Shown here piece after piece: positions 1 to 64,000 of a DNA stretch of 64,000 bases; position 1 is the first letter of the stretch, and the number at the start of each line of letters is the position of its first letter. Under the pieces are notes generated by a model. The model was given only the letters and a program-made list of their open reading frames with translations, had not been told where the DNA came from and ran no database searches. Source of the stretch: an uncultured Actinomycetota bacterium (GTDB lineage: Bacteria; Actinomycetota; UBA4738; HRBIN12); assembly GCA_963733635.1 (NCBI GenBank), contig CAVTEH010000005.1, forward strand, positions 760 through 64,759. Direction: 5' to 3'. Both the position numbers and the translations under genes were made by a program.

Positions 1-6
1 GAAGGA

Positions 7-725
7 TCAGCGTTGTGCGGCGAACGCGATGACCTCTCGCGCGAAGGCGTCTCCGAACGCGTGCGCGAGCCGACGGTAGTTGTGCCATCGCTCGGCGGTC
101 TCGGCTGCCAGTGCATCGAGATCGACGCCCTGGCCCCGCATCTCGTCGGCGTAGGTGCCGATCCACGAATGATCGCCGGGCTCACCTCGATGTGGAACTG
201 CACGGCCCAGGCGCGGTCCTCCGATCCGCGCGGCCTGGTTGAGGCTGCCGGTTCGTCCGGGGATCTCGCCGTTCTCGGGGATCCCGAACGTGTCGTAGTG
301 GAACTGGAACACGTGCGGCCGAGGTCCGAGTGCAGCAAGGACGGGGTCCTCGGCCGCTCGGGCATCCATCTTCCACCTGTGCCCACCCGATCTCGGCGAA
401 ACCGGTCTGCCCACCGGCGCGCCTGCGACGCCCGCCAGGAGCTGGCCGCCGAAGCAGACCCCAAGCGTCGGTGTGCCCCCGGCGACCGTTTTCTCGAGCA
501 CCTGCCGCTCGACGGACATCCAGGGGTGATCCGACTCGTCCTTGACGCCGACGATCGCTCCGAGCGGAGCACCCCGTCGTACTCGGAGACATCGAGCAGG
601 GGAGCGGGGCGCGAGTACGTGAACCACAACTCGATCGTCAGTCCGGCGTCGACGAGCGGCCCGCCGAGCTCGCTGAGATGGGCGTCGAGGTTGTGCTGGA
701 TCACCAGCAGCCGCGGAGCACGCAT
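7..725 (-). CDS. Type 1 glutamine amidotransferase-like protein (apparent frameshifts)
   Basis: Start MRAPRLLVIQHNLDAHLSELGG read by eye; ORF 7..627 has the nucleophile elbow LGVCFGGQLLA and FQFHYDTF. Confidence 0.8.
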
Positions 726-861
726 GGGGTCAAGATACGTGTCGCGGCCGCGATCGCGGGAGGGGCGTGGTTGCTCGTCCGCACGCGAGAGCCCCACCTC
801 CCGTTCGAGGTGGGGCTCTCGTCCTGAGGTCATCGACGGCCGTAGTGCGATGGGACGCCGC

Positions 862-1400
862 TCAGCCCTGGCCGGCTTCGGCCTCCTTGATCTGCTTGGC
901 GAGCTCGTCGGCCTCGGCGTCGATCGCCTTCGACACGAAGCGGTTCTCTGCCTTGACGCTCGCAGCGATCTGATCGGCCATGTTGGTGGCGTAGACCGCG
1001 AGGAGTCCGGCCTGGCCTCGGTCGAGCACCTCGCCGAGCATCTTCAGGTCCTCGTTGTCCATGCCGCCCTCGACGTGACCCTTCAAGGCCCCGATCGTGG
1101 CGCCGGCGGCGCCTCCCGCCAGGAGGCCGCCTGCCAACGCGATCCCGGGGAAGATGGCGGCAGCGGCGCCGATCGCAAGTCCCAACCCCAGGCCTTTCGC
1201 CGCGCCGTGCCGGGTGGGTTGCTCGTGCTTCTTGACGACGCGCACCTTGCCGTCTCGTCGCGCTCGAGCACCGCGGCGTCGAAGTCGTGCGAGGCTGCCA
1301 CCTCGTGGTACAAGGCCTTGACTGCCTCGTAGTCGACTTCGGCGTCGGACACGGTGTCGTACGACGCGGCCAACACCATCAGCATGTCGTTGTCGGCCAT
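862..1400 (-). CDS. DUF1269-family membrane protein (one frameshift)
   Basis: MADNDMLMVLAASY...DFDAAVLERD joins VRVVKKHEQPTRHGAAKGLGLGLAIGAA (Gly/Ala-rich hairpin); GAGGGAGG RBS upstream. Confidence 0.75.
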
Positions 1401-1588
1401 GCCTCCCTCGCTTCCCCGACCGATGCCGACCCTCGAGGGCCGGGGCTCACACCGGCCGATGGGCCCCACCATAGTCCTCTCGTCGAACGCTCGCTGATAC
1501 TCAGTCAGAGCACCGAAGCCGTCGACGGCGCGTGCAGCAGAGGCGACCGTGCTCTGTACGTGCGAAGCTTCGCCTGGGGGGAAAGCTG

Positions 1589-2691
1589 ATGATTGCGCAA
1601 CCAGTTGGAGATCCGGAAGAGCGAGAGCGTGTCGATCTGGCCCGGCCGGCCATCGGTCGCAGGCACGGGGTGGCGGTGTTCGCGGTGGTCACCGCGCTCT
1701 TGCTTTCGAGCTGCTCGGGTGGCGACGGGAATGACTCGAGCAGCGTCGCTCCGGGCTCGACATCGGCGTCTAATGGGAGCGCAACCTCGCCCACCGGTCA
1801 AGCCGAGTTGCCCCCGATCGTGACCATCCGTGACGCCGACGGCCAGACGATCAAGTCCACGTCCTCAGCCGATTGGGTCCTCGTGGCCTCCGGGCGTGCA
1901 TGGGTGAGCGGGGTCGGCCGCGGGGTCGGCTACTACGATGCCCGCACCGGACGCCTGCAGGGCTCGGTGGCCGTCCCACAGGGCCCCTGCGCGTCGATGG
2001 ACGAGGGGTTCGGCTCGGTGTGGACGGCGACCTGCGTGGAGCGGGGGATCGCGCGGATCGATCCCGAATCCGGCGCCCTCACTGCCTGGACCGCGGTCGA
2101 TGTTCCAGGCGACGGGGAGTCGAGCATCGGTGCCGGCGAGGGCGGTGTTTGGGCGATCTCCGACGGCGAGGAGTGCATCCAGTGCGTCCTCGTCCGCATC
2201 GACCCCCAGCGGGTGAAGATCGTCGATTCCTTCGACATCCCGGAGGGCGGCACGGCGGTTCGGGCCGGGGAGGGTGGCGTGTGGATCACGTACGTCGACG
2301 ACGACAAGGTGCTGCACGTCGATCCCAAGACGGGCGAGATCGTCGCGGAGATCGACGTCGGCCCGAGCCCGCGGTTCTTCGATGTCGGCCTGGTGGCGTT
2401 TTTGTCATGAATCAGCTCGAAGGGTCCGTGTCCCACATCGATCCGCAGTCGGACAGCGTCGTTGCAACGATCCCGGTCGATGAGTTGGGGATCTCGGGCG
2501 GTGACCTCACCGTCGGAGAGGGCTTCGTCTGGCTCCGTGCCAGCGAGGAACTGGTTGCGCAGATCGACCCCACGAGCGATCGCGTGGTCGCGCGGATCGG
2601 CGTCCCACAAGGAAGCGGAAGTGCAAGCGCCGGTGACGGGCAGCTCTGGATCTCGGCACACGACGTCGCGAAGGTCACCGGGTCCCCGTGA
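1589..2691 (+). CDS. Lipoprotein with beta-propeller (Vgb/YncE-like) repeats; frameshift near 2400
   Basis: Lipobox-like LLLSSC, Ser/Thr linker, repeated motifs GEGGVW / VxxIDPxxxxVVAxIxVG in ORFs 1532..2410 and 1873..2691. Confidence 0.75.
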
Positions 2692-2758
2692 AGAGCCACT
2701 AATCGTCTACAGCCCTTGGACGCGGCACGACCTCCACGAGGACGGAACCCATCGCGGA

Positions 2759-3247
2759 TCAGTCGAGCAAGGCGAGTGCTGCGAGGAACAGCGCGAACGG
2801 CACCCAGGTCGCGACCAGTTGGATCACGTTGATCGTGAAGTACTTGTGGCGTCCCGCCTCCCAGTCCGCCGGCATGGCGTCGGGGTCCCAGGCCATCATC
2901 ACCTTGTAGTGCGGTGTCTTCACCGCGTTCGAGAGGATGATCACACCGACGAACACGATCCCCAGACCGATCGCGGTGAGCACGAACGACGTGGAGCCGG
3001 GATCGTCCCAGAGGAGCACGACCGCAACGATCGACCCGAAGAACATCCCAGCCGACCAGGCAAGGTTGAACAACTTTCCCCAGCCATTCCCTGCGTATCG
3101 AAGGAACGCCTCCATGAAGTTCCGGAAGTCCCGGCCGTCCATCGCTGTGAGCATCGGACGCATGATCGCGCTGAGGATCCCCAACAGGCCAGAGGCAAGC
3201 CCCGCGAAGAAGGCAGATGCAGCCAACGCCCACTCCTCCCCTGTCAT
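2759..3247 (-). CDS. DUF1772 (anthrone oxygenase-like) membrane protein
   Basis: Four hydrophobic segments; C-terminal WDPDAMPADWEAGRHKY resembles the family motif. Confidence 0.65.
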   Translation of the reverse strand: MTGEEWALAASAFFAGLASGLLGILSAIMRPMLTAMDGRDFRNFMEAFLRYAGNGWGKLFNLAWSAGMFFGSIVAVVLLWDDPGSTSFVLTAIGLGIVFVGVIILSNAVKTPHYKVMMAWDPDAMPADWEAGRHKYFTINVIQLVATWVPFALFLAALALLD

Positions 3248-3313
3248 GTGGCACCCCCCGTGCAAATGACGTCCGATCGTATCGGTGCCTCACGGAGGCT
3301 CGCAAGTTGTTGC

Positions 3314-3865
3314 CTAGTAAGGACGATCCTCGCCGACCAAACCGTCGATCGATTCGCGGATGATGTCGGCGTGGCCGACGTGCCGCGCGTACTCCTCCAG
3401 CGTGTCGAGCAGCACGCGCCGGAGGTTCGGCGACCGTCCTTCGTCGTCGGTCATCCTCGTGACCGGCTGATCCAGACCGCCGCCGAGCACCTCGTCGAGG
3501 GCGGCGCGGGAGCGGGCCACGGCGTCCCGCCAGAGCGCGTAGAGCTCCTCGGGGCTGTCGTCGGCGGCCGAGCGCCAGTCCCAGTCGGGCTCGGCGTCCC
3601 AGTCCACCGCCCTCCATGGCGGTGGCATCTCGTGCCCGGCGATCCGCAAGGAGAAGGTGTGGTCCTCGACCAGCGCGACGTGCTTCAGCAGGCTGCCCAG
3701 CGTCATCGTCGAGGCGGCGGTCGTCGCGCGCAGGCCGGCGGCATCGAGGCCGCCGCACTTCCACGCGAAGGTCGCGCGCTGACGGTCAAGGGCGGCCACG
3801 ATCGCCGTGGCCTCGTCGGCCGCCAGGGGTGGATCGGGCCAGGGTTCCTGATCGATGTCGGCCAT
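3314..3865 (-). CDS. DinB/DUF664 family protein
   Basis: TLGSLLKHVALVED and EEYARHVGHADIIRESIDG motifs. Confidence 0.9.
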   Translation of the reverse strand: MADIDQEPWPDPPLAADEATAIVAALDRQRATFAWKCGGLDAAGLRATTAASTMTLGSLLKHVALVEDHTFSLRIAGHEMPPPWRAVDWDAEPDWDWRSAADDSPEELYALWRDAVARSRAALDEVLGGGLDQPVTRMTDDEGRSPNLRRVLLDTLEEYARHVGHADIIRESIDGLVGEDRPY

Positions 3866-3923
3866 GGCTGGTGAGTCTAGCGACGCACTCCGAGGCCGCA
3901 TCCCGCCTCAGCTTCGAGCAAGG

Positions 3924-4892
3924 TCAGATCCTGATGGCGATCTTGCCTCGTGCCTTGCCGGCCTCGAGGTGGCGCATCGCGTCGGGCACCTCGGCGAGCG
4001 GGTAGGTCTTGTCGATGATCGGCGTGACCTGGCCGGCCTCGATGAACCGGCTCACCCCTCGACGTGGTCGTGGTCCTCCTTGGAGGCGAGCATCGTCAGT
4101 CGTTGACCGACGAACGGCGAGATCGCGACCGCGCGGAGCGGCCGGCCGAAGCCGCCGGTCAACTTCGCCGCCCTCCTCGCCGCCGACGATGACGAGCGTT
4201 CCCTTGGGGGCCAGTGCCCGACGGAGCTCGGGAGGCTGTTGTTCCCGCCGATGTCGAGGATTAGGTCGTAGCGCTTGGCGCCGTCGGCGAAGTCCTGCTC
4301 GGGTGTAGTCGATGACGTGGTCGGCGCCGATGGAGCTGACCAGATCGAGCTTCGCGGTGCTGCACACACCGGTGACCTCTGCGCCGAGCGCCTTTGCGAG
4401 TTGCACGGCGTAGGTGCCGACGCCGCCGGACGCGCCGATGATCAGCACCTTCTGTCCCGCCTCGATGCGCCCGGCGCAGCGGCCTGGATCGCGGTGCCCC
4501 CGGAGATCGGCACGACCGCCGCCTGCTCGAAGCTGAGGCCGGCAGGCTTGTGGGCCAGCTTGTCCTCGAGCGCAGCCGCGTACTCGGCGAACGAGCCCCG
4601 GCTGATGCCGAACACCTCGTCGCCGGTCTGTGAACCTGGTCACATCGGAGCCGACCGCCTCGACCGTGCCGGCCACGTCGAGTCCGGGACCGGGTTCTTC
4701 GGCCGACGGAACCCGAACCCCATGATCCGCATCAGGTACGGCTGGCCGGTCATGCACGTGCCAGGTGCCCCGATCCATCCCGGCTGCGTGCACCTTCACG
4801 AGTACTTCGTTCGCCGCGATCTCGGGTCGGTCGATCTCGGCGAGACGCAGGACGTCGGCCGAGCCGTACCCATCCTGGACGATGGCCTTCAT
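3924..4892 (-). CDS. NAD(P)-dependent MDR-family (quinone oxidoreductase-like) dehydrogenase; several frameshifts
   Basis: MKAIVQDGYGSADVLRLAEI start; GASGGVGTYAVQLAKALGAEVTGVCS; C-terminal GKARGKIAIRI. Confidence 0.85.
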   Translation of the reverse strand: MKAIVQDGYGSADVLRLAEIDRPEIAANEVLVKVHAAGMDRGTWHVHDRPAVPDADHGVRVPSAEEPGPGLDVAGTVEAVGSDVTRFTDRRRGVRHQPGLVRRVRGCARGQAGPQACRPQLRAGGGRADLRGHRDPGRCAGRIEAGQKVLIIGASGGVGTYAVQLAKALGAEVTGVCSTAKLDLVSSIGADHVIDYTRAGLRRRRQALRPNPRHRREQQPPELRRALAPKGTLVIVGGEEGGEVDRRLRPAAPRGRDLAVRRSTTDDARLQGGPRPRRGVSRFIEAGQVTPIIDKTYPLAEVPDAMRHLEAGKARGKIAIRI

Positions 4893-4912
4893 CGTGCCCT
4901 TCTCTGTCTCGC

Positions 4913-5362
4913 TCACATCGATGCCGAGGCGATCGGTTCGAGGACGAACACGGGGATCTGCCGGGTCGTCTTCGTTTGGTAGTTCGCGTAGTCGGGCCAC
5001 GCGTCGACCGCGCGCTCCCACCAGAGGGCCTTCGCCTCACCGGAGACCTCGCGAGCCGTGTAGTCGCGCTTCGTCGCGCGGTCCTGCAGCTCGACATGCG
5101 GGTTCGCCTTCAGGTTGTGGTACCACATCGGATGCTCCGGGGCGCCGCCGAGCGACGCGACCACCGCGTACGTGCCGTCGTGTTCGACGCGCATCAGCGG
5201 GGTCTTGCGGAGCTTGCCGGTCCTCGCGCCGACGGAGGTCAGCACGATCACGGCGCGCCCCATCATGTCGCCGCCCTCCTCGCCGTTGGTCGCCTCGTAC
5301 CCCTCGACCTGCTTGCGCACGTAGCTTGCCGTGCTGGGTTCGTACTCACCGGTCAGTGGCAT
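4913..5362 (-). CDS. Deazaflavin (F420)-dependent nitroreductase family protein (Ddn-like)
   Basis: [50 protein letters not shown]. Confidence 0.9.
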
Positions 5363-5735
5363 ATCGATCTCCTGTCAGGCTTCGGCCGCCGCGCTCCGTA
5401 GACTTCTTCGCCGGCAACGATCCCGCGTACCTCGTGCCGATGCGGACCCATTTCTCGAGCTGGCGCTTCGTGCGGACGCCCTCGGTGTCCACCCGGAGCC
5501 AGCCCACCATCGAGCGGCCGCGCATCTCCATCGGTCGCGCGGCCGTCGTAGCAACGAGCTTGTCAGAGTCTGCCGGGTCGGCGCGCACCAACAGACCGCC
5601 CTGTCCGCTCGCCGCGACCGCCATGTTCCCGCCGATCAGGAACGCGAGCCCCCCGAACATCTTCTGCTCGGTCACGGCGGCATCGCCGGGGAGCAGCTGG
5701 CGGATGCGGTCAGCGAGGTCTTCGTCGTAAGCCAC
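5346..5735 (-). CDS. TfoX/Sxy N-terminal domain protein
   Basis: [12 protein letters not shown]...[18 protein letters not shown]...[14 protein letters not shown]. Confidence 0.85.
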
Positions 5736-6351
5736 GACCCGATGATACGGAGCAGCGCCGACGAGGAGCGTCCCTTCACGATGCGGTAGCGGATGTGCGT
5801 CGCGAGCGGTCGGTCGACGACCTCGATCGGCTCGAGCTGGAGGTGCCCGATGCCCATGTCCTCGAACATGCGCGTCCCACTCCCGAACAACACCGGCACC
5901 AGGTGGATCTGGATCTCGTCGACCAGCCCTGCCGCGATGAGCTCCCGTCCCAGCCGGGCGTCGCCGACGACCACGACGTCCTGCTCGCCGGCGTGTCCTT
6001 CGCTTGCTGCACCGCGGACTCGATGCCGTCCGTCACGAAGTGGTATACGCCGTTCTCCGGTGACTCCGCCGGCGCCTCGTGTGTCACGATGAACACGGGG
6101 ATCCGCTCGGCACCGCTCGGTCCGTCGGCGCCGCACCAGGGGAGTGAGTGGTCATACGTCACGCGACCCACGATCGTGGCGCCGCCATGGCCCATCGCGT
6201 GCTCGGCGTACTCCCGATCGCGCGGACCGGAGCTGAACCCCCACTCGTGCAGCTGCTCGCCACCCTTGCCGAGCGGCTCCTTCGGCGTCTGCTCGGATGC
6301 GGTCATGAACCCGTCCAGCGACATGCTCGTCTGGAAGATCACGCGTCCCAT
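5672..6351 (-). CDS. Dihydrofolate reductase-like / RibD C-terminal domain protein (frameshift near 6000; 3' end uncertain)
   Basis: SMSLDGFMT, GRVTYD, GLVDEIQIHLVPVLFGSGTRMF, ATHIRYRI. Confidence 0.85.
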
Positions 6352-6682
6352 GTATCCCTCCTTGTCCGCAGCAGTCCGCTGCAGACTAGCTTCGGCCCTG
6401 ACGCCGTTGCCGTGCGAGTTCGTTCCCGAGGGACGCTGCCCGGTGGGGCGGGCGTGGTGATGTACCCACCGTCGCGACACGGTGGGTCGCGCTCGCTGGG
6501 TCTATCAGCCGCGGTCCTCGGCGCCCGGGAACAGGGCCATAAAGCAGTCGTACACGAACAATGGATCACGGCGGCGGCCTTGGCGTACGACCGGCAGCCG
6601 GAAGAGCTGGTCGAGCAAGGCCAAGGCGTGCGGGGCTCGCTTGCCGCTCGGAGATCAGGCCCCGATCTCCTTCGGTGGTGGC

Positions 6683-7318
6683 CTAACCGAGGTCAGGCCA
6701 CGGGGCGACGTCGACCTCGTTGCCCTCGGCGTCGGCCAGGGTCCACCACTGTGGGGCCTCGTCCCGCACGACATGACCGCCCGCCGCGAGCGCTGCCGCG
6801 ACGCGGGCCTCCGCTTGGTCGTGCGGCACGTAGAGATCGATGTGGATGCGGTTTCGTTGGGGGCGCGGCGCATCCATCTGCTGGAACCAGAACGGCGGTC
6901 CCTGCATAAGGGCGTCCTGCACGTCCTCATCACCCACTTCCTGGTAGCCGAGCACGGCCCGCCAGAACGGCAGCACCTCAGGGATGACGAGGGCGTCGAT
7001 CGCGATCTGAACGGTCTGCAGGCCAGTTGGGTCGATGGACACGCCCAGCTCGCGTGCCGCCGATGAGATCTGTCCAGCCAGCGCGACGTCACGCTCGCTG
7101 AACTCACCGACGTTGTTCGAGCTCAGACGCACCGTCACGCCCTCCGAGCGCAGATCGACGTCGGGGTGACGGGTGGCCACGTCGGCTAGTCGAGCGATCG
7201 CGTCCACCAGTTCGGCGCCCGCCGCGAACGACCCGGTGCGGAAGTGCGCGCACGCGGCGTCCCTTATGACCCGCCAGTCGCTCTCGTGGAACCGCTGCGG
7301 TGAGATCCGCTCGGTCAT
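6683..7318 (-). CDS. Pterin-4a-carbinolamine dehydratase-like domain fused to a VOC/glyoxalase domain
   Basis: N-half HPDVDLR..VTVRL...SERDVALAGQIS; C-half FWRAVLGY, RNRIHIDL, WWTLADAEGNEVDV. Confidence 0.85.
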   Translation of the reverse strand: MTERISPQRFHESDWRVIRDAACAHFRTGSFAAGAELVDAIARLADVATRHPDVDLRSEGVTVRLSSNNVGEFSERDVALAGQISSAARELGVSIDPTGLQTVQIAIDALVIPEVLPFWRAVLGYQEVGDEDVQDALMQGPPFWFQQMDAPRPQRNRIHIDLYVPHDQAEARVAAALAAGGHVVRDEAPQWWTLADAEGNEVDVAPWPDLG

Positions 7319-7349
7319 CGGCTCAGCATCCCGGCCGCTCGACGTCCGG

Positions 7350-7490
7350 TCAGTCTCCGGCGGCCCAGGCGATCGCCTGTGCACGCTCGGCGACCAGGAG
7401 GCGCTTGAGCTCGGTAGTCGGAGGCTTAGATCTCACCCGTGCCCTCGAAACCCAAGACACCCTCAGGCAATCTGCGATCGGCTCCAGCAT
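7350..7490 (-). pseudogene. Probable remnant of a SpoIIAA-like (STAS/SEC14) gene
   Basis: With one frameshift reads MLEPIAD-LPEGVLGFEGTGEI*ASDY, like the family N-terminus; then degenerates. Confidence 0.4.
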
Positions 7491-7548
7491 GTCCTCGAGC
7501 CTACCGCGGTTCGCGTACGTCTCGGCTGGTCCTAAGATGCAGAGCGAG

Positions 7549-8271
7549 ATGACTTCTCGGCTCGACGCCCTCTGCTTCGATGCGAACGATCCGCTCCGGC
7601 TCGCGCTCTTCTGGGCCGCCGCGCTCCGGTGGGAGGTCGACGACGAGGACCAGGATGTGATCGAACTCGTGCCGACGGATGGCATCAGGTTCGGGATCCT
7701 CTTCCTGGCGGCTCCGAAATGAGAAGATCGGGCGCGAACCGGCACCATCTCGATCTGACGACGACGTCACTCGACGACCAGAGCGGAACGGTCGAGCAGC
7801 TGATCGAACTCGGCGGCCGCCACATCGACATCGGTCAGAGCCCGGACGACGAGCATGTCGTGCTCGCCGACCCCGAAGGCAACGAGCTCTGCATCATCGA
7901 GCCGACCAACAACTTCCTCGCCGACTGCCCACGCATCGGAGCGATCAACGGCGACGGTTCGCAGGAGGTGGGGTACTTCTGGAGTGCCGCGCTCGGATGG
8001 CCGTTGGTCTGGGATCAGGACCAGGAAACCGCGATCCGGGCGCCGGACCGCACCGGTCCCATGATCACCTGGGGCGGTCCACCGGTCGCGCCGAAGCACT
8101 CGAAGAACCGGCTCCATCTCGACATCGCTGCCCACCGACGGTGACCAGCGAGCGGAAGTCGATCGGCTCATCTCGCTCGGGGCGGCTCGGGTCGACATCG
8201 GCCAAGGCGATGTTGACTGGGAGGTCATGGTCGATCCCGATGGCAACGAGTTCTGCGTGCTGAGCTCCTGA
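7549..8271 (+). CDS. Two-domain VOC/glyoxalase family protein (frameshifts)
   Basis: FDANDPLRLALFWAAAL, NRHHLDL, VLADPEGNELCII, KNRLHLDI, VMVDPDGNEFCVL. Confidence 0.9.
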
Positions 8272-8272
8272 G

Positions 8273-9138
8273 TCACCTCGGTCCGACGAGGTACCACGTC
8301 TCCATCTCGCCCTTGCCCTTGACCGGGATCGTGCCTCGCGGCGTGCAGACGAACGCGTCCTTGATCAGCTCGTACGTCGCGCGCGTGATCTGGATCTCGC
8401 CGGGTGTGCCGTTGGACTCCATGCGACTCGCCGTGTTCACGACGTCGCCACAGAGGTCGTAGATGAAACGCTTCGTGCCGATCACGCCCGCCGTGATCGG
8501 CCCGGAATTGATGCCGATCTTTAGCTCGAGATCATCCGGTCCGGCGATCGCCGAGGTCGCGATCGCTGAGCGGCGAATGACGCGAGGACCGTGAAGGCCA
8601 CGGCGCCGGTCCCGATCACGTTGAGCGCCAGCATCGTGTTCGTGAACCAGATCGGGACGTCAACGTCGGGGAAGAACAGCTCGCCCACGATACCCAGCAG
8701 AACGAACGCTGCCATGAACCCGACGAACCACCAGATCGCCTGGCGCACCTCCAGGAAGACGAGCGCTCCGAGTGGAGCCAGGATCCCCCACAGCCCGACC
8801 CCGCCCGCCGGCAGGAACCCGCCCGAGACCATCTGCCCGAGCGCCGTCATGAGCAGGACGTCGAGGAGCTGCGTGACCAGGAACGGCATGAAGCTCTCGG
8901 TCTTCGCGAAGACCACCAACGAGCCGACCGAGATCGCGAGGTACATGAATGGCAGGATCCCCACCGGCGACCCGAACGCGAGGTACGCGCAGCCCCACAC
9001 CACCGACACAGGCAGGATCAGGACCGCAAGCAGGACCAGGAGTGACTTCTTCTGCCGCAGGTCGTCGTCGTCCTGCGGGTCCGAACCGATCTTGCCGATC
9101 CGCACGGCCGCTCGTGCCGGCACCCCCATCGGGCGCAT
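8273..9138 (-). pseudogene. Membrane-anchored class III adenylate/guanylate cyclase with internal deletion
   Basis: Multi-TM N-terminus joins near 8560 directly to LELKIGINSGPITAGVIGTKRFIYDLCGDVVNTASRMES; first half of the catalytic domain is missing. Confidence 0.75.
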
Positions 9139-9187
9139 CTTCCCACTCGCGCAGAGTGAGCACGACCGACACGGTCGTGCGGGCGGA

Positions 9188-10403
9188 TCAGGTGAGGCGG
9201 CGAGCTTCCGAGAGACGGACGGGCTGTGCGACGCCCTTGAGCGCCACCGGCCCGATGTCATCGAATGTCACATCGGCATCGGTCGTCGCCAGGGTCGTCT
9301 GGTCGTCGACCAGGACCTGGTTGGCGGTCGCGTACGAGGCGATGCGCGAGGCGAGGTTGACGGTCCTTCCGAAGTAGTCCCCGCTCTGGAACACCAGCGG
9401 CCCGGCTGCGATCCCGACGTGCACAGGGGGCAGGCCGGCGGTCGGCACGTCGTCCCGCATCTCCAGGGCGAACCCGACCGCCTTGGCCGGCTCCTTGAAG
9501 TGGACCATCACGCCGTCGCCCAGCCACTTGACGGGACGGCCGGCTCGGTCGTGCGACCCTCGTCGAACCAGTTCTCCCAGCCTGGTGGAGACCTTGGCGG
9601 CGGCCGCATCGCCCTCCTCCTCCGTCAACTTCGGTGTAGCCGCTCACGTCCAGGAAGCACATCGCCGGCGGATGTTTCCCGCCCTGATGAAGGCCCGCCT
9701 GTTCCAAGGTCGCCTCGACCGCCTCGACGACGCCCGCCATCCACGTGTGCTCCGACCGTGCGTGGTACGTGGAGAGCAGGGCCGGGTCGAGCAGCGGGGA
9801 GACCCTGCCGGACAGCTCGCCCGTCGCGGCGAGCATCTGCGACTGGCTCATGCCCGACTCCAGGAGTGGAACCTCAACCTCTTCGTGCCAGAACGTGGCA
9901 TCGGCATCCGCGATCCGACCGAGGTTCTCGCCCCAGACCCGCAGTTGTTGTTCGATCGCGTCCGGACGCACCCCGGAGGCGATCGTCACCTTGAGCAGCT
10001 CGATCGCTTCGAACTCGTCCATCCGCACCCGATCCTGAGGCGATGGGCTCGCGTAGCCGTTCGACTCCCGGACCGCCGCCAGCAAGCCATGGCCCAGTCC
10101 CGTGTCCCTACTGACGTCCGCGAACGTCTCGTCGCTCAGGCCGCCGAACCGATCCCAGTAGTCGTCGTCGAAGAACTCGAAGGAGAGGTCGCCGTCGCGG
10201 ACGACCTCGCCGACGGCCTCCAGCGCCACCCCACCCTGCTCCAGCCCCAGGAGGAAGCGGGTCCGCCACACATCCCCGCCCGTGAACGTGTCCGCGTCGT
10301 CAGGGATGATGAGGTCGGCATCGACCAGCCGATCGACGTCGCCGACGGCGACGCCGACACGGTGCGCAAGCGCTTCGCGTGTGATCCCCACAACAACCAT
10401 CAT
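9188..10403 (-). CDS. Soluble class III adenylate cyclase with N-terminal regulatory region (Rv1264-like); frameshift near 9630
   Basis: MCFLDVSGYT, VKWLGDGVM, GDYFGRTVNLASRI, VALKGVAQPV. Confidence 0.85.
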
Positions 10404-10427
10404 CGCAGTCCCGGACAAGGAGGCATC

Positions 10428-11102
10428 GTGACCACGTTCGTCCTGATCCATGGAGCCGGCGACTCGGGGTGGTACTGGCACCTCGTGGAAGCGGAGCTCC
10501 GTGCGCGCGGCCACGACACCGTCGCGCCCGATCTGCCGGTCGATGGTTCGACGCTGACCGAGTGCGCCGCGGCGGTGGTCGAGGCCGTCGGGACACAGAC
10601 CGCTCCGGTCGTTGTCGTCGGCCAGTCGTTCGGAGGGTTCATCGCCCCGCTCGTCGCCGCGCGGCTGCCCACCGAGGTGCTGGTCCTCGTCGCCGGGATG
10701 GTCCCCTCGCCGGGGGAGGCGCCCGACGATTGGTGGGAGAACACCGGCTACGGGCCGGCTGTGCGCGAGCAGGCGGCGATCGACGGCGGGCTCACGGGGA
10801 ACGAGGATCCATCCATCACGTTCTTCCACGACGTTCCCGCCACGATCGCCGAGGAAGCGATGCGGCGCGAGCGCGGCGGGTCGATCGGCGGCCTCGACCA
10901 GCCGTGGCCCCTGGAAGCGTGGCCAGCGATGCCGACCAGATTCGTGCTGTGCACCGAGGACCGGTTCTTCCCGGCCGCGTTCTGCCGCCGACTCGTCGAC
11001 GAACGGCTCGGCATCGTGCCGGACGAGATCGAGAGTGGCCACTGTGTTGCCCTCAGTCGGCCGGTCGAGCTCGCAGACCTATTGGACGGATACGTAACGT
11101 GA
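10428..11102 (+). CDS. Alpha/beta hydrolase
   Basis: FVLIHGAGDSGWYW, GQSFGG nucleophile motif, SGHCVALSRP; AGGAGG RBS. Confidence 0.9.
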   Translation: MTTFVLIHGAGDSGWYWHLVEAELRARGHDTVAPDLPVDGSTLTECAAAVVEAVGTQTAPVVVVGQSFGGFIAPLVAARLPTEVLVLVAGMVPSPGEAPDDWWENTGYGPAVREQAAIDGGLTGNEDPSITFFHDVPATIAEEAMRRERGGSIGGLDQPWPLEAWPAMPTRFVLCTEDRFFPAAFCRRLVDERLGIVPDEIESGHCVALSRPVELADLLDGYVT

Positions 11103-11144
11103 CGGCGAGGATGGGTCAGATCCTGCGAAGAAGGAGTCGACGCG

Positions 11145-11486
11145 ATGACGAAGTACCTGATCTCGTTCCCGAGTGGTGCTATGGACGTCTCCGCCGAGGA
11201 TCTGCCGGCGGTTTCGGATGCTGCGCACGCGGTGGTGCAGGAGGCGAAGGACGCCGGCGTCTGGGTGTTCGGCGGTGGGATCGACGAGAGCGTTCCGCCC
11301 GTCCTGGTCGACGGCGATGGCAGAGTGACCGAGGGCACGTACCCGCAGACGAAGCAGCTCGAAGGCGGCTACTCGGTGCTGGAGTTGCCCACCCGCGAGG
11401 CGGCGCTGGAATGGGCTGCGAAGATCGCGGTTGCCTGCCGGTGCGCGCAGGAGGTGCGCGCGTTCATGTTCGACCCTGCCAGCTGA
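11145..11486 (+). CDS. YciI family protein
   Basis: AKDAGVWVFGGG, GGYSVLELPTREAALEWAAKIAVACRCAQEVR. Confidence 0.85.
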   Translation: MTKYLISFPSGAMDVSAEDLPAVSDAAHAVVQEAKDAGVWVFGGGIDESVPPVLVDGDGRVTEGTYPQTKQLEGGYSVLELPTREAALEWAAKIAVACRCAQEVRAFMFDPAS

Positions 11487-11502
11487 TGGCTGGGCGTGGC
11501 GG

Positions 11503-11862
11503 CTAGGGCTTCCCGGCGGTTTCGGCGAGCCGCGTCTTGACGACCGCCTTCACGAGCCTCACTGGCAGGCGCGCGCCGTATTCGAAGCTGATCGTGCCCT
11601 TCCCCGTCACGAGATCGCCGAGCTCGTCCCGGTGCGCGTCGATCGCCGCGGGGCTCATCGGGAAGAAGCTGTAGTGGCGCTCGAACCCCATGTAACCGAC
11701 CAGACCGCGACCGTCGACGAGGAACCCCGGCATGCCGTAGGTGATCCCTTCTTCCGCTCGAGGCGCCGCTGCTGCGATCGTCTCACGCAGCTTCTGCAGA
11801 CGGGCGCGGCGCGACGGCTCCAGGCTCGAGAGGTAGGCCTCGACACTCACCGGCTTCTCCAT
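11503..11862 (-). CDS. DUF1801 (YdhG-like) protein
   Basis: SVEAYL...LRETIAAAAP.AEEGITYGMPGF...GKGTISF. Confidence 0.85.
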   Translation of the reverse strand: MEKPVSVEAYLSSLEPSRRARLQKLRETIAAAAPRAEEGITYGMPGFLVDGRGLVGYMGFERHYSFFPMSPAAIDAHRDELGDLVTGKGTISFEYGARLPVRLVKAVVKTRLAETAGKP

Positions 11863-11873
11863 GGGCACCGAGC

Positions 11874-12227
11874 CTATCCGCTCAGTGACGGTTGATCGTC
11901 GTCTCGTTCCAGGAAGGCCTTCAGGCCTTGCAGACGTCGGTCCCAGTTGGCACCGATCGCGCGCATCCAGGTCTCGGCCTCGGCGAACGGCCGGGTATCG
12001 AGCTCGAACCTAGTCTCGCGCCCCACGCGTTCGCGGGTCGCGAGTCCTGCGTCGGCGAGCTCGAGCAGATGCTTGGAGGTCGCCTGCCGGCTGATGCCGA
12101 TTCGAGCGGCGAGCTGGGTCGCGGTGAGCGGACCGTCGGCGGAGAGCTCGTAGACGATGCGCCGACGCATGGGGTCGGCGAGCGCGGCGAACACCGCGCC
12201 GGCGTCGTCCCCACGGTCGGCCATCAT
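11874..12227 (-). CDS. ArsR/SmtB family transcriptional regulator
   Basis: VFAALADPMRRRIV...SRQATSKHLLELADAGL...GRETRF. Confidence 0.9.
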   Translation of the reverse strand: MMADRGDDAGAVFAALADPMRRRIVYELSADGPLTATQLAARIGISRQATSKHLLELADAGLATRERVGRETRFELDTRPFAEAETWMRAIGANWDRRLQGLKAFLERDDDQPSLSG

Positions 12228-12244
12228 CGTCCCGGTCGAACGGC

Positions 12245-12683
12245 TCAGTGCCGCGTCTTGAGCGTCGTGAGGTACTCGACGAGCTCTCCGAGCTCGCTCG
12301 TCCACCCTTCGACGTTATCGGCGCGGTTCTGGGCGGGCAGCTGTGCGAAGCCGCGCTCCACGACGGTGAGCATCGTCCCCGCGCCGTCGGCCATGTCGGC
12401 CAGCGTGAACTCGACGGTCGTCGCGGGGTAGTCGTCGCCCGCCGGGTGCCAGCGATACACGAGTCGGTTGGGGGGGTCGATCTCGTCGAATCGTGCCGGT
12501 GGCGCTCATCTCGCCCCAGTCCAGGTAGAGCTCGCCGCCTGGCCGCAGATCGACACGGGCGTCCTTCGTGGGGAACCAACGCTTCAGTTGGTCGGCTTCG
12601 GTGAGCGCCGCCCACACCCGCTCACGCTCGACCTCGATCGTGACTTCCTTGCGGATCTCGTCGGGAACCGGTGTCGTGCTCAT
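12245..12683 (-). CDS. SRPBCC (AHSA1-like) domain protein (one frameshift)
   Basis: ERVWAALTEADQLKRWF...DLRPGG...TTVEFTL...GTMLTVVERGF...GWTSELGEL. Confidence 0.85.
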
Positions 12684-12728
12684 GGGGCTCCTCCCTCTCG
12701 TTCGGTGCGCGGACCGTGTCTCGGAACG

Positions 12729-12779
12729 CGCAGCCATTCGGTTGCGCATAGGATACGCAACCAAACGGTTGCGCGTCAA
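12729..12779 (-). promoter_or_regulatory. Promoter (TTGACG-N18-TATCCT) with two palindromic operators
   Basis: CGCAACC-AAAC-GGTTGCG at 12756-12773 fills the spacer exactly; second copy CGCAGCC-ATTC-GGTTGCG at 12729-12746. Confidence 0.7.
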
Positions 12780-12980
12780 GCTCGGCCAGAACGTGAGCGA
12801 GTCGGCGAATCAGGTCCGAGTCTCGCACTTGCGGAACGGGGCGCTGGAGCAGGTCGCGAGATTGATGTCTTCAAGCTCTCCTGAAGCCCGGAGGCCCGAG
12901 GATGGATCGACTCAGTCTCGCCTTTCACCTTCGGTACACTTCCCCGGCGTTCCTGACCTGCGGAAACGAGGCCATCACCT

Positions 12981-14576
12981 ATGTCACGAGTCATCTTGAT
13001 CGCGTGGGACGGCGCCGACTGGCGCATCCTCGACCCCCTGCTCGAGCAGGGCGCGCTGCCGAACCTGCAGGCGCTCATCGACCGGGGGCAGAAGGACGTC
13101 CTGCGCTCCACCGTTCCCACGCACAGCTGGGCCGCCTGGCCGTCCTTCCTGACCGGTGTGGACCCGGTGGACCACGGCGTCTACGACATCCTGGAGACGG
13201 TGCCGGGCACCCACAAGGCCTACCCGGTCACGTACAAGTCGATCAAGGTGCGCACGTTCCTGGATGACCTGACCGCGGCGAACAAGCAGCAGCTGCTGCT
13301 GGACGTGCCGCTCACGTTCCCACCGCCCGACCTGACGGGGAACCTGATCGCGGGCGGCGTGCTGCCGAAGGGCCGCAGCCGTCAGCCAGCCCGCCGACCT
13401 GCAGGAGACCCTGTCCAAGGCCGGGCACGAGTGGCCGATCAACGGCATGAGCTGGACCACCTACCACAACAAGCCCGACGCTTACCTGGACGAGGCCTTC
13501 GAGGTCACCGGCAAGCGCATCGAAGCGAGCAAGTGGCTCATGGACAACACCGACTGGGACCTGATGGCAAGCGTCTGGGTTTCGATCGACCGCACCGCAG
13601 CACTGCCTTTCCAACTACATCGCGCCCGATCATCCCGACTACGTGAAGAACAAGGACACGCGCATCGGCAAGAAGGTGGCCGACATCTTCCGCCAGACCG
13701 ACGACGCGATCGGCGCGTTCGTCTCGCGAGCGCGCCCCGACGACATCATCCTGTTCATCAGCGACCACGGGTTCCAGTCGTGCACCCGCGCGATCAATAT
13801 GGACAGCATGCTCCACGAGATGGGCTTCCTGGAGTTCAGCGCCTCCAACGCCTTGTTCGGTCCCATGCAATGGGGCCCCGTACGAACGGTGGCGCGCAAG
13901 GTCTACGACACCCTAGGCTTGCACGGGAAGGTCTCGCTGCCGCAGTCGGTGAACTGGTCCAAGACGAAGGCCTTCACCACGATCCGCTCCACCGGTGAAG
14001 GTGTCTCGATCAACCTGGCGGGTCGCGAGATCGACGGCGTGGTGGACCAGGGCGACTACGAGAAGGTGCGCGGCGAGGTCATGGACCGCCTGGCCTCCTA
14101 CGTCGATCCCAAGACCGGCACGAAGCCGATCGAGAGCATCGCCAAGCGCGAGGAGGTCTTCAAGGGTCAGCTACGCCGACTCGGCGCCCGACATCATGAT
14201 GGTGCCCGCCGAGGGCTACTCCCTCACCCACGCGAAGAACGCGATCGAGGACGCCGATTGGGTGAGCGGCGACCACCGCCTGGAGGGCACGATCGTGGCG
14301 GTCGGCCCCAACGTGAAGCCGTTCGAGTCACCGCCCGCCCTGATCGACATGGCCCCGACGCTGGTGGCGGCGTTCGATGCGCCGACGGCGGTCAAGCCTT
14401 CCGGTCGCGTGTTGCACGAGATCGTGGGTTCCGAGGCCGCCCTGACCGAGCGCCAGCCTGCCGAGGTCTCATCCGCCGGCGCCGGCATCCCAGGCATGGG
14501 CAACGAGGCCAACGTCACCGACACCGAGGCCGACGAGATGGAAGAGCACCTGCGAGGCCTGGGCTACATCGAGTAG
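12981..14576 (+). CDS. Alkaline phosphatase superfamily (type I phosphodiesterase/nucleotide pyrophosphatase-like) protein; several frameshifts
   Basis: LIAWDGADW, STVPTHSWAAWPSFLTG, SDHGF, GDHRLEG, C-terminal EEHLRGLGYIE. Confidence 0.85.
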
Positions 14577-14603
14577 CGGGTCACGCCGCCGGTCGACATC
14601 GCC

Positions 14604-15060
14604 TCAGGATCCGCCGATCGCTCCAACGATCCCCTCGACGAACCGCGGCACGGCCGAGCCATCGGGGTCGTGGTCGGGGTTGAGCTCGCAGACCGTGAGG
14701 GACGCGATGGCTGGGTGGGTGAGGAGCGCCCCGAGCGCGGTCATCGTTGCATCGAACGAGAGCCCCTCGTTGCAGCCCACGTTCTCTTGCAGGGGAAGGT
14801 CTACGAAGTCGATCACATCGACGTCCAGGTGCACCGCGATGTGGTCGACGTCGCCGGCGAAGGTGTCGAGCGCCCGCTCGGCCGATCCTGCCGGATCGGC
14901 GGCGACCTCTTCCACAGGAGTCCGGCGGATCCCGTGCGCCGCGATCCGCTCACGTTCGTGGTCGTGTCCTTGGTCGCCGTGGCCGAAGAGCCAGAGCTCC
15001 TCTGGCCGCAGTAGCGGCGTTCGGGCGAACGCCTTCGCCAAAGCGGGCTCGGCGAGGTCG
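14604..15060 (-). pseudogene. C-terminal half of an arginase/ureohydrolase family protein
   Basis: AVHLDVDVIDF, GLS, LTVCELNPDHD; no N-terminal half or start upstream of about 15060. Confidence 0.7.
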
Positions 15061-15062
15061 GC

Positions 15063-15188
15063 CGCTGGCTCTTCTACGACCACTCGAGGAACCGGTCCCG
15101 CACCTGGTGCACGATGGACCTCTGCGGCAGCCAGGCGAAGATGCGCACGTACCGCATCCGTCAGGCGGCCGTTCGTGAGCGTTCGTGA
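15063..15188 (+). pseudogene. C-terminal fragment of a CGNR zinc-finger (ABATE) protein
   Basis: Hand translation RWLFYDHSRNRSRTWCTMDLCGSQAKMRTYRIRQ; N-terminus absent. Confidence 0.75.
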
Positions 15189-15278
15189 AGACCCTTGTGG
15201 TGGTCGACTGGTTTGCCCGGTTCCGCTCCGAGAGCTAGCGTGCGATCGTTGCCGGCGAACGGAGGTCACGTGCGCGCC

Positions 15279-15794
15279 ATGAAGGTCCTGGGAGCAACGT
15301 TCCTGGTCATCGCCTCGCTCGTGCTGGTCCCGGGTGCTGCCTTGGCCTTGCCCGCGTGCACGATCACCGGCACCAACGGGCCGGACAACCTGCACGGGAC
15401 GTCGGGTCCCGATGTGATCTGCGGCAAAGGTGGGGCCGACTTCATCCTCGCGAGGGACGGCAACGACGTCGTGATTGGCGGGGGAGGCGTCGATCAGCTC
15501 TACGGCCGAACCGGCAACGACAGGATCTTCGGGGGCACCGCGGGTGATCGCATCTTCGGCGGCGACGGCAACGATCGCGCCTTCGGCGCTTCGGGTCGCG
15601 ATGTCGTGATCGGACAGACGGGCAGAGATCGGGTCTTCGGCGGCGCGGGGAACGACGTCTGCGTGTCGGCGGTCGATGGGCGGTCAGGCGACCGCGTCGA
15701 CGGCGGACCGGGCGTGGACACGGGATCCGGGGACGACGGGGACATCATCGATTCCATCGAGGACCTGGTCACGTTCCTCTGCTACGGCGGATAG
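15279..15794 (+). CDS. Secreted calcium-binding protein with RTX/hemolysin-type GGxGxD repeats
   Basis: Signal peptide, then ACTITGT and repeated GGxGND/GxD nonapeptides. Confidence 0.85.
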   Translation: MKVLGATFLVIASLVLVPGAALALPACTITGTNGPDNLHGTSGPDVICGKGGADFILARDGNDVVIGGGGVDQLYGRTGNDRIFGGTAGDRIFGGDGNDRAFGASGRDVVIGQTGRDRVFGGAGNDVCVSAVDGRSGDRVDGGPGVDTGSGDDGDIIDSIEDLVTFLCYGG

Positions 15795-15811
15795 AGCTCT
15801 CGAGGGCCAGA

Positions 15812-15863
15812 GGGCCGGGACAAGCCCCGGCCCTACATGCTCGGGGCAAGCCCCGGCCCTATA
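15812..15863 (-). repeat. Tandem GTAG-type REP-like palindromes
   Basis: Minus strand GTAG-GGCCGGG-GCTTGT-CCCGGCCC (15812-15836) and a partial second copy (15843-15863) between convergent genes. Confidence 0.55.
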
Positions 15864-15875
15864 TGCCTGGCGCTG

Positions 15876-16196
15876 TTACATCACTTCCATGATCTCGTGG
15901 ATGGTGATGTTGGCTCCGCCGTCCAGGACGGGGCAGTCCTTGGACAGGGCCACCGCGTCGTCGAGCGATCCGGCCTTCAGGAGCGTGTAGCCCGACACGT
16001 TGACGGCTGGGCCGTCGACTGACGGCTCCGTCGCCGGCGATCGATCTTGGCCTGTCCGCTGGTCGGGTTGCCTGGGTCCTTCACCGCGGAGCCCAGCGCT
16101 CGTGAACCACGAGGTCCACGCGTCCATGACCTGCTTCTGCTCCGCCTCGGTCTCGGGCATGGATCCGCCCTGGTAGAGCAACAGATAGTCGCTCAT
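15876..16196 (-). CDS. YciI-like protein (one frameshift)
   Basis: MSDYLLLYQGGSMP...MDAWTSWF...SGYTLLKAGSLDDAVALSKDCPVL. Confidence 0.8.
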   Translation of the reverse strand: MSDYLLLYQGGSMPETEAEQKQVMDAWTSWFTSAGLRGEGPRQPDQRTGQDRSPATEPSVDGPAVNVSGYTLLKAGSLDDAVALSKDCPVLDGGANITIHEIMEVM

Positions 16197-16229
16197 CGGT
16201 CCCTCCCTCTCGTCGTGCGCGGCACCTCG

Positions 16230-16751
16230 TCAGCCGCGCTTCAACCCTATGACGAACGAAGGATGTCGGTTTTCGACATGGACTGGTCCCGGTGAGGCGG
16301 CACCGCCGAATCGTTCGCCGAACACGTATCCCCACCCTGGCTCGTAGCCGTCGCGCAACACTTGGCCGAGGTCGGCGCCCAGCGCCTCCCAGCCTCGATG
16401 TTCCAGGTCCACGCGCGTTCCACCATCCGCCGCTGCGGAGAACGTGACCTCGACCTCGGTGAACGGACGCTGCTCTCGGCTGGGGTTCCAGTCGAAGGCG
16501 ACACGATCCGGTGGCTCCCAGACCAGCACGTGGCCCCAGGTGCATTCCTCCCCTGTGGAGAGCACCTCGATGATGTGGCCACCCTGGCGCTCCTCGAACA
16601 CGAGGCGCTCGGTCTTCGCGTCGCCGCCGTCGTCGGCTGCGATGCCGTGCGTGTCCACGGGCCACCACGAGCCCATGCCGGTGGTGAACAACCTGAACGC
16701 TGCCTCTCGTTCGATCTCCACTGTGATACTTCGTCGAACCGGTTCGATCAT
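16230..16751 (-). CDS. SRPBCC domain protein
   Basis: EAAFRLFTTGMGSWWP, WEPPDRVAFDW, TEVEVTF, GTRVDLEHRGWE. Confidence 0.9.
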   Translation of the reverse strand: MIEPVRRSITVEIEREAAFRLFTTGMGSWWPVDTHGIAADDGGDAKTERLVFEERQGGHIIEVLSTGEECTWGHVLVWEPPDRVAFDWNPSREQRPFTEVEVTFSAAADGGTRVDLEHRGWEALGADLGQVLRDGYEPGWGYVFGERFGGAASPGPVHVENRHPSFVIGLKRG

Positions 16752-17065
16752 GGCTTGCTCCTTCCTCGCGATGAAGGCGTCGCCGGTGTCGCTGCCGCGG
16801 TCGCGAATGCGGCGAGGGCGTCGTCCCAGAACCCTTCGACGTACCCGCGAAGCGCATCGAGACCCCCCGGGTCAACAGCGTAGAGACGGCGCCGGCCATC
16901 GGCTCGGTCGGTCACCAGGCCCGCGTCCTTGAGCACGCGAAGGTGCTGAGACACGGCCGGGCGGCTGACGGGCAGCTCCCCGGCCAGCTCCACGACCGCC
17001 CGCGGGCCGTGCCGGAGCATGTCGAACACGCGGCGCCGCGTTGGATCGCCGAGGGCGTCGAGCAT
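16748..17065 (-). CDS. ArsR/SmtB family transcriptional regulator
   Basis: LDALGDPTRRRVF...SRPAVSQHLRVLKDAGLV...GRRRLY; GGAGGTG RBS; ATGA overlap with the SRPBCC gene. Confidence 0.9.
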   Translation of the reverse strand: MLDALGDPTRRRVFDMLRHGPRAVVELAGELPVSRPAVSQHLRVLKDAGLVTDRADGRRRLYAVDPGGLDALRGYVEGFWDDALAAFATAAATPATPSSRGRSKP

Positions 17066-17102
17066 TTCACCTCCGGTGACCTTCGGATCGCGTGCATCGA
17101 CG

Positions 17103-17120
17103 GGTAAGTTACCACTTACC
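17103..17120 (-). promoter_or_regulatory. Palindromic operator upstream of arsR-SRPBCC
   Basis: GGTAAGT-TACC-ACTTACC (7-4-7) overlapping a TAACTT -10-like hexamer on the minus strand. Confidence 0.65.
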
Positions 17121-17266
17121 ATTCAGAATGCAAAGGGAGCGTTGGGGGTGCCCCGGCCGCCTGTTCCGAATGGTGGAACTCTGTTCCAGATATCGGAACA
17201 GGCACCCGGGAGGAGGAAGCGGTCGGCGCTCGTACGATGTGGCATCAGTACGGACAGGAGAGGCAG

Positions 17267-17627
17267 ATGCACGGGACGTCGACCAGCGCGACCACTCCGA
17301 GGAGTACATCGCCGAGCTCGAGCAGCCGCGCCGCGACCAGATGCGGAATGCTGCGGATACGGCTCCATGCACTACCGCTACGCCTCAGGTCGCGAGGCGA
17401 CTGCGCCGATCATCGCGCTCGCCAACAACAAGCGTTCGATCTCCCTCTACTTCAACACCCAGGCACCCGATGGTGGCTACTTTGCGGAGTCCTACCGCGA
17501 CCGACTCACCGGTGCGGACGTCGGCAAGGGCTGCGTACGGTTCACGAGGCTCGACAAGGTGGACGCAACGATCCTGCGAGAGATGGTCGAGTCTGCAGCG
17601 GCCTCGACGGTCAATCCGCGTTCCTGA
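17267..17627 (+). CDS. DUF1801 family protein (frameshifts, possible short internal deletion)
   Basis: EEYIAELEQPRRDQMR, GYGSMHYRYASGRE, KRSISLY, GKGCVRFTRL. Confidence 0.7.
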
Positions 17628-17829
17628 TCGCGGCGATCAGGGGTCGCGCCAAGCGGTAGGTCGCGTAGGCGAGCAGCACGAAACCCAGCGCCGCCTCGAT
17701 CTGCTCCTGCGTGAAGCGAGTGCGCTTGGCCACCGGCTTCGCGATCGCGCGGCCCGCGGCACCCCGCCAGCCCGTCAATGCCGCCTCTCCGATGGTCACC
17801 ATCCGTCCGTTCGAGCCCGAGTTCCCCAT
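17611..17829 (-). CDS. Small hypothetical membrane protein
   Basis: 72-aa ORF with AGGA RBS and one hydrophobic helix (IEAALGFVLLAYATYRLA). Confidence 0.5.
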   Translation of the reverse strand: MGNSGSNGRMVTIGEAALTGWRGAAGRAIAKPVAKRTRFTQEQIEAALGFVLLAYATYRLARPLIAAIRNAD

Positions 17830-17846
17830 GGCTGTCCTTGCTTCCT

Positions 17847-18250
17847 TCATCTGCTGCCGTCGAGCGGCGCCTCGACGGTCACCGTGTGCAGGTCCTCACG
17901 GATCGCGTCCAGGCCGACCGCGTCGCGTCCTCGGGTGCCGCCAGCTCAGCGAGTCTCCCCGACCTTCCATCAGCCGCGCGATGCGACCCAGCTCAGTCCG
18001 GATGCGCTCCTCCAGATCGGCAGCCGCGCTCGGGTCTGCAGGCGCGTCGGCGATCAGCGTCATGAAGGTCCCATCCTGCGCGTCGGGCGCGACCAGGACC
18101 AGGGCACGACCGCCTCGCCAGTCCTGCGCCAGGTCGTCGACCAGGCTCGAGCCCTTCGACCTTCGCGATGTGATCGAACACCACCTCCGGCGGTGCGTCC
18201 GCAGGCACGGTCACCTCCACCTGCGCGAGCGGGACCCCTTCGTCGGTCAT
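17847..18250 (-). CDS. Hypothetical protein (frameshifted)
   Basis: ATGA overlap with the upstream Rieske gene; MTDEGVPLAQVEVTVPADAPPEVVFDHIAKV start. Confidence 0.45.
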
Positions 18251-19101
18251 CCGCCCACCTCGACCTTCCCGTCCCGGATGCCGCACGCGATAGGTCGGCT
18301 GCGGGGCCGTGGCCGGGCCTCGTTCGATCCGCCATCGGCCAGCCGGAAGCAACTCCCGTGCCACGGGCATACCACGGTGTTGCCTTCCAGCGTGCCCTTG
18401 TGCAGCGGCCCGCCACGGTGGGTGCACTCGTCATGCAGGGCGATGAGCTGCCCGCCTCGCTTGAGCACCATGACAGGGACGTCTCCAACATGGACCAGGG
18501 TCGGCGTGCCTTCCTGCAGATCGTCGGCGTCCATGACCGCCTGGTACTTCGTGGGCACCTTGTCGAAGGCGGTGACGTTGACGCCGACCCCTTCGCGGTA
18601 GACCAGATGTCCGCCAAGGGAGGCGGTGACCGACGCCACGCCCGCGCCCATCATGCCCAGGATGATGCCGAGCCCTCGGTGGCCGCGCCGGCGCGCCAGC
18701 CACGAAGCCCCGAAGATCGACGGTCGCGGTGGTGTTGCCGAGCGCGTGCGCCACCCCCACACGCCGCTGCCGCCGGTTGGCGATGTCGACCCATTCCGAC
18801 CAGCCGGTGAGCGCGGTGGGACCCACCGACAGCACTCCCAGGCCGATGAGCTTCTGCGCGGCGGGGGCGGCGCGTTCGCCGCCGACGAGGTCGAGCAGCG
18901 ACGCGCTGGTCCATGCCCCGATGGTGGCGTCGGTCAGGACGGGGTGCAGCGGGTGGCCCTGCCACGTGCCGCTGAGCAGATCCTTGACCGGCCCCGTTCC
19001 CAGTCGCTCGGCCAGCGGGGCGAGCCTGTTCGCTACCTCGTCGAGGCGTGGGCCAAACGCTCCACCATCGAGATGGGCAGATCACCGAGCGAGGTCATCA
19101 T
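18247..19101 (-). CDS. DUF2231 membrane domain plus Rieske [2Fe-2S] protein (frameshifts)
   Basis: GTWQGHPLHPVLTD, LGGHLVY, CTHRGGPL and CPWHGSCF Rieske boxes. Confidence 0.85.
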
Positions 19102-19225
19102 GCGGGCGCTCTACCCACCATCGGCAGCTCCGAACCGGACGTTCGCGAGGCATGACCTTGGCGCTTTCGGGGAAGGGAACGAGACAGCGCCGGCCGTCCC
19201 GCCGGCGGAGAGAGAGAGGAAGTCG

Positions 19226-19635
19226 ATGCCGAAGAGGAAGAAGGTCACCAAGCCGGTCGTCAAGGCCGGGAAGAAGGTGCTCGCCACCGACACCGCGCAA
19301 GGCATCATCGGCGCCGTGGTCGACAAGGTGGAAGAGATCGCCGTCGACAAGGCCGATGACGCCGCCAAGGCGGTCAAGGGCAAAGCTGCGAAGGTAGCGA
19401 AGCCGCAAGCCGGCCGGAGCGAAGACGAAGCGCGCCAGCACCCGCCCGGCGAAGAAGAGCGCACGCCAAGAAGTCGAGCCCGCCAAGAAGAGCCGTGCCA
19501 AGAGGTCGACCGCGAAGCGGCACCGGCCAAGAAGAAGACGACCGCCAAGAGGTCGAGCGCGCAAGAAGACCGACGGCGAAGAGCGCCGCAAGAAGAAGCG
19601 CCGCCAAGAGGTCGACCGCCAAGCGGCGTTCCTGA
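19226..19635 (+). CDS. Lys/Ala/Arg-rich histone H1-like protein (frameshifts in repeats)
   Basis: MPKRKKVTKPVVKAGKK start; DNA repeats of GCCAAGAAG/GCCAAGAGG encoding PAKK/TAKRS-type units. Confidence 0.6.
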
Positions 19636-19661
19636 CGGGAGCGTTGGTAGGGTTCCGGGAG

Positions 19662-20201
19662 ATGTCGTCCCCGGACCCCGTCAGCGACCCGCTGGGATAC
19701 CAGCAGCATCTGCTCGGGTTCCTCGGCGATGACGACCCCGGCCGAGGTGCAGGCCGCCACCCCGGACGCGCTGCGGTCGCTGATCGCCGAGGCCGGCGAG
19801 GACCTCCGGTCCGCACCGGAACCCGGGGAATGGTCGGTGTTCGGCTGTCTCGCGCACGTGGTCGACGCCGAGCTGGTCATGAGCTGCGCGGTATCGATGG
19901 GTGATCGCGCACGACGAGCCGCCGCTGCTCGGCTACGACCAGGATCTGTGGGTCGACCGGCTGCACTCCGCCGAACGATGGCGCCGCCGAGAGCACCGAC
20001 GATCTGCTCGCGCTCTTCGTGCCGCTGCGTGAGTCCAACGTCGCGTTGTGGAAGCGCACGCCCCCCGAGCATCGTGCGCGGGTGGGCATGCACGCCGAAC
20101 GGGGGCCGGAGAGCTACGACCTGGCGTTCAAGATGATCGCGGGCCACGACCGGTTCCACCTGGCGCAGGCCCAACGAGCACTCGACGCCGTCGGCGGCTG
20201 A
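19662..20201 (+). CDS. DinB family protein (frameshifts)
   Basis: GEWSVFGCLAHVVDAE, GYDQDLW, MIAGHDRFHLAQ. Confidence 0.85.
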
Positions 20202-20206
20202 CGGGT

Positions 20207-21166
20207 ATGACCGAGCCCGCGATCGTCGTCGAGGGCCTCGTCAAACGATTCGACGACGTCGTCGCTCTCGACGGTGTCGATCTGGAAGTTGCGCGAGGGG
20301 ACCGTGTTCGGCCTGCTGGGGCCCAACGGCGCCGGCAAGACCACCGCCGTCCGGGTGCTGGCCACCGTGCTGCAGCCCGACGCCGGGCGCGCCAAGGTGC
20401 TGGGCCACGACGTCGTGAAGGAACCCGACGCCGTGCGTCGGCGCATCGGCATGGCGGGTCAGTTCGCGGCCGTCGACCCCAACCTGACCGGCAGGGAGAA
20501 CCTGCAGATGGTGGGCGTGCTGGGGCAGCTTCCTCGACCGGCCATCGCGCCCCGCGCCGACGAGCTGCTCGGTCGGTTCGAGCTGCAGGACGCCGCCGAG
20601 CGGCCGGCCCGAACGTACTCGGGCGGCATGCGGCGCCGCTTGGACATCGCGGCGTCGCTGGTGCCCCGGCCGCCGGTGTTGTTCCTGGACGAGCCCACGA
20701 CGGGCCTGGACCTGACCAGTCGCAATGAGCTGTGGGACATGATCCGCGAGCTGGTCGCCGACGGCACCACCGTCCTGCTCACCACCCAGTACCTGGAGGA
20801 AGCCGATCAGCTCGCCGGGCGCATCGCGGTCGTGGACGGAGGCAAGATCATCGCCAGCGACACGCCGAGCGCATTGAAGTCGCAGCTCGGTGACACGGTC
20901 GTGGAGCTGGGCTTCGTCGACGAGGCCACCGCCGAGCGCGCCCTCGTGCTGCTCGGCGAGGGCATCCGAGGCACGGTCGAGCGCGAGGGAAGCTCGCTGC
21001 GCGTGTCGTCCGATCAAGGTCCGCACGTGCTGGTGGAGGTGCTGCGTCGCTTCGACGGCGACGACATCGAACCCGCCACCCTGGCGGTGCGCGAGCCCAG
21101 CCTGGACGACGTGTTCCTCACGCTGACGGGGCGTCATGCCGAGCCCGACGAGAGAGTGCTGCGTGA
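20207..21166 (+). CDS. ABC exporter ATP-binding subunit (DrrA-like)
   Basis: GPNGAGKTT, YSGGMRRRLD, LFLDEPTTGLD, LTTQYLEEAD, PSLDDVFL. Confidence 0.9.
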
Positions 21167-21994
21167 GCGCATCGTCCGTCGCCTCGCCCGCGCAGCTGGA
21201 CACCGTCGCGCGACCGCCGCATCCCGTTCAGCGTGGTGCGCGATACCGCCGCGATCGCCAAGCGCAACCTGATCGCCTACCGGCGGGTTCCGCAGCTGCT
21301 GGTGTTCTCCACGATCCAGCCGGTGATCTTCGTGCTGATGTTCCGCTACGTGTTCGGTGGTGCGGTCGGAGAGAGCTTGCCGCCCGGCGTCACCTACGTC
21401 GACTACCTGATGCCGGGCATCTTCGTGCAGACGGTGACGTTCGGCGCCATCGCCACCGCGATCGGGCTGGCCGCGGACATGAAGACGGGTCTGATGGAGC
21501 GGTTCCACGCGCTGCCCATGGCGCGCTCGGCGGTGCTGACCGGCCGCACCTCGGCGGACGCCACCCGCAACGTCTTCGTCGTGATCTTGATGATGGTCGT
21601 CGGGATTCCTGGTGGGCTGGCGCATCCACACCGGCGTGCTCCCGACGATCGCCGCGGGCCTGATCGTGGTGCTGTTCGGGTTCTCGATGTCGTGGATCTT
21701 CGCGACGGTGGGGTTGGCGGTCGGCGATCCCGAGACCGCGCAGGCTGCTGCGTTCCCCGTCTTGGCGCCGCTTGATCTTCGCGTCCACGGCGTTCGTGCC
21801 CGCCGACACGATGCCGGGGTGGCTGCAGGTGTTCGCGAACCACCAACCGGTGTCGGCCACCGCGAACGCTGCGCGAGCGCTCACGCTGGGTGGCGAGACC
21901 GCGACCTACGTGCTGGCAGGCCCTGGCGTGGGACGTCGGGCTGCTGCTGGTGTTCGGGCCCATCGCCGTTCGGCTCTACCGCAAGGCGGTCTGA
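21163..21994 (+). CDS. ABC-2 type permease (DrrB-like; frameshifts)
   Basis: FSTIQPVIFVLMFRYVFGGA, YVDYLMPGI, ERFHALPMARSAVL, FANHQPVS. Confidence 0.85.
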
Positions 21995-21997
21995 ACG

Positions 21998-22578
21998 GTG
22001 GCGGCCGACGAAGCGGAGCGCGTCCGCGCGAAGGACCGAGCTGCCTGGCGGCGTTGGTTGTCGCGTCACCACCGGCGCGCAGGGCGGGCTGTGGCTGGTG
22101 ATCCACAAGAAAGGCAGCCGTTCGGGCTCGCTCGAACTATCAGGACGCGGTGCTGGAAGCGCTCTGCTTCGGGTGGATCGATTCCAAGGCCAACTCGTTG
22201 GACGAGGAGACCTACCTGCTCTGGATGGCGCCTCGCAGGCCCACGAGCGGGTGGTCCGCCATCAACAAGGAGCGCGTCGCGACGCTGGTCGAAGCGGGCG
22301 CGATGGCACCGCCGGGACTCGCGGCGATCGAGACGGCGAAGGCGAACGGTGCGTGGGACGCGCTGAACGACAGCGACGCGCTGCTCGTGCCCGACGACCT
22401 CGAAGCGGCGTTCACTTCGCAACCGCCCGAGGCGCGAACGAACTGGGACGGGTTTCCTCCCGGCGTCCGCAAGCAGATCCTGGAATGGATCAACTCGGCC
22501 AAGCGAGCTCCGACACGAGCCAAGAGGGTGGACGAGACCGCCCGCTCGGCGTCGAAGAACATCCGCGCGAAACAGTGA
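21998..22578 (+). CDS. YdeI/OmpD-associated family protein (frameshift)
   Basis: AAWRRWL, EALCFGWIDS, SGWSAINKERV, WINSAKRAPTRAKRV. Confidence 0.9.
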
Positions 22579-22608
22579 CGCAGGTACGGGCGCGTACCAT
22601 CGCTGTCC

Positions 22609-23903
22609 GTGAAGGACCGGGCTGATTCCCTCGCTCGACCACTGTTGTTCTTCGCGCTGCTCGCGCTGCTGGCCCTGACGCTGGTGGCGGCGAGCGGAGT
22701 CGTCGTGGTGGGGCGGCTCGCAACCGATCAAGCCTTGGCGGAAGCGCGGCAGCTCACCGAGGTGTCGTCGCGTGTGGTGGAGAGCCGCCTGAGCGACGCC
22801 TTCCTCTCCGGGGATGCCGAGAGCCTTGCCGAGGTGGACAGCGTCGTGGTGAGCGCGGTGAAGCGCGACCCCGTCGTACGCGTCAAGGTCTGGACCGAGA
22901 CGGCCAGATCGTGTATTCGGACGTGCCCGAGCTGATCGGGGCTCGGTATCCGCTGGGAGCCGAAGACGCCGAGGTCCTGGATCACGGTGGCGTCGAGGCC
23001 GAGATCTCGGACCTGAGCGCCCCGGAGAACCGGTTCGAGTCGCAGTTCGGCGAGCTTCTCGAGGTCTACACGCAGATCGAGACTCCCGAAGGCACCCCGT
23101 TGCTGTTCGAGACGTATCAGCTGGCATCCAGCATCGCCGACCGTCGTCGTGAGCTGCTCGCGACGTTCGTGCCGGTGCTGGTGGCGACCCTGATCGCTCT
23201 GGCCGTGCTCATGGTGCCGATCGCGTGGGTCTTGGGGCGTCGTGTGCGTGCACAGCAGCGAGAGCGTGAGCGGCTGATGCAGCAGATGCTCGACGCGTCG
23301 GACCGGGAGCGCAGGCGGATCGCCGGCGAGGTGCACGATGGCCCCGTGCAAGAGCTCGCGGGCCTCTCGATGCGCTTGTCGGCATCCGCCGAGCAGATCG
23401 ACGATCCAGCGGCCAGTGCCGTGGTGCACGACTCGGCGTCGGCGGTCCGCGGCAGCATTCGCACGCTCCGATCGGCCATCGTCGGCATCTATCCGCCGAA
23501 CCTGCAGCAGGCGGGCCTCGCCGCGTCGCTCTCGGACCTGGTGGCTCGGTTGGAACCCTTCGGGATCGAGGGAACGCTCGACCTTGACGACGTGGGCGGC
23601 TTCGGCGCCGATGTCGACGCGGTGATTTATCGTGCCTGTCAGGAAGCGCTACGCAACGTCGAAGAGCATGCCGATGCTCGGCACGCCGCCGTTTCGGTCC
23701 GCCGCGACGGCGATCGAGCGATCCTGGACGTGGTCGACGACGGCCGGGGCATCACGGAGAGTGAACGAGGGGCGGCGCGCGAAGCAGGGCACCTGGGTCT
23801 GCAGATGATGGCCGACCTGGCTCGCGATGCCGGCGCCACCCTCTCGATCGGCCCGGACGAAGGGAGCGGAACCAGGGTGCACATGGAGGTGCCGGTCCGT
23901 TGA
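22609..23903 (+). CDS. Sensor histidine kinase, HisKA_3 (NarX-like) type; frameshift near 22900
   Basis: Two TM segments; ERRRIAGEVHDGPVQ; CQEALRNVEEHA; DDGRG; GSGTRV. Confidence 0.9.
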
Positions 23904-24547
23904 CCCCCGCACAGCCTGGTCCGATCCGGGTCGCCATCGCGGACGACCACAAGGTGGTGAGGGTGGGACTCGAGCAGCTGCTCACCACGTTCGATGGCGT
24001 CGAAACGGTCGGCGCGGCAGCGGGGGGCGCCGAGGCGGTCGAGCTGTGTCAGGCCGAGCACCCCGACGTGCTGTTGCTGGATCTCTCGATGCCGGATGTC
24101 GACGGCATCGATGTGACGCGCCGGCTCCGCGACGCAGGGGTGCCGACCCGGGTGGTGGTCTTCACGTCGTTCTCCGACCGAGAGCGGATCGTGCGGGCCC
24201 TCGACGCCGGCGCCGTCGGCTACATCTTGAAGGACGCCGAACCCTCCGAGATCATCTCGGCGATCCAGGCTGCGGCCCGGGGCGAGTCGCCGCTCGCGCC
24301 TCTGGCCGCCGCTGAGCTCCTGGCCGACCGACGCGACCATCCCGGACAGATCGACCTCACTCCGAGGGAACGAGAGGTGCTGGCGCTGGTCGTGGATGGC
24401 CTCGCCAACAAGCAGATCGCGCGCAGGATGGGCATCAGCGAGAAGACCGTCAAGGGCCACCTGACCAACCTGTTCCAGCGGATCGGGGTCGCGGACCGTA
24501 CCCAGGCCGCACTGTGGGCCGAACGGAATAGGGTGTTCGAGGAGTAG
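23900..24547 (+). CDS. NarL/LuxR family response regulator
   Basis: IADDH, LLDLSMP, LTPREREVL...GLANKQIA...TVKGHLTNLF. Confidence 0.95.
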   Translation: MTPAQPGPIRVAIADDHKVVRVGLEQLLTTFDGVETVGAAAGGAEAVELCQAEHPDVLLLDLSMPDVDGIDVTRRLRDAGVPTRVVVFTSFSDRERIVRALDAGAVGYILKDAEPSEIISAIQAAARGESPLAPLAAAELLADRRDHPGQIDLTPREREVLALVVDGLANKQIARRMGISEKTVKGHLTNLFQRIGVADRTQAALWAERNRVFEE

Positions 24548-24580
24548 GTCCCGGGACCGTCTCGGGACGGAAGTCCCGTT
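24546..24580 (+). promoter_or_regulatory. Candidate NarL/DevR-type binding site
   Basis: AGGTCCC...GGGAC-GGAA-GTCCC-GTT; same motif recurs at 25059-25082. Confidence 0.55.
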
Positions 24581-24613
24581 GGAACCAGGGCTGCCACGCT
24601 CCAAGATGTCGCG

Positions 24614-25018
24614 GTGCAACACTCCCTATTCCGACCCACGCGTGTCCTGGCGATCGCCCTCTGCCTCCTGGTGTTCTCCTTCGTGTGCTCGGCGCCGTTC
24701 GTCTCCGCCGGCGGCAAGGGGACGGGCTGGGAGTCATGCTCTGGAGGCAGTGGCGAATGGCGTCTGAGGGTGGATCGCCGTCAGGGAGGCCGGCTGCGCG
24801 TTCGTTTCGACATCGAGGACGATGACGGCGGGCAGGCTTGGCATGTCTTCCTGTCGAACAACGGCACCAGGATCTTCGCAGGCACGCGACGCGCGAACGA
24901 CCAGGGGAGGGTGCACGTGACGAAGCTCACTGCCAATCGACGGGGCAGGGATCGGGTCGCGGCTTCCGGGGTCAACGGGGCCACCGGCGCGACCTGTGAA
25001 GGTTCCCTCCGGTACTGA
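24614..25018 (+). CDS. Secreted hypothetical protein (paralogue of 25161..25547)
   Basis: Signal peptide; CSG..S.WRL, QAWHVFL.NNG.RIF.G, terminal C. Confidence 0.7.
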   Translation: MQHSLFRPTRVLAIALCLLVFSFVCSAPFVSAGGKGTGWESCSGGSGEWRLRVDRRQGGRLRVRFDIEDDDGGQAWHVFLSNNGTRIFAGTRRANDQGRVHVTKLTANRRGRDRVAASGVNGATGATCEGSLRY

Positions 25019-25058
25019 GGACACCGACCAAGAGCCTTGGACTCCCCCCTCCCCCGCG

Positions 25059-25082
25059 AGGTCCCGGGACGGTCGTCCCGTT
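25059..25082 (+). promoter_or_regulatory. Candidate NarL/DevR-type binding site
   Basis: AGGTCCC-GGGAC-GGTC-GTCCC-GTT. Confidence 0.55.
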
Positions 25083-25160
25083 GTGACCCAGACCGAACGG
25101 GGTCCAGCCTTGTGGGAGACGACCGGGAAGGCCGGTCGGAACCCCGAGGAGGGATGCCAG

Positions 25161-25547
25161 ATGATCAGCAAGCTCGTTCGACTCGGTCTGGTGGCTGCGA
25201 TCGCGATGACGCTCGCAGGCGCAGCTCCGGCGTCGGCCAACGACGCCGACGTGATCAGGCAAGGGCGTTGCAGCGGCTCGGCCGACTGGAAGCTGAAGCT
25301 CTCGCCAGAGAACGGTCGCATCGAGGTCGAGTACGAGGTCGACTCCAACGTCAACGGCCAGACGTGGCGGGTGCAGCTCTACAAGAACGGCAACCGCTTC
25401 TTCCAGGGCAGCCGCAGGACCCACGGTCCGAGCGGGTCGTTCGAGCTTCGGGTCGTGACGTCCAACCCGGCCGGTTCGGACGCGCTCCGGGCCAGGGCGG
25501 TCAACACAGCCAGCGGTCAGGCCTGCGGCGGTCGAGCCACGTTCTGA
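25161..25547 (+). CDS. Secreted hypothetical protein (paralogue of 24614..25018)
   Basis: GAGGAGG RBS; signal peptide ending APASA; CSGSADWKL, QTWRVQLYKNGNRFFQG, ACGGRATF. Confidence 0.8.
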   Translation: MISKLVRLGLVAAIAMTLAGAAPASANDADVIRQGRCSGSADWKLKLSPENGRIEVEYEVDSNVNGQTWRVQLYKNGNRFFQGSRRTHGPSGSFELRVVTSNPAGSDALRARAVNTASGQACGGRATF

Positions 25548-25570
25548 CACCGGCAGATCTCGCTCCACCT

Positions 25571-25599
25571 CGAGGGGGCCTGATGATCAGGCCCCCTCG
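25571..25599 (+). terminator. 13-bp perfect GC-rich hairpin, probable intrinsic terminator
   Basis: CGAGGGGGCCTGA-TGA-TCAGGCCCCCTCG, 23 nt after the stop codon. Confidence 0.6.
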
Positions 25600-25675
25600 T
25601 CGCGTCCCGCAACGTCGGGAGAAGGTTCACGGGTGGTGGGCGGGCGCTCACCGCTCCGCGATACTGCAATCGCGC

Positions 25676-27296
25676 ATGGACCCCGAGCTCACCGACGAAG
25701 TCGCCGAGATCATCACGCCGCGCGATTCGGGACCGCCGGGAAGCCCCGGAGGCGACCAACGGATCATCCTGGGCAACACGGCGCAGAACGTCGTGGGTCT
25801 GGGCATCGGCGCCGTCGCCACCTTCGCGGCCCAGGCCCTGATGACGAACCGCCTCGGTGACGACTCCTTCAGCGTCGTCACCCTCACCACCCAGTTCGCG
25901 TTCATCGCTGCCGCGGCCACCCGGTTCGGCATGGACGTCGCGAACGTTCGCCTGGTCGCCATCCTGGTGGGTCGCGACGAGGCGGCCCGCTCACGGGGGC
26001 TCGTCCGGCGAGCGGTGGGGATCGCGGCGGCGGTCTCCCTCCCGTTCGCGGCGTCGGTTTGGTTCGCGTCGGGCTGGCTGGCCGACGCGTTCAGCGGCCT
26101 GCCCGCGCAGGCGGAGCCCGCGTTCCGCGCGGCGGCCGCCACGATCCCGTTCGCGGCGCTGGCGTTCACCTACATGGGGGCGACGCGCGGTCTCAAGATC
26201 ATGCGCTACACGCTGTTCTCGCAATGGATCGGGCAACCCATCGGCTGGATCGTCTTCACCCTGGTGTTCTGGGCGGTGGCGGCTTCGACGGCGTCTGTCG
26301 CGTCATGGGCGTTCGGCTGCCTCGTGGGCACTGGCCGCCGCCATCGCGGTCTGGGGCTGGGAGAAGGAGAAGCGCCGGTTCACCGGCGCCATGGATCGAC
26401 TCCGGCGGACGGGATCACCGAGGAGCGCACCGGCGCGCTCGTGCGTTTCGGCGCCCTGCGCGCGCCGGCCACCCTGTTCTCCCAGCTCATCTTCTGGGCG
26501 GATTTCTTCGTGGCGTCAGCGTTGTTCAGTCCACTGGGCCGTCAGGGATCGGCCGAGGTCGGCATCTACGGCGGCGTGCTTCGCGCGGGGCAGTCCCTTT
26601 TCCTGTTCCTGACCAGCGTCTCGCTCACGTTCAGCCCGTTCGTGGCCGACCTGCACCATCGGGGCGAGCACGAACAGCTGGACGGCCTCTACAAGCAGGT
26701 CACACGGTGGACCCTGGCGGCCACGATCCCGGTCCTGCTGGTCCTGGCCGTGCTGCCGGCGCAGGTGCTCCGGGTGTTCGGACCGAGCTTCGTGGCGGGG
26801 GCCGGGGAGCTTCGCATCCTGATCGTCGGCATGATCGTGCCGGTCATGGTGGGCACGGTGGGTTTCATCCTCATCATGGCCGGGCGCACCGGGTGGGACC
26901 TGATGGTCTACGTGGGCGGATTCGCCATCGACGTTGGCCTGGCGCTCGCGCTCGCCCGTCCGGAGGTCCTGGGCATCAGAGGGGCGGCGATCGCGCAGGC
27001 CGCCACGCTGACGATCAGCGCCCTCGCCCGGTTGTTCCTGGTGCGCCGGTTCCTGCGGATCTGGCCGTTCGACGGCTGGTACCTGCGGTTACTCATGCCG
27101 ACCGTGGTGGGTGGGGCGGCCATGTACGCCGCGCACATGGTCGTGCCGGACGCGAGGTGGCTCGTCAACCTGGTGTTGGCCGCGGCGATCGGTACGGCGG
27201 TCTACGTAGTGCCTCTTGCTCGCGTTCGGACTGCAGCCCAACGAACGTGCCTCGATCGTGCGCGATCGCGCGGAAGCTGGTCGGGACGCCGCCTAG
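25676..27296 (+). CDS. Polysaccharide flippase (Wzx/MOP superfamily); frameshifts, 3' end approximate
   Basis: About 12-14 hydrophobic segments; NTAQNVVGLGIGAVATF, EVGIYGGVLR, FSPFVADLHHRG, FILIMAGRT. Confidence 0.8.
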
Positions 27297-27311
27297 GCAG
27301 GCCGGTTGGGC

Positions 27312-27686
27312 TCAGGGCCTCGCCGGCCGCCGGCTGGGGAGGACGTTCGGAGCTCGACCAGGCGCCGACCGGTGCCGGAGGGACCTCCGGATGACCGAGA
27401 CGGCGTCCGCCGGCGAGGTGGTAGGTCTCGCCGGGCGTCGAGCTCCGCGGCCATCCGGCGCTCGAGCCCTCGTCCGCGCGACCGAGTGGTCACGGCGGTC
27501 CAGGCGAGCACGGCGGCGGCCACGAGTGCCGATCAGGATCCAGGGACCGGCAGGACTTCCGGGCGACATGATGGTGTGGCCGAACAGGATGATCTCGCGC
27601 GCATCCACCGTGCGCGCTCTCGACCACCGCATCCACGGCGACGACGGAAGCCCCGTCGCGACCGCGACCATGAGCAGTCCTACCAA
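27312..27686 (-). CDS. Hypothetical membrane protein (frameshifted)
   Basis: Joined frames give two hydrophobic stretches (LLMVAVATG; PWILIALVAAAVLAWTAV). Confidence 0.35.
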   Translation of the reverse strand: MVGLLMVAVATGLPSSPWMRWSRARTVDAREIILFGHTIMSPGSPAGPWILIGTRGRRRARLDRRDHSVARTRARAPDGRGARRPARPTTSPADAVSVIRRSLRHRSAPGRAPNVLPSRRPARP

Positions 27687-27809
27687 GGCCGAGGCCTCCT
27701 TCTGGGGGGAAGAGCAGAAGACTCGGCGCCTAGGCTATGCCCGGGGTCTGACGCATTGCGATACGTCGGATGCACGAGGCCAGGTGGCCCTCAACGAGCC
27801 GATCACGCG

Positions 27810-30091
27810 CTATCCCCAGCGCTGACCCAGGATGGCGGCCAGCAGGGCAACGGCGCCGGTCTTGTCGAGCGGCTCGTTGCCGTTGCCGCACTTCGGCGAC
27901 TGCACGCACGAGGGGCACCCGAGGCTGCACGGACACTGGCGGATCGCCTCCAGCGTGGCCCGGAGCCACCGCTCGGCATCACGCGCGCCGCGCTCGGTGA
28001 TGCCGGCGCCTCCCGGATAGCCGTCGTAGATGAAGATCGTCGTGAGCCCGGTATCGGGATGCAGAGGCGTGGACACGCCCCCGATGTCCCACCGGTCGCA
28101 GGTGGCCACTAGTGGCAACAGGCCGATCGCGGCATGCTCGGCGGCGTGGATCGCGCCGGGCACGTCGCGGGGGCCCACGCCGGCACGGTCGAGCACCTCG
28201 CCCGGGATCGTCCACCAGACGGCCTTGGTCTCCAGCTGCGACCGGAGGGAGCGGCAGCGGCACCTCGTCCAGGATCTCGCCGCCGGCCACCGACCTGCGG
28301 ACGTAGCTGGTGACCTGGTTCGTCACGCGCACGTCGCCGAAGCACTGGTCGACGCGACCGACCGTCGACCGCGCGACGATGTCCCCCACCTCGATGTCGG
28401 TGATGTCGCGGGCCTGCGTGTAGTAGTCGGGGTTGGCCTGCGTGACGACGGCGACGCGCTGCACCAGGTCGAGCTCGGCCACCAGGTACTGCTCGCCCAT
28501 GTGCAGGTAGACGGCTCCGGGGTGCAGCGTCGCGTACGCGCGGTGCTCGTCCGCCGTTCCCAGCAGCTCGCCGGTCTCGGCGATCACGATCGAATAGACG
28601 TGCCCTCCGCCCGCGCGGACGTCGACCGTGCGATGGGGTGCCTCCTTGCCGCGATCGTGCCAGGCCTCGCGTCGAGCCACCAGCTCCCCGCGCTCGGTCA
28701 TGCGGTCCACGGCTGCGCCCACGTCTGCGGGCTCGCCGAAGAACCCGAGCTCGGGTTCGCGGAGCGGGAGTTCCCGGGCGGCGCACCGCAGATGCGGCTC
28801 CAGGACGTACGGGTTCGTGGGGTCGATCACCGCGGCTTCGGCGGGACGTTCGAACAGGTCGGTGGGGTGGTGCACGAGGTACTGGTCCAGCGGATCGTCC
28901 TGGGCAACCAGGATCGCGAGCGCGTCGGTGTCCCGGCGACCGGCTCGCCCCACCTGCTGCCACATGGAGGCGCGGGTGCCCGGGTAGCCGGTGAGGACGG
29001 CGGCGTCGAGCGAGCCGATGTCGATGCCCAGCTCCAACGCACTGGTGGATGCGATCGCCAGCAGCTCGCCGTCGGCCAGCTCGCGCTCGATGCGACGCCG
29101 GTCCTCGGCGAGGTAGCCGGCCCGGTAGCTCTTGATGCGCTGCCCGCGTCGCCGGCTCGGCCACCTCTCGGCGGGCGAACTCGGCGAGCAGCTCGGCGGC
29201 TCGCCGGGACCGCGTGAACCCGATCGTGCGGACCCCGTCGTCGGCGAGCCTGCCCATCAGCCACGAGGCCTCGCTCAGCGCGCTGCGCCGTTGCCCCGTG
29301 TCCTCGTCCACGATCGGCGGGTTCCACAGGGCGAAGAGCTTCTCGCCGCGAGGCGACGCGTCGTCCACGATCACCTCGAAGCTGCGTCCGGTGAGCCGCG
29401 TCGCGAGCTCGCCGGGATTGCCGACGGTGGCGCTGGCCAGGCACCACCGCGGGGACCCGCCGTAGTGCGCGATCAGACGCTGCAACCGGCGCAGCACCAT
29501 CGAGACGTGCGAGCCGAACACGCCTCGACACACGTGCGCCTCGTCCACCACCACGATGGACAGCCGGAACAGGAAGTCCGCCCACCGCGCATGATCGGGG
29601 AGCAGGGACAGGTGCAGCATGTCGGGGTTGGTCATGACCAGGTTCGCGTTCTTGCGGATCAGCGGGCGCTCGGCTCTCGGTGTGTCGCCGTCGTAGACGG
29701 CGGCCTTCACCTGGGGGATCTTCAGGCGCGCACGGCGCGCAGCTGGTCGCGTGCGAGCGCCTTCGTGGGGTAGAGGTACAGCGCCGTCGCCTTCGGCCTG
29801 GGTCAATGCCGTCTCGGCGAACGCCGCGTTGTACACCAGCGTCTTGCCGCTGGCCGTTCCCGTGGCCACGATGACGTCGCGACCCTCGCGAAGCGCCGCG
29901 AGGCCGTCCACCTGGTGCGCGTACAACCCGCGGACGCCCTGCAACCCCAGCCGCGACACCAAGAGCTCGGGCAGGTCGCCGGGGAACGGCTCCACCGCGG
30001 GCCGCCGCGCCGGCAACTCCTGCACGTGCACCAATGACGGCGCCACGTCCGGATCCCGGGTCAGTTGCTGCAGGAACGCGCGAGGATCCAC
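27810..30091 (-). CDS. DEAD/DEAH-box helicase with C-terminal DUF1998 (MrfA/SftH-like); frameshifts
   Basis: ATGTASGKT, VVDEAH, LELGIDIG, QQVGRAGR, CPCSLGCPSCVQSPKCGNGNEPLDK. Confidence 0.9.
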
Positions 30092-30104
30092 GCGCGCAAG
30101 CCTT

Positions 30105-31448
30105 TCATGCGGGCCGCCGCTCGACGCTACTGCCCAGCTCGTCGTAGGAGGTTCTGAACCCGTCCCGGAACAACCCTCGAAGCGCGCCCCGGCCACGCAC
30201 CAGCACCCAGGTCCCCAGCAGCAGGTAGACGATGCCGACGCCGATCCGCTCGAGGGCGTGGAGCGACTCGGGCACGATCGCGCCCAGCAGGAACTGGACC
30301 CAGAACAACGAGAAGAGGAACACGGCCTCGCGCAGCGTCATCGAGAGGTTCGAGAGCACCGCGACGGCGAAGAACGACTGCGCCGCCGTCAGGAACAGCT
30401 CCTCACGCTGCACCGCATCCAGCGGCAACCCGTGGAAGCCGCCCGCCGCGATCGCGAACACGATCGGCAGCGTGCCCACCAGCAGCGTCCATTGGTTGAC
30501 CTTGGAGCTGACCAGGGTGCCCAGACCCGCGCTGGTGTTGAGGCGCCACGCGTACAACCCGGCGACGAGCAGCTCCGGCGCCTCGGATGCGAGCGGGGCG
30601 ATCCACTGCACCAGCAGGAACTCGCTAACCCCCAACGCCTCGCCGCTGGCGACCAGGGCCTCGGCGAAGCGTTCGGCCACCAACAGGATCACGACGGCGG
30701 CGAACACCGCGATGGAGATGACCGTGGTGCGTCGTCCCACCGTCGAGAAGGTGCCCACGTAGGCCGCGGGCCCGACCAGGTGCGGCTCTTCAGCCGGCGC
30801 GCGCGAGACGCGGAGCGTGTAAAGCACGAAGATCATCACCAAGATCGCGGAGTCGAACAACGTCACCGAGTCCTTCAAAGGCAACGTCAGCGAATAGATC
30901 GTGGCGACGGCCAGGAACGCGATCTCGATCGAGTTCCGGCGTTCCAACCGGACGCCCTCCCATTTGCCCGACGTAGGCAGCATGCCCTTGCTTCGCAGCC
31001 GGATGAATGCGATGAACACCACCATGGTCCACCCGATGCCGATCAGCAGCCGATTGGCGCCGGTCATGTTGGCCAGGGCCAGCGAGCAGGGCGATTCGGT
31101 GCCCCCGTCGATCGGCAGGCACGCCTCACCCGTCTGCGCGAACGACTGGCCTCCCTTGTACGCGAAGACGAAGTCCACCGCGTACTCGGGCAGCACGGCG
31201 ATGAGGGCCAAGATCGCGATCGCGAGGCCGGCGGAGATGTCCAGCTGTGCCACCTCCGCCCCCCACGACAGCAGGAACGCGGACCCGACGATGGCCAGGC
31301 CGAAGATCAACCCCTCCAGCGGGTGGGGGATGTCGGGATGGGTGAACCGCACCACCAGACCGGGCATCGTGATCAGGAGCGCGGCCAGGATCTGCACGCG
31401 CGAACTGGTCGGATGCACGTCGACGAGTTCGCCCTTCGGTGTCGCCAC
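30105..31448 (-). CDS. CaCA-superfamily (Na/Ca_ex) cation antiporter
   Basis: Alpha-repeat motifs AVLPEYAVD...ANMTGAN and APLASEAPE...LVSSKVNQ; intact 447-aa membrane protein. Confidence 0.85.
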   Translation of the reverse strand: MATPKGELVDVHPTSSRVQILAALLITMPGLVVRFTHPDIPHPLEGLIFGLAIVGSAFLLSWGAEVAQLDISAGLAIAILALIAVLPEYAVDFVFAYKGGQSFAQTGEACLPIDGGTESPCSLALANMTGANRLLIGIGWTMVVFIAFIRLRSKGMLPTSGKWEGVRLERRNSIEIAFLAVATIYSLTLPLKDSVTLFDSAILVMIFVLYTLRVSRAPAEEPHLVGPAAYVGTFSTVGRRTTVISIAVFAAVVILLVAERFAEALVASGEALGVSEFLLVQWIAPLASEAPELLVAGLYAWRLNTSAGLGTLVSSKVNQWTLLVGTLPIVFAIAAGGFHGLPLDAVQREELFLTAAQSFFAVAVLSNLSMTLREAVFLFSLFWVQFLLGAIVPESLHALERIGVGIVYLLLGTWVLVRGRGALRGLFRDGFRTSYDELGSSVERRPA

Positions 31449-31485
31449 GAGTCCCCTTCGCCGTTCAGCCTCTTCGCCTCGGGCA

Positions 31486-31577
31486 GAAGGTCTCGTCCCC
31501 GCGGATGCGGTGAGGCGCCGGACCGCGGTGTCGCGATCGTGATGACGACGTCCTGCTGTTGCGGACTACTCCCCTTC
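31486..31577 (-). ncRNA. yybP-ykoY (Mn2+-sensing) riboswitch
   Basis: Minus strand GAAGG-GGAGTAG-TCC...GGA-CGTCGTCATCACG...CCGG...ACGAGA-CCTTC: P1 GAAGG/CCTTC plus the conserved GGGGAGUAG, GUCAUCAC and GAGACC segments, directly upstream of the antiporter RBS. Confidence 0.8.
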
Positions 31578-31624
31578 GTGCTGGGCGAGCCTATCAAGGT
31601 CTCCAGCGGAGGCAGGGCGGCGAG

Positions 31625-32576
31625 CTATTCGCCCGGCGGTGGGGCTGGGTGGGATGTTCTTCTTCAGCAGCATGGCGTCCTTTGCGGCGTCGGTGAAGAT
31701 CGCCCGCGCCCGAGCCATGTCGAGCGACACGACCGACATGGACCCCGCCGTGCCGGACCCACCGGGCAACACCACGTTCTGGACGTTCTTGACGGGGATG
31801 CTTCGATGCGGTGAACGCCAGCGGCATGATCTCGCCCAACGACATCGTGGTCTCGATGTTCCGCATGCCCGCCCCCAGCCATTCGACCAGCGAGCTCGGA
31901 TCCGAGCGGAAGGCTCTCTGGAAGTTGGCGAGCGCGGCCAGGAAGAGCCGGCCGCCGTTCTCCTGACGGGCGAAATCACCCATCTGCAGATCGTGGCGAG
32001 TGCGCGCGAACGCGAGCGCGTCCCTGCCCGAGAGGTCCTGGACACCCGGCTGGAAGTCGGCCCGCGCGTACGAGTCGCTCATGGCGAACGGGACGTTCAT
32101 CGTGAGGCCGCCCACCGAGTCGATCATGTCGGTGAAGCCCCAGAAGGTGGTGATGGCCCAGTAGTCGATCTGCACATGCGCGAGGTTCTCGACGGTCTGC
32201 ACCATCAGCGCTGGGCCACCGTAGAACAGCGACGAGTTGATCTTGCCGCTACCGCGGCCGGGGATCGGCACGTACGAGTCGCGGGGGATGCCCGACCATG
32301 ACGGACCGTTTCTTGGCCGGGTTCACGAACACCAGGTGGATCGAGTCGGCGAGCGAATGCATCACGTCGTCGCCGGGGCGAGCGCCGCTGCCGACCATGA
32401 GCAGCACGATGGGCTTGGAGCCGGCGAGTGAAGGGAGTGAAGCCCGCGTGCGCCTTGCCCACGGCCAGCCCCACGCCTTGGGCTCTGGCCGTCACCGGAC
32501 CGCTCAGACCACCGAGGGCGGAACCGGCCGTCCACGCGAACAGCGCCAAGACCGCGAACACCGCCGCGCGCCTCAC
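31625..32576 (-). CDS. LCP (LytR-CpsA-Psr) family protein; frameshifts, ends approximate
   Basis: TM anchor; ADSIHLV, GIPRDSYV, KINSSL..GG, ALAFARTRH, GDFARQENG. Confidence 0.85.
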
Positions 32577-33339
32577 GAGGGACGACTCCGACGCGTTCGG
32601 GGTCGCCGATACCGGACCCGGTCCTCGCGCTGCGGCCTCGGTCCTTGTCGGAGCGGGACGACCGAGAAGCTCACGATCGTCCATTCGCCGTCGATCTTCT
32701 GCAGCACGAACTGGCCTTTGCTCAGGAACACGTGCGAGCCGCTGTTGCCGTCGCCGTTGGCCTGGAAGTTGGCGATGCCCACGACCGAGGCCGGCTATCC
32801 GCTCGGATCCAGCAGAACCTTGGTCCGCAGGACCGAGGGCATCGGCTCGATGGTCTCGTAGTCGAATCCCGCCTCGCTGCCCGCCGTCATGATCTCCAGC
32901 TGCGTGCCGGCCTCGTGCACGGCCTGCTTGGTGAAGCCGGCGAAGACCTCGTCGTAGGCCGCGTCCTGCCAGTTGGCCGGATCCAGGAACGCGGCGGTGA
33001 AGTAGGTGTCCGAGAGCTTCGGCTGCGGCGCCCGCTGCGGGCTCGGCAGAAGCCAGGGCGCCTTCTTCTCGGCGGCCTGGTTCCTGCGCGGGCGTGCGCT
33101 CGGGGACCTCGGGGTTGGGGTTGCGGGCCGAGGTGATCACGACCGGCGTCGGAGGCCTCGAAGGAGAATTCGGGCACGTCCGGGGCGTCGCCGCCTACTC
33201 CGAGGCTGCTCAGCGGGCCGTTGGACCCCCCGCCGATCGCGACAACCAAGCCCACGACGAAGGCGACCACCACGACACCGCCGATGATCAGCGGGGCTTT
33301 GCGGGGGGACTTGGATGCGTGTCGGCCTTGTTCTGCCAA
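32573..33339 (-). CDS. Membrane-anchored extracytoplasmic hypothetical protein (frameshifts)
   Basis: N-terminal TM (LIIGGVVVVAFVVGLVVAI); C-terminal KGQFVLQKIDGEWTIVSFSV; GTGA overlap with the LCP gene. Confidence 0.55.
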
Positions 33340-33488
33340 AGCGCTGCGAGACTACCGGGGGTTGAACGCCCCGCCAATCACCTGGGCATGTTGGTTCCAT
33401 GAAGCTCCGGCATGGGAAGATGCCTGCCGACAGAACCCAGACAGCTCCGATGGTGTGCCGGGAAGACTGGTCGGCGGAAAGTTGACGC

Positions 33489-34139
33489 ATGGCCACGCCC
33501 GTCACCGGCCCGGACGCGAACGGTCGTAGCCGCGACCTGGAGAGGGCGACCGTGGCGTCGGTCATCACGATCGCATGGGATTGCGTCCTGGGTGTGCTGG
33601 CGATCGCGACCTCGATCGTCACGGGGAGCGTGGCGCTGGCGGCCTTCGGGCTCGATGCGGCGATCGACGGGGCGGCCTCCGTGCTACTCGTCCGACGGTT
33701 CCGGGCCGAGCGCCGCCATGCCCACCTGGGGGACCGCCACGAGCGCCAGGCGCTCGTCATGGTCGGGATCGGTCTCCTCGCGTTCGGTTGCTTGATCGCG
33801 GCCGGCGCGATCCATGCCCTGGTCACGCACCGCTCGTCGCAGGTGTCCGGGTTCGCGCTGGGCCAGGCCGTGGCGTCGGTGCTCTTCCTGCCCGTGCTCG
33901 CGATCTGGAAGCGCCGGCTGGCGAACCGGCTCGGGAGCCGTGCCCTTCGCGGCGACTCGATCCTGACGGCGGCCGGCGCGGTGCTGGCCTTCCTCGCCTT
34001 CATGGGATTGGTTCTCGAGCGGACGCTCGGCTGGTGGTGGGCCGATCCGGTCGCCGCTTTGTTGATCACCGGGTTCCTGGTCTGGGAGGGGCGGCGGGCG
34101 GTGTCGGAGTGGTACTCGACCCGCGCCGAGTTCGGCTGA
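33489..34139 (+). CDS. Cation diffusion facilitator-like transporter (TM domain only)
   Basis: SVALAAFGLDAAID, LGSRALRGDS, WWWADPVAALLI. Confidence 0.8.
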   Translation: MATPVTGPDANGRSRDLERATVASVITIAWDCVLGVLAIATSIVTGSVALAAFGLDAAIDGAASVLLVRRFRAERRHAHLGDRHERQALVMVGIGLLAFGCLIAAGAIHALVTHRSSQVSGFALGQAVASVLFLPVLAIWKRRLANRLGSRALRGDSILTAAGAVLAFLAFMGLVLERTLGWWWADPVAALLITGFLVWEGRRAVSEWYSTRAEFG

Positions 34140-34246
34140 GACCGCGCCGTATCTGTGCAGGTCAGCCCCTCGGCCGTTCCCTATACTGCACGGGTTCCCG
34201 GCCCGGCTGGGGACGGAGAGACCCCAACCTGACCGTAGGAGGTTCC

Positions 34247-36518
<2,272 letters not shown>

Positions 36519-36548
36519 AGGCCGGCGACGAGGCAGGAAGGATCCGGC

Positions 36549-36910
36549 ATGGGCGCGGTACGTCGCTGGCTCGACCGTCTGACCGAGAGCGACGAAGCGC
36601 GCCTCGCGACCGAGATCCACGACTGGGCGTGCGCGATCCCCGGCACGGTCCCGATCGCAGGAGGCCCCGACCCGCGAGAACGTCAAGATCGCCGGCGTGA
36701 TCCGGCGCATCACGGTGCTGCCGGTGGGCGGTCACGAGTCGCTCGAGGCGCATCATCACCGACGGCACCGGCGAGGCCGTCGTGGTGTTCATGGGTCGCC
36801 GAGGGATGAGCGGCTTCTCGCTGGGAACCAAGGTCGTCGTTGAAGGAGTGCTCGGCGAGCAGCGCGGCGAGCTCCGCATGATCAACCCCCGGCTCGAGTT
36901 CAGCGCCTGA
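36549..36910 (+). CDS. OB-fold nucleic-acid-binding domain protein (Rv2694c-like; frameshifts)
   Basis: Joined: VKIAGVIRRITV...LEAIITDGTGEAVVVFMGRRGMSGFSLG...MINPRLEF. Confidence 0.75.
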
Positions 36911-36935
36911 TGCCTGGGCCTCTGCGCCAACAACG

Positions 36936-36975
36936 CGTCAAGGTTGGCGTCGCTCGGCGTTAGGAAGCAGTCAAG
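36936..36975 (+). promoter_or_regulatory. Candidate KdpE-type tandem direct repeats
   Basis: CGTCAAG (36936), CGTTAGG (36958), AGTCAAG (36969); 22- and 11-bp phasing upstream of the kdp operon. Confidence 0.5.
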
Positions 36976-37034
36976 ACCCCTGGCGCGCAACGATGCCGGG
37001 GCTACGGTGTGCGGCATGGAGGAAGGGGCCCGCC

Positions 37035-37118
37035 GTGGCTGATGTGGTGTTCGTGGTGCTGGTGCTCGTGGGCTTCGGCCTGCTGATCGCGTTGGCTCGA
37101 GGGGTTGATCGGCTGTGA
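37035..37118 (+). CDS. 27-aa hydrophobic peptide preceding kdpF
   Basis: MADVVFVVLVLVGFGLLIALARGVDRL; GGAGG RBS; its stop overlaps the kdpF start (GTGA). Confidence 0.7.
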   Translation: MADVVFVVLVLVGFGLLIALARGVDRL

Positions 37119-37202
37119 TCGACACCGTCATCCCGCTCGTCATCGCCGTCGCGCTCGTCGCTCTACCTGGTGTTCGCGCTGGTGTTCCCGGAGCGGTTCT
37201 GA
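37115..37202 (+). CDS. kdpF: K+-transporting ATPase subunit F (one indel)
   Basis: MIDTVIPLVIAVALV-YLVFALVFPERF; diagnostic YLxxALxxPERF end. Confidence 0.85.
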
Positions 37203-37203
37203 G

Positions 37204-38875
37204 GTGGCCGGCTGGGTGCAGCTCTTGGTGCTGGTGGCGATCCTGGTGGTCGCCTATCGTCCGCTGGGCGACTACATGGCGTGGGTGCTCGACTCGAAGC
37301 GGACCTTGCGCGGTGAGCGCTTGATCTACCGCGTCGCCGGCGTGAATCCTGATGTCGAGCAGCGATGGACTGCCTACGCGATCTCGGTGCTGGCGTTCTC
37401 CCTGCTCTCGGTCTTGCTGCTTTACGGCCTGCAGCGCGTCCAGGGGTCGCTGCCGCTCTCGTTGGGTTTCCCCGGCGTCAAAGCCGACCAGGCGTTCAAC
37501 ACGGCGGTCTCGTTCGTGTCGAACACCAACTGGCAGTCCTACGCCGGCGAGTCGACCATGGGCCACCTGGTCCAGATGGCCGGGCTTGGCCGTGCAGAAC
37601 TTCGTCTCGGCCGCCGTCGGCATCGCGGTCGCCATGGCACTGATCCGCGGGTTCACACGCCGCGAGTCCGACACGATCGGCAACTTCTGGTCGGACCTGG
37701 TGCGCAGCACCGTGCGCATCCTGCTCCCGATCGCCGTCGTCGGCGCCGTGGTGTTGATCTCCCAAGGCGTCGTCCAGAACTTCAGCGAGGCCCAGACGGT
37801 GACCACGGTCCAGGGTGCCGACCAGTCGATCCCGGGCGGGCCGGTCGCCTCCCAAGAGGTCATCAAGGAGCTCGGCACCAACGGTGGTGGGTTCTACAAC
37901 GCCAACTCGGCGCATCCGTTCGAGAACCCCAACCCGTTCACCAACCTGCTGGAGATGGCCTTGCTCCTGGTGATCCCGTTCGCGCTGACCGGCACGTTCG
38001 GGAAGCTCGTCGGCAACCGCAAGCAGGGCTACGTCCTGGCCGCGGTCATGGGCGTTGCTCTGGTTGGGCTCGGTGTTGCTGGTCGTGGCAGTTCGAGTCC
38101 CAGCCCAACCCGCAGGTCGAAGCGGTCGGCCGGGGCTGCGGTCACGGGCGGCAACATGGAGGGCAAGGAGGTGCGGTTCGGCATCCCGGCCAGCGGCGCC
38201 TTCGCCGCCTCGACGACCGGCACCTCGACCGGCGCGGTCAACTCCTCGCACGATTCGATGACGCCGTTCGGCGGCGGCACCGTGATGGTCAACATGATGC
38301 TGTCCGAGGTCTCACCCGGCGGAGTCGGCTCGGGGCTCTACGGCATCCTGGTGCTGGCCATCGTGTCGGTGTTCATCGCCGGGCTGATGGTCGGGCGCAC
38401 GCCTGAGTACCTCGGCAAGAAGATCGAACCGCGCGAGATGAAGCTGGTCTCCATGTACATCCTGCTCGTGCCGGCGCTCGTGCTGTGCCTCACCGGCGCG
38501 GCGCTCGTCATGGAGTCGGCGGTCGGCATCGATCTTCAACCCGGGGACCGCACGGACTGTCCGAGGTGCTGTACGCGTTCACGTCGGGCGCCAACAACAA
38601 CGGCAGCGCGTTCGGCGGCCTGTCGGCCAATACCCCCTTCTACAACACGGCGATCGGGTTGGCGATGCTGTTCGGCCGGTTCGCCTCGATCGTGCTGGTG
38701 CTGGGCATCGCGGGGTCCATGGCTCGCAAGAAGCACGTGCCCGAATCGTCGGGCACCTTCCCCACGACCTCGCCGTTGTTCGTGGGCCTGCTGACGGGCG
38801 TGATCCTGATCGTCACCGGCGCTCACGTACTTCCCGGCGCTGTCGCTGGGTCCGATCGTGGAAGGACTGTCCTAG
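37204..38875 (+). CDS. kdpA: K+-transporting ATPase subunit A (frameshifts)
   Basis: [55 protein letters not shown]. Confidence 0.95.
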
Positions 38876-40874
38876 ATGTTCGACGTCGATCTGATGTGGC
38901 GTTCGCTGCCGGACGCGTTCCGCAAGCTCGATCCGCGCCTCATGTGGCGCAACCCCGTGATGTTCGTGGTGGAGATCGGCTCGGTCCTGACCACCCTGTT
39001 GTTCGTCCGCGATCCGTCGTTGTTCGCGGGCCTCATCGCGGTGTGGCTCTGGCTGACGGTGCTCTTCGCCAACCTCGCCGAGGCGGTGGCGGAAGGGCGG
39101 GGCAAGGCGCAGGCAGCCGCGTTGCGCGCCACCCGCACCGCAGACCATGGCCCGGCGTCTCCGGCCCGACGGCACCGAGGAGTCGGTGCCCGGCACCGAT
39201 CTGCGACCCGGCGACCGAGTGGTCGTGGAAGCCGAACCAGGTGATCCCCGGCGACGGCGAGGTCGTCGAGGGCGTCGCCTCGGTCGACGAGTCTGCGATC
39301 ACCGGGGAATCGGCTCCCGTCATCAGGGAATCGGGCGGCGACCGCAGCGCGGTCACCGGGCGGCACCAAGGTGCTGTCCGACCGCATCGTCGTCGAGATC
39401 ACCTCGAAGCCGGGCGAGACCTTCATCGACCGCATGATCGCGTTGGTCGAGGGCGCCCAACGCCAGAAGACGCCGAACGAGGTCGCACTGAACATCTTGC
39501 TCGCGAGCCTCACGATCGTGTTCCTGCTGGCGACCGTCACCCTGCAGCCGCTGGCCATCTACTCCGGGGCCGCGCCAGGCCGTGATCGTGCTGGTCGCGC
39601 TGCTGGTCTGCCTCATCCCCACCACGATCGGCGCGCTGCTGTCGGCGATCGGCATCGCGGGCATGGACCGGCTGGTGCAGCGCAACGTGCTGGCGATGTC
39701 GGGCCGGGCCGTCGAAGCGGCCGGCGACGTCAACACGCTGCTGCTGGACAAGACCGGCACGATCACCTTGGGCAACCGGGAAGCCGCAGAGTTTCTGCCT
39801 GTCCCCGGGGTCACCGTGGAGCAGCTCGCCGACGCCGCGCAGATCACGAGCCTGGCCGACGAGACCCCCGAAGGCCGTTCGATCGTCGTGCTGGCGAAGG
39901 AGCGCTACGGGCTCCGCGCCCGCGACCTTCGGGGCGCCGAGTTCATCCCGTTCACCGCCCAGACCAGGATGAGCGGCGTCGACGTGGACGGTCGCCGGCT
40001 GCGCAAGGGGGCGGCCGACTCCGTGCGGGCGTGGGTCGAGGAGCAGGGCGGGGACGGTGTCCGAAGAGGTCGACACGATCGTGGCCGGGCATCGCGGTGC
40101 AGGGCGGCACTCCGCTCACGGTGGCCGAGAACGGCAGCGTCGCTGGGCGTGATCTACCTCAAGGACATCGTGAAGGAAGGCATGCGCCAGCGGTTCGACG
40201 AGCTTCGACGCATGGGCATCCGCACGCGTGATGATCACCGGCGACAACCCCCGCACCGCCGAGGCGATCGCCGAGGAGGCCGGCGTGGACGACTTCCTGG
40301 CCGAGGCGACGCCCGAGGACAAGATGGCGCTGATCCGCAGCGAGCAGGAAGGCGGCAAGCTCGTGGCCATGACAGGCGACGGCACGAACGACGCCCCCGC
40401 GCTCGCGCAAGCCGACGTCGGCGTCGCGATGAACACCGGCACGTCGCGCCGCCAAGGAAGCCGGCAACATGGTCGACCTGGACTCCAACCCCACGAAGCT
40501 CATCGAGATCGTGGGCATCGGCAAGCAGCTGCTGATCACGCGTGGGTCGCTGACGACGTTCTCCATCGCGAACGACGTGGCGAAGTACTTCGCGATCATC
40601 CCGGCGATGTTCGCGGCGGTCTATCCGGGGCTCGACCGGCTCAACGTGATGCAGCTGGGCAGTCCCAGCTCGGCGATCCTGTCCGCCGTCGATCTTCAAC
40701 GCCCTGATCATCGTGGCGCTGATCCCACTGGCCTTGCGCGGGGTGCGGTACACGCCCAGCTCGGCGGCGTCGATGTTGCGGCGCAACCTCGGCATCTACG
40801 GCCTGGGCGGCGTGATCGCGCCGTTCATCGGCATCAAGGTGATCGACCTGGTGGTCAGTCTGGTGGTGACGTGA
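38876..40874 (+). CDS. kdpB: K+-transporting ATPase subunit B (frameshifts)
   Basis: [52 protein letters not shown]. Confidence 0.95.
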
Positions 40875-40875
40875 C

Positions 40876-41443
40876 ATGCGACGTTCGTTGATCGCGGCCC
40901 TGCGGATGCTCCTGGTCCTGACGGTGCTGCTCGGCATCGCCTATCCCGTGGCGATCACCGGGATCGGCCAGGGCCTGTTCGGCGCCCGCGCCGACGGCAG
41001 CCTCGGTCGAGGTCGGATGGAACCGTCGTCGGGTCCGAGCTGATCGGCCAGGCATTCGAAGGGCCGGAGTGGTTCACCGGCCGGCCCGACGCCTACGACC
41101 CGCCGCGAGCGCCCCCTCCAACCTCGGTCCGACCAACCCCGAGCTGGGCGCCGCGGTGCAGGAGCGCGCTCGCCGCCGATCACGGAGGCCGACGCACCCG
41201 AGGGTTCGCATCCCGGTCGACGCCGTCACCGGCGGCGGCAGCGGGATGGACCCGCACATCAGCCCCGCCTACGCCATGCTGCAGGCGCCCCGCGTCGCCG
41301 ACGCGCGCGGGCTCGAGCTGGGCCAGGTCACCGCACTGATCGATGACCACACCGAGGGCCGGACCCTCGGGTTCATGGGTGAGGCGCGCGTGAACGTCCT
41401 GCTGCTCAACCTCGCCATCGAGGGGCTAGCCTCGCAGCCATGA
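40876..41443 (+). CDS. kdpC: K+-transporting ATPase subunit C (frameshifts)
   Basis: [60 protein letters not shown]. Confidence 0.9.
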
Positions 41444-43930
41444 AACGCGGCGAGCTCCGCATCTACGTCGGGTACGCGGCCGGGGTCGGCAAGACCTTCG
41501 CGATGCTCGGCGAGGGGCATCGCCGGCGAGACCGGGGCACCGATGTCGTCGTGGGGTTCGTCGAGACCCACGGGCGGCCGCTGACGGCCGAGGCGCTGGG
41601 CGACCTCGAGGTGGTGCCCAGGCGCTCGATCGAGTACCGGGGATCGGCGTTCGAGGAGATGGATGTCGACGCCATCGTGGCCCGGGCCCCCGAGGTCGCG
41701 TTGGTGGACGAGCTCGCCCACACGAACGTGCCGGGCTCACGCAACGAGAAGCGCTGGCAGGACGTGCACGAGATCCTGGATGCCGGCATCGACGTCATCT
41801 CCACGGTCAACATCCAGCACCTCGAGTCGCTGAACGACGTGGTCGAGCGCATCACGGGCGTCCTTCAGCGCGAGACGATCCCGGACGAGATCGTGCGGGC
41901 GGCCGATCAGCAAGAGCTGATCGACATGACGCCGTACGCGCTCCGCCGCCGCATGGCGCACGGCAACATCTACCCGCCCGAGAAGATCGACGCCGCGCTG
42001 GGCAACTACTTCCGCGAGGGCAACCTGGGTGCGCTGCGCGAGCTGGCCCTGCTGTGGATGGCGGACCGGGTCGACGAGTCCCTGCAGGACTACATGAAGG
42101 AACGCGGGATCGAGGGTCCGTGGGAGACGCGCGAGCGCATCTTGGTCGGGATCTCGGGACGTCCCGACGACGAGATGCTGATCCGTCGCGCCGCGCGCAT
42201 GGCGGCGCGTCGAGGCGGTGACCTCATCGCGGTCAACGTGATCCCCGAGGACGGCCTGGCGGAGCCGGGCACGATCGAGGCGACCCGCGAGCTCGTGCGG
42301 TCGCTGGGTGGGACCTTCCGCGATGTGATCGGCCGAGGCGTGCCGGAAGCGCTGCTCGACGTCGCCCGCGCCGAGAACGTGACCCAGATCGTGATCGGCG
42401 CCAGCTCGCATTCGCGATGGCGGGAGTTCTTCCGAGGTTCGGTCGTGCATCGCATCATCCGCGATTCCGGGGCGATCGACGTGCACGTGATCAGCCAGGA
42501 CACGCCGTCATCGGGCGAGAGCCTGGGCGCGCCGCCCACGCCGGGACTCAGCCTGAACCGGCGGGTCGCCGCGACGCTGGCCGGGAGCTGCCGGGCTCGT
42601 GCTGCTCACGATCGCCTTGACCGCCCTGAGGGAACAGCTGGGGCTTCACGAGCGTCATGCTGCTCTATCTCACGCTGGTCGTGGGCGTGGCCGCGGTCGG
42701 TGGGCTGTGGCCGGCGGTGGCCTCGGCCCTGGCTTCGGGGCTGCTGATCAACTGGTACTTCACGCCTCCGATCCACACGTGGACGATCGCCGAGGCCGAG
42801 AACGTCCTGGCGATCGTGGTGTTCGTCTTCGTGGCCTCCGTGGTCAGCGTGCTGGTCGATCGCGCCGCTCGCGCGCGAGCCGAAGCGCAGCGGGGCCGGG
42901 CCGAAGCCGAGGCGCTGGCGCGGCTCTCCGGCTGGCTCGCCGCCGAGGAGGACCCGCTTCCGACGCTGTTGGTGCAGCTGCGTGACACGTTCGGCTTGCA
43001 GGCCGTCTCGGTGCTCCGTCCCCACGAGCAGGGCTGGGTGCTGGAGGCGTCCGCCGGCTCGAACCCTCCGGCCGAGCCCGCCGAGCGGTTCCGATCTGAT
43101 CGAGCTCAGCGACGGCGCCGTCCTGGTGCTGCGGGGCGATCGCCTGCCGGCAGAGTCGCGCCGGGTGCTGACTGCGCTTCGCCGCCCACATGGCGGTGGC
43201 GGTCCGCGCCAGCGATCTCAGCGAGGAAGCGGCCGAAGTGGCCGAGCTCGTCGAGGTCGACGAGCTGCGCACGGCGATCCTGCAAGCGGTCTCCCACGAT
43301 CTGCGGACCCCACTCGCCTCGATCAAGGCGGCCGCCAGCAGCCTCCGCCAGGACGACGTCCCGTGGAGCGCCGACGAGACCGGCGAGTTCCTCGCCACGA
43401 TCGAGGAGGAGACCGACCGGCTGAGCGTGATGGTGGGCAACCTCTTCGACATGAGCCGGATCCAGAGCGGCGCCCTGCATCTGGTCTGCGGCCGAGTCGG
43501 ACTGGACGAGGTCGTGCCGCGCGCGCTCGCGAGCCTGCCCGACAACGGGCGGTCGATCGAGACCGACGTGCCCGAGAGCCTGCCTCGGGTCGACGTCGAC
43601 GCGGCGCTGCTCGAGCGCGCGATCGCGAACGTCGCCGGCAACGCGGTGGCGTGGACGCCGCCGGGCAAGCCGGTCCGCATGATCGGCTCCGGCGTGTCCG
43701 GCAGGGTCGAGCTCCGCGTGGTCGACCGAGGGCCGGGCATCGCTCCATCCGACCGCGACCGCGTGTTCGAGCCGTTCCAGCGGCTCGGCGATCGCTCGAC
43801 TGCCGATGGGGTCGGACTCGGACTGGCCGTGGCCAAGGGCTTCGTCGAGGCGATGGGAGGCGAGCTCGCGATCGAGGACACGCCGGGCGGCGGCCTCACG
43901 ATGGTGATGTCGTTCGCGGAGGCGCCATGA
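41440..43930 (+). CDS. kdpD: Full-length osmosensitive K+ sensor kinase KdpD (frameshifts)
   Basis: GYAAGVGKTFAML, VDELAHTN, Usp-like domain, DUF4118 TMs, VSHDLRTPLASIK, HATPase G boxes. Confidence 0.95.
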
Positions 43931-44615
43931 CCCGGGTGCTGGTGGTCGACGACGAGCCGCAGATCCTGCGGGGGCTGCGCACCAACCTGCGTGCCCGTGG
44001 GTACGAGGTCGAAACGGCGGCCGACGGCGAGACCGCGCTCGACCTGGCGGCCGGCCGCCTCCCCGACATCATGATCTTGGACCTCGGCCTGCCGGGCATC
44101 GACGGCATCGAGGTGATCCGTGGGATCCGGGCGTGGAGCGCGATGCCGATCATCGTGCTCTCGGCCCGCGAGCAGGAACCCGAGAAGGTCGAAGGCCCTC
44201 GACGTGGGCGCGGACGACTACGTCACGAAGCCGTTCGGCATGGACGAGCTGCTCGCGCGGCTGCGCGCCGCGGAACGGCGGAGCGCGCCCACCTCCGACC
44301 AGCCGTCGATCGACGACGGATTCGTTCGTGGTCGATCTGGCGGCCAGCGCGTGCGGCGCCCCGGCGCCGACGACGTGCACCTCACGCCGACCGAGTGGCA
44401 CCTGGTGGAGATCCTCGTCCGCAATCCGGGCAAGCTGGTCAGCCAGCGCCAGCTGCTCGCACGAGGTGTGGGGTCCCCGCTACGAGGACGAGACCAACTA
44501 CCTCCGCGTGTACATGGCCCAGATCCGGCGCAAGCTCGAGCCCGACCCCACCCATCCCCGCTACTTCATCACCGAGCCCGGCATGGGCTACCGCTTCGAA
44601 GGAGAACACCCATGA
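43927..44615 (+). CDS. kdpE: OmpR-family response regulator KdpE (frameshifts)
   Basis: VLVVDDEPQI, LDLGLPGIDG, VHLTPTEW, NYLRVYMAQIRRKLE, TEPGMGYRF. Confidence 0.9.
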
Positions 44616-45356
44616 ATAGCAGGCAACGCACCATCGCCGGCTATGCGCTGGCGGTTGTCGGGACGGCGGCGCTCGTTGCCATCTTCATCCAGATCCGCGA
44701 CGACATCGATCCGGTAAGCAAGGGGTTCGGGTTCCTGGTCCTGGTGGTGGCCGTGGTGGCGGTTGGCGGGTTGGGACCAGGCATCGCGGCAGTCCGTGCT
44801 GGGGTTCGCCGTCTTCAACTACTTCTTCCTGCCGCCGTACGACACGTTCCAGGTCAGCAAGTCTGACGATGTCGTCGTGCTGTTCGTGTTCCTGGGCGTC
44901 GCGGCGCTGATCTCGCGTCCTGATCGCCCGCGCCGACGCGCGAGCGCGATCGGCGGAGGAGCGGGCCGCGGAGCTCCGCTTGCAACAGGACCTGAGCCGC
45001 GCGCTGGTGGAGCCGCAAGGCGATGCGGATCGCTACGGCGGCGTGCTGCAGGCTGGTCGTGACGACGTTCCGGTTCGAGGACGGGGCGCTTGTTCGAACA
45101 ACCCGGAGCCGACCTGGCCGGGCTGGTGGAGATGTCGGTCGTCAACGCGTCACCGGGCTCGATCCCATTGACCGCGGGGGAGGGGGTCGAACGGTTCCCG
45201 TTGAACGTGGGACGGCGGAACCTGGGGCTGTTGGTGCTCCGTGGATTCCGACCGGAGCTCGATGCGTCGGAGCGGCGCATCCTGGAAGCCTTCGGCAATC
45301 AGCTGGCGCTGTTGCTGGAACGTGATCGGGTGCTCCGCGCAGCGATCACGAAGTAG
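44612..45356 (+). CDS. KdpD-like DUF4118 membrane plus GAF-like protein with no kinase domain (frameshifts)
   Basis: LVLVVAVVAVGGLGPG, FNYFFLPPYDTF, LGLLVLRG...ERRILEAFGNQLALLLERDR; stops before any H-box; ATGA overlap with kdpE. Confidence 0.8.
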
Positions 45357-45367
45357 TCTGGACTGGA

Positions 45368-46088
45368 CTAGCCGCCCACGGTGGAGGCGCCGTCGATCCC
45401 GTCGCCCGGCAGGCCACCGGAGGTTTCGCCCACCACCGCATCGCGCAAGGCCCTCTCCGAGGGAGCGCTGGCCAGTGCCAAGACTTCGTCGCCGGCCGAC
45501 AGGACGGTCTCGGGCTGTGGGATGACGACGTGGCCTTCACGCAGGATGCCCACCACCGCGGCATCGGCGGGGAGCCGCAACTCGTAGATGGCCTTGCCGA
45601 CCGAAGGAGAACCGTCGGGCAAGGTCATCTCGACGATCGACACGCGTCCACCTTCCAGGCGGATCAGACGCACCAGGTCGCCGACCGTGACGGCCTCCTC
45701 GACCATGGCCGTCAGGATGTGCGGCGGCGACACAGCGGCGTCCACGCCCCACTGCTCGGTGAACAGCCACTCGTTCTTCGGGTGATTCACGCGCGCCAGC
45801 ACCCTGAGGCACGGCGAATTCCTGCTTGGCCAGCAACGAGGTGACCAGGTTGTCCTCGTCGTCACCGGTGGCCGCGACCACCACCTCGGCGTTCGCCATG
45901 TCGGCCCCTTCCAGGACCGATGGCTCGCACGCGTCCCCGAAGACGACGGTGACGCCGGGCGCCCAGCTCCGAAGCTTGTCCGACAGGTCCCGTTCCTGTT
46001 CCACGAGCGACACGTCATGTCCGCGCTCGGCCAGGTCGACGGCCAGATGCCGTCCCACCGCTCCGCCGCCCGTCACGATGACCTTCAT
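45368..46088 (-). CDS. trkA: TrkA/KtrA-type RCK K+ regulatory protein (CeoC-like; one frameshift)
   Basis: GGGAVG, GDACEPSVLE, ATGDDEDNLV, ARVNHPKNEWLF; TrkA-C domain. Confidence 0.9.
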
Positions 46089-46751
46089 CTAGGCTGCTCT
46101 CCGGCGGGCGCGGCGATCATGTCGTCCAGGGTGTCGGTGCCGTCCTTCGTGAGCATGACGACCAGGAAGTCGCCGGCCTGCAGCGAGCTCTCGTCGGTCG
46201 GGAGGAATCCGCCTCCGCCCCGGGAGACGCCGGCGATCAGGATCTTGCCCTCCACGTTGAGCCCGGACGGCTTGGTGCCGACCAGATGCGCCGGTACCGG
46301 CGACGCGCATGCGCAACAGGTCGCCGCCCCCCAACGACTCCCGGATCTCCGCCCGGTCGTGGAAAAGCATGAGCTGGATCTGCTTGATGCCCCACGTGGT
46401 GGTCGCCACGGTCGGGATGTTGAGTCGCTCGTAGATCTCGGCGCGTCGTGGGTCGTAGATGCGCGCGATGACCTTGGGCACGTGGTACATCTCGCGCGCC
46501 ACCCGTGCCGACACGATGTTGGAGTTGTCACCGCTCGAGACCGCCACGAAGGCGTCGGCGTCCTTGATTCCGGCTTCCTCCAGCACGTCGCGATCGAACC
46601 CCAAGCCCACCACGGTCTTGGTCCCCTCGCCCGGCTGATACCGATAGAACGCCTCGGGATCCTTGTCGATCATCGTCACGTCGTGCTCACCGACCAATTG
46701 GCTCGACAGCTCCGAGCCGACCCGGCCGCAGCCCATGATGATGACCTTCAT
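46085..46751 (-). CDS. trkA: TrkA/KtrA-type RCK K+ regulatory protein (CeoB-like; one frameshift)
   Basis: MKVIIMGCGRVG, GFDRDVLEEAGI, SSGDNSNI, ARIYDPRRAEIYERL. Confidence 0.9.
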
Positions 46752-46803
46752 GACGGCGTAGCCTACCCATCCTCGTTTGACCTGGCACCGTACCGAGCGC
46801 AAC

Positions 46804-46821
46804 CTTCACGCCTTCTTAGCG
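46804..46821 (-). promoter_or_regulatory. Candidate KdpE-type tandem repeats upstream of the trkA pair
   Basis: Minus strand CGCTAAG-N4-CGTGAAG (11-bp phasing). Confidence 0.4.
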
Positions 46822-46861
46822 CCACTCGGACGCCGAAGACCCGCCCCGCTCGGCGGGGAGG

Positions 46862-47211
46862 CTCCGGGACCGTCCTGCGGCCTGCGCTTCCCTCTCTGGC
46901 TCGCTTCGCTCGCTTCGTTCAGTCCAGATGCAGTCCTCCGGACGGCACCCGGATCCTTCGCCGGTTCAGCCCCTCACGCCCCGGCCACCAGCGAACCACC
47001 ACGCACACGGCCGGTGGTGGGAACGACGCGGGGTCGCGCCAGAGGCAGCATCTGGACTGAGCCATGCGAGCGAAGCGAGCGAACGAGGGAAGCGCTGCCG
47101 CCGGCGCGTGCCCCGCGGCGACCAACGTCGAGCGAGATGGTCTCGACGACCCTGGGAAGGACGGAGCCCGGAGGTCCACCGGGCTGGAGGGCAACCGGTG
47201 GGCCTCCGGGC
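46862..47211. repeat. Nested inverted-repeat element (MITE-like or structured RNA candidate)
   Basis: 48-bp imperfect IRs 46884-46931 / 47048-47095; outer IR about 46862-46876 / 47158-47173; 17-bp hairpin 47166-47211. Confidence 0.6.
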
Positions 47212-47274
47212 TAGATCTCGGAGATCGGGGTGACTCCGGACATGCTCAGCATCGTCGCGTCCGTGTGAGCGCGG

Positions 47275-47313
47275 CGTGAAGGATCGCGGGCTCGTCGTGA
47301 AGATCGCGTGAAA
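47275..47313 (+). promoter_or_regulatory. Candidate KdpE-type tandem direct repeats upstream of the second kdpD-like operon
   Basis: CGTGAAG (47275), CGTGAAG (47296), CGTGAAA (47307); 21- and 11-bp phasing. Confidence 0.5.
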
Positions 47314-47353
47314 GACGGGTCTTGCCGCACGGCCGTGGCACGATTGGCCCGAC

Positions 47354-48805
47354 ATGGGGCAGGGATCGTCCGACATCGAGAGCCGTCCGTGGCGCGGTCT
47401 CACGCTCCGCGGGGTGTTCTTCGCCGTCGTCTCGCCTGCGGCGGCAGCGGTGGCCTCGATCCCGTTCGGGCGATCCGGGACCCGCGTCGGCCATCTCGCT
47501 GTTCCTGCTGGCGATCGTGATCGCGGCGGTGGCGGGTGGCCTGTACGCGCGGGCTCATCGCCGCCCTGCTCTCGTCCTTCGCGCTGCCGTTCCTCTTCGG
47601 ATCGCAGCGGTTCCGCCTGCGGCTGGACGGCACCGAGGAGATCGTGACCGCCATCGTCTTCTTGTCCGTAGCGGTGGTGGTGGGATCTGCTCGTGGGCGG
47701 CGCCGCCGACGAGCGTGCCAGGGCGGCCCGGCACGAACGTGAGTCCCGATTGCTCGGAACCCTGTCGTCCACGCTGCTGTCGGGCGAGGTGCCCGACCGC
47801 GTCCTCGATGACTTCGCTTCAGTGCTCTTGGAGCCCTTCGGCCTGTCGAAGTGTGAGATCACGGTCGAGCTGGACGGCACGCAGCTGGTCGCACGCTCAT
47901 CGCGCCCGGAGCTCGAGTCCGGAGGGCCCGACGCGGTCGTTCCGTTGGTGGCGGGGACGGTCGCGTTCGGCACGCTGCGGGTCGAGCGGCCCCGAGGCCG
48001 TCGCGCCCTCAACGCCGACGAGCTGCTGCTGCTGGAGGCCGCCGCCAGGCAGGCCGCGGCGGCGCTGGACCGTGCTCGCTTGGACGCCCGCGCCCGCATG
48101 GCTCAGCTCGACGCCGAGACCAACCAGCTGCGTGCCGCCATGTTCAGCTCGGTGACCCACGACCTGCGCACGCCGTTGGCATCGATCAAGGCGGGCGTCA
48201 CCAGCCTGCTCGACCCCAGCGTCGAGTACGACACCGTCCAGGAGACCGAGCTGCTCACCACGATCTTGGAGGAGACCGACCGGCTGAATCGATTGGTGGG
48301 CAACATCTTGGACCTGGCGCGGATCCGCGCCGGTGCCCTGAGCCCGGTCCGCAGCGACTCGTCGTTGGAGGAGACCTTGGAAGCGGTCGTGGCCCGCATG
48401 CGGCCGCGCATCGACCTCGTGACCGTGGACCTGACCATCAGCGACGACATGCCCGACGTGCCGGTCGACGGCGTGCAGATGGACCAAGTGCTCACGAACC
48501 TGCTGGAGAACGCGGCGCGCTATGCACCCGCCGGCTCCACGGTGCGGGTCTCGGCGCAGGTGGTCGGTGACCGGGCGCAGGTTCGCGTGGTCGATCAGGG
48601 CCCCGGGGTTCCGGAAGACGACCGCGAGCGGGTGTTCGAGGCGTTCTATCGCGGCGAGCGGAGTCCGGAGATGCCGGGCAGCGGGCTCGGGCTCGCGATC
48701 GCCAACGCTATCGTGACCGCCCATGGCGGCCGCATCTGGATCGACGATGCGAGTCCGGGAGGCACGGCGGTAGTGTTCGAGATCCCGATCGAGGGGCCCC
48801 GATGA
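47354..48805 (+). CDS. KdpD-like sensor kinase lacking the N-terminal KdpD and Usp domains (frameshifts)
   Basis: DUF4118-like TMs, GAF-like segment, SVTHDLRTPLASIK, QVLTNLLENA, GSGLGLAIA. Confidence 0.9.
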
Positions 48806-49488
48806 GTTTGGTGCTGGTGGTCGATGACGAACCACAGATCCGCCGCGCCTTGCGCACCAGTCTGGAGGCACACGGCTACCAGGTCTCCACGGTCGGTACG
48901 GGCGAGGAGGGTGTGGTGGGTGCGGCGGACCAGGATCCGGATCTCCTGCTCCTCGACCTCGGCCTTCCCGACATCGATGGCACCGAGGTGATCCGGCGCG
49001 TCCGAGGGTTCTCCGATGTGCCGGTCATCGTGCTCTCGGTGCGCGAGAGCCAGAGTGACAAGGTGGCGGCCCTCGATGCCGGCGCCGACGATTACGTCAC
49101 GAAGCCGTTCGGTATGGAGGAGCTGCTCGCACGAGCACGAGCGGCGATGCGTCGCAAGCAACCGGAAGAACCCGCCATGCCGGTGCAGACCTTCGACGAT
49201 CTCGAGGTGGATCTCGCTCGCAGGCTGGTGAGCCGGGGCGGCGAGCAGGTGCACCTGACGCCCACCGAATACGGCCTGTTGGAGGCGCTGGTGACGAACC
49301 CTGGCAAGTTGCTCACCCACCAGTGGCTCTTGCGGAAGGTCTGGGGCCAGGGCTACGGCACCGAAACCACCTACCTCCGGACCTACGTCCGCGCGTTACG
49401 CAAGAAGCTGGGCGACGACGCACAGGCGCCCGGCCTCATCGTCACCGAGCCCGGCGTCGGATATCGCTGGGTCGCCGAGGCGGACTGA
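48802..49488 (+). CDS. Second KdpE-like OmpR-family response regulator
   Basis: VLVVDDEPQI, GADDYVTKPFGMEELLAR, VHLTPTEY, GKLLTHQWLL, TEPGVGYRW; intact 228 aa. Confidence 0.92.
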   Translation: MSLVLVVDDEPQIRRALRTSLEAHGYQVSTVGTGEEGVVGAADQDPDLLLLDLGLPDIDGTEVIRRVRGFSDVPVIVLSVRESQSDKVAALDAGADDYVTKPFGMEELLARARAAMRRKQPEEPAMPVQTFDDLEVDLARRLVSRGGEQVHLTPTEYGLLEALVTNPGKLLTHQWLLRKVWGQGYGTETTYLRTYVRALRKKLGDDAQAPGLIVTEPGVGYRWVAEAD

Positions 49489-49492
49489 TCCG

Positions 49493-51842
49493 ATGGTCGA
49501 ACGCGACTCCCAAAGTGGCGGCTTCATCGACGGTGTGAAGCGCCTCGTCGTCGGCAGAGCGTTGGCGAGCCACAAGGCCGACCACCAGCTGTTGCCGAAG
49601 TTCTTGGCGCTCCCGGTCTTCTCGTCCGACCCGTTGTCCTCGGTTGCCTACGCCACCGAGGAGATGATGCTGGTCCTGGTGCTGGCGGGGGCCGGCGCGT
49701 TGGCGTTCAAGATTCCGCTCGGCATCGCCGTGGCACTGCTGCTCACGATCGTGGTCACCTCGTATCGCCAGACCGTCCGGGCCTATCCGCGGGGCGGGGG
49801 CTCATACATCGTGGCTCGCGAGAACCTGGGCACGATCCCCGGGCTGGTCGCCGGCGCGGCGATCCTGACCGACTACGTCCTGACGGTGGCGGTCAGCATC
49901 ACGGCCGGCACGGTGGCGATCGCATCGGCGGCGCCGTCGGTCGAAGATCTCCGGGTGCCGATCGCGATCGGCTTGGTCATGCTCGTGATGCTGGCCAACC
50001 TCCGAGGCGTGAAGGAAGCCGGCACGTTGTTCGCCATCCCGACCTACGGGTTCGTCGCGATCGTCGCCTTGACCCTGGTGGTCGGCTTCGCTCGATGCCT
50101 CGGCGGCTGTCCGGTGGCGGCGACGGCCGACCTGGAGGTGCACGCAGAGACCGGGATCACGGTGTTCCTCTTGCTGCGTGCCTTCTCGTCGGGAGCGACC
50201 GCGCTGACGGGCGTCGAGGCGATCGCCGACGGGGTGCCGGCGTTCCGGCGGCCGCAGTCGCGCAACGCTGCGGCGACGTTGGCCATCATGGGCGCCATGG
50301 CCGTGACCCTGTTCCTCGGGCATCACCGTGATGGCCCAGCTGCTCCAGGTGCGTGTCGATGAGGAGATCGCAGCGTCGAACTCCGTGCTGTCCCAGATCG
50401 GCAGGACGATCTACGGGGACGGCATCTGGTTCATCCTGCTGCAGGTGTTCACGGCCGGCATCCTGATCCTGGCCGCCAACACCGCGTTCCAGGACTTCCC
50501 GCAGGCTCTCGTCGATCCTGGCGCGGGACGGGTTCCTGCCTTCGCAGTTCAAGAACCGCGGGGACCGACTCGTGTTCTCGAACGGGGTCGTTGATCCTGG
50601 CCGGACTCGCCGCGCTGTTGATCTGGATCTACGACGCGAACCTCACGCGGTTGATCCAGCTCTACGTCGTCGGAGTGTTCACCGCCTTCACGTTGTCGCA
50701 GTCGGGCATGGTGCTTCGCTGGTTCCGGCTGAAAGGGCCTGGGTGGCAGCGGAGCGCGCTGGTCAACGGCATCGGCGCATTCACGACCGGCGTCGTGCTG
50801 GTCATCGTCACGATCACGAAGTTCTCTCGGGGCGCGAAGGTCGTCGTCGTGGCCATCCCGATCATGGTGCTGATCTTCCTGGCGATCCACCGCCACTACC
50901 GTCGCGTGCGAGAGGTGCTCGGCAACGCAGGGTCTCGGCCCGGACCAAGGCCACGGGTTCGGCGCTGTTCCTGGTCGACGATCTCGGCCAGGCCACGCTC
51001 GACGCCATCGCCTACCTCCGAGCGGTGCGTCCTGAGCGCGTCCATGCCCTGTACGTCGGCCCCGCCGACCGGTTCGACGAGGTGGCGGCCGGCTGGGAAG
51101 CTGGCGGCTCCGCGGATCGGCACGCTCGAGCGTCTCATCGGCGCGGACCGCCACCTGGTGAGGGCCGTGCGCGCGCGGATCCGCTCGATCGAACGTCGGC
51201 CGGAGGACTTCGTGACGGTGATGATCCCCGAGGCCCTCACCCGGCGCACGCTGTGGCAGTTCCTGGTGCACCGCGAAGCGTTCCTGTTGAAGACCGCGCT
51301 CCTGTTCGAACCGGGCGTGGTCGTGACCGACATCCCCCTGGTGCCGGGTGACGATCGGCCTCGCCGACCGACGGGCGGCCGGTCGAACCCGAACGGAGCG
51401 TGGTGTTGATCCCCGTGTCGGGGGTGCATGACGCCACCGTCCGCGCGGTCGTATACGCGCGCTCCCTCCGACCCGTCTAGGTGGAGGCGATCTTCCTGAC
51501 GACGGATCTGGACGAGGTGCGCGGGTGTGATCGAAGACTGGTACGAGCGGGACCTGGACGTCCCGCTCGATCCTGGTGGAAGCCCCGTTCCGTGACATGG
51601 GTGCTCCGCTGCTGGACGAGATCCGGACCTACACCGCGCGTGGGGACACGATCGTGACGGTGGTCCTGCCCGAGCTGGTGCCCGGCACTGGTGGGGCAAC
51701 GCGCTGCACAACCAGACCGGCCTGTTCTTCAAGCGGCTCCTCCTGTTCGAGCCCGACGTCGTGGTCACCAGTGTGCCCTTCCACCTGCGCCTCGCCGGAA
51801 ACACCTGCGCCGCCATCCGCGACGGGGCCGATGGCGCCGTAG
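49493..51842 (+). CDS. KimA-like (KUP/APC) K+ permease 1 with two tandem cytosolic domains (frameshifts; in-frame TAG at 51478)
   Basis: FSSDPLSSVAYATEE, SYRQTVRAYPRGGGSY, ALTGVEAIADGVPAF, ANTAFQDFP; C-terminal WWGNALHNQT. Confidence 0.85.
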
Positions 51843-51855
51843 GCTGTCGCTCCGG

Positions 51856-54237
51856 ATGGCCAACACGACACCGCTCGCGGAACGTTCGACCGGCATCACC
51901 AAACGTCTCCTGCTGGGCAGGGCGTTCGCGAGCAGCAAGATCGAGCACACGCTGCTGCCGAAGATCCTGGCCTTGCCGGTCTTCGCCTCCGACGCGTTGT
52001 CCTCGGTCGCCTACGCCACCGGCGAGATCTTGATCGTGCTGTTCCTGGCGTCCTCTGCGCCGCAGAACTACGTGCATCCCGATCGCGGTCGCGATCTCGC
52101 TGCTCATGGCGGTCGTCGTGGTGAGCTACCGGCAGACGGTCCGTGCCTACCCGAGCGGTGGCGGCGCCTACATCGTGTCCAAGGACAATCTGGGTGCTTT
52201 CGCGGGACTGGTGGCTGCGGGCGCCTTGCTCTTCGACTACATGATGACCGTGGTGGTCTCGATCGTGGCAGGGGTGTTCGCGATCGGGTCGGCCATCCCG
52301 TGGGCGAACGAGCACAAGGTGGTGCTGGCGATCGGATTCGTGATCTTCGTGACGCTGGCCAACCTGCGGGGGGCTCGCGAATCCGGAACCCTGTTCGCGA
52401 TCCCCACGTACGGATTCGTCCTCTCGATCGCGGTGTTGGTCGGACTCGGCTTCGTGCAGTGCCTGGGCGGTTGCCCGCAGGTGCCGGTCGACGTCGAACC
52501 CCTCCACGATGCCGCGACCGCGGCCGGGGCCGTCGGCGTGTTCACGCTGCTGAAGGCGTTCTCATCGGGAGCCACTGCCCTGACCGGGGTCGAGGCGATC
52601 TCCAACGGCGTCCCCGCGTTCCGCCGGCCGCAGGCCCGCAACGCCGCCGAGACCCTCGCGATCATGGGCGCGATCGCGATCGCGATGTTCATGGGCATCT
52701 CGTGGCTGTCCACGCACGTCGAGGGCGTGATCGCTAGCGAGGAACGTTCGATCGTGGCGCAGATCGCGCTGGCGGTGTTCGGCGAAGGCAGCATCGGGTT
52801 CTTCTTCGTGCAGTTCTTCACGGCGGCGATCCTGATCCTGGCTGCCAACACCGCCTATCAGGACTTCCCACGGCTCGCCTCGATCCTGGCCCGAGACCGG
52901 TACATGCCCAGGCAGTTCGTCAACCGCGGCGACCGGCTGGTCTTCTCCAACGGCGTGATCGTGCTGGGTCTCCTGTCGTGCGTGATGATCTACATCTTCG
53001 ATGCCGACCTGAACTCGCTGATCCACCTGTACGTGGTGGGTGTGTTCACCTCGTTCACGCTGTCGCAATCGGGCATGATCAAGCACTGGATCTCCGAGGG
53101 TCGCAAGGGCGCCGCGGCGATGCCCGGGTGGCGTCGCTCGATCGTGATCAACATCGTCGGCGCGGTGGTGACCGGCGTCGTCCTGGTGGTCGTCATCGCC
53201 TCGAAGTTCCGCGACGGCGCCTGGTTGTCGATCCTGATCATGGGGCTGCTGGTGCCGGTCTTCTATTCGATCCATCGCCACTACACGAACGTCCGTGTGC
53301 AGGTCGGGGCGTCGGACCGTGCGCCCCGGGGCAGCCTCGGCCGAGCACGTCGTCCTGTTGGTGCGACAGCTCGACGCTGCGACTGCCGAGGCGCTCGGCT
53401 ACCTGCGTTCGTTCCGTCCCGACGACGTGCGGCCGGTCACTCCGGCGCGCAGCGGGGTGATCGATCCACGGATGCAGTCGCAGTGGCGCACCTTCGCCGG
53501 GAACGGCGTGCCGGACCTGATCCCGCTGACCGGACACGGCTTGTTCTCCAGCGTGCGGGAAGTACATCCAGACGATCCCGCGTGAGCCGGACGACTTCGT
53601 GACCGTGATCGTGCCGGAGTCGCTGCAGCCGCAGGGCCTGTTCCGTTACCTCCTGCGCAGCCGCGATCTGATCCGCCTGAAGGGGAGCCTGCTGCGCATC
53701 CCCAACGTCGTGGTGACCGACGCACCGGTGGTGGAGGCTCAGGGCGCACCGATCGGGGTGGACGCGCGCCCGTTGATCCCCCGGCGCACCGTGAGCCTGG
53801 TCCTGGTCAGCTCCGTGAACGACGTCTCGATCCGCGCCGTCAACTACGCCCGAGCGCTGGAAGCGAGCGAGACCCGTGCGATCTACTTCGACATGGATCC
53901 CGAGGAAGCGCACACGCTCGAGGTCGACTGGTTCGACGCGGGCATGGAGGTGCCGCTCGACATCGTGGAGGCGCCGTTCCGCGATCTGACCGCGCCGATG
54001 CTGGAGGAGGTCCGCCGCTACACCGAACGGGAAGACACCGTGGTCAACGTGATCCTGCCCGAGTACATCGTGTCGAAATGGTGGCAGCTGCCCCTGCACA
54101 ACCAGACCGCGCTGTTCGTGAAACGCTTGTTCCTGTTCGAAGAGCGCACCCTGCTGACCAGCGTCCCCTACGTCTTGGATGCCGCGGCCGTGGAGATGCC
54201 CGAACCGGCCGCCGCGTCGAGGAAGGAGCACCCATGA
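51856..54237 (+). CDS. KimA-like (KUP/APC) K+ permease 2 with two tandem cytosolic domains (frameshifts)
   Basis: FASDALSSVAYATGE, SYRQTVRAYPSGGGAY, ALTGVEAISNGVPAF, ANTAYQDFPRL; C-terminal WWQLPLHNQTA. Confidence 0.88.
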
Positions 54238-54713
54238 ACATCCGCCCTGCCACCAAGGACGACGACGAGTTCCTGAAGACCATGCTGTACGAAGCGGCCC
54301 GGTGGAACCCGGACTGGCCCCGCGAGCCCATGGAAGAGGTCCTGGACGAGCCCACCCTGCGCCGCTACCACGAGGATTGGGGTCGTGATGGTGACGGCGG
54401 GGTCATCGCCGAGATCGAGGGCATGCCGGTGGGCGCCGTCTGGTACCGGCTCTTCACCGAGGACGAGCCCGGGTTCGGGTTCGTGGACGAGAAGACGCCC
54501 GAGGTCTCGGTGGCGGTGGCGCCGTTGCATCGGCGGAAGGGCATCGGCGGCACGTTGCTGCGCGCGGCCATGGTGCAGGCCCGCGAGGAGGGCTACCGGT
54601 CGCTCTCGCTCTCGGTGGCCGTGCACAACCGCTCACGAATGATGTACCAGCGCGTGGGATTCGAGCAGGTCGGCGAGCGGGGCGAGAACTGGACGATGCT
54701 GGTCAACCTCTAG
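54234..54713 (+). CDS. GNAT family N-acetyltransferase
   Basis: VAVAPLHRRKGIGGTLL acetyl-CoA motif; ATGA overlap with permease 2. Confidence 0.9.
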   Translation: MNIRPATKDDDEFLKTMLYEAARWNPDWPREPMEEVLDEPTLRRYHEDWGRDGDGGVIAEIEGMPVGAVWYRLFTEDEPGFGFVDEKTPEVSVAVAPLHRRKGIGGTLLRAAMVQAREEGYRSLSLSVAVHNRSRMMYQRVGFEQVGERGENWTMLVNL

Positions 54714-55382
54714 TCGTCGGCCGGGGCTCGCCCCGCGGCGGCATCGAGGGCCGCATATTCCGCCCGTACCTTCGTCCAGCGCCGTCTGACGTAGACGACC
54801 ACGACGATCAGGCATGCCGCGGCGATGGCCCACGAGAACGGCTGCAGGGCCGATTCGACACGCTCCCAGCGATCGCCCAGCACATACCCCAGCCATGCCA
54901 GCGCGAACGTCCACGGCAGGCAGCCGAGCACCGTGTAAGGCGTGAACCGCCAGAAGGGCATGCGCACGACGCCCGCGGGCAACGAGATGAAGGTGCGGAT
55001 CACCGGCAACAGCCGCGAGAAGAAGACCGCGGCGTCCCCGTAGCGTTCGAACCAATCGTGGGCCTTGTCGACTTCGTGCGGACGGATCAACAGGTATCGC
55101 CCGAACCGGTCGATCAGCGGCCGGCCACCTAGGCTCCGGCCCAGTACGCGAGCCAGGAGCCGACCACGTTGCCGACGGTGCCCGCCATACCCACCCAGAA
55201 GAGCGAGAGCTCTCGCACCACGGCGCCGCGAACCCGGCTGAGGCGAGCGCTCCTCCGAACAGCATCGTGACCTCGCTGGGGATCGGGATGCATGCCGAGC
55301 TCAGCGCCATCAGGACGAACACGGCGAGGTAGCCGTAGTCACCCACGGTGGTGACGATGAAGTGATGGAGGGCGTCGAGCAA
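54710..55382 (-). CDS. DedA family membrane protein (frameshifts)
   Basis: YGYLAVFVLM...CIPIPSEVTM; FFSRLLPVIRTFISLPAG. Confidence 0.9.
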
Positions 55383-55560
55383 GGGGTTCGAATTCCGGTC
55401 CGGGCTCGGGAATATCGAAACGGTACCAGTGCGTTCAGTGGCCTCCGAGAGGGGGTATCGACCCGTGGGCCTGGTCGAACCGCAGGCGAGCGGGTGGTAC
55501 CGTCCCCGCGAACGGGCCCGGCTCGACAGATGCTCCGCGACCCGTGAAGGTGCCCCGGCC

Positions 55561-58084
55561 ATGGCCAACAAGACGCTCGTGGTCGTCGAATCGCCCGCCA
55601 AGGCGAAGACGATCGAGAAGTACCTGGGCGGCGACTACGCCGTCCGAGCCTCCTATGGCCACATCCGGGACCTGGGCAAGGGGTTCGGCGGGCTGGGCGT
55701 CGACATCGAGCACGACTTCGTGCCCGACTACGTGGTGCCCGAGGACTCGGCCCGCCACGTCGGCGAGCTGAAGAAGGTCATGAAGCTGTCCGGCGACGTC
55801 ATCCTGGCGACCGACTACGACCGCGAAGGGGAGGCCATCGCGTTCCATGTCGCCTCGCTGCTTGGGGGTCGACCCAGCGCGAGCCAAGAGGGTGACGTTC
55901 ACCGAGATCACGCGCGACGCGATCCTGGCGGCGTTCCAGGAGCCGCGCGAGATCGACCTGCAGCTCGTTCGACGCCCAGGAGGCCCGTCGCATCCTCGAC
56001 CGCTTGGTGGGGTTCCGCATCTCGCCGATCCTGTGGAAGCGTGTCCGCCCTGGCCTGTCCGCCGGCGTGTGCAGTCGGTGGCCGTGCGGCTCATCGTGGA
56101 GCGCGAGCGCGAGATCCGCGCGTTCAACCCCGTGGAGTACTGGAGCGTCGACGTTCGCCTCACGCCCGACGACATCGGAGCAGCCGTTCACCGCCCGGCT
56201 CAACCAGATCCCCGAGGGCAAGCTCGCCGCCTCGCCCGACAAGAAGGGCGTGCTGCTCGCCGCCGAGGCCGACGCCGCCGACCCACGTCGAACGGCTGGG
56301 CCGGGCCGCCTATCGCGTCACCAACGTCGAGCGCAAGGAGCGCAAGCGTTCCCCCTCGCCGCCGTTCACGACCTCGACCCTGCAACAGGAAGCCGCGCGC
56401 AAGCTGGGGTTCGGCGCGCGCAAGACGATGTCGGTGGCCCAGCGCCTGTACGAAGGCATCACGCTGCCGGGCGAGGGCAGCGTCGGGCTCATCACCTACA
56501 TGCGAACCGACTCGGTCACGATCAGCGACACGGCGCTGCGCGAGATCGCCGAGCTGGTGAAGACCGACTTCGGCAAGGAGTACTCACTGGCCGAGTTCCG
56601 CCGGTACAAGACGCGGTCTCGCAACGCCCAAGAGGCGCACGAAGCGGTGCGGCCCACCAGCGTGATGCGCTCCCCCAGCCGCATGGCCAGCGTGCTCGAC
56701 CACGACCAGCTCAGGCTCTACACGTTGATCTGGCAGCGCACGATGGCCACGCAGATGGCCGACGCCCGCTTCAACCAGGTGGGGGTGGACATCGCCGCGG
56801 TCGTGGCCGACCGCAGAACGGCGATGCCGGGGACGTCACGTACGGGTTGCGCGCCACGGGCCAGACCATGATCTTCGACGGGTTCATCCGGGTCTACAAG
56901 GAAGGCCGAGACGAAGGTCCCGACGAGGACGCCGAGAAGACGCTTGCCCGAGCTCACCGCCGAGCAGCTCCTGCGCATGCTCGAGGTGGTGCCCGAGCAG
57001 CACTTCACCCAGCCACCGCCGCGCTACTGCGAAGCCTCGCTGGTCAAGACGCTGGAGGAGCTCGGCATCGGCCGGCCTTCCACCTACGCGTCGATCATCG
57101 ACACGATCCAACGGCGTCAGTACGTGACGCTGGAGGACAAGCGCTTCACGCCCACCGACACGGGCGAGGTCGTCACCGACAAGCTGATCGAGCATTTCCC
57201 CGACGTCGTCGACGTCACTTTCACCGCGTTCATGGAGAAGGAGCTCGACGACATCGCCGTGGGTGAGCTGGGCAAGGTCCAGATGCTCCACGAGTTCAAC
57301 GGCCCGTTCGAACGCGCGTTGGAGAAGGCCGACCACGCGTTCGAGCGGTTCAGCGAGGAGCTGGACGAGGAATGCCCGCTGTGTCCCACCGAGGGCCGTG
57401 ATCCCGGCAACGCTCGAGGTCAAGCTGGGGCGCTACGGCAAGTTCGTCGGGTGCACGAACTACCCGGACTGCCGGTACATCCGCAACATGGACGGCAGCG
57501 TGCGTCCCGAGCCCGAGATGCTCGACGAGACCTGCCCCGAGTGCGGCAAGCAGCTCCAGAAGAAGGTGGGCCGCTTCGGTCCGTTCACCGGATGCAGCGG
57601 CTACCCCGACTGCAAGTACATCAAGAAGGACCCGCCCGTCTCGACCGGCGTCACGTGCCCGCAGTGCGGCCAGGGCGAGCTGATCGAGAAGCGCAGCCGG
57701 TTCGGCACGATGTTCTACAGCTGCAGCCGCTACCCCGACTGCGATTGCGCCGTGGGCAACCCGCCCGAGAAGGACCGCCCATGTCCCGAATGCGGCTCGT
57801 TGCTGCTCCGCCGCCCCAAGTCGCTGCGATGCTGGGGCTGCGGCGCCGAGCTCGATCTGGAGTCTCAACGTGACGAAGTCCGGCGACGTCGCAGGCCGAG
57901 ACCGCCGCACGCGAGGCGAAGGCGGTGGCCAAGGCCGCCCGCGCCGCCGCCAAGAAGCCGACAGCCAAGAAGCCGCCAGCCAAGAAGAAGCCGCACGACG
58001 AAGAAGAAGACCAACGCGCCAAGAAGCGGACGGCGAAGACGACGTCGGCGGCTCGCAAGAAGCCGGCGGCCGACGGAGGGCTAG
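55561..58084 (+). CDS. topA: DNA topoisomerase I with Zn-ribbon repeats and Lys-rich tail (frameshifts)
   Basis: [49 protein letters not shown], several CxxC ribbons. Confidence 0.95.
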
Positions 58085-58090
58085 GCGCCC

Positions 58091-60144
58091 GTGGCTTCCG
58101 TCGCCGACGAGGTTGCCGCGCTCCGCGGAACCCGTGCGGCGACACTGAAGGATCTGCTCACCCACCCGGCGTTCTCGCGGCTGCTCGCCGCGATGAGCAT
58201 CTCCTCGCTGGGCGATTGGGTGGGGTTCGTGGCGGTGACCTCGCTGGTCACCACCCTTGTCCGGGTCCGTCGCGAAGGCCGGGTTCGCGATCAGCGCGGT
58301 GATGGTGGCCCGCATGCTGCCGGCGATCCTGTTCGGGCCGATCGCGGGAGCCTTGGTCGATCGGGTCGACCGCAAGCAGATCATGATCGTCGCCGACATC
58401 GGACGTGGCGTCATGTACGCGTCGATGGCGTTCATGGGGCAGCTCTGGGCGATCTTCCTGTTGTCGTTCGCGATCGAGTGCCTGTCGCTGCTGTGGTCGC
58501 CGGCGCGCGACGCATCGCTCCCGAACATGGTGCCGCGCCGCCAACTCGCCAACGCGAACTCGATCGGCCTGGTCAGCACCTACGGCACGTTGCCGCTGGG
58601 CGGGGCCGTCTTCGCGGCGCTCACGGCCTTCAGCTCGTGGATCGGCGGGCGCGTCGCGTTCCTCGGGCGACCGTCCCGAGACGCTGGCGCTGCTGCTGGA
58701 CGCCGGCACGTTCGCCTTCTCGGCGTTCATGGTGAGCCGCATCGAGTTCCCTGCCCCGATCCGTGGGCTCACGGGCCGGTTCGATCTGTCGCGCGTGTGG
58801 CGCGACGTCGTCGACGGCGTGCGGTTCCTGCGGGAGGATTCGATCGCCTCGGCGATGACGGGCGGCATCGTCATCGCGTTCGCGGCGGTCGGGGCGGTGC
58901 TGGCGCTGGGGCCGATCTTCGTGGGTTCGCTCGATGCCGACGCGGCCGCGTGGGGGGTCATGGTCACGGCGTTCGGCGTGGGCATGTTCCTGGGCATGGC
59001 CACCGCGAACCAGCTCAACAAGATCGTGGAACGAGACGTGGTCTTCACGTGGGCCTTGTTGGCGGCGGCCGGGACGCTGTTCGTGCTCGCGGCGATGCCC
59101 AATCTCGCTCTGGCCGCGGTCGTCGCGGTGTGGCTCGGGGCCTTCTGCGGCCTGGCGTGGGTGAGCGGGTACACGCTGCTGCAGGAGAACGTCGAGGACG
59201 AGTTCCGGGGGCGGACCTTCGCTTCTCTCACCACCTTGTCGCGGCTGGGACTGTTCCTCAGCCTCACGGTGTTCCCTATCCTGTCGAGCGTCTATGTCGA
59301 CTACGACTTCAACATCGGTGGGCAACGCATCGACCTGTCGGGTCCGCGCCAGGCGATGTGGACCGCCGGCGCGCTGGCCGATGGTGGCCGGCCTCAACAC
59401 CCGTCGTCTGCTCAAGCGCCACCGATTGTCCCGGCCCGCAACCTCTCACGCTCGTGCCCAAGCTGAAGCGGCCCCCGGCCACCGGGGTCTTCATCGCCTT
59501 CGAGGGCGTCGAGGGATCGGGCAAGGGCACCCAGATCGAACGGGCCGAGGAGTACCTGCGCGCGCAGGGCGCCGACGTGCTGGTCACGCGCGAGCCCGGG
59601 CGGCACCGAGCTGGGGGAGAAGGTGCGCCAGATCCTGCTCGACCCCGGCACCGGCACGCTGGACGCGCGCAGCGAGGCGTTGTTGTTCTCGGCGGCGCGG
59701 GCCCAGATGGTCTCGAGCATCATCCGGCCCGCGCTGGCCGACGGCAAGGTCGTGATCTGCGACCGATACGTCGACTCCTCCCTCGCCTATCAAGGGTGGG
59801 CGCGAGGACTGGGCGAACAGGACGTGCTCAACCTGAACACGTGGGCCACCCAGGGTCTGTTCCCGGACCTGGTGGTGCTGTTGCACCTGGAGCCCGAGCG
59901 GGGCCTGCTGCGATCGACCGAGGCTCCCGACCGTCTGGAGATGGAAGGACAGAGCTTCCATGCCAAGGTCGCGGACGCCTACCTGAAGATCGCCGAAGAG
60001 CACCCCGAGCGCTTCGTCGTGGTGGACGCGGACCGCACCCCCGACGAAGTGTTCGCCGACGTGCGGGAGGCGTGCAGAAGGCCGTCGGATCGCGACGACG
60101 GCCGACGGTGGACGTCCGAGCATCCGGCGGCAGCTTGCCGATAG
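58091..60144 (+). CDS. tmk: MFS transporter fused to thymidylate kinase (frameshifts)
   Basis: About 12-TM MFS (GALVDRVDRKQIMIVAD) followed by FIAFEGVEGSGKGTQ, VTREPG, VICDRYVDSSLAYQG; no separate tmk start seen. Confidence 0.85.
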
Positions 60145-60153
60145 CATGGGGTC

Positions 60154-61282
60154 GTGACCTCGCAGATCCCGGTGCTCCAGCAGGTTCCCGGGCAAGACGA
60201 CGCCATGGCGTTCCTGGCCGGGGCCGCCGCCGCGGCCACATCACGCCTACGTGCTGGCCGGTCCCGAGGGCAGCGGCAAATCGCTGGCGGCGCGGGCGTT
60301 CGTGGCTGCGTTGCTGTGCTCCCAGCGGTGGGTGCGGGCAGTGTCGCGATTGCCGGCTTGCCCTGAAGGACCAACATCCCAACCAGTTCGTCATCGAACC
60401 CGAGGGCCGCGACATCCACGTGGACACGATCCGCGAGGAGGTCTGGCAGCCGGCCTCGCGCACCGCTCCCGAGCCGGGCCGCAAGGTGTTCATGATCCGA
60501 GAGGCGGACCGTCTGTCGCCCGCTGCCGCCGACACCCTGCTGAAGGTGCTGGAGGAGCCTCCCGCCGATGCGGTGTTCCTGCTGATGTCGGCCCGTGCGC
60601 ACGAGCTGCCCGAGACCGTGATGTCGCGCTGTCACGTCGGTGGCCTTCAGCGCCTTGTCGGAGGCGTTCGTCATGGAGTCGCTCTCGACCGAGGGCGTCG
60701 ATCCGGTCGAAGGCGGCGCTCGCCGCGCGGCTGACCGGCGGCAACATGGGCCGTGCCCGGCGGCTCGCGGTCGTCCCAGGACGGTCTCCGCTTCCGCGAC
60801 GCGGCGCGCGAAGCGATCGAGCTCGCCGCCCAGGGCCCCCCGGGAGGGCTCGCCGCGGCCGAGGTGGTCCTGAAGGCCGCCGAGGGCTACAAGGTCCTGC
60901 TCGACCAGGACAAGGAGCGCGATCTCGCGCCGTTCCTGGACGAGAAGGGCAAGGAAGAGCCCGCCTATCGCGCGGCCGATCAAGCGCATCAACGACCGGT
61001 ACAAGCGCAAGGAACGCCGCGCCGAGCGCGACTACGTCGACTGGGTGATGCTGGCGGCATCGGCGCTGCTGCGCGACCGCATCGCGCTCGGCGTGGGCAT
61101 GCCGCCGGCCGAGCTCATGAACCCCGACGTCCAGCCCGGCGACGCGCTCAGCGTCCCCCGCGCGGCCTCCGGGCTGGCCGCCATCGAAGCCGCGCGCGCC
61201 GAGCTGGCCGAGGACTTCAACCTCAACGTGCGGCTGGTGCTTGGAACGAGCGTTCCTGACGCTGGCCGACATCGCCGCCTGA
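60154..61282 (+). CDS. holB: DNA polymerase III subunit delta' (frameshifts)
   Basis: GPEGSGKS, CGQCRDC, ADTLLKVLEEPP, ETVMSRC; follows tmk. Confidence 0.9.
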
Positions 61283-61382
61283 CGGGTCGTCAGCGCACCC
61301 TCAGCCGGTGATGCCAGCCACCCCTGCTAAGGGTGGTGATCTCCTCGTGGCGCGCGAGAACCCTGCCGCGTACCCTCGCGGC

Positions 61383-62143
61383 ATGGAAACGACTTCGCCG
61401 GCCCTGCTGCGTCGACTCGCTCCGCAAGACGTTCGAGGCGGCCGAGGACGACCAGATGCCCGTCCGGGCGCTCCGAGGTCTGGATCTGGTGGTGGACAGC
61501 GGTGAGTTCGTCGCCGTCATGGGCCCCTCCGGCTGCGGCAAGTCCACGATGCTGAACCTGGTCGCCGGCCTCGACACGCCCACGGACGGCACGATCGCGA
61601 TCGACGGCGAGCCGATCACGGGCCTGCCCGATGACGAGCTCGGCCATGATGCGCCGCCGCCATATCGGCATCGTCTTCCAGTTCTTCAACCTGCTGGAGG
61701 GATGACGGTGCTGGAGAACGTGGCGATGCCCGCGGCGGTCGCGGGCCGGTCGCGCAAGCTCGCGGAGACCCGGGCTCGCGATCTGCTCGACCTGCTCGGG
61801 ATCGCCGACAAGGCAGGTGCTTCGCCCGGGCGCGCTCTCCGGCGGCCAGCGTCAACGCCTCTCGATCGCCCGGGCCTTGGCGAACCAACCGACGCTCCTG
61901 CTGGCCGACGAGCCCACCGGCTCACTCGACTCGACCGGGAGGCGCCGAGGTGCTGGAGCTGTTCCGGCGGTTGCATGACGGTGGTCAGACGATCGTGCAT
62001 GGTGACCCACGACGATGACGTCGCCGCCGGTCGCCGATCGGATAGTGCGTATGCGTGACGGCCGGATCGACGATGGACGGGCGGTGCCCGACGCAGCGTC
62101 TACCTCGCGGGTGTTCGCCCTGCTCGAGGACCCGACGCCGTGA
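61383..62143 (+). CDS. ABC transporter ATP-binding protein (LolD/MacB-like; frameshifts)
   Basis: [29 protein letters not shown]. Confidence 0.9.
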
Positions 62144-64000
62144 ACGCCGGCACGGGCATGCGCGCTCGCGCCGACGCCGGTCGCGGACGGCCTCGCTCGT
62201 GGTCGTGACACTGGCGATCGGTCTGGCCGGTGCGGTGTCCATGGCGGCGTTCTCGGGCGCTCGCACGAGCCGAGCACTGCCTATACGCGATACCGCGAGG
62301 TGACGAACCAGCCCGAGGCGTTCATGTTCGGCGGGAAGCGGTGTCCGCTCGCTGCCGGGACCATCCCGACGCAGGCGCAGGCCGCTCCCCGAGGTGGAGA
62401 CCTGGCTGACAGGTGTGGACGACGCGTCACGACCGTCCGCTCGCTCGAGGGCGTGCAGCTTATGGGTGAAACGCGGTTCGAGACCAGCGTGGAAGCGCTC
62501 TCGCTTGACGCACGAGGGCTCACCCGAGCCCCTGCTGCTCGAGGGGCGGATGCCGCTCCGGTGCCGACGAGATTCTGGTGGGATGGAACCGGAGTCCCCG
62601 CCCCGCAGCCGCGGGTATGGGCAAGACGGTCGAGGCTGGAGTTCATCAAGGCAGGTCATGAGGAAGCCGCGGTCTCGGGCGCGCCCAAACCCCAAGACTT
62701 GGTTCGCGGGGTCCAGGTCGACGGTTGTTGGTCGCGCGATCATGCCGGGGGAGCTCGACGGTTTCAGCGGTTCGATCGTCACCGACGACGACGTTCCTTC
62801 AGCGCTGGAAGGGTGAGGCCGCCGGATGTGACATAGGCCGTCGTGCAGCTCGGCGGGGGCATTGCCGACGTGCCGCGGTTCAGCTCGCACGTCGGGGGGC
62901 TCGGCGAAGTGTTCTCCTTCGACACCTCGACCGAGGCAGCGATCGCGCGCAGCGGACCGGCATCGCTGCAAGGTGTGATCCTTCGGATGTTCGGTTTCCT
63001 GGTCTTGCTTGCAGGGATCTTGGTGCTGGGGCAGGTGCTGGTTCGCCGCACCCTGCTCGGCGCCATCGACACCCCGATCCTGCGAGCGCTCGGCATGACG
63101 CGGGGTCAGCTGGTTCGTGGCGCGGCGATCTGCAGGAGCCGTGGTCGCTGATCGGCGCGCTGGTGATCGCGATCGTCGGGGCGGTGAGCCTGACCGCTGT
63201 TCCTGCCGCATCGCGGAGGTCCGCTCGCTTCGAAGCCGAGCCGGGCATCTGGCTCGAGCCGTCCGTGCTTGGTTGCTGGCGCCGTGGCGATCGTTGCCGG
63301 TGTGATGCTGAGCGTGGTTCTGCCGGCGTGGCGAACGGCTCGCGCAGAGCACGGGAGTGCTGGGCACGGTCGAGTATCGAAGAGCCGATCGGAGGCCGTC
63401 GCGGATCGCCACCGCCGTCGCCCGCACCGGGTTGCCGGTCACCGCGATCGCCGGCACGAGGCTCGCGCTCGAGCCGGGTCACGGCCGCACGGCCACGCCC
63501 GTACGCAGCGGCATCATCGGCCTCGCGCTCGCGGTCACGGCGATGGTGGGCGCCTTCGGGTTCGCAGCCAGCATGGATCGGTTGCATCTCCAACCCGGGC
63601 CTGTGGGGAGTTCGGTTCGACGTGGCCACGGGGCATCCGTTCATCGGGCGATGTGTTCGAGCGGGACGCGATGCCCGATCCTCGTCGACGACCCCGGGCT
63701 CGCCGATCGTCACAGCCGGCAACTTCCAGGAAACCCTTCAGCATCGTGCGGGCCCGACAGGCGGATTCCGCAGGAATCGATCTGGGCGACAGAAGACGAG
63801 CAAGGGTGATCCCATCGAGCTGACGATGCTCGACGGCCGCTGGCCTGCAGGGCCGACGATGAGATCGCGCTCGGCGCGGTCACCGCACGCGTCGCTGGGC
63901 GTCGCGAGCTAGGGGGCACGGTTCGGCGATTCCAGCGTCGGGGGCACCCAGGCAGCAGATGGAGGTCGTGGGTATCGCGGTGTTCCCGGACTTCGGGTTC
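62140..64000 (+). CDS. ABC transporter permease (FtsX-like), runs off the window end; heavily frameshifted
   Basis: VVTLAIGLAGAVSMAA, GFLVLLAGILVLGQ, LRALGMTRGQL, RLALEPGHGRTATPVRS. Confidence 0.75.

Follow-up and report, generated by a model that had tools for sequence, protein, structure and literature searches.

A conserved potassium-uptake gene supercluster with KdpD-type sensors, a TrkA pair and KimA-like permeases in uncultured soil actinobacteria

Results and discussion

Gene content of the locus

We analyzed a 64,000-nucleotide stretch of DNA from an uncultured Actinomycetota bacterium (the window), in which positions 36549 to 54237 hold a genuine K+-uptake gene supercluster that is conserved in uncultured soil actinobacteria. 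Genes were called by Pfam searches of window fragments and by tblastn of intact orthologues from genome G017 onto the window. All genes named in a sequence-only reading of this DNA could be located in this way:

36549..36910, plus strand: OB-fold gene, about 120 aa, translation split over three frames (intact orthologue in genome G004 at L014:1001-1366)
37035..37118, plus strand: 27-aa hydrophobic (membrane) peptide, conserved in G004 (L014:1525-1608), G017 and other lineages
37115..37202, plus strand: kdpF, one indel (G004 orthologue passes TIGR02115 with 28.6 bits, cut-off 26.85)
37204..38875, plus strand: kdpA, three frameshifts (tblastn; G017 orthologue PF03814, E=6e-234)
38876..40874, plus strand: kdpB, P-type ATPase, at least four frameshifts (tblastn; E1-E2_ATPase, Hydrolase)
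40876..41443, plus strand: kdpC (G017 orthologue PF02669, E=4e-68)
41440..43930, plus strand: full-length kdpD, at least three frameshifts (Pfam KdpD-N, Usp, DUF4118, HisKA, HATPase; tblastn; intact orthologue 851 aa)
43927..44615, plus strand: kdpE, two frameshifts (tblastn; NCBIfam KdpE is the best match of the G017 orthologue)
44612..45356, plus strand: kinase-less DUF4118-GAF protein (Pfam DUF4118, E=2e-22; weak GAF_3)
45368..46088, minus strand: trkA2, RCK protein (TrkA_N and TrkA_C), one frameshift (Pfam, tblastn)
46089..46751, minus strand: trkA1, RCK protein (TrkA_N and TrkA_C), one frameshift (Pfam, tblastn)
47354..48805, plus strand: HK2, DUF4118-GAF-HisKA-HATPase kinase, three frameshifts (Pfam, tblastn)
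48802..49488, plus strand: RR2, OmpR-family regulator, frame intact (Pfam, tblastn, NCBIfam)
49493..51842, plus strand: kimA1, at least three frameshifts
51856..54237, plus strand: kimA2, second KimA homologue, three frameshifts (Pfam, tblastn)
54234..54713, plus strand: GNAT acetyltransferase (Pfam Acetyltransf_1, E=3e-16)

The Pfam match of the OB-fold gene is weak (PF01336, E=0.0011, below the cut-off) and an NCBIfam search with the 27-aa peptide upstream of kdpF gave no match. The ATGA/GTGA coupling described earlier holds at the gene junctions, with a GTGA stop/start overlap between the 27-aa peptide and kdpF and ATGA overlaps at kdpC/kdpD, kdpD/kdpE, kdpE/DUF4118-GAF, HK2/RR2 and kimA2/GNAT; RR2 and kimA1 are spaced by a 4-nt gap and the trkA1/trkA2 junction reads TAG-ATG. 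A trkA pair is present as claimed, but its two genes are not divergent from one another: they are co-directional on the minus strand and diverge from the HK2 operon.

Nearly every gene is split over 2 to 5 reading frames (a feature absent from the sequence-only description), amounting to at least 24 (about 25) frameshifts in 17.7 kb. A sister genome, G008, is 99-100% identical to the window at the nucleotide level, differs by single-base indels and has open frames; in HK2, all three indels are visible in the alignment. Because this near-identical genome keeps its frames open, the frameshifts are, judged by this comparison, long-read assembly errors and not pseudogene mutations.

KimA permeases and the TrkA pair

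The permeases are KimA homologues, as had been proposed. The G017 orthologue of kimA1 matches the structure of B. subtilis KimA (PDB 6S3K, E=8e-120) across the transmembrane domain as well as the C-terminal cytosolic one, and the K+/H+ site residues named for KimA (PMC6994465), D36, Y43, D117, T121, S125, T230, E233 and Y377, are all conserved. kimA1 is thus of the K+/H+ symporter type, with a tandem-duplicated cytosolic domain. Near-identical G008 has no kimA2. To place the locus in its lineage, 31 genomes of the order were sampled, 19 from the genus and 12 from the rest of the order. In searches whose positive controls fired, TrkH/KtrB was found in 0/31 genomes, Kup in 0/31 above cut-off and diadenylate cyclase (DAC) in 0/31. 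With TrkH/KtrB and Kup lacking from the order, KimA is left as its universal K+ importer. Across Actinomycetota, DAC is missing in 33 of 39 HK2-positive and 54 of 262 HK2-negative genomes, an association that spans few independent lineages; against our main reading, HK2 and DAC occur together in one family (f18).

A TrkA pair occurs in 29 of the 31 genomes, in most of them as the only TrkA_N proteins, and directly adjoins a KimA-like gene in about 27. In several other families the pair is co-directional with kimA (kimA-trkA-trkA), with a short gap. These neighborhoods, together with the lack of a usual pore partner, suggest that the TrkA pair probably works with KimA, gating or regulating it. 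The additional cytosolic domain of the KimA homologues is in line with this, as is the mycobacterial case, where the trkA-permease adjacency named in the sequence-only reading is borne out in the literature: Rv2690c adjoins ceoB in M. tuberculosis and the two have a Tn-seq phenotype in common (PMC12216072). There is, however, some chance, though clearly the smaller one, that the pair instead serves another membrane protein (a channel or CPA2 antiporter) or acts as a soluble regulator, in which case its position beside kimA would reflect mere co-regulation of K+ genes. B. subtilis KimA is active without an RCK partner (PMC6994465), one HK2 subclade (L069-L072, L076, L079-L081) has no trkA within 10 kb of its HK2-kimA loci, and PMC10117811 mentions TrkA-like RCK proteins that act with antiporters elsewhere, for example KhtT/KhtU and CpeA/CpeB.

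The HK2/RR2 two-component system

The permease operon starts with a KdpD/KdpE-type two-component system of its own, as had been noted. HK2 consists of DUF4118, GAF, HisKA and HATPase domains and has neither KdpD-N nor Usp according to Pfam; it is a KdpD paralogue that retains just the membrane part, the GAF domain and the kinase, and RR2 is a paralogue of KdpE. The pairs share 36% (HK2 and the neighboring KdpD) and 54% identity (RR2 and KdpE). KdpE has the canonical recognition helix ETNYLRVYMAQIRRKLEPDPARPR and RR2 has ETTYLRTYVRALRKKLGDDAQAP; each regulator keeps its own conserved helix, so that the two differ consistently. In phylogenetic analysis HK2 falls into a clade of 54 rows from across uncultured Actinomycetota (100/100 support), 51 of which adjoin KimA and 0 of which carry the KdpD N-terminus. 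This identifies HK2, on phylogenetic grounds, as an old, natural, monophyletic paralogue clade linked to kimA and not to kdp. Every genome of the order (31/31) has an HK2 orthologue at a distance of 0.5-3 kb from KimA-like genes, and about 57 additional loci from actinobacterial MAGs likewise show it beside such genes. From this distribution, HK2-RR2-kimA is an ancestral order-wide module that in most cases includes the trkA pair, and the view that the permease operon had gained its two-component system at this locus does not hold; kdp is the addition.

We consider K+ scarcity the probable input of HK2: its DUF4118 and GAF parts are common to KdpD, the only predicted target of HK2/RR2 is a K+ importer operon, and HK2 is the sole regulator tied to the lineage's only general K+ importer. 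A different signal (osmolarity, ionic strength, pH or NH4+/Na+), with the KimA operon serving osmoadaptation and not K+ acquisition, seems to us unlikely, at perhaps one chance in a handful or slightly better. It would fit the lack of the KdpD-N and Usp input domains in HK2, the additional response of kdp expression to Na+ and NH4+ in M. smegmatis (PMC5401905), and the general role of K+ uptake in the osmostress response (PMC10117811).

The kdp layer and promoter operators

KdpA is encoded in 12 of the 19 genomes of the genus versus 0/12 elsewhere in the order, and the same counts apply to KdpD-N. Where contigs allow a statement, kdp lies within about 6-12 kb of HK2 in every case. Based on this pattern, kdpFABCDE is a variable, genus-restricted addition beside the ancestral module. 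The following promoter features were found:

36936..36975, plus strand: kdp operator, C-type phased direct repeats CGTCAAG ... CGTTAGG-N4-AGTCAAG, predicted KdpE-like boxes
46884..47095, no strand assigned: 212-bp palindromic MITE-like repeat, intergenic insertion (repeat search; blastn versus own genome)
47143..47232, plus strand: conserved structured element, 18-bp hairpin (CUGGAGGG loop) between AGGACGG and CUCGGAG (folded alignment, 11 species)
47275..47313, plus strand: G-type HK2-operon operator CGTGAAG-N14-CGTGAAG-N4-CGTGAAA, predicted RR2 site

The kdp operator has the same architecture in G008, G017 and G004 and matches the KdpE site footprinted in M. smegmatis, CCGTAAAGAAACCATCAAGGCC (PMC5401905). 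Four genomes have C-type boxes at their kdp promoters, and GTCAAG-N5-RTCAAG also occurs at kdp/kdpD promoters of other phyla. Upstream of HK2, 20 species share CGTGAAG-N14-CGTGAAG-N4-CGTGAAR; in the 3-Mb genome a position-weight matrix gives this site 50.3 bits and no other site more than 12.9, making it unique. Position and co-variation suggest RR2 as the partner of G-type boxes and KdpE as that of C-type boxes. Distant HK2 promoters (L060, L078) carry C-type boxes, and the one-base discrimination is thus not universal. The hairpin, present in single copy just upstream of the HK2 boxes, shows compensatory changes at 10 of 18 pairs and G.U pairs that fit the plus strand only among the 11 species; an Rfam search returned no family. 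Given this element, the HK2 promoter may be more complex than modeled here. The MITE-like repeat has five genome copies and is not at this site in relatives.

The kdp and HK2/RR2 systems look parallel rather than integrated, because their operator boxes differ and their recognition helices do so consistently. The sequence-only reading had instead proposed an integrated, multi-tier circuit. In a circuit of that kind, KdpD, HK2 and the DUF4118-GAF protein would cross-talk via heterodimers or cross-phosphorylation, and each K+ promoter would answer to the two KdpE-type regulators, so that Kdp, KimA and TrkA come under graded control. Such an arrangement would account for the co-location of the genes in at least ten genomes of the genus, the related operator cores (CGT[C/G]AAG), phased by 11 bp in both cases, the one G-type box within the G004 kdp promoter, the translational coupling of the DUF4118-GAF gene to kdpE in the window and the identity shared by the regulators. 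We nevertheless regard it as improbable, since kdp is dispensable (missing in 7/19 genus genomes and all other families, with the module kept), the G-type triple box occurs only at the HK2 promoter, HK2 and KdpD form separate old clades, the DUF4118-GAF gene is retained in kdp-less loci (L025, L027-L029) and a CGTGAAG box near the window's trkA1 start is not conserved in relatives. Of the composite interpretation, co-location, a dedicated two-component system and the identity of the KimA homologues thus stand, while gain at the locus does not and integration is not supported.

That the locus is a decaying pseudogene set or an assembly chimera is very improbable: the density of frameshifts and a genome completeness of 55% (though 3.05 Mb lie in 10 contigs) would fit it, but hppA and topA, two housekeeping genes on the flanks, are broken to the same degree, G008 has open frames and the same gene order, which also speaks against a mis-join, recurs in many MAGs assembled independently from short or long reads (G004, G008, G014, G015, G017, L026 and others).

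Proposed mechanism

Taken as a whole, a two-layer reading with parallel circuits appears likely to us. The first layer, ancestral to the order, would comprise an autoregulated operon HK2-RR2-kimA1-kimA2(-GNAT), the divergent trkA1-trkA2 genes, whose orphan RCK products would most likely act on KimA, and the DUF4118-GAF membrane protein. HK2 would sense K+ shortage and generate RR2~P, which would bind the CGTGAAG direct repeats before its own operon and switch on the KimA-type K+/H+ symporters. In a lineage with no Trk/Ktr pore, Kup or c-di-AMP cyclase, KimA would serve as general K+ importer. Bacillus kimA is under the control of a c-di-AMP riboswitch, and this role may here be taken by HK2/RR2. 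The second layer, kdpFABC-kdpDE with full-length KdpD, would have been joined beside the module in this genus only, with KdpE driving kdp via CGTCAAG-type repeats that resemble the M. smegmatis footprint. Both circuits would run in parallel, probably insulated from each other and distinguished by one operator base and the recognition helix.

Comparison with known systems

No published description of this arrangement turned up in a literature search. The kdp part resembles the KdpFABC-KdpD/KdpE systems of E. coli and M. smegmatis in its full kdpF-A-B-C-D-E set and canonical domains and, with regard to the footprinted M. smegmatis KdpE site, in its two 11-bp-phased direct repeats ending CATCAAG/AGTCAAG. 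It differs by the additional 27-aa membrane peptide before kdpF, the DUF4118-GAF gene coupled 3' of kdpE, its position beside a second KdpDE-like system and its patchy occurrence in the genus. The permeases share 12 transmembrane helices, the cytosolic domain and the site residues with KimA (YdaO) of B. subtilis, a KUP-family K+/H+ symporter (PDB 6S3K), whereas here they are about 790 aa long with a tandem-duplicated cytosolic domain and occur as two to three paralogues per locus. Unlike for B. subtilis KimA, no c-di-AMP (ydaO) riboswitch was found at this kimA locus; a two-component system heads the genes, a TrkA pair flanks them and the lineage is without a c-di-AMP cyclase. Mycobacterial CeoB/CeoC and Rv2690c, compared via the literature, likewise combine two half-size TrkA genes with a neighboring KimA-like APC permease and no TrkH, but in our case the permease operon begins with its own HK2/RR2 system and has kdp as a neighbor. 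Finally, truncated or split KdpD forms are known from E. coli deletion mutants and the cyanobacterial 'KdpD-like non-kinase potassium sensor' (NF038185), and HK2 corresponds to the half of KdpD made up of membrane, GAF and kinase parts; a separate KdpD-N-only gene is present at related loci (L041, L043, L059, L100, L102). In contrast to these variants, HK2 is by its phylogeny natural, ancient, monophyletic and tied to kimA instead of kdp. The DUF4118-GAF protein has four DUF4118 transmembrane helices and a GAF domain, stops before the H-box, and in its AF2 model (pLDDT 77.5) yields Foldseek matches to GAF domains including that of E. coli KdpD (4QPR); it represents a third, kinase-less type of KdpD fragment.

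Results and discussion

Gene order at the potassium locus was determined by tblastn of intact orthologues from another genome of the genus (G017, locus L015) onto the window, which has a G+C content of ~68%. The potassium proteins are recognisable in the stop-to-stop translation between 36 and 55 kb with nearly all genes spread over several frames, and their domains were also seen directly by Pfam searches of the longest in-frame fragments. The following features were found, in order:

OB-fold gene, + strand
37035-37118, + strand, gene for a 27-residue hydrophobic peptide
kdpF, kdpA, kdpB and kdpC, + strand
41440-43930, + strand, kdpD
kdpE, + strand
Gene for a DUF4118-GAF protein without a kinase, + strand, 3' of kdpE
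trkA2 and trkA1, both - strand
47354-48805, + strand, HK2, an N-terminally truncated KdpD paralogue (DUF4118-GAF-HisKA-HATPase)
48802-49488, + strand, RR2, a KdpE paralogue
kimA1, + strand
51856-54237, + strand, kimA2
54234-54713, + strand, GNAT acetyltransferase gene

The composite locus is present as the sequence-only reading had described it, with the caveat of assembly errors in the window. The start/stop couplings it had listed are borne out by the junction sequences, with GTGA at peptide/kdpF and ATGA at kdpC/kdpD, kdpD/kdpE, kdpE/DUF4118, HK2/RR2 and kimA2/GNAT, while RR2 and kimA1 are separated by a 4-nt gap. The GNAT start overlaps the kimA2 stop, and the HK2-RR2-kimA operon therefore probably ends with this gene. 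At the other end of the locus, the stop of the 27-residue peptide gene (L014:1525-1608 in the congener G004) overlaps the kdpF start. This gene, for which no NCBIfam model was found, is kept before kdpF across Actinomycetota MAGs and in one Rokubacteria locus (L031, L039, L051, L059, L063, L082). The KdpFABC pump is complete: G017 orthologues carry PF03814, E1-E2_ATPase/Hydrolase and PF02669, kdpF passes TIGR02115, and all four subunits map to the window. For kdpD, window fragments showed PF02702 (E=3e-96), Usp, HisKA and HATPase, and the 851-residue orthologue has all five domains (KdpD N-terminal, Usp, DUF4118 transmembrane, HisKA and HATPase).

At least 24 frame changes occur within 17.7 kb, as counted by tblastn of the G017 orthologues; they were exposed by the fragmented genes that GC3-based gene calling produced. 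The flanking genes for a membrane pyrophosphatase (hppA) and topoisomerase I (topA), at 33500-36582 and 55400-57000, are likewise split over frames, which fits genome-wide consensus errors. The source genome comprises 3.05 Mb in 10 contigs, yet its completeness is only 55%. In the sister genome G008 (same genus, 94% complete), kdpA-E, HK2 and RR2 are all intact, with HK2 in a single open frame of 99% amino-acid identity to the window. Nucleotide alignments of the two are 99-100% identical apart from isolated single-base insertions and deletions in the window, and the near relatives are long-read soil MAGs. By this comparison, we take the frameshifts at the locus to be assembly errors. The consensus of the source genome is riddled with indels and its apparent pseudogenes should not be trusted.

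HK2 retains a membrane domain (DUF4118, E=3e-19), the H-box histidine (HisKA with THDLRTPLASIK) and an ATP-binding domain (HATPase_c, E=1e-32). Pfam detected neither an N-terminal KdpD domain (PF02702) nor Usp in it, only DUF4118, a weak GAF, HisKA and HATPase. Its best NCBIfam match is KdpD at 229 bits compared with a cut-off of 1123, and HK2 is a KdpD paralogue distinct from KdpD itself. RR2 has both a REC domain and an OmpR-type winged helix. The NCBIfam equivalog cut-off fails as a discriminator in case of the regulators, with RR2 matching KdpE best, at 247 bits, and the true KdpE of the locus reaching only 252, both below the cut-off of 325. The recognition helices do separate them, reading ETNYLRVYMAQIRRKLEPDPARPR in KdpE orthologues and ETTYLRTYVRALRKKLGDDAQAP in RR2 orthologues, each constant within its own group.

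The sequence-only reading held that potassium modules had merged here and that the permease operon had gained its own two-component system. We surveyed the order through 31 genomes from 11 genera and 8 families and found an HK2 orthologue in each, always with between one and three KimA-like genes at a distance of 0.5-3 kb. A KdpD N-terminal domain together with KdpA was present in 12/19 genomes of the window's genus and in 0/12 from the other families. Where contigs allow a measurement, the distance between kdp and HK2 is always 6-12 kb. Congeners lacking kdp retain HK2-RR2-kimA, often with a third, divergent kimA paralogue. Further, 185,579 species genomes were scanned with an HK2 alignment and reference proteins were mapped onto 80 loci. 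Matches came almost exclusively from uncultured Actinomycetota MAGs, and at essentially every actinobacterial locus HK2 and an RR2-type regulator adjoin KimA-like genes, with the trkA pair adjacent at most of these loci. The HK2-RR2-kimA part of the arrangement recurs across Actinomycetota genomes and MAGs, as the neighbourhood check proposed with the sequence-only reading was to establish.

In a maximum likelihood tree of 86 kinase cores, all 54 HK2-type kinases form one clade (support 100/100); a KdpD N-terminus is missing from every one of them, and 51 adjoin KimA. The sister clade contains all full-length KdpDs, a third actinobacterial kinase type, N-less, that we call HK3, and N-less Chloroflexota kinases. 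HK2 and the neighbouring KdpD share 36% identity, RR2 and KdpE 54%. Because of this separate clade and these identities, the kimA-linked two-component system is an old paralogue pair and no recent gain at the locus. The composite locus of the sequence-only reading is real, while its history is turned around: the two-component system is ancestral rather than gained, and kdpFABCDE is the add-on, a genus-specific insertion beside the HK2-RR2-kimA-trkA module. Loci pairing a kinase with KimA in Chloroflexota were considered as HK2 orthologues and ruled out; their kinases fall within the KdpD clade and the association is therefore convergent, having arisen independently. The composite locus also appears to be undescribed, as the sequence-only reading supposed, with no account of it found in literature searches.

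Several accessory features were noted around these modules. In related lineages, a gene with only KdpD-N and Usp lies beside kdpFABC together with a separate N-less kinase (L041, L043, L059, L100, L102), and HK3, accompanied by its own regulator type (helix DDVEVLRVFVSQLRRKIEPDP), adjoins kdp or kimA genes (L031, L034, L039, L049, L051). Between trkA1 and HK2, a gene for a crp-family (cNMP-binding) regulator is found in some congeners (L015:10307-10999 in G017; L026); the window has none. In one related MAG, a fluoride riboswitch (RF01734, 44.7 bits, L030:5493-5554) lies a few kb from the HK2 module.

The kinase-less DUF4118-GAF protein gave only a weak Pfam GAF_3 match (E=0.002). In its AF2 model (pLDDT 77.5), a long helix connects four membrane helices with a small alpha/beta domain, after which the chain ends in another helix. 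Foldseek retrieved GAF domains including that of KdpD (4QPR), so that a GAF fold is predicted to follow the membrane domain. The protein aligns to KdpD residues ~364-600, ending where the H-box helix would start, and its gene is kept in the kdp-less loci L025 and L027-L029. One might speculate that it modulates HK2 or KdpD or serves them as a co-sensor. With full-length, N-terminus-only, TM-GAF-only and TM-GAF-kinase forms, nature provides a set of KdpD fragments for dissecting potassium sensing.

The HK2 promoter carries CGTGAAG-N14-CGTGAAG-N4-CGTGAA(G/A/C), in most cases preceded at 11 bp by a fourth box; in 20 species the motif is kept, about equally far from the start codon. Scored with a weight matrix derived from these sites, this promoter reached 50.3 bits and no other site in the 3-Mb genome exceeded 12.9 bits, so that the scan gave no additional RR2 targets. 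On its own, the 7-mer CGTSAAG is frequent (41 in the window), and information comes only from the phased triple arrangement. The kdp promoter has the same architecture in the window and in G008, G017 and G004, except that the fourth base is C (G017: CGTCAAG...CGTCAAG-N4-CATCAAG; window: CGTTAGG-N4-AGTCAAG). GTCAAG-N5-RTCAAG likewise occurs at kdp/kdpD promoters in Methylomirabilota, Rokubacteria and Chloroflexota loci, and the distant HK2 promoters of L060 and L078 have boxes of this C type. In M. smegmatis, the minimal KdpE site defined by DNase footprint is CCGTAAAGAAACCATCAAGGCC (PMC5401905), a repeat of the same kind as the kdp-promoter boxes here. A CGTGAAG box near the trkA1 start was considered as a third shared promoter and dropped, as it is not conserved in relatives.

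The sequence-only reading proposed a single integrated, multi-tier circuit. With operators differing by one base and group-specific recognition helices, the evidence favours a parallel pair over such integration: the two systems are probably insulated circuits in which, we infer, KdpE would bind at kdp and RR2 at its own operon. Such a paralogous regulator pair could serve as a model for how two-component systems stay apart.

Just upstream of the HK2 operator lies a + strand hairpin (47143-47232) whose stem has 18 bp and whose loop reads CUGGAGGG; its flanks are conserved. It is single-copy in the genome, shows compensatory changes in 10/18 pairs across 11 species, stays with HK2 where relatives have the crp-like gene between trkA and HK2, and is present in a longer version at more distant loci. 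No Rfam family was found at the gathering threshold in the 64-kb window, nor in particular a yybP-ykoY riboswitch near 30.1-31.6 kb, although indel errors could have lowered scores; the trkA-HK2 spacer gave nothing even at E<=10, and related loci gave nothing relevant. The hairpin is therefore neither a ydaO riboswitch nor a member of another known family. The spacer also holds a 212-bp element (46884-47095) with 48-nt inverted repeats at its ends, absent at this site in relatives and present in five genomic copies of 84-91% identity (contigs C5, C8 twice, C2 and C4), which looks like an inserted MITE.

No NCBIfam model was found for kimA1 or kimA2. For kimA1, the G017 orthologue aligns with B. 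subtilis KimA (6S3K) at E=8e-120 over both membrane and C-terminal domains, and the ~150 residues between these domains are a repeat of the C-terminal domain, giving a duplicated cytosolic domain. Both proteins keep D36, Y43, T121, S125, T230 and Y377 of the K+ site, D117 of the tunnel and E233 for proton coupling (PMC6994465), and both are predicted K+/H+ symporters of the KimA/KUP family. Nucleotide divergence between the window and G008 climbs toward the 3' end of kimA1. G008 (L013) has no kimA2, its GNAT gene directly following kimA1, and the second copy is therefore strain-variable.

To our knowledge, KimA control has been described solely via c-di-AMP, as a riboswitch or by protein binding, and no account of a kimA operon headed by a two-component system turned up in the literature searched. 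The kimA-operon leader has no ydaO riboswitch (RF00379) at the Rfam gathering threshold or at E<=10, and diadenylate cyclase (DAC, PF02457) was found in 0/31 genomes of the order with a positive control that fired. Among 301 sampled Actinomycetota genomes, DAC is missing from 33/39 with the HK2 clade and from 54/262 without it, an association resting on few independent lineages. As a strict rule, replacement of c-di-AMP by the two-component system is ruled out by family f18, which has both HK2 and DAC. For both reasons, a stand-in role of the two-component system for c-di-AMP control is no more than suggestive.

These 31 genomes, of which 16 are of high quality, were also searched for other uptake components, and every search had positive controls that fired. 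TrkH/KtrB pores (PF02386) were found in 0/31 (control: 11/14 known genomes), and Kup (PF02705) likewise in 0/31 above cut-off, the weak matches being the KimA genes themselves. KimA is therefore the general potassium importer of the order. TrkA proteins are understood as gating rings for TrkH/KtrB pores. The trkA genes here encode RCK domains (TrkA_N and TrkA_C), but without a pore they do not constitute a Trk/Ktr system, and because TrkH/KtrB is absent from all 31 genomes the RCK pair lacks a canonical partner in the order. TrkA_N (PF02254) proteins occur in 29/31 genomes, usually as exactly the pair, and in ~27 genomes this directly adjoins a KimA-like gene or HK2; other families have a co-directional kimA-trkA-trkA order. 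We consider a possible RCK-KimA partnership the most interesting point of the locus, and literature searches found no description of such a pairing.

Conclusion

The order and related lineages lack both cyclase and pore, yet strictly conserve a KdpDE-paralogue-KimA-TrkA module. In M. tuberculosis, Rv2690c adjoins ceoB and mutants of both share a Tn-seq phenotype (PMC12216072). We tentatively propose, as a model that seems quite possible while falling short of probable, that in many uncultured soil Actinomycetota without c-di-AMP, Trk/Ktr or Kup, potassium is taken up by a unit of a new type, in which a KimA with a doubled cytosolic domain is gated by a dedicated TrkA pair and transcriptionally controlled by the ancient HK2/RR2 pair through an operator one base away from that of KdpE, and that Rv2690c is by the same partnership the long-missing membrane partner of CeoB/CeoC. 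The module offers a testable membrane-partner candidate for orphan TrkA pairs, including mycobacterial CeoBC.

What the first reader, a model, noticed from the sequence alone, without database searches (positions are those of the whole stretch)
44612..45356. Kinase-less KdpD-like membrane protein coupled to kdpE
Seen: an ORF of about 245 aa with DUF4118-like TMs (FNYFFLPPYDTF) and a GAF-like segment. It ends at LERDRVLRAAITK*, where the helix leading to the H-box starts in KdpD. It is translationally coupled to kdpE (ATGA) and stops 11 bp from the convergent trkA stop. Inference: it may be a sensor-only partner that modulates or bridges the two kinases in the locus, rather than a remnant.
Basis: partly seen in the sequence, partly recalled or inferred. 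Interest (0 to 1): 0.62.

Follow-up and report, generated by a model that had tools for sequence, protein, structure and literature searches.

The report
Kinase-less KdpD-type sensor protein
The window holds a real, conserved gene for a ~246-residue membrane protein that is only the potassium-sensing half (four membrane helices plus a GAF domain) of a KdpD-type kinase; its frame is broken four times here by assembly errors, and its function is untested.

Summary
There is no intact ORF at 44612-45356. The span is 745 nt and carries four single-base insertions relative to a 98%-identical relative. The whole window shows such indels about once per 168 nt, even in topA, and the genome scores 55% complete, so this is assembly noise. 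Removing the four bases gives a 246-aa protein, 241/246 identical to the intact orthologue.

The gene is real. It has a full DUF4118 four-helix domain and a GAF-fold domain, and it stops about 21 residues before the position of the H-box histidine in its nearest kinase relatives.

Kinase-less homologues (237-294 aa) form one well-supported clade in at least three genera of uncultured Actinomycetota. The clade sits among split-type short KdpD kinases, and dN/dS is about 0.13. The gene is usually the last gene of a kdp operon (ATGA or GTGA overlap with kdpE in 13/15 loci) and abuts a convergent trkA pair.

It persists in genomes lacking the Kdp pump and full-length KdpD, so "bridging two kinases" cannot be its general role. 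It is not a remnant or a truncation. The likeliest function (inferred) is a transmitter-less K+-sensing module acting through protein contacts. It is a new variant of a known kind.

The parts
44612..45356 (+). Gene for the kinase-less KdpD-type TM+GAF protein (true length 741 nt, 246 aa). Here its frame is broken by four 1-nt insertions.
   Evidence: dropping bases 44793, 44917, 45048 and 45088 gives a clean ORF, 241/246 identical to the G008 orthologue
44642..44964 (+). DUF4118 four-helix transmembrane domain (residues 11-117)
   Evidence: Pfam PF13493 E 1e-23, full length. PDB 2KSF (KdpD TM domain) E 1e-6. AF2 helices 3-27, 34-52, 54-71 and 84-132.
44968..45353 (+). Linker helix plus reduced GAF-fold domain, ending in the conserved helix ...QLALLLERDRVLRAA (residues about 119-246)
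   Evidence: AF2 pLDDT 87.8. Foldseek top hits are all GAF domains: 3CIT TMt 0.65, KdpD GAF 4QPR/4Y2F TMt 0.61-0.63. GAF_3 is sub-threshold.
44793..44793 (+). Inserted base 1 (frame +1); probable assembly error
44917..44917 (+). Inserted base 2 (frame +1); probable assembly error
45048..45048 (+). Inserted base 3 (frame +1); probable assembly error
45088..45088 (+). Inserted base 4 (frame +1); probable assembly error
43927..44615 (+). kdpE (response regulator). Its TGA stop overlaps the ATG of the small gene (ATGA at 44612-44615). It is itself broken by 4 indels here.
   Evidence: The overlap is conserved in 13 of 15 loci with kdpE upstream.
41440..43930 (+). Full-length kdpD (KdpD N-terminal, Usp, DUF4118, GAF, HisKA, HATPase), split over frames by 4 indels
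45368..46088 (-). trkA (RCK) gene b, convergent on the small gene; the two stops are 11 nt apart
46089..46802 (-). trkA (RCK) gene a
47354..48805 (+). kdpD2: short KdpD-type kinase (DUF4118, GAF, HisKA, HATPase; no N-terminal domain). About 30% identical to the small protein in the shared region.
48802..49488 (+). kdpE2, the response regulator paired with kdpD2; intact in the window

Best explanation
SHOWN: 44612-45356 encodes a transmitter-less member of the KdpD sensor lineage. It has a four-helix DUF4118 membrane domain, a long linker helix and a small GAF-fold domain. It stops at the start of what is the DHp helix in kinases. It has no HisKA, no HATPase and no KdpD-N/Usp domain. The four frameshifts in this window are assembly errors, and the underlying gene is intact.

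The family is one clade that groups with 'split-type' short KdpD kinases (TM/GAF/DHpCA). That points to one ancestral loss of the kinase core. A deletion running from the DHp helix through the response regulator would also explain why the gene abuts the convergent trkA pair: some kinase-bearing loci read kinase-RR -> <- trkA. The family has been kept under purifying selection in at least three genera of uncultured soil Actinomycetota. It is usually the last, translationally coupled gene of a kdp operon.

INFERRED (mechanism, about 35-40%): in KdpD the TM and GAF parts are the proposed K+-sensing sites (PMC11018627), and both are conserved here together with the signalling helix. The protein therefore most likely still responds to K+ and acts by protein-protein contact, not by phosphotransfer. 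The most likely form is hetero-oligomerisation with a KdpD-family kinase of the same cell (KdpD2, KdpD or the split-type kinase), shifting that kinase's kinase/phosphatase balance. Where the gene is co-transcribed with kdp, this would make a feedback loop.
For: Errors:
- Four 1-nt insertions against 98%-identical G008 DNA.
- 198 non-3n indels in 33 kb, one per 168 nt, 72% of them insertions; topA has 11, kdpB 11, kdpA 8.
- About 4.4 are expected in 745 nt and 4 are observed.
- The genome scores 55% complete in 10 contigs, while the G008 genes are intact.
- The corrected ORF is 246 aa.

Architecture.

Conserved end.

Family:
- At least 120 clusters of 237-294 aa carry PF13493 only.
- Of 79 genome loci, 34 are kinase-less and convergent on trkA, and 41 are fused to a kinase core.
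- The kinase-less forms make one clade, SH-aLRT 99.
- The clade occurs in g1 (29/37 genomes), g25 and g39.

Selection: omega is 0.07-0.2 for close pairs in both halves. The median is 0.13, no higher than for the same region of the kinases.

Operon linkage: ATGA or GTGA overlap with kdpE in 13/15 loci; the start lies 4-24 nt after the kdpC stop in 5 loci.

Background: K+-sensing sites lie in TM/GAF and split KdpD forms exist (PMC11018627). The KdpD GAF domain is a protein-docking surface for PtsN1 in S. fredii (PMC9239096).
Against: - No interaction or K+-binding test was possible, so the mechanism is inference only.
- The small protein is only about 30-37% identical to the TM-GAF parts of KdpD and KdpD2 in its own genome, and the signalling helices differ, so heterodimerisation is not implied by sequence.
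- Its one near-constant neighbour is the trkA pair, not a kinase.
- Two lineages carry it outside any K+ locus.
- Some complete genomes of the same genus lack it (G225 and G237), so it is dispensable.
- No shared K+-promoter motif was found upstream where the gene has its own promoter.
Confidence: 0.55

Rival explanations
1. The protein is a K+-responsive membrane partner of K+ transport proteins, not of kinases. It would anchor or gate the TrkA (RCK) pair, which has no TrkH/KtrB pore nearby, or the KimA-type permeases, giving post-translational control of uptake.
For: The trkA pair lies convergent within -15 to +19 nt in 31 of 34 kinase-less loci. KimA-type permeases are present in 31 of those 34 loci and are divergent from the gene in 8. 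The gene persists in Kdp-less genomes that keep trkA, kdpD2/E2 and kimA.
Against: Convergent genes are not co-transcribed. The adjacency to trkA can be historical, because kinase-bearing relatives also read kinase-RR -> <- trkA (L072, L088, L094). L042 and L052 lack trkA nearby. No precedent is known to me for a DUF4118/GAF module binding RCK proteins.
Confidence: 0.2
2. The membrane/GAF module has taken on a role unrelated to K+ signalling, for example as a homo-oligomeric membrane protein with another ligand. Its K+ neighbourhood would then be only inherited synteny.
For: It occurs in an unrelated context in L042 and L052. It is absent from some complete genomes of the genus. No K+-promoter motif lies upstream where it has its own promoter.
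Against: 20 of 34 loci place it as the last gene of a kdp operon with start/stop overlap or a tight junction. Nearly all motifs shared with the K+-sensing kinases are retained.
Confidence: 0.15
3. The copy in this organism is a true pseudogene: the four frameshifts are real, and the gene is decaying in this strain.
For: The deposited sequence does carry four frameshifts. Reads could not be checked.
Against: The gene's indel density equals the window background (4 observed, 4.4 expected). Indispensable genes such as topA carry 11. Apart from the indels the gene differs from G008 by only 5 residues and has no stop once corrected. The genome scores 55% complete.
Confidence: 0.04
4. It is a truncated or mis-assembled full-length histidine kinase (assembly break, or recent deletion of HisKA/HATPase).
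For: The nearest paralogues (42-59% identity) are about 500-aa kinases.
Against: The same end point, followed directly by the trkA stop, is seen in more than 30 species on long contigs, including megabase-scale contigs. The kinase-less forms make one clade under purifying selection.
Confidence: 0.01

Closest known systems
Split-type KdpD histidine kinase (the TM/GAF/DHpCA chain of two-polypeptide KdpD systems; Silberberg et al. 2024, PMC11018627)
   Same: It has the same DUF4118 + GAF module, 42-59% identical with nearly all motifs shared, including ...QLAL(L/V)LERDRLLR. The two group together in the tree, and both sit in actinobacterial kdp loci.
   Different: These chains continue into HisKA (H-box SHDLRSPL) and HATPase_c and are followed by a KdpE-type regulator. 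The protein here stops about 21 residues before the His and has no catalytic domain.
Escherichia coli KdpD (PDB 2KSF TM domain; 4QPR/4Y2F GAF domain)
   Same: The TM domain matches by sequence (E 1e-6) and the GAF domain by fold (TMt 0.61-0.63, rmsd 3.8-3.9 A). The protein corresponds to about residues 395-650 of KdpD.
   Different: It has no KdpD-N/Usp N-terminal half and no DHp-CA transmitter. It scores 32 bits against the 1123-bit cut-off of the KdpD equivalog model.
KdpD versions with truncated DHpCA (Campylobacterota, Archaea) and KdpD/Usp-only versions (e.g. Deinococcus), as surveyed in PMC11018627
   Same: They are natural KdpD-family proteins that have lost histidine-kinase activity.
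   Different: Those keep the N-terminal KdpD serine-kinase domain, which gives them an output. This protein has neither kinase activity and consists of the sensing part alone. A TM/GAF-only chain is not among the classes described in the text read.
Small membrane modulators of sensor kinases (e.g. ScrA-SaeS, PMC12239555, title and abstract only; MgrB-PhoQ, from my own knowledge)
   Same: This is a functional analogy only: a non-catalytic membrane protein that tunes a histidine kinase by contact.
   Different: Those are unrelated small peptides or proteins, not paralogues of the kinase's own sensor domain. No interaction has been shown here.

Membership tests
KdpD sensor histidine kinase | Four-helix transmembrane domain (Pfam DUF4118) | tested here: met
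   PF13493 83.5 bits (cut-off 28.4), profile 1-107/107. 2KSF E 1e-6.
KdpD sensor histidine kinase | Cytoplasmic GAF domain after TM4 | tested here: met
   By fold: the AF2 model (pLDDT 87.8) matches GAF domains, including the KdpD GAF 4QPR/4Y2F. By sequence it is only sub-threshold: GAF_3 23.7 bits against 27.
KdpD sensor histidine kinase | HisKA/DHp domain with the phospho-acceptor histidine | tested here: not met
   No HisKA hit, while the class-B relative and KdpD2 both score. The protein ends about 21 residues before the aligned His.
KdpD sensor histidine kinase | HATPase_c catalytic domain | tested here: not met
   No hit. Only 11 nt separate the stop from the convergent trkA stop.
KdpD sensor histidine kinase | N-terminal KdpD (PF02702) and Usp domains | tested here: not met
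   The protein starts 10 residues before DUF4118. PF02702 is found only in the separate full-length kdpD.
KdpD sensor histidine kinase | NCBIfam equivalog NF007793 score at or above the cut-off | tested here: not met
   32.2 bits against a cut-off of 1123; the match covers only model positions 395-553.
Stand-alone DUF4118+GAF clade (kinase-less 'class A') of uncultured Actinomycetota | Length about 240-295 aa; ends shortly after the LERDRxLR helix; falls in the clade with SH-aLRT 99 | tested here: met
   The corrected window protein is 246 aa and 241/246 identical to the G008 member. G008 (L018) lies inside the clade. Ends.
Pseudogene (real decay) | Frame-breaking lesions in excess of the neighbouring genes, or relaxed selection | tested here: not met
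   4 indels observed against 4.4 expected from the window-wide rate of 1 per 168 nt; topA has 11; family omega is about 0.13. Reads could not be examined.

The most novel reading that the evidence does not exclude
The family is a free-standing, transmitter-less K+ receptor. It would be the TM/GAF sensing core of KdpD released as its own protein, reading K+ and controlling K+ uptake (KdpD-type kinases and/or the TrkA/KimA transport proteins) purely by direct binding, outside any phosphorelay. That would be a mode of K+ homeostasis control not described so far, and a naturally minimal construct for finding out how KdpD senses K+.
Probability: 0.3. Interest if true: 0.7.

Novelty: new variant of a known kind. 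Interest (0 to 1): 0.45.

Why it matters
How KdpD senses K+ is still debated, and the proposed sites lie in the TM and GAF parts (PMC11018627). A natural, selected protein made of exactly those parts would be a minimal object for structural and binding studies. If it regulates kinases or transporters by contact, it would add a non-phosphorelay layer to bacterial K+ homeostasis.

For the scan itself, the main practical lesson is different. This genome's assembly carries about one frame-breaking indel per 168 nt, so every ORF-level oddity in it (split genes, 'truncations', odd lengths) must be checked against relatives before it is interpreted.

Tried and rejected
I used comparison with G008 and window-wide indel statistics instead.
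2. Programmed frameshifting or recoding: rejected. There are four separate +1 events at unrelated sequence contexts, at the same density as in all neighbouring genes.
3. Shared promoter motif: the CGTGAAG repeats with 21/11 spacing are conserved upstream of kdpD2 in 11/11 loci. No phased repeat is conserved upstream of the small gene in the 8 loci where it has its own promoter, so there is no evidence of co-regulation by this route.
4. Kinase-less forms outside the clade: short hits in the exhaustive search end at scattered points inside the DHp helix or H-box, as contig-end fragments do. This is not counted as independent kinase loss.
5. Dependence on Kdp: rejected. Four genomes lack KdpB and the KdpD N-terminal domain yet keep the gene.
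6. Literature: three searches found no description of a TM/GAF-only KdpD paralogue. That is absence from the searched library, not proof of absence.
7. The antisense ORF 44819-45298 (159 aa) is a high-GC artefact: the third-position GC signal follows the + strand frames.

Full report
OBSERVATION.
The stated range 44612-45356 is 745 nt, which is not a multiple of three. The ORF listing shows no ORF spanning it, only overlapping pieces in three frames.
- Three-frame translation and third-position GC show one coding signal on the + strand that steps through frame phases 2, 0, 1, 2, 0.
- Joining the pieces gives a 257-residue composite with a full-length DUF4118 match (E 2e-23) and a sub-threshold match to the end of GAF.

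WHY THE FRAME IS BROKEN.
The window's genome has 10 contigs, 3.05 Mb, and scores only 55.5% complete.
- A same-genus genome, G008 (94% complete), has the whole locus intact: kdpD, kdpE (228 aa), a 246-aa DUF4118 protein ending ...LERDRVLRAAITK*, and two trkA genes.
- Over this gene the two DNAs are 98% identical and differ by exactly four 1-nt insertions in the window, at about 44793, 44917, 45048 and 45088. None is in a homopolymer.
- This is not special to the gene. Across 33 kb of synteny there are 198 indels that are not multiples of three, one per 168 nt. 72% are insertions in the window and only 30% sit next to an identical base. They hit kdpA (8), kdpB (11), kdpD (4), kdpE (4), kdpD2 (3), both trkA genes and topA (11).
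- About 4.4 would be expected in 745 nt, and 4 are observed.
- Dropping the four bases gives a 741-nt ORF whose product is 241/246 identical to G008.
- Most related loci come from 'MFD...bin' long-read soil MAGs.

I conclude that the frameshifts are assembly errors.

THE GENE IS REAL, AND ITS END IS NATURAL.
- In 11 same-genus genomes with an intact frame, the protein stops 0-12 residues after the motif LLLERDRxLRAA.
- A search restricted to similar lengths finds 216 proteins. The best 120 are all 237-294 aa with Pfam DUF4118 only. They come from uncultured Actinomycetota and are annotated 'DUF4118 domain-containing protein' or auto-labelled KdpD.
- Thirty-five of them align with strong conservation along the whole length, including the C-terminal half (VER.PLNVGRRNLG, ERR.L.AF.NQLAL.LERDR.LR).
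- Short hits outside this group in the exhaustive search (16,128 relatives, 50 below 1e-30) end at scattered points inside the DHp helix. They are contig-end fragments.

ARCHITECTURE.
- Pfam gives DUF4118 at 83.5 bits and GAF_3 at 23.7 bits (cut-off 27). There is no HisKA or HATPase_c, while a class-B relative and KdpD2 score for both.
- The NCBIfam KdpD equivalog matches only model positions 395-553, at 32 bits against a cut-off of 1123.
- The PDB profile search hits the KdpD TM domain 2KSF (E 1e-6) and, weakly, the end of the KdpD GAF domain 4QPR.
- The AlphaFold2 model (pLDDT 87.8) has four membrane helices. The fourth runs on as a long cytoplasmic helix, followed by a helix, four strands and a long C-terminal helix.
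- All top Foldseek hits are GAF domains: 3CIT TMt 0.65, and the E. coli KdpD GAF 4QPR/4Y2F TMt 0.61-0.63.
- Aligned with its nearest kinase relatives, the protein ends 2-4 residues after LERDRxLRAA. The kinases continue ...TATDAEVYRQTERLRQTLLAAVSHDLRSPL, so the stop lies about 21 residues before the phospho-acceptor His.

CONTEXT AND ORIGIN.
Of 79 loci from species-representative genomes:
- 34 are kinase-less and followed directly by the convergent trkA pair.
- 41 have the same module (42-59% identity) fused to a HisKA/HATPase core followed by a KdpE-type regulator. Forty of these are divergent from kdpA, mostly with a separate KdpD N-terminal gene beyond kdpC. This is the 'split KdpD' form described by Silberberg et al. 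(PMC11018627).
- 4 are odd cases.

Upstream of the kinase-less gene lies kdpE (15 loci), kdpC (5), a divergent KimA-type permease (8) or nothing recognised (6).
- The ATGA or GTGA overlap with kdpE is kept in 13 of 15 loci. After kdpC the start follows within 4-24 nt.
- The 3' ends of the gene and of trkA lie -15 to +19 nt apart in 31 of 34 loci.

In a maximum-likelihood tree of the shared region, all kinase-less sequences form one clade (33 rows, SH-aLRT 99). That clade sits in a poorly resolved group with the split-type kinases, and KdpD2 and full-length KdpD lie outside. This was a quick search without bootstraps.

Some kinase-bearing loci read kinase-RR -> <- trkA (L072, L088, L094). A single deletion from the DHp helix through the regulator would therefore produce the present arrangement, and the adjacency to trkA may be historical.

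Across the 294 genomes of this class, the kinase-less form is in genus g1 (29 of 37 genomes), g25 and g39, and possibly g73. Some complete g1 genomes lack it.

SELECTION.
For close pairs (dS 0.1-0.6), dN/dS is 0.07-0.2 in both the membrane half and the GAF half. The median is 0.13, against 0.48 for the same region of the kinases. The kinase figure is probably inflated by saturation of synonymous sites. Either way, constraint on the kinase-less genes is not relaxed.

FUNCTION.
Nothing here tests function directly. Three results constrain it.
1. The gene does not depend on Kdp. G011, G013, G016 and G018 have no KdpB orthologue (best P-type ATPase hits about 33% identical, against 88-100% for true KdpB) and no KdpD N-terminal domain. 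They still keep an intact, selected copy next to trkA-trkA, kdpD2-kdpE2 and kimA. So 'bridging the two kinases' cannot be general.
2. In two lineages the gene sits among unrelated genes.
3. No K+-promoter-like phased repeat is conserved upstream where it has its own promoter.

In KdpD the proposed K+-sensing sites lie in TM/GAF (PMC11018627), and the KdpD GAF domain is a protein-docking surface in S. fredii (PMC9239096). Both domains and the signalling helix are conserved here. On that basis I favour a transmitter-less K+-sensing module that acts by contact.
- Action on a KdpD-family kinase: about 35-40%.
- Action on TrkA/KimA: about 20%.
- Some other role: the remainder.

COMPARISON AND NOVELTY.
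The protein works like, and descends from, the sensor half of KdpD-type kinases. It fails the defining kinase features (no DHp His, no HATPase, no KdpD-N), so it is not a KdpD.
- The survey in PMC11018627 lists full-length, split, KdpD/Usp-only and DHpCA-truncated forms. All of them keep an enzymatic domain, and a TM/GAF-only chain is not described there.
- Three literature searches found no description of one.
It is not independent evidence.

VERDICT.
It is a new variant of a known kind, of moderate interest. The copy in this window is ordinary apart from assembly damage.

Noticed in passing
window 25674-61282 (and probably the whole genome): The assembly carries about one frame-breaking indel per 168 nt relative to the intact relative G008 (143 insertions, 55 deletions). 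Nearly every long gene is split, including topA. Genome completeness is only 55%. Any ORF-level oddity in this genome needs checking against relatives.
   Followed up: yes
window 47275-47302 (+), upstream of kdpD2 (start 47354): CGTGAAG direct repeats, spaced 21 nt here (21 and 11 nt in relatives), are conserved upstream of kdpD2 in all 11 related loci examined. This is probably a KdpE2-type regulator box that autoregulates kdpD2-kdpE2-kimA. The heptamer is also over-represented in the window (26 matches against 9.4 expected).
   Followed up: partly
loci L045-L094 (class B), e.g. L046 7827-9446: In many related genera KdpD is split. A TM/GAF/HisKA/HATPase kinase plus a KdpE-type regulator lie divergent from kdpA, and a separate KdpD N-terminal (PF02702-type) gene lies beyond kdpC. 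This matches the split form surveyed by Silberberg et al. 2024.
   Followed up: partly
genomes G011, G013, G016, G018 (loci L050, L063, L035, L027): Members of the same genus lack the Kdp pump and full-length KdpD altogether. They keep the block kimA <-> small gene -> <- trkA trkA <-> kdpD2-kdpE2-kimA-kimA.
   Followed up: yes
L096 8001-8591: A copy of the kinase-less gene (44% identity; it falls in the kinase-less clade) sits between two tandem full-length kdpD genes, upstream of kdpE and trkA.
   Followed up: no
L028 about 5350-8717: A split-type kinase and regulator, then a partial second kdpE-like segment, then the kinase-less gene, all in tandem. This layout would fit an origin by tandem duplication followed by loss of the kinase core.
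   Followed up: no
L027, L033, L035, L038 (3' end of the small gene): The small gene and the convergent trkA overlap by 15 nt at their 3' ends. In most other loci the gap is 0-19 nt, which leaves no room for separate terminators.
   Followed up: partly
G287:C9:66203-66952 and G288:C6:1975116-1975850: In another family of the order (f7, g73) a second, short-frame copy of the module (303-360 aa open frame) lies 2.3 kb downstream of a split-type kinase. It may be another kinase-less member or an independent loss.
   Followed up: no

Follow-up and report, generated by a model that had tools for sequence, protein, structure and literature searches.

Tandem genes for predicted KimA-type potassium symporters with a doubled cytosolic tail in an uncultured actinobacterial lineage

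The window analysed here, a 64,000-nucleotide stretch of DNA from an uncultured Actinomycetota bacterium, contains two tandem genes for KimA-like permeases, g1 (upstream) and g2 (downstream), accompanied by genes for a KdpD-like sensor kinase, a KdpE-like response regulator, two half-size TrkA/RCK proteins on the opposite strand and a GNAT acetyltransferase (Table 1). The kinase lacks the N-terminal and Usp part of KdpD. In relatives, a KdpD-like kinase gene is likewise found upstream of the permease gene, and a GNAT acetyltransferase gene is found 3′ of it. The two permease genes and the genes for the kinase and the response regulator probably constitute one operon, in which the adjacent KdpDE-like system would probably turn on the expression of g1 and g2 under K+ scarcity. 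Neither g1 nor g2 is an intact open reading frame in the window, and the homology of both was established after reading across the frame changes.

Table 1. Features of the locus around g1 and g2, in coordinates of the window
Feature	Position	Strand	Evidence and remarks
Pair of half-size TrkA/RCK genes (TrkA_N, TrkA_C)	45368..46802	-	frameshifted
KdpD-like sensor kinase	47322..48805	+	DUF4118-type membrane part, GAF, HisKA, HATPase_c; frameshifted near 47690
KdpE-like OmpR-family response regulator	48802..49488	+	intact; ends 4 nt before g1 start
g1, predicted KimA-type K+/H+ symporter paralogue, "upstream" clade	49493..51842	+	~780 aa, read across frame changes
g1, non-triplet indels	near 50317, 50501, 50589, 50921, 51098, 51366, 51519, 51568, 51682, 51790	+	comparison with clean orthologues
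g1 unit 1, KimA-type cytosolic domain, copy nearer the membrane (…ALFLVDDLGQATLDAIAYLRAVRP … DFVTVMIPEALTRRTLWQFLVHREAFLLKTALLFEPGVVVTDIPLV)	50932..51382	+	alignment with homologues
g1 unit 2, distal KimA-type cytosolic domain, IPVSG and HWWGNALHNQT	51388..51787	+	H579, N580 and Q581 kept; S582 replaced by T
g2, predicted KimA-type K+/H+ symporter paralogue, "downstream" clade	51856..54237	+	791 aa as reconstructed
g2 unit 1, duplicate of the cytosolic domain, nearer the membrane	53340..53757	+	split by frame change at ~53560; no KimA counterpart
g2 unit 2, distal cytosolic domain with LPLHNQT	53758..54186	+	counterpart of KimA 464-603, i-Evalue 9.7e-10
GNAT acetyltransferase	54234..54713	+	ATG overlaps g2 stop codon (ATGA)

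KimA was the only protein matched in a phmmer search of the PDB (6s3k/8b70/8b71, E = 1.9e-122), which agrees with the earlier note, made from the letters of the same DNA, in which both proteins were described as KimA-like. In this comparison, residues 16-492 of g2 align to KimA 6-470, the transmembrane (TM) core, and residues 633-770 align to KimA 464-603, the cytosolic domain, with residues 493-632 (unit 1) lacking a counterpart in KimA. The K+-coordinating residues of KimA, namely Asp36, Tyr43, Thr230 and Tyr377 (PMC10284832), are invariant in g1, g2 and 102 homologues, as are the vestibule residues D117, Y118 and E233. AA_permease_2 is the only Pfam domain in the two proteins (E = 6e-28 in g1), apart from a weak K_trans match in g1. 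From their sequences, g1 and g2 are predicted K+/H+ symporters of the KimA subfamily (KUP family, APC/LeuT fold).

The likeness to KimA (YdaO) of Bacillus subtilis (PDB 6S3K/8B70/8B71) covers the 12-TM LeuT-fold core, the K+-site and vestibule residues, and the five-stranded alpha/beta cytosolic domain with its H-N-Q-S/T motif, which corresponds here to unit 2; in KimA, this C-terminal domain is composed of a five-stranded parallel sheet with four flanking helices (PMC6994465). The earlier note was also correct in its account of the Bacillus protein as a dimeric K+/H+ symporter with one c-di-AMP-binding cytosolic domain per protomer (PMC6994465, PMC10284832). That single domain is swapped in the KimA homodimer, whereas g1 and g2 carry two domains per chain, the canonical domain being separated from TM12 by ~140 additional residues, and lie behind a KdpDE-like two-component system with no riboswitch detected.

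After the 12-TM core, each of the two proteins has two consecutive KimA-type cytosolic domains, and the motifs previously quoted for them could all be found in g1 and g2: …VILPEYIVSKWWQLPLHNQTALFVKRLFLF… in g2 and HWWGNALHNQT in g1 for unit 2, and VMIPEALTRRTLWQFLVHREAFLLKTALLF in g1 and VIVPESLQPQGLFRYLL… in g2 for unit 1. Unit 2, with its alignment to the KimA domain and its conserved H-N-Q-T, is the canonical cytosolic domain, as had been proposed. The two units of g2 are similar to each other in BLASTP (E = 0.003, in register), and the profiles of unit 1 and unit 2 from the 102 homologues align end to end over 126 columns (hhalign probability 97.2%, E = 3.3e-11). The unit 1 profile further matches window positions 51044-51364 (G000:C5:51803-52123) in g1 (E = 1e-19) and both unit positions in distant proteins. 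An AF2 model of unit 1 from the closest clean orthologue (pLDDT 91.8) shows a beta-alpha x4-beta topology, and in the PDB Foldseek ranks the three KimA entries highest (E = 2.8e-5 to 1.9e-3, TMq 0.62-0.70), followed by PPAT, a likeness reported for the KimA cytosolic domain itself (PMC6994465). The suggested similarity of unit 1 to the KimA cytosolic fold was thereby confirmed in both the profile comparison and the structural search, and unit 1 is, on this profile and model evidence, a diverged internal duplicate of unit 2 with the same fold. It stems from an old internal duplication that placed the new copy between TM12 and the original domain, evolves faster and has lost the H-N-Q-S/T motif, which is missing from unit 1 in the alignment with homologues; the distal unit 2 is orthologous to the one cytosolic domain of KimA. 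Pfam contains nothing for either unit beyond a chance-level DUF2948 match (E = 0.12), and neither the full orthologue nor the tail matched any NCBIfam family.

The architecture of TM core, unit 1 and unit 2 was found in 80/80 related species loci and, with the architecture of each family judged from 1-3 genomes, in at least 11 families of the phylum (f1-f6, f13, f15, f49, f50 and f63), which rules out an oddity of one genome or genus and largely tells against the earlier note, in which a common tandem form had been named as grounds for refutation. A single domain was found in families f7, f11, f12, f14, f24, f30, f31, f35, f37-f39, f41, f51, f53, f57, f59 and f67, and roughly half of the sampled Actinomycetota with KimA possess the double tail. 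A search with the tail returned 1095 matches, most of the best 120 being ~790 aa long and the others shorter, and exactly two units were present in 21 of the 23 full-length representatives among the top 150. No description of a two-domain KimA was found in the literature searched; the double tail marks a widespread form of a known transporter that had gone undescribed there.

Homologues of the two genes fall into three paralogue clades, each with support 100 and all double-tailed, and g1, which is 78% identical to the upstream gene of the related locus L043, is placed in a clade with support 100. Since g1 and g2 are only 50% identical and belong to separate clades with support 100 each, a recent tandem duplication is ruled out and the duplication is ancient. 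Only the two tandem genes matched in the source genome, in which a third paralogue was not found; relatives have a divergent copy. Among the 80 loci, ~23 contain two genes in direct tandem and ~20 contain a divergent second copy. In many of them, the g2-type gene stands alone within the flank examined, so that the g2-type protein, for which heterodimers with the g1-type had been suggested, probably functions independently of the latter.

The single-domain KimA-like permeases of other Actinomycetota have the same core and the same distal domain but differ in their single cytosolic domain, with open frames of 610-750 aa from stop to stop, and occur in families nearly all of which possess a diadenylate cyclase (DAC). 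Rv2690c, located beside ceoB/ceoC in Mycobacterium tuberculosis, is presumably a member of this single-domain group. The two KimA-like proteins listed for Streptomyces venezuelae with 39-42% identity (PMC10117811) are further examples.

Unit 1 is the fastest-evolving part of these proteins, with g1-g2 identity of 34%, against 51% in unit 2 and 59% in the TM core, and mean identity among orthologues of 57%, compared with 71% each for unit 2 and the TM core; the g2 tail is 83% identical to that of the clean orthologue P0001. This divergence, together with the loss of the H-N-Q-S/T motif, would suit a mere structural spacer, in which a decayed duplicate lengthens the linker from TM12 to the canonical domain and has neither a ligand nor a partner of its own. 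Nevertheless, unit 1 was kept in three ancient paralogue clades and at least 11 families, has 13 strictly and 18 almost strictly conserved positions (among them E26, G29, Y30, R35, W58, P101-E102 and K123), and has a confidently predicted fold, and we therefore regard a mere spacer as doubtful. For the same reasons of orthologue identity, invariant residues and old clades, the word "degenerate" in the earlier description of unit 1 goes too far, although its reading as a diverged copy with the same fold is supported.

The half-size TrkA pair lies within the same locus and adjoins KimA-type genes in relatives. No TrkH/KtrB pore could be found in the source genome or in 30 relatives of its order, so that the RCK pair is without its classical partner in these 31 genomes. 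Both observations would be compatible with the previously suggested docking of the RCK proteins on unit 1, by which the pair would gate KimA-type permeases. However, single-domain loci of other families share this divergent neighbourhood, with the half-size TrkA pair adjoining the permease in 11 of 13 of them, and the association is thus independent of unit 1. Moreover, the RCK pair might act on some other channel or antiporter encoded elsewhere. The suggestion gains no specific support from the neighbourhood, and we consider unit 1 unlikely to be the docking site.

In Bacillus, a c-di-AMP (ydaO) riboswitch is known before kimA, and c-di-AMP switches off the KimA that has been studied. Rfam revealed no RNA element in the whole window at gathering score, and a riboswitch of this type before the operon was dropped as a candidate. 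In the 31 genomes of the genus and order (the source genome and 30 relatives, which include 16 high-quality genomes), neither a DAC domain nor a c-di-AMP riboswitch was detected (0/31 for each), and both searches picked up their positive controls. In the phylum, 212 of 301 genomes carry DAC, none of them from families f1-f6. By raw tally, which would tentatively link the double tail with the absence of DAC, it occurs in 13/72 double-domain and 53/60 single-domain genomes, counts that come from few independent lineages with the architecture extrapolated by family. The c-di-AMP pocket of KimA is formed by Pro479, His579, Asn580, Gln581 and Ser582, plus Arg337 (PMC10284832). Unit 2 of both proteins has kept H579, N580 and Q581, with Thr at 582, and g2 has also kept Arg337, which might point to c-di-AMP binding by unit 2 and inhibition of transport on the pattern of B. 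subtilis KimA, with unit 1 as a second site. Nevertheless, Arg337 is replaced by Ser in g1 and in 40/102 homologues, and Pro479, kept in g1, is replaced by L in g2 and by L or F in all 102 homologues. With no diadenylate cyclase, c-di-AMP riboswitch or TrkH in the order of the source genome, c-di-AMP control of g1 and g2 is unlikely, and inhibition through unit 2 with a second site in unit 1 is very improbable. The lineage appears to be without c-di-AMP, and the earlier premise of c-di-AMP binding is thus doubtful here. The retention of H579, N580 and Q581 despite no known cyclase could be due to an unrecognised cyclase or to another ligand.

In comparison with clean orthologues, g2 contains three 1-nt insertions (near 52074, 53310 and 53560), and g1 has an in-frame stop at 51478-51480 besides ~10 non-triplet indels. 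Most of these indels are insertions of one base, the pattern that consensus errors would leave. Frame breaks also occur throughout the genome, whose completeness is 55% (3.05 Mb, 10 contigs) compared with 92-98% in congeners of similar size, and the essential gene topA is likewise split across frames. Protein identity to orthologues is 76-91% in every frame segment of g1 and g2. Given the genome-wide breaks, the split topA and this persisting identity, the frame breaks most likely stem from errors in the assembly consensus rather than from gene decay. That g1 and g2, or at least g1, are real pseudogenes left by the decay of a redundant K+ uptake operon, as the number of indels and the stop codon might suggest, is highly unlikely with all K+-site residues intact, and a small residual chance of real decay is left chiefly for g1, which has ~10 indels and a stop compared with three indels in g2.

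An AF2 model of the whole two-unit tail (pLDDT 89.4, pTM 0.89) shows beta-alpha repeats, and its top Foldseek matches are KimA entries. The best match covering both units is the tandem universal stress protein (USP) 7mq5 (301 columns, TM 0.53/0.56). Both lobes of cation-chloride cotransporters (CCC) are also matched, namely those of KCC2 7d14, NKCC1 9c0g and the KCC-1 CTD 6vw9, with probability 0.97-1.00 and TM 0.39-0.47 and with no sequence similarity. Tandem USPs (e.g., PDB 7MQ5) resemble the tail in forming an intramolecular pseudo-dimer from two alpha/beta units; g1 and g2 differ from them in the fusion to a transporter and the lack of a Pfam Usp match. The Usp profile of Pfam had no match at E ≤ 10 on either unit and none on the full proteins, and the USP ATP motif G-x2-G-x9-G-S/T was not seen on reading the sequence by eye. 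The CCC (SLC12; KCC2 7D14, NKCC1 9C0G, Caenorhabditis elegans KCC-1 CTD 6VW9 and the prokaryotic CCC 3G40, cited in PMC6994465) resemble g1 and g2 in that an APC-superfamily transporter is followed by two USP/Rossmann-like lobes. Their C-terminal domains consist of an inner and an outer lobe, of which the inner lobe binds ATP/ADP in KCC1 (PMC8280820). However, the membrane core of g1 and g2 is of KimA type and not of CCC type, with no detectable sequence similarity between the two groups, and the large insertions and phospho-regulatory sites of the CCC lobes are absent from the tails of g1 and g2. The likeness in architecture may be convergent.

By analogy with tandem USPs or the inner and outer lobes of CCC, the two units would pack in cis as a rigid pseudo-dimer, a proposal based on the pTM value and on structural matches in Foldseek whose TM-scores are moderate (0.39-0.56). 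Such a pseudo-dimer would take the place of, or add to, the domain pair formed between subunits in Bacillus KimA, and the cytosolic module beneath the membrane domain would gate transport upon a signal other than c-di-AMP, such as an adenine nucleotide or a partner protein. Taken as a whole, we have good, though not full, confidence that g1 and g2 are anciently duplicated genes for double-tailed KimA-type symporters, with a cis pseudo-dimer tail, non-c-di-AMP gating, KdpDE-like control and frame breaks that stem from the assembly. A more specific proposal, which we put forward as speculative, is that in lineages that lost c-di-AMP the duplicated KimA tail would act as a cis pseudo-dimer of CCC/tandem-USP type that senses ATP/ADP or the orphan half-size TrkA (CeoB/CeoC-type) RCK pair.

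For both proton-coupled K+ uptake by KUP-family proteins and its regulation by c-di-AMP, KimA serves as the structural model, and a large, old and so far undescribed branch of the family bears two predicted regulatory domains. Annotations of this branch do not go beyond "APC family permease" and "amino acid transporter", and its genes would be better called K+ transporters than amino-acid permeases; the cytosolic domain, for which Pfam and NCBIfam have no profile, merits one of its own. Far from being peculiar to the source genome, the double tail is the usual form in many uncultured actinobacteria, among them the lineage studied here, and its architecture parallels the two-lobed tail of the eukaryotic cation-chloride cotransporters. 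By raw counts, the branch is found mostly in lineages without diadenylate cyclase, which makes KimA-type regulation possible without c-di-AMP. If the more specific proposal holds, regulated K+ uptake in a large uncultured part of the phylum would run mainly through a K+/H+ symporter with a nucleotide- or RCK-responsive two-lobed tail.

Two consecutive genes could be read on the plus strand between 49400 and 54300 when all three plus frames were considered, an upstream gene (g1) and a downstream gene (g2), which are listed with their neighbours in the table below. Pfam recognized AA_permease_2 alone in the proteins, and the database labels for such proteins are "amino acid transporter" or "APC family permease". 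A sequence search of the PDB returned B. subtilis KimA (6s3k, 8b70, 8b71) as the sole relative (E = 1.9e-122), with residues 16-492 of the g2 product aligned to KimA 6-470 and residues 633-770 to KimA 464-603. The residues that coordinate K+ in KimA, Asp36, Tyr43, Thr230 and Tyr377 (PMC10284832), were invariant in g1, g2 and 102 homologues, as were the vestibule residues Asp117, Tyr118 and Glu233. Since KimA is the only PDB relative and the K+-site residues do not vary, the products of both genes are, on sequence grounds, KimA-type K+/H+ symporters.

Features of the window around the two permease genes
Feature	Position	Strand	Remark
Half-size TrkA gene pair	45368-46802	-	
KdpD-like kinase gene	47322-48805		
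Upstream permease gene (g1)	49493-51842	+	start ATG at 49493, 4 nt past the stop of the response-regulator gene
Downstream permease gene (g2)	51856-54237	+	begins MANTTPL...
GNAT acetyltransferase gene	54234-54713	+	ATG overlaps the g2 stop codon (ATGA)
topA	55429-58100		

Both genes are interrupted in the assembly, and the breaks were located by DNA comparison of each gene with a clean orthologue. Against the gene of the homologue P0001 (related locus L001), g2 carried one inserted base at each of three sites (near 52074, 53310 and 53560) and also two in-frame length differences; against the upstream gene of another related locus (L043), g1 showed about ten non-triplet indels and an in-frame stop at 51478-51480. 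Each frame segment of both genes translated at 76-91% identity to orthologues, the assembly itself (3.05 Mb, 10 contigs) is 55% complete while congeners of the same size are 92-98% complete, and topA in the same window is likewise split; together these point to consensus errors in g1 and g2, not gene decay. In this window of about 68% G+C, many genes are split across reading frames and most are broken by single-base indels, for instance topA, the kdpD-like gene and the trkA pair, so that any ORF-based reading of the assembly needs frameshift-tolerant methods.

Residues 493-632 of the g2 product, the membrane-proximal cytosolic domain (unit 1), have no counterpart in KimA. The order of elements is identical in unit 1 and the distal unit 2, namely strand, helix, strand, helix, strand, helix, strand-PE, long helix and strand. 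BLASTP aligned the two units of g2 in register (E = 0.003), profile-profile alignment over the 102 homologues joined them end to end (97.2% probability, E = 3.3e-11), and the unit 1 profile matched both positions of distant proteins with similar scores. An AF2 model of unit 1 from a clean orthologue, built on a 27-sequence alignment, gave five strands alternating with helices (pLDDT 91.8, pTM 0.86). Its three best PDB matches were KimA entries (E = 2.8e-5 to 1.9e-3, TMq 0.62-0.70), which bears out the structural part of the earlier note, that unit 1 shares the KimA domain fold. Phosphopantetheine adenylyltransferases ranked next, and these were named as structural neighbours of the KimA domain by the authors of the KimA structure (PMC6994465). 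As sequence, profile and model evidence all point to a copy, the objection that unit 1 lacks structural similarity to that domain fails.

The two copies have changed to different degrees. At the positions of the KimA c-di-AMP pocket, unit 2 keeps His579, Asn580 and Gln581, with Thr in position 582, and unit 1 reads R-S-R-D or H-R-E-A at the place of this motif. Mean identity among orthologues was 57% for unit 1 and 71% for both the TM core and unit 2; g1 and g2 are 34% identical in unit 1, 51% in unit 2 and 59% in the TM core. By these alignments unit 1 is the fastest-changing part of the protein, yet 13 of its positions are invariant and a further 18 nearly so.

The 301-residue tail was modelled by AF2 with pLDDT 89.4 and pTM 0.89, and the latter value, spanning two domains, points to a fixed mutual arrangement of the units in the model. 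KimA entries came first among the structure matches of this model and covered one unit; the matches covering both units were mouse KCC2 (7d14), the tandem universal stress protein 7mq5 (301 columns, TM 0.53/0.56), human NKCC1 (9c0g) and the C-terminal domain of C. elegans KCC-1 (6vw9). C-terminal domains of cation-chloride cotransporters (CCC) have two USP-like lobes, one inner and one outer, the inner lobe of KCC1 binding ATP/ADP (PMC8280820), and the single KimA domain has been likened to a prokaryotic CCC tail by the KimA authors, in whose Bacillus dimer the two domains make one ten-stranded sheet (PMC6994465). Whereas the domain pair of Bacillus KimA lies between two chains, that of the double-tail proteins is predicted within one, so that units 1 and 2 would pair inside a single chain.

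A search with the g2 tail matched 1095 proteins out of 8000 scored candidates; the best 120 of them were mostly 775-795 aa, others being shorter, and nearly all spanned 94-99% of the tail. In a locus survey with one genome per species, 166 stretches encoded a relative and 80 loci were kept, all 80 of which contained TM core, unit 1 and unit 2. The kept loci came from uncultured Actinomycetota MAGs, except for two bins labelled otherwise. Two double-tailed genes stood in direct tandem, as in the window, at about 23 of the 80 loci, and about 20 held a second, divergent copy. A tree of 101 proteins resolved three old paralogue clades with support of 100 each: an "upstream" clade that contains g1, a "downstream" clade that contains g2, and a "divergent" clade. 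Every one of them is double-tailed, and outside the three lie more distant proteins from other families that also have the double tail; therefore the domain duplication is older than the gene duplications. The genome studied here has the two tandem genes only. The third ancient paralogue, absent from it, was seen in relatives (L001:2906-5344, L002:1-1578 and L003:5492-7735, all on the minus strand), divergent from two-component genes and directly adjoining the TrkA pair.

Across the phylum, an even sample of 301 genomes was surveyed, with architecture read on inspected representatives per family, and the unit 1 profile matched 133 of them. Two domains were found in families f1-f5 (the order of this genome), f6, f13, f15, f49, f50 and f63, which together account for about half of the sampled genomes that carry KimA, and one domain in f7, f11 (mostly), f12, f14, f24, f30, f31, f35, f37, f38, f39, f41, f51, f53, f57, f59 and f67. 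Some f11 proteins (at G150:C9:5034-5885 and G094:C304:51488-52390) each show a pair of adjacent matches that both resemble unit 2, so the cytosolic domain may have been duplicated a second time, independently, in this family. When the 150 best cluster representatives from a library of 1.8 billion proteins were examined, 23 had the full membrane core, 21 of these with exactly two units. Some representatives are far longer than 790 aa (P0225, 960 aa; P0162, 1041 aa), one of these two having four partial domain-profile matches and the other about 280 residues past unit 2, and further tail variants may exist. That the tandem form is already common, as the earlier note had considered, thus holds within a large part of Actinomycetota but not for the studied family members or the literature; no description of a two-domain KimA was found in the literature searched, and the cytosolic domain is without a model in Pfam or NCBIfam.

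A KdpD-like kinase gene, in which the N-terminal part (KdpD and Usp) is missing, and a KdpE-like regulator gene directly precede the permeases, which suggests induction at low K+, and this kinase-regulator-permease arrangement recurs in relatives. Because the acetyltransferase start overlaps the g2 stop, the kinase, regulator, g1, g2 and GNAT genes appear to make up a single operon; in relatives, too, the permease is followed by a GNAT gene. The idea that unit 1 docks the neighbouring RCK proteins found no support, since the TrkA pair also adjoins single-domain KimA-type loci of other families in 11 of 13 cases, and the adjacency thus does not single out unit 1. None of the 31 genomes of the order, this one included, yielded a TrkH/KtrB pore, so that RCK proteins and KimA-type permeases could conceivably be linked in function. 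Rfam gave no element over the whole window at gathering score; a yybP-ykoY (Mn2+) riboswitch sought at 29800-31700 drew a blank there even at E <= 1, and assembly indel errors might hide a real one.

In Bacillus, c-di-AMP inhibits KimA, with the cytosolic domain as its main binding site (PMC10284832). Neither a diadenylate cyclase (DAC) domain nor a c-di-AMP riboswitch was detected in this genome and 30 relatives of its genus and order, 16 of these relatives being of high quality (0 of 31 in total), which makes c-di-AMP control of the permeases unlikely and leaves the earlier c-di-AMP premise unsupported for unit 1. Of 14 control genomes, 11 had the DAC domain, as did 212 of the 301 genomes of the phylum. 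By hand count it occurred in 13 of 72 genomes of double-form families and 53 of 60 of single-form families, only a hint, with few independent lineages involved, that its absence is tied to the double form. Conservation of the H-N-Q motif of unit 2 despite the missing DAC is unexplained. That an entire order of actinobacteria has apparently lost c-di-AMP signalling is noteworthy on its own account, and the double tail gives a known transporter a variant architecture that is widespread, ancient and so far undescribed.
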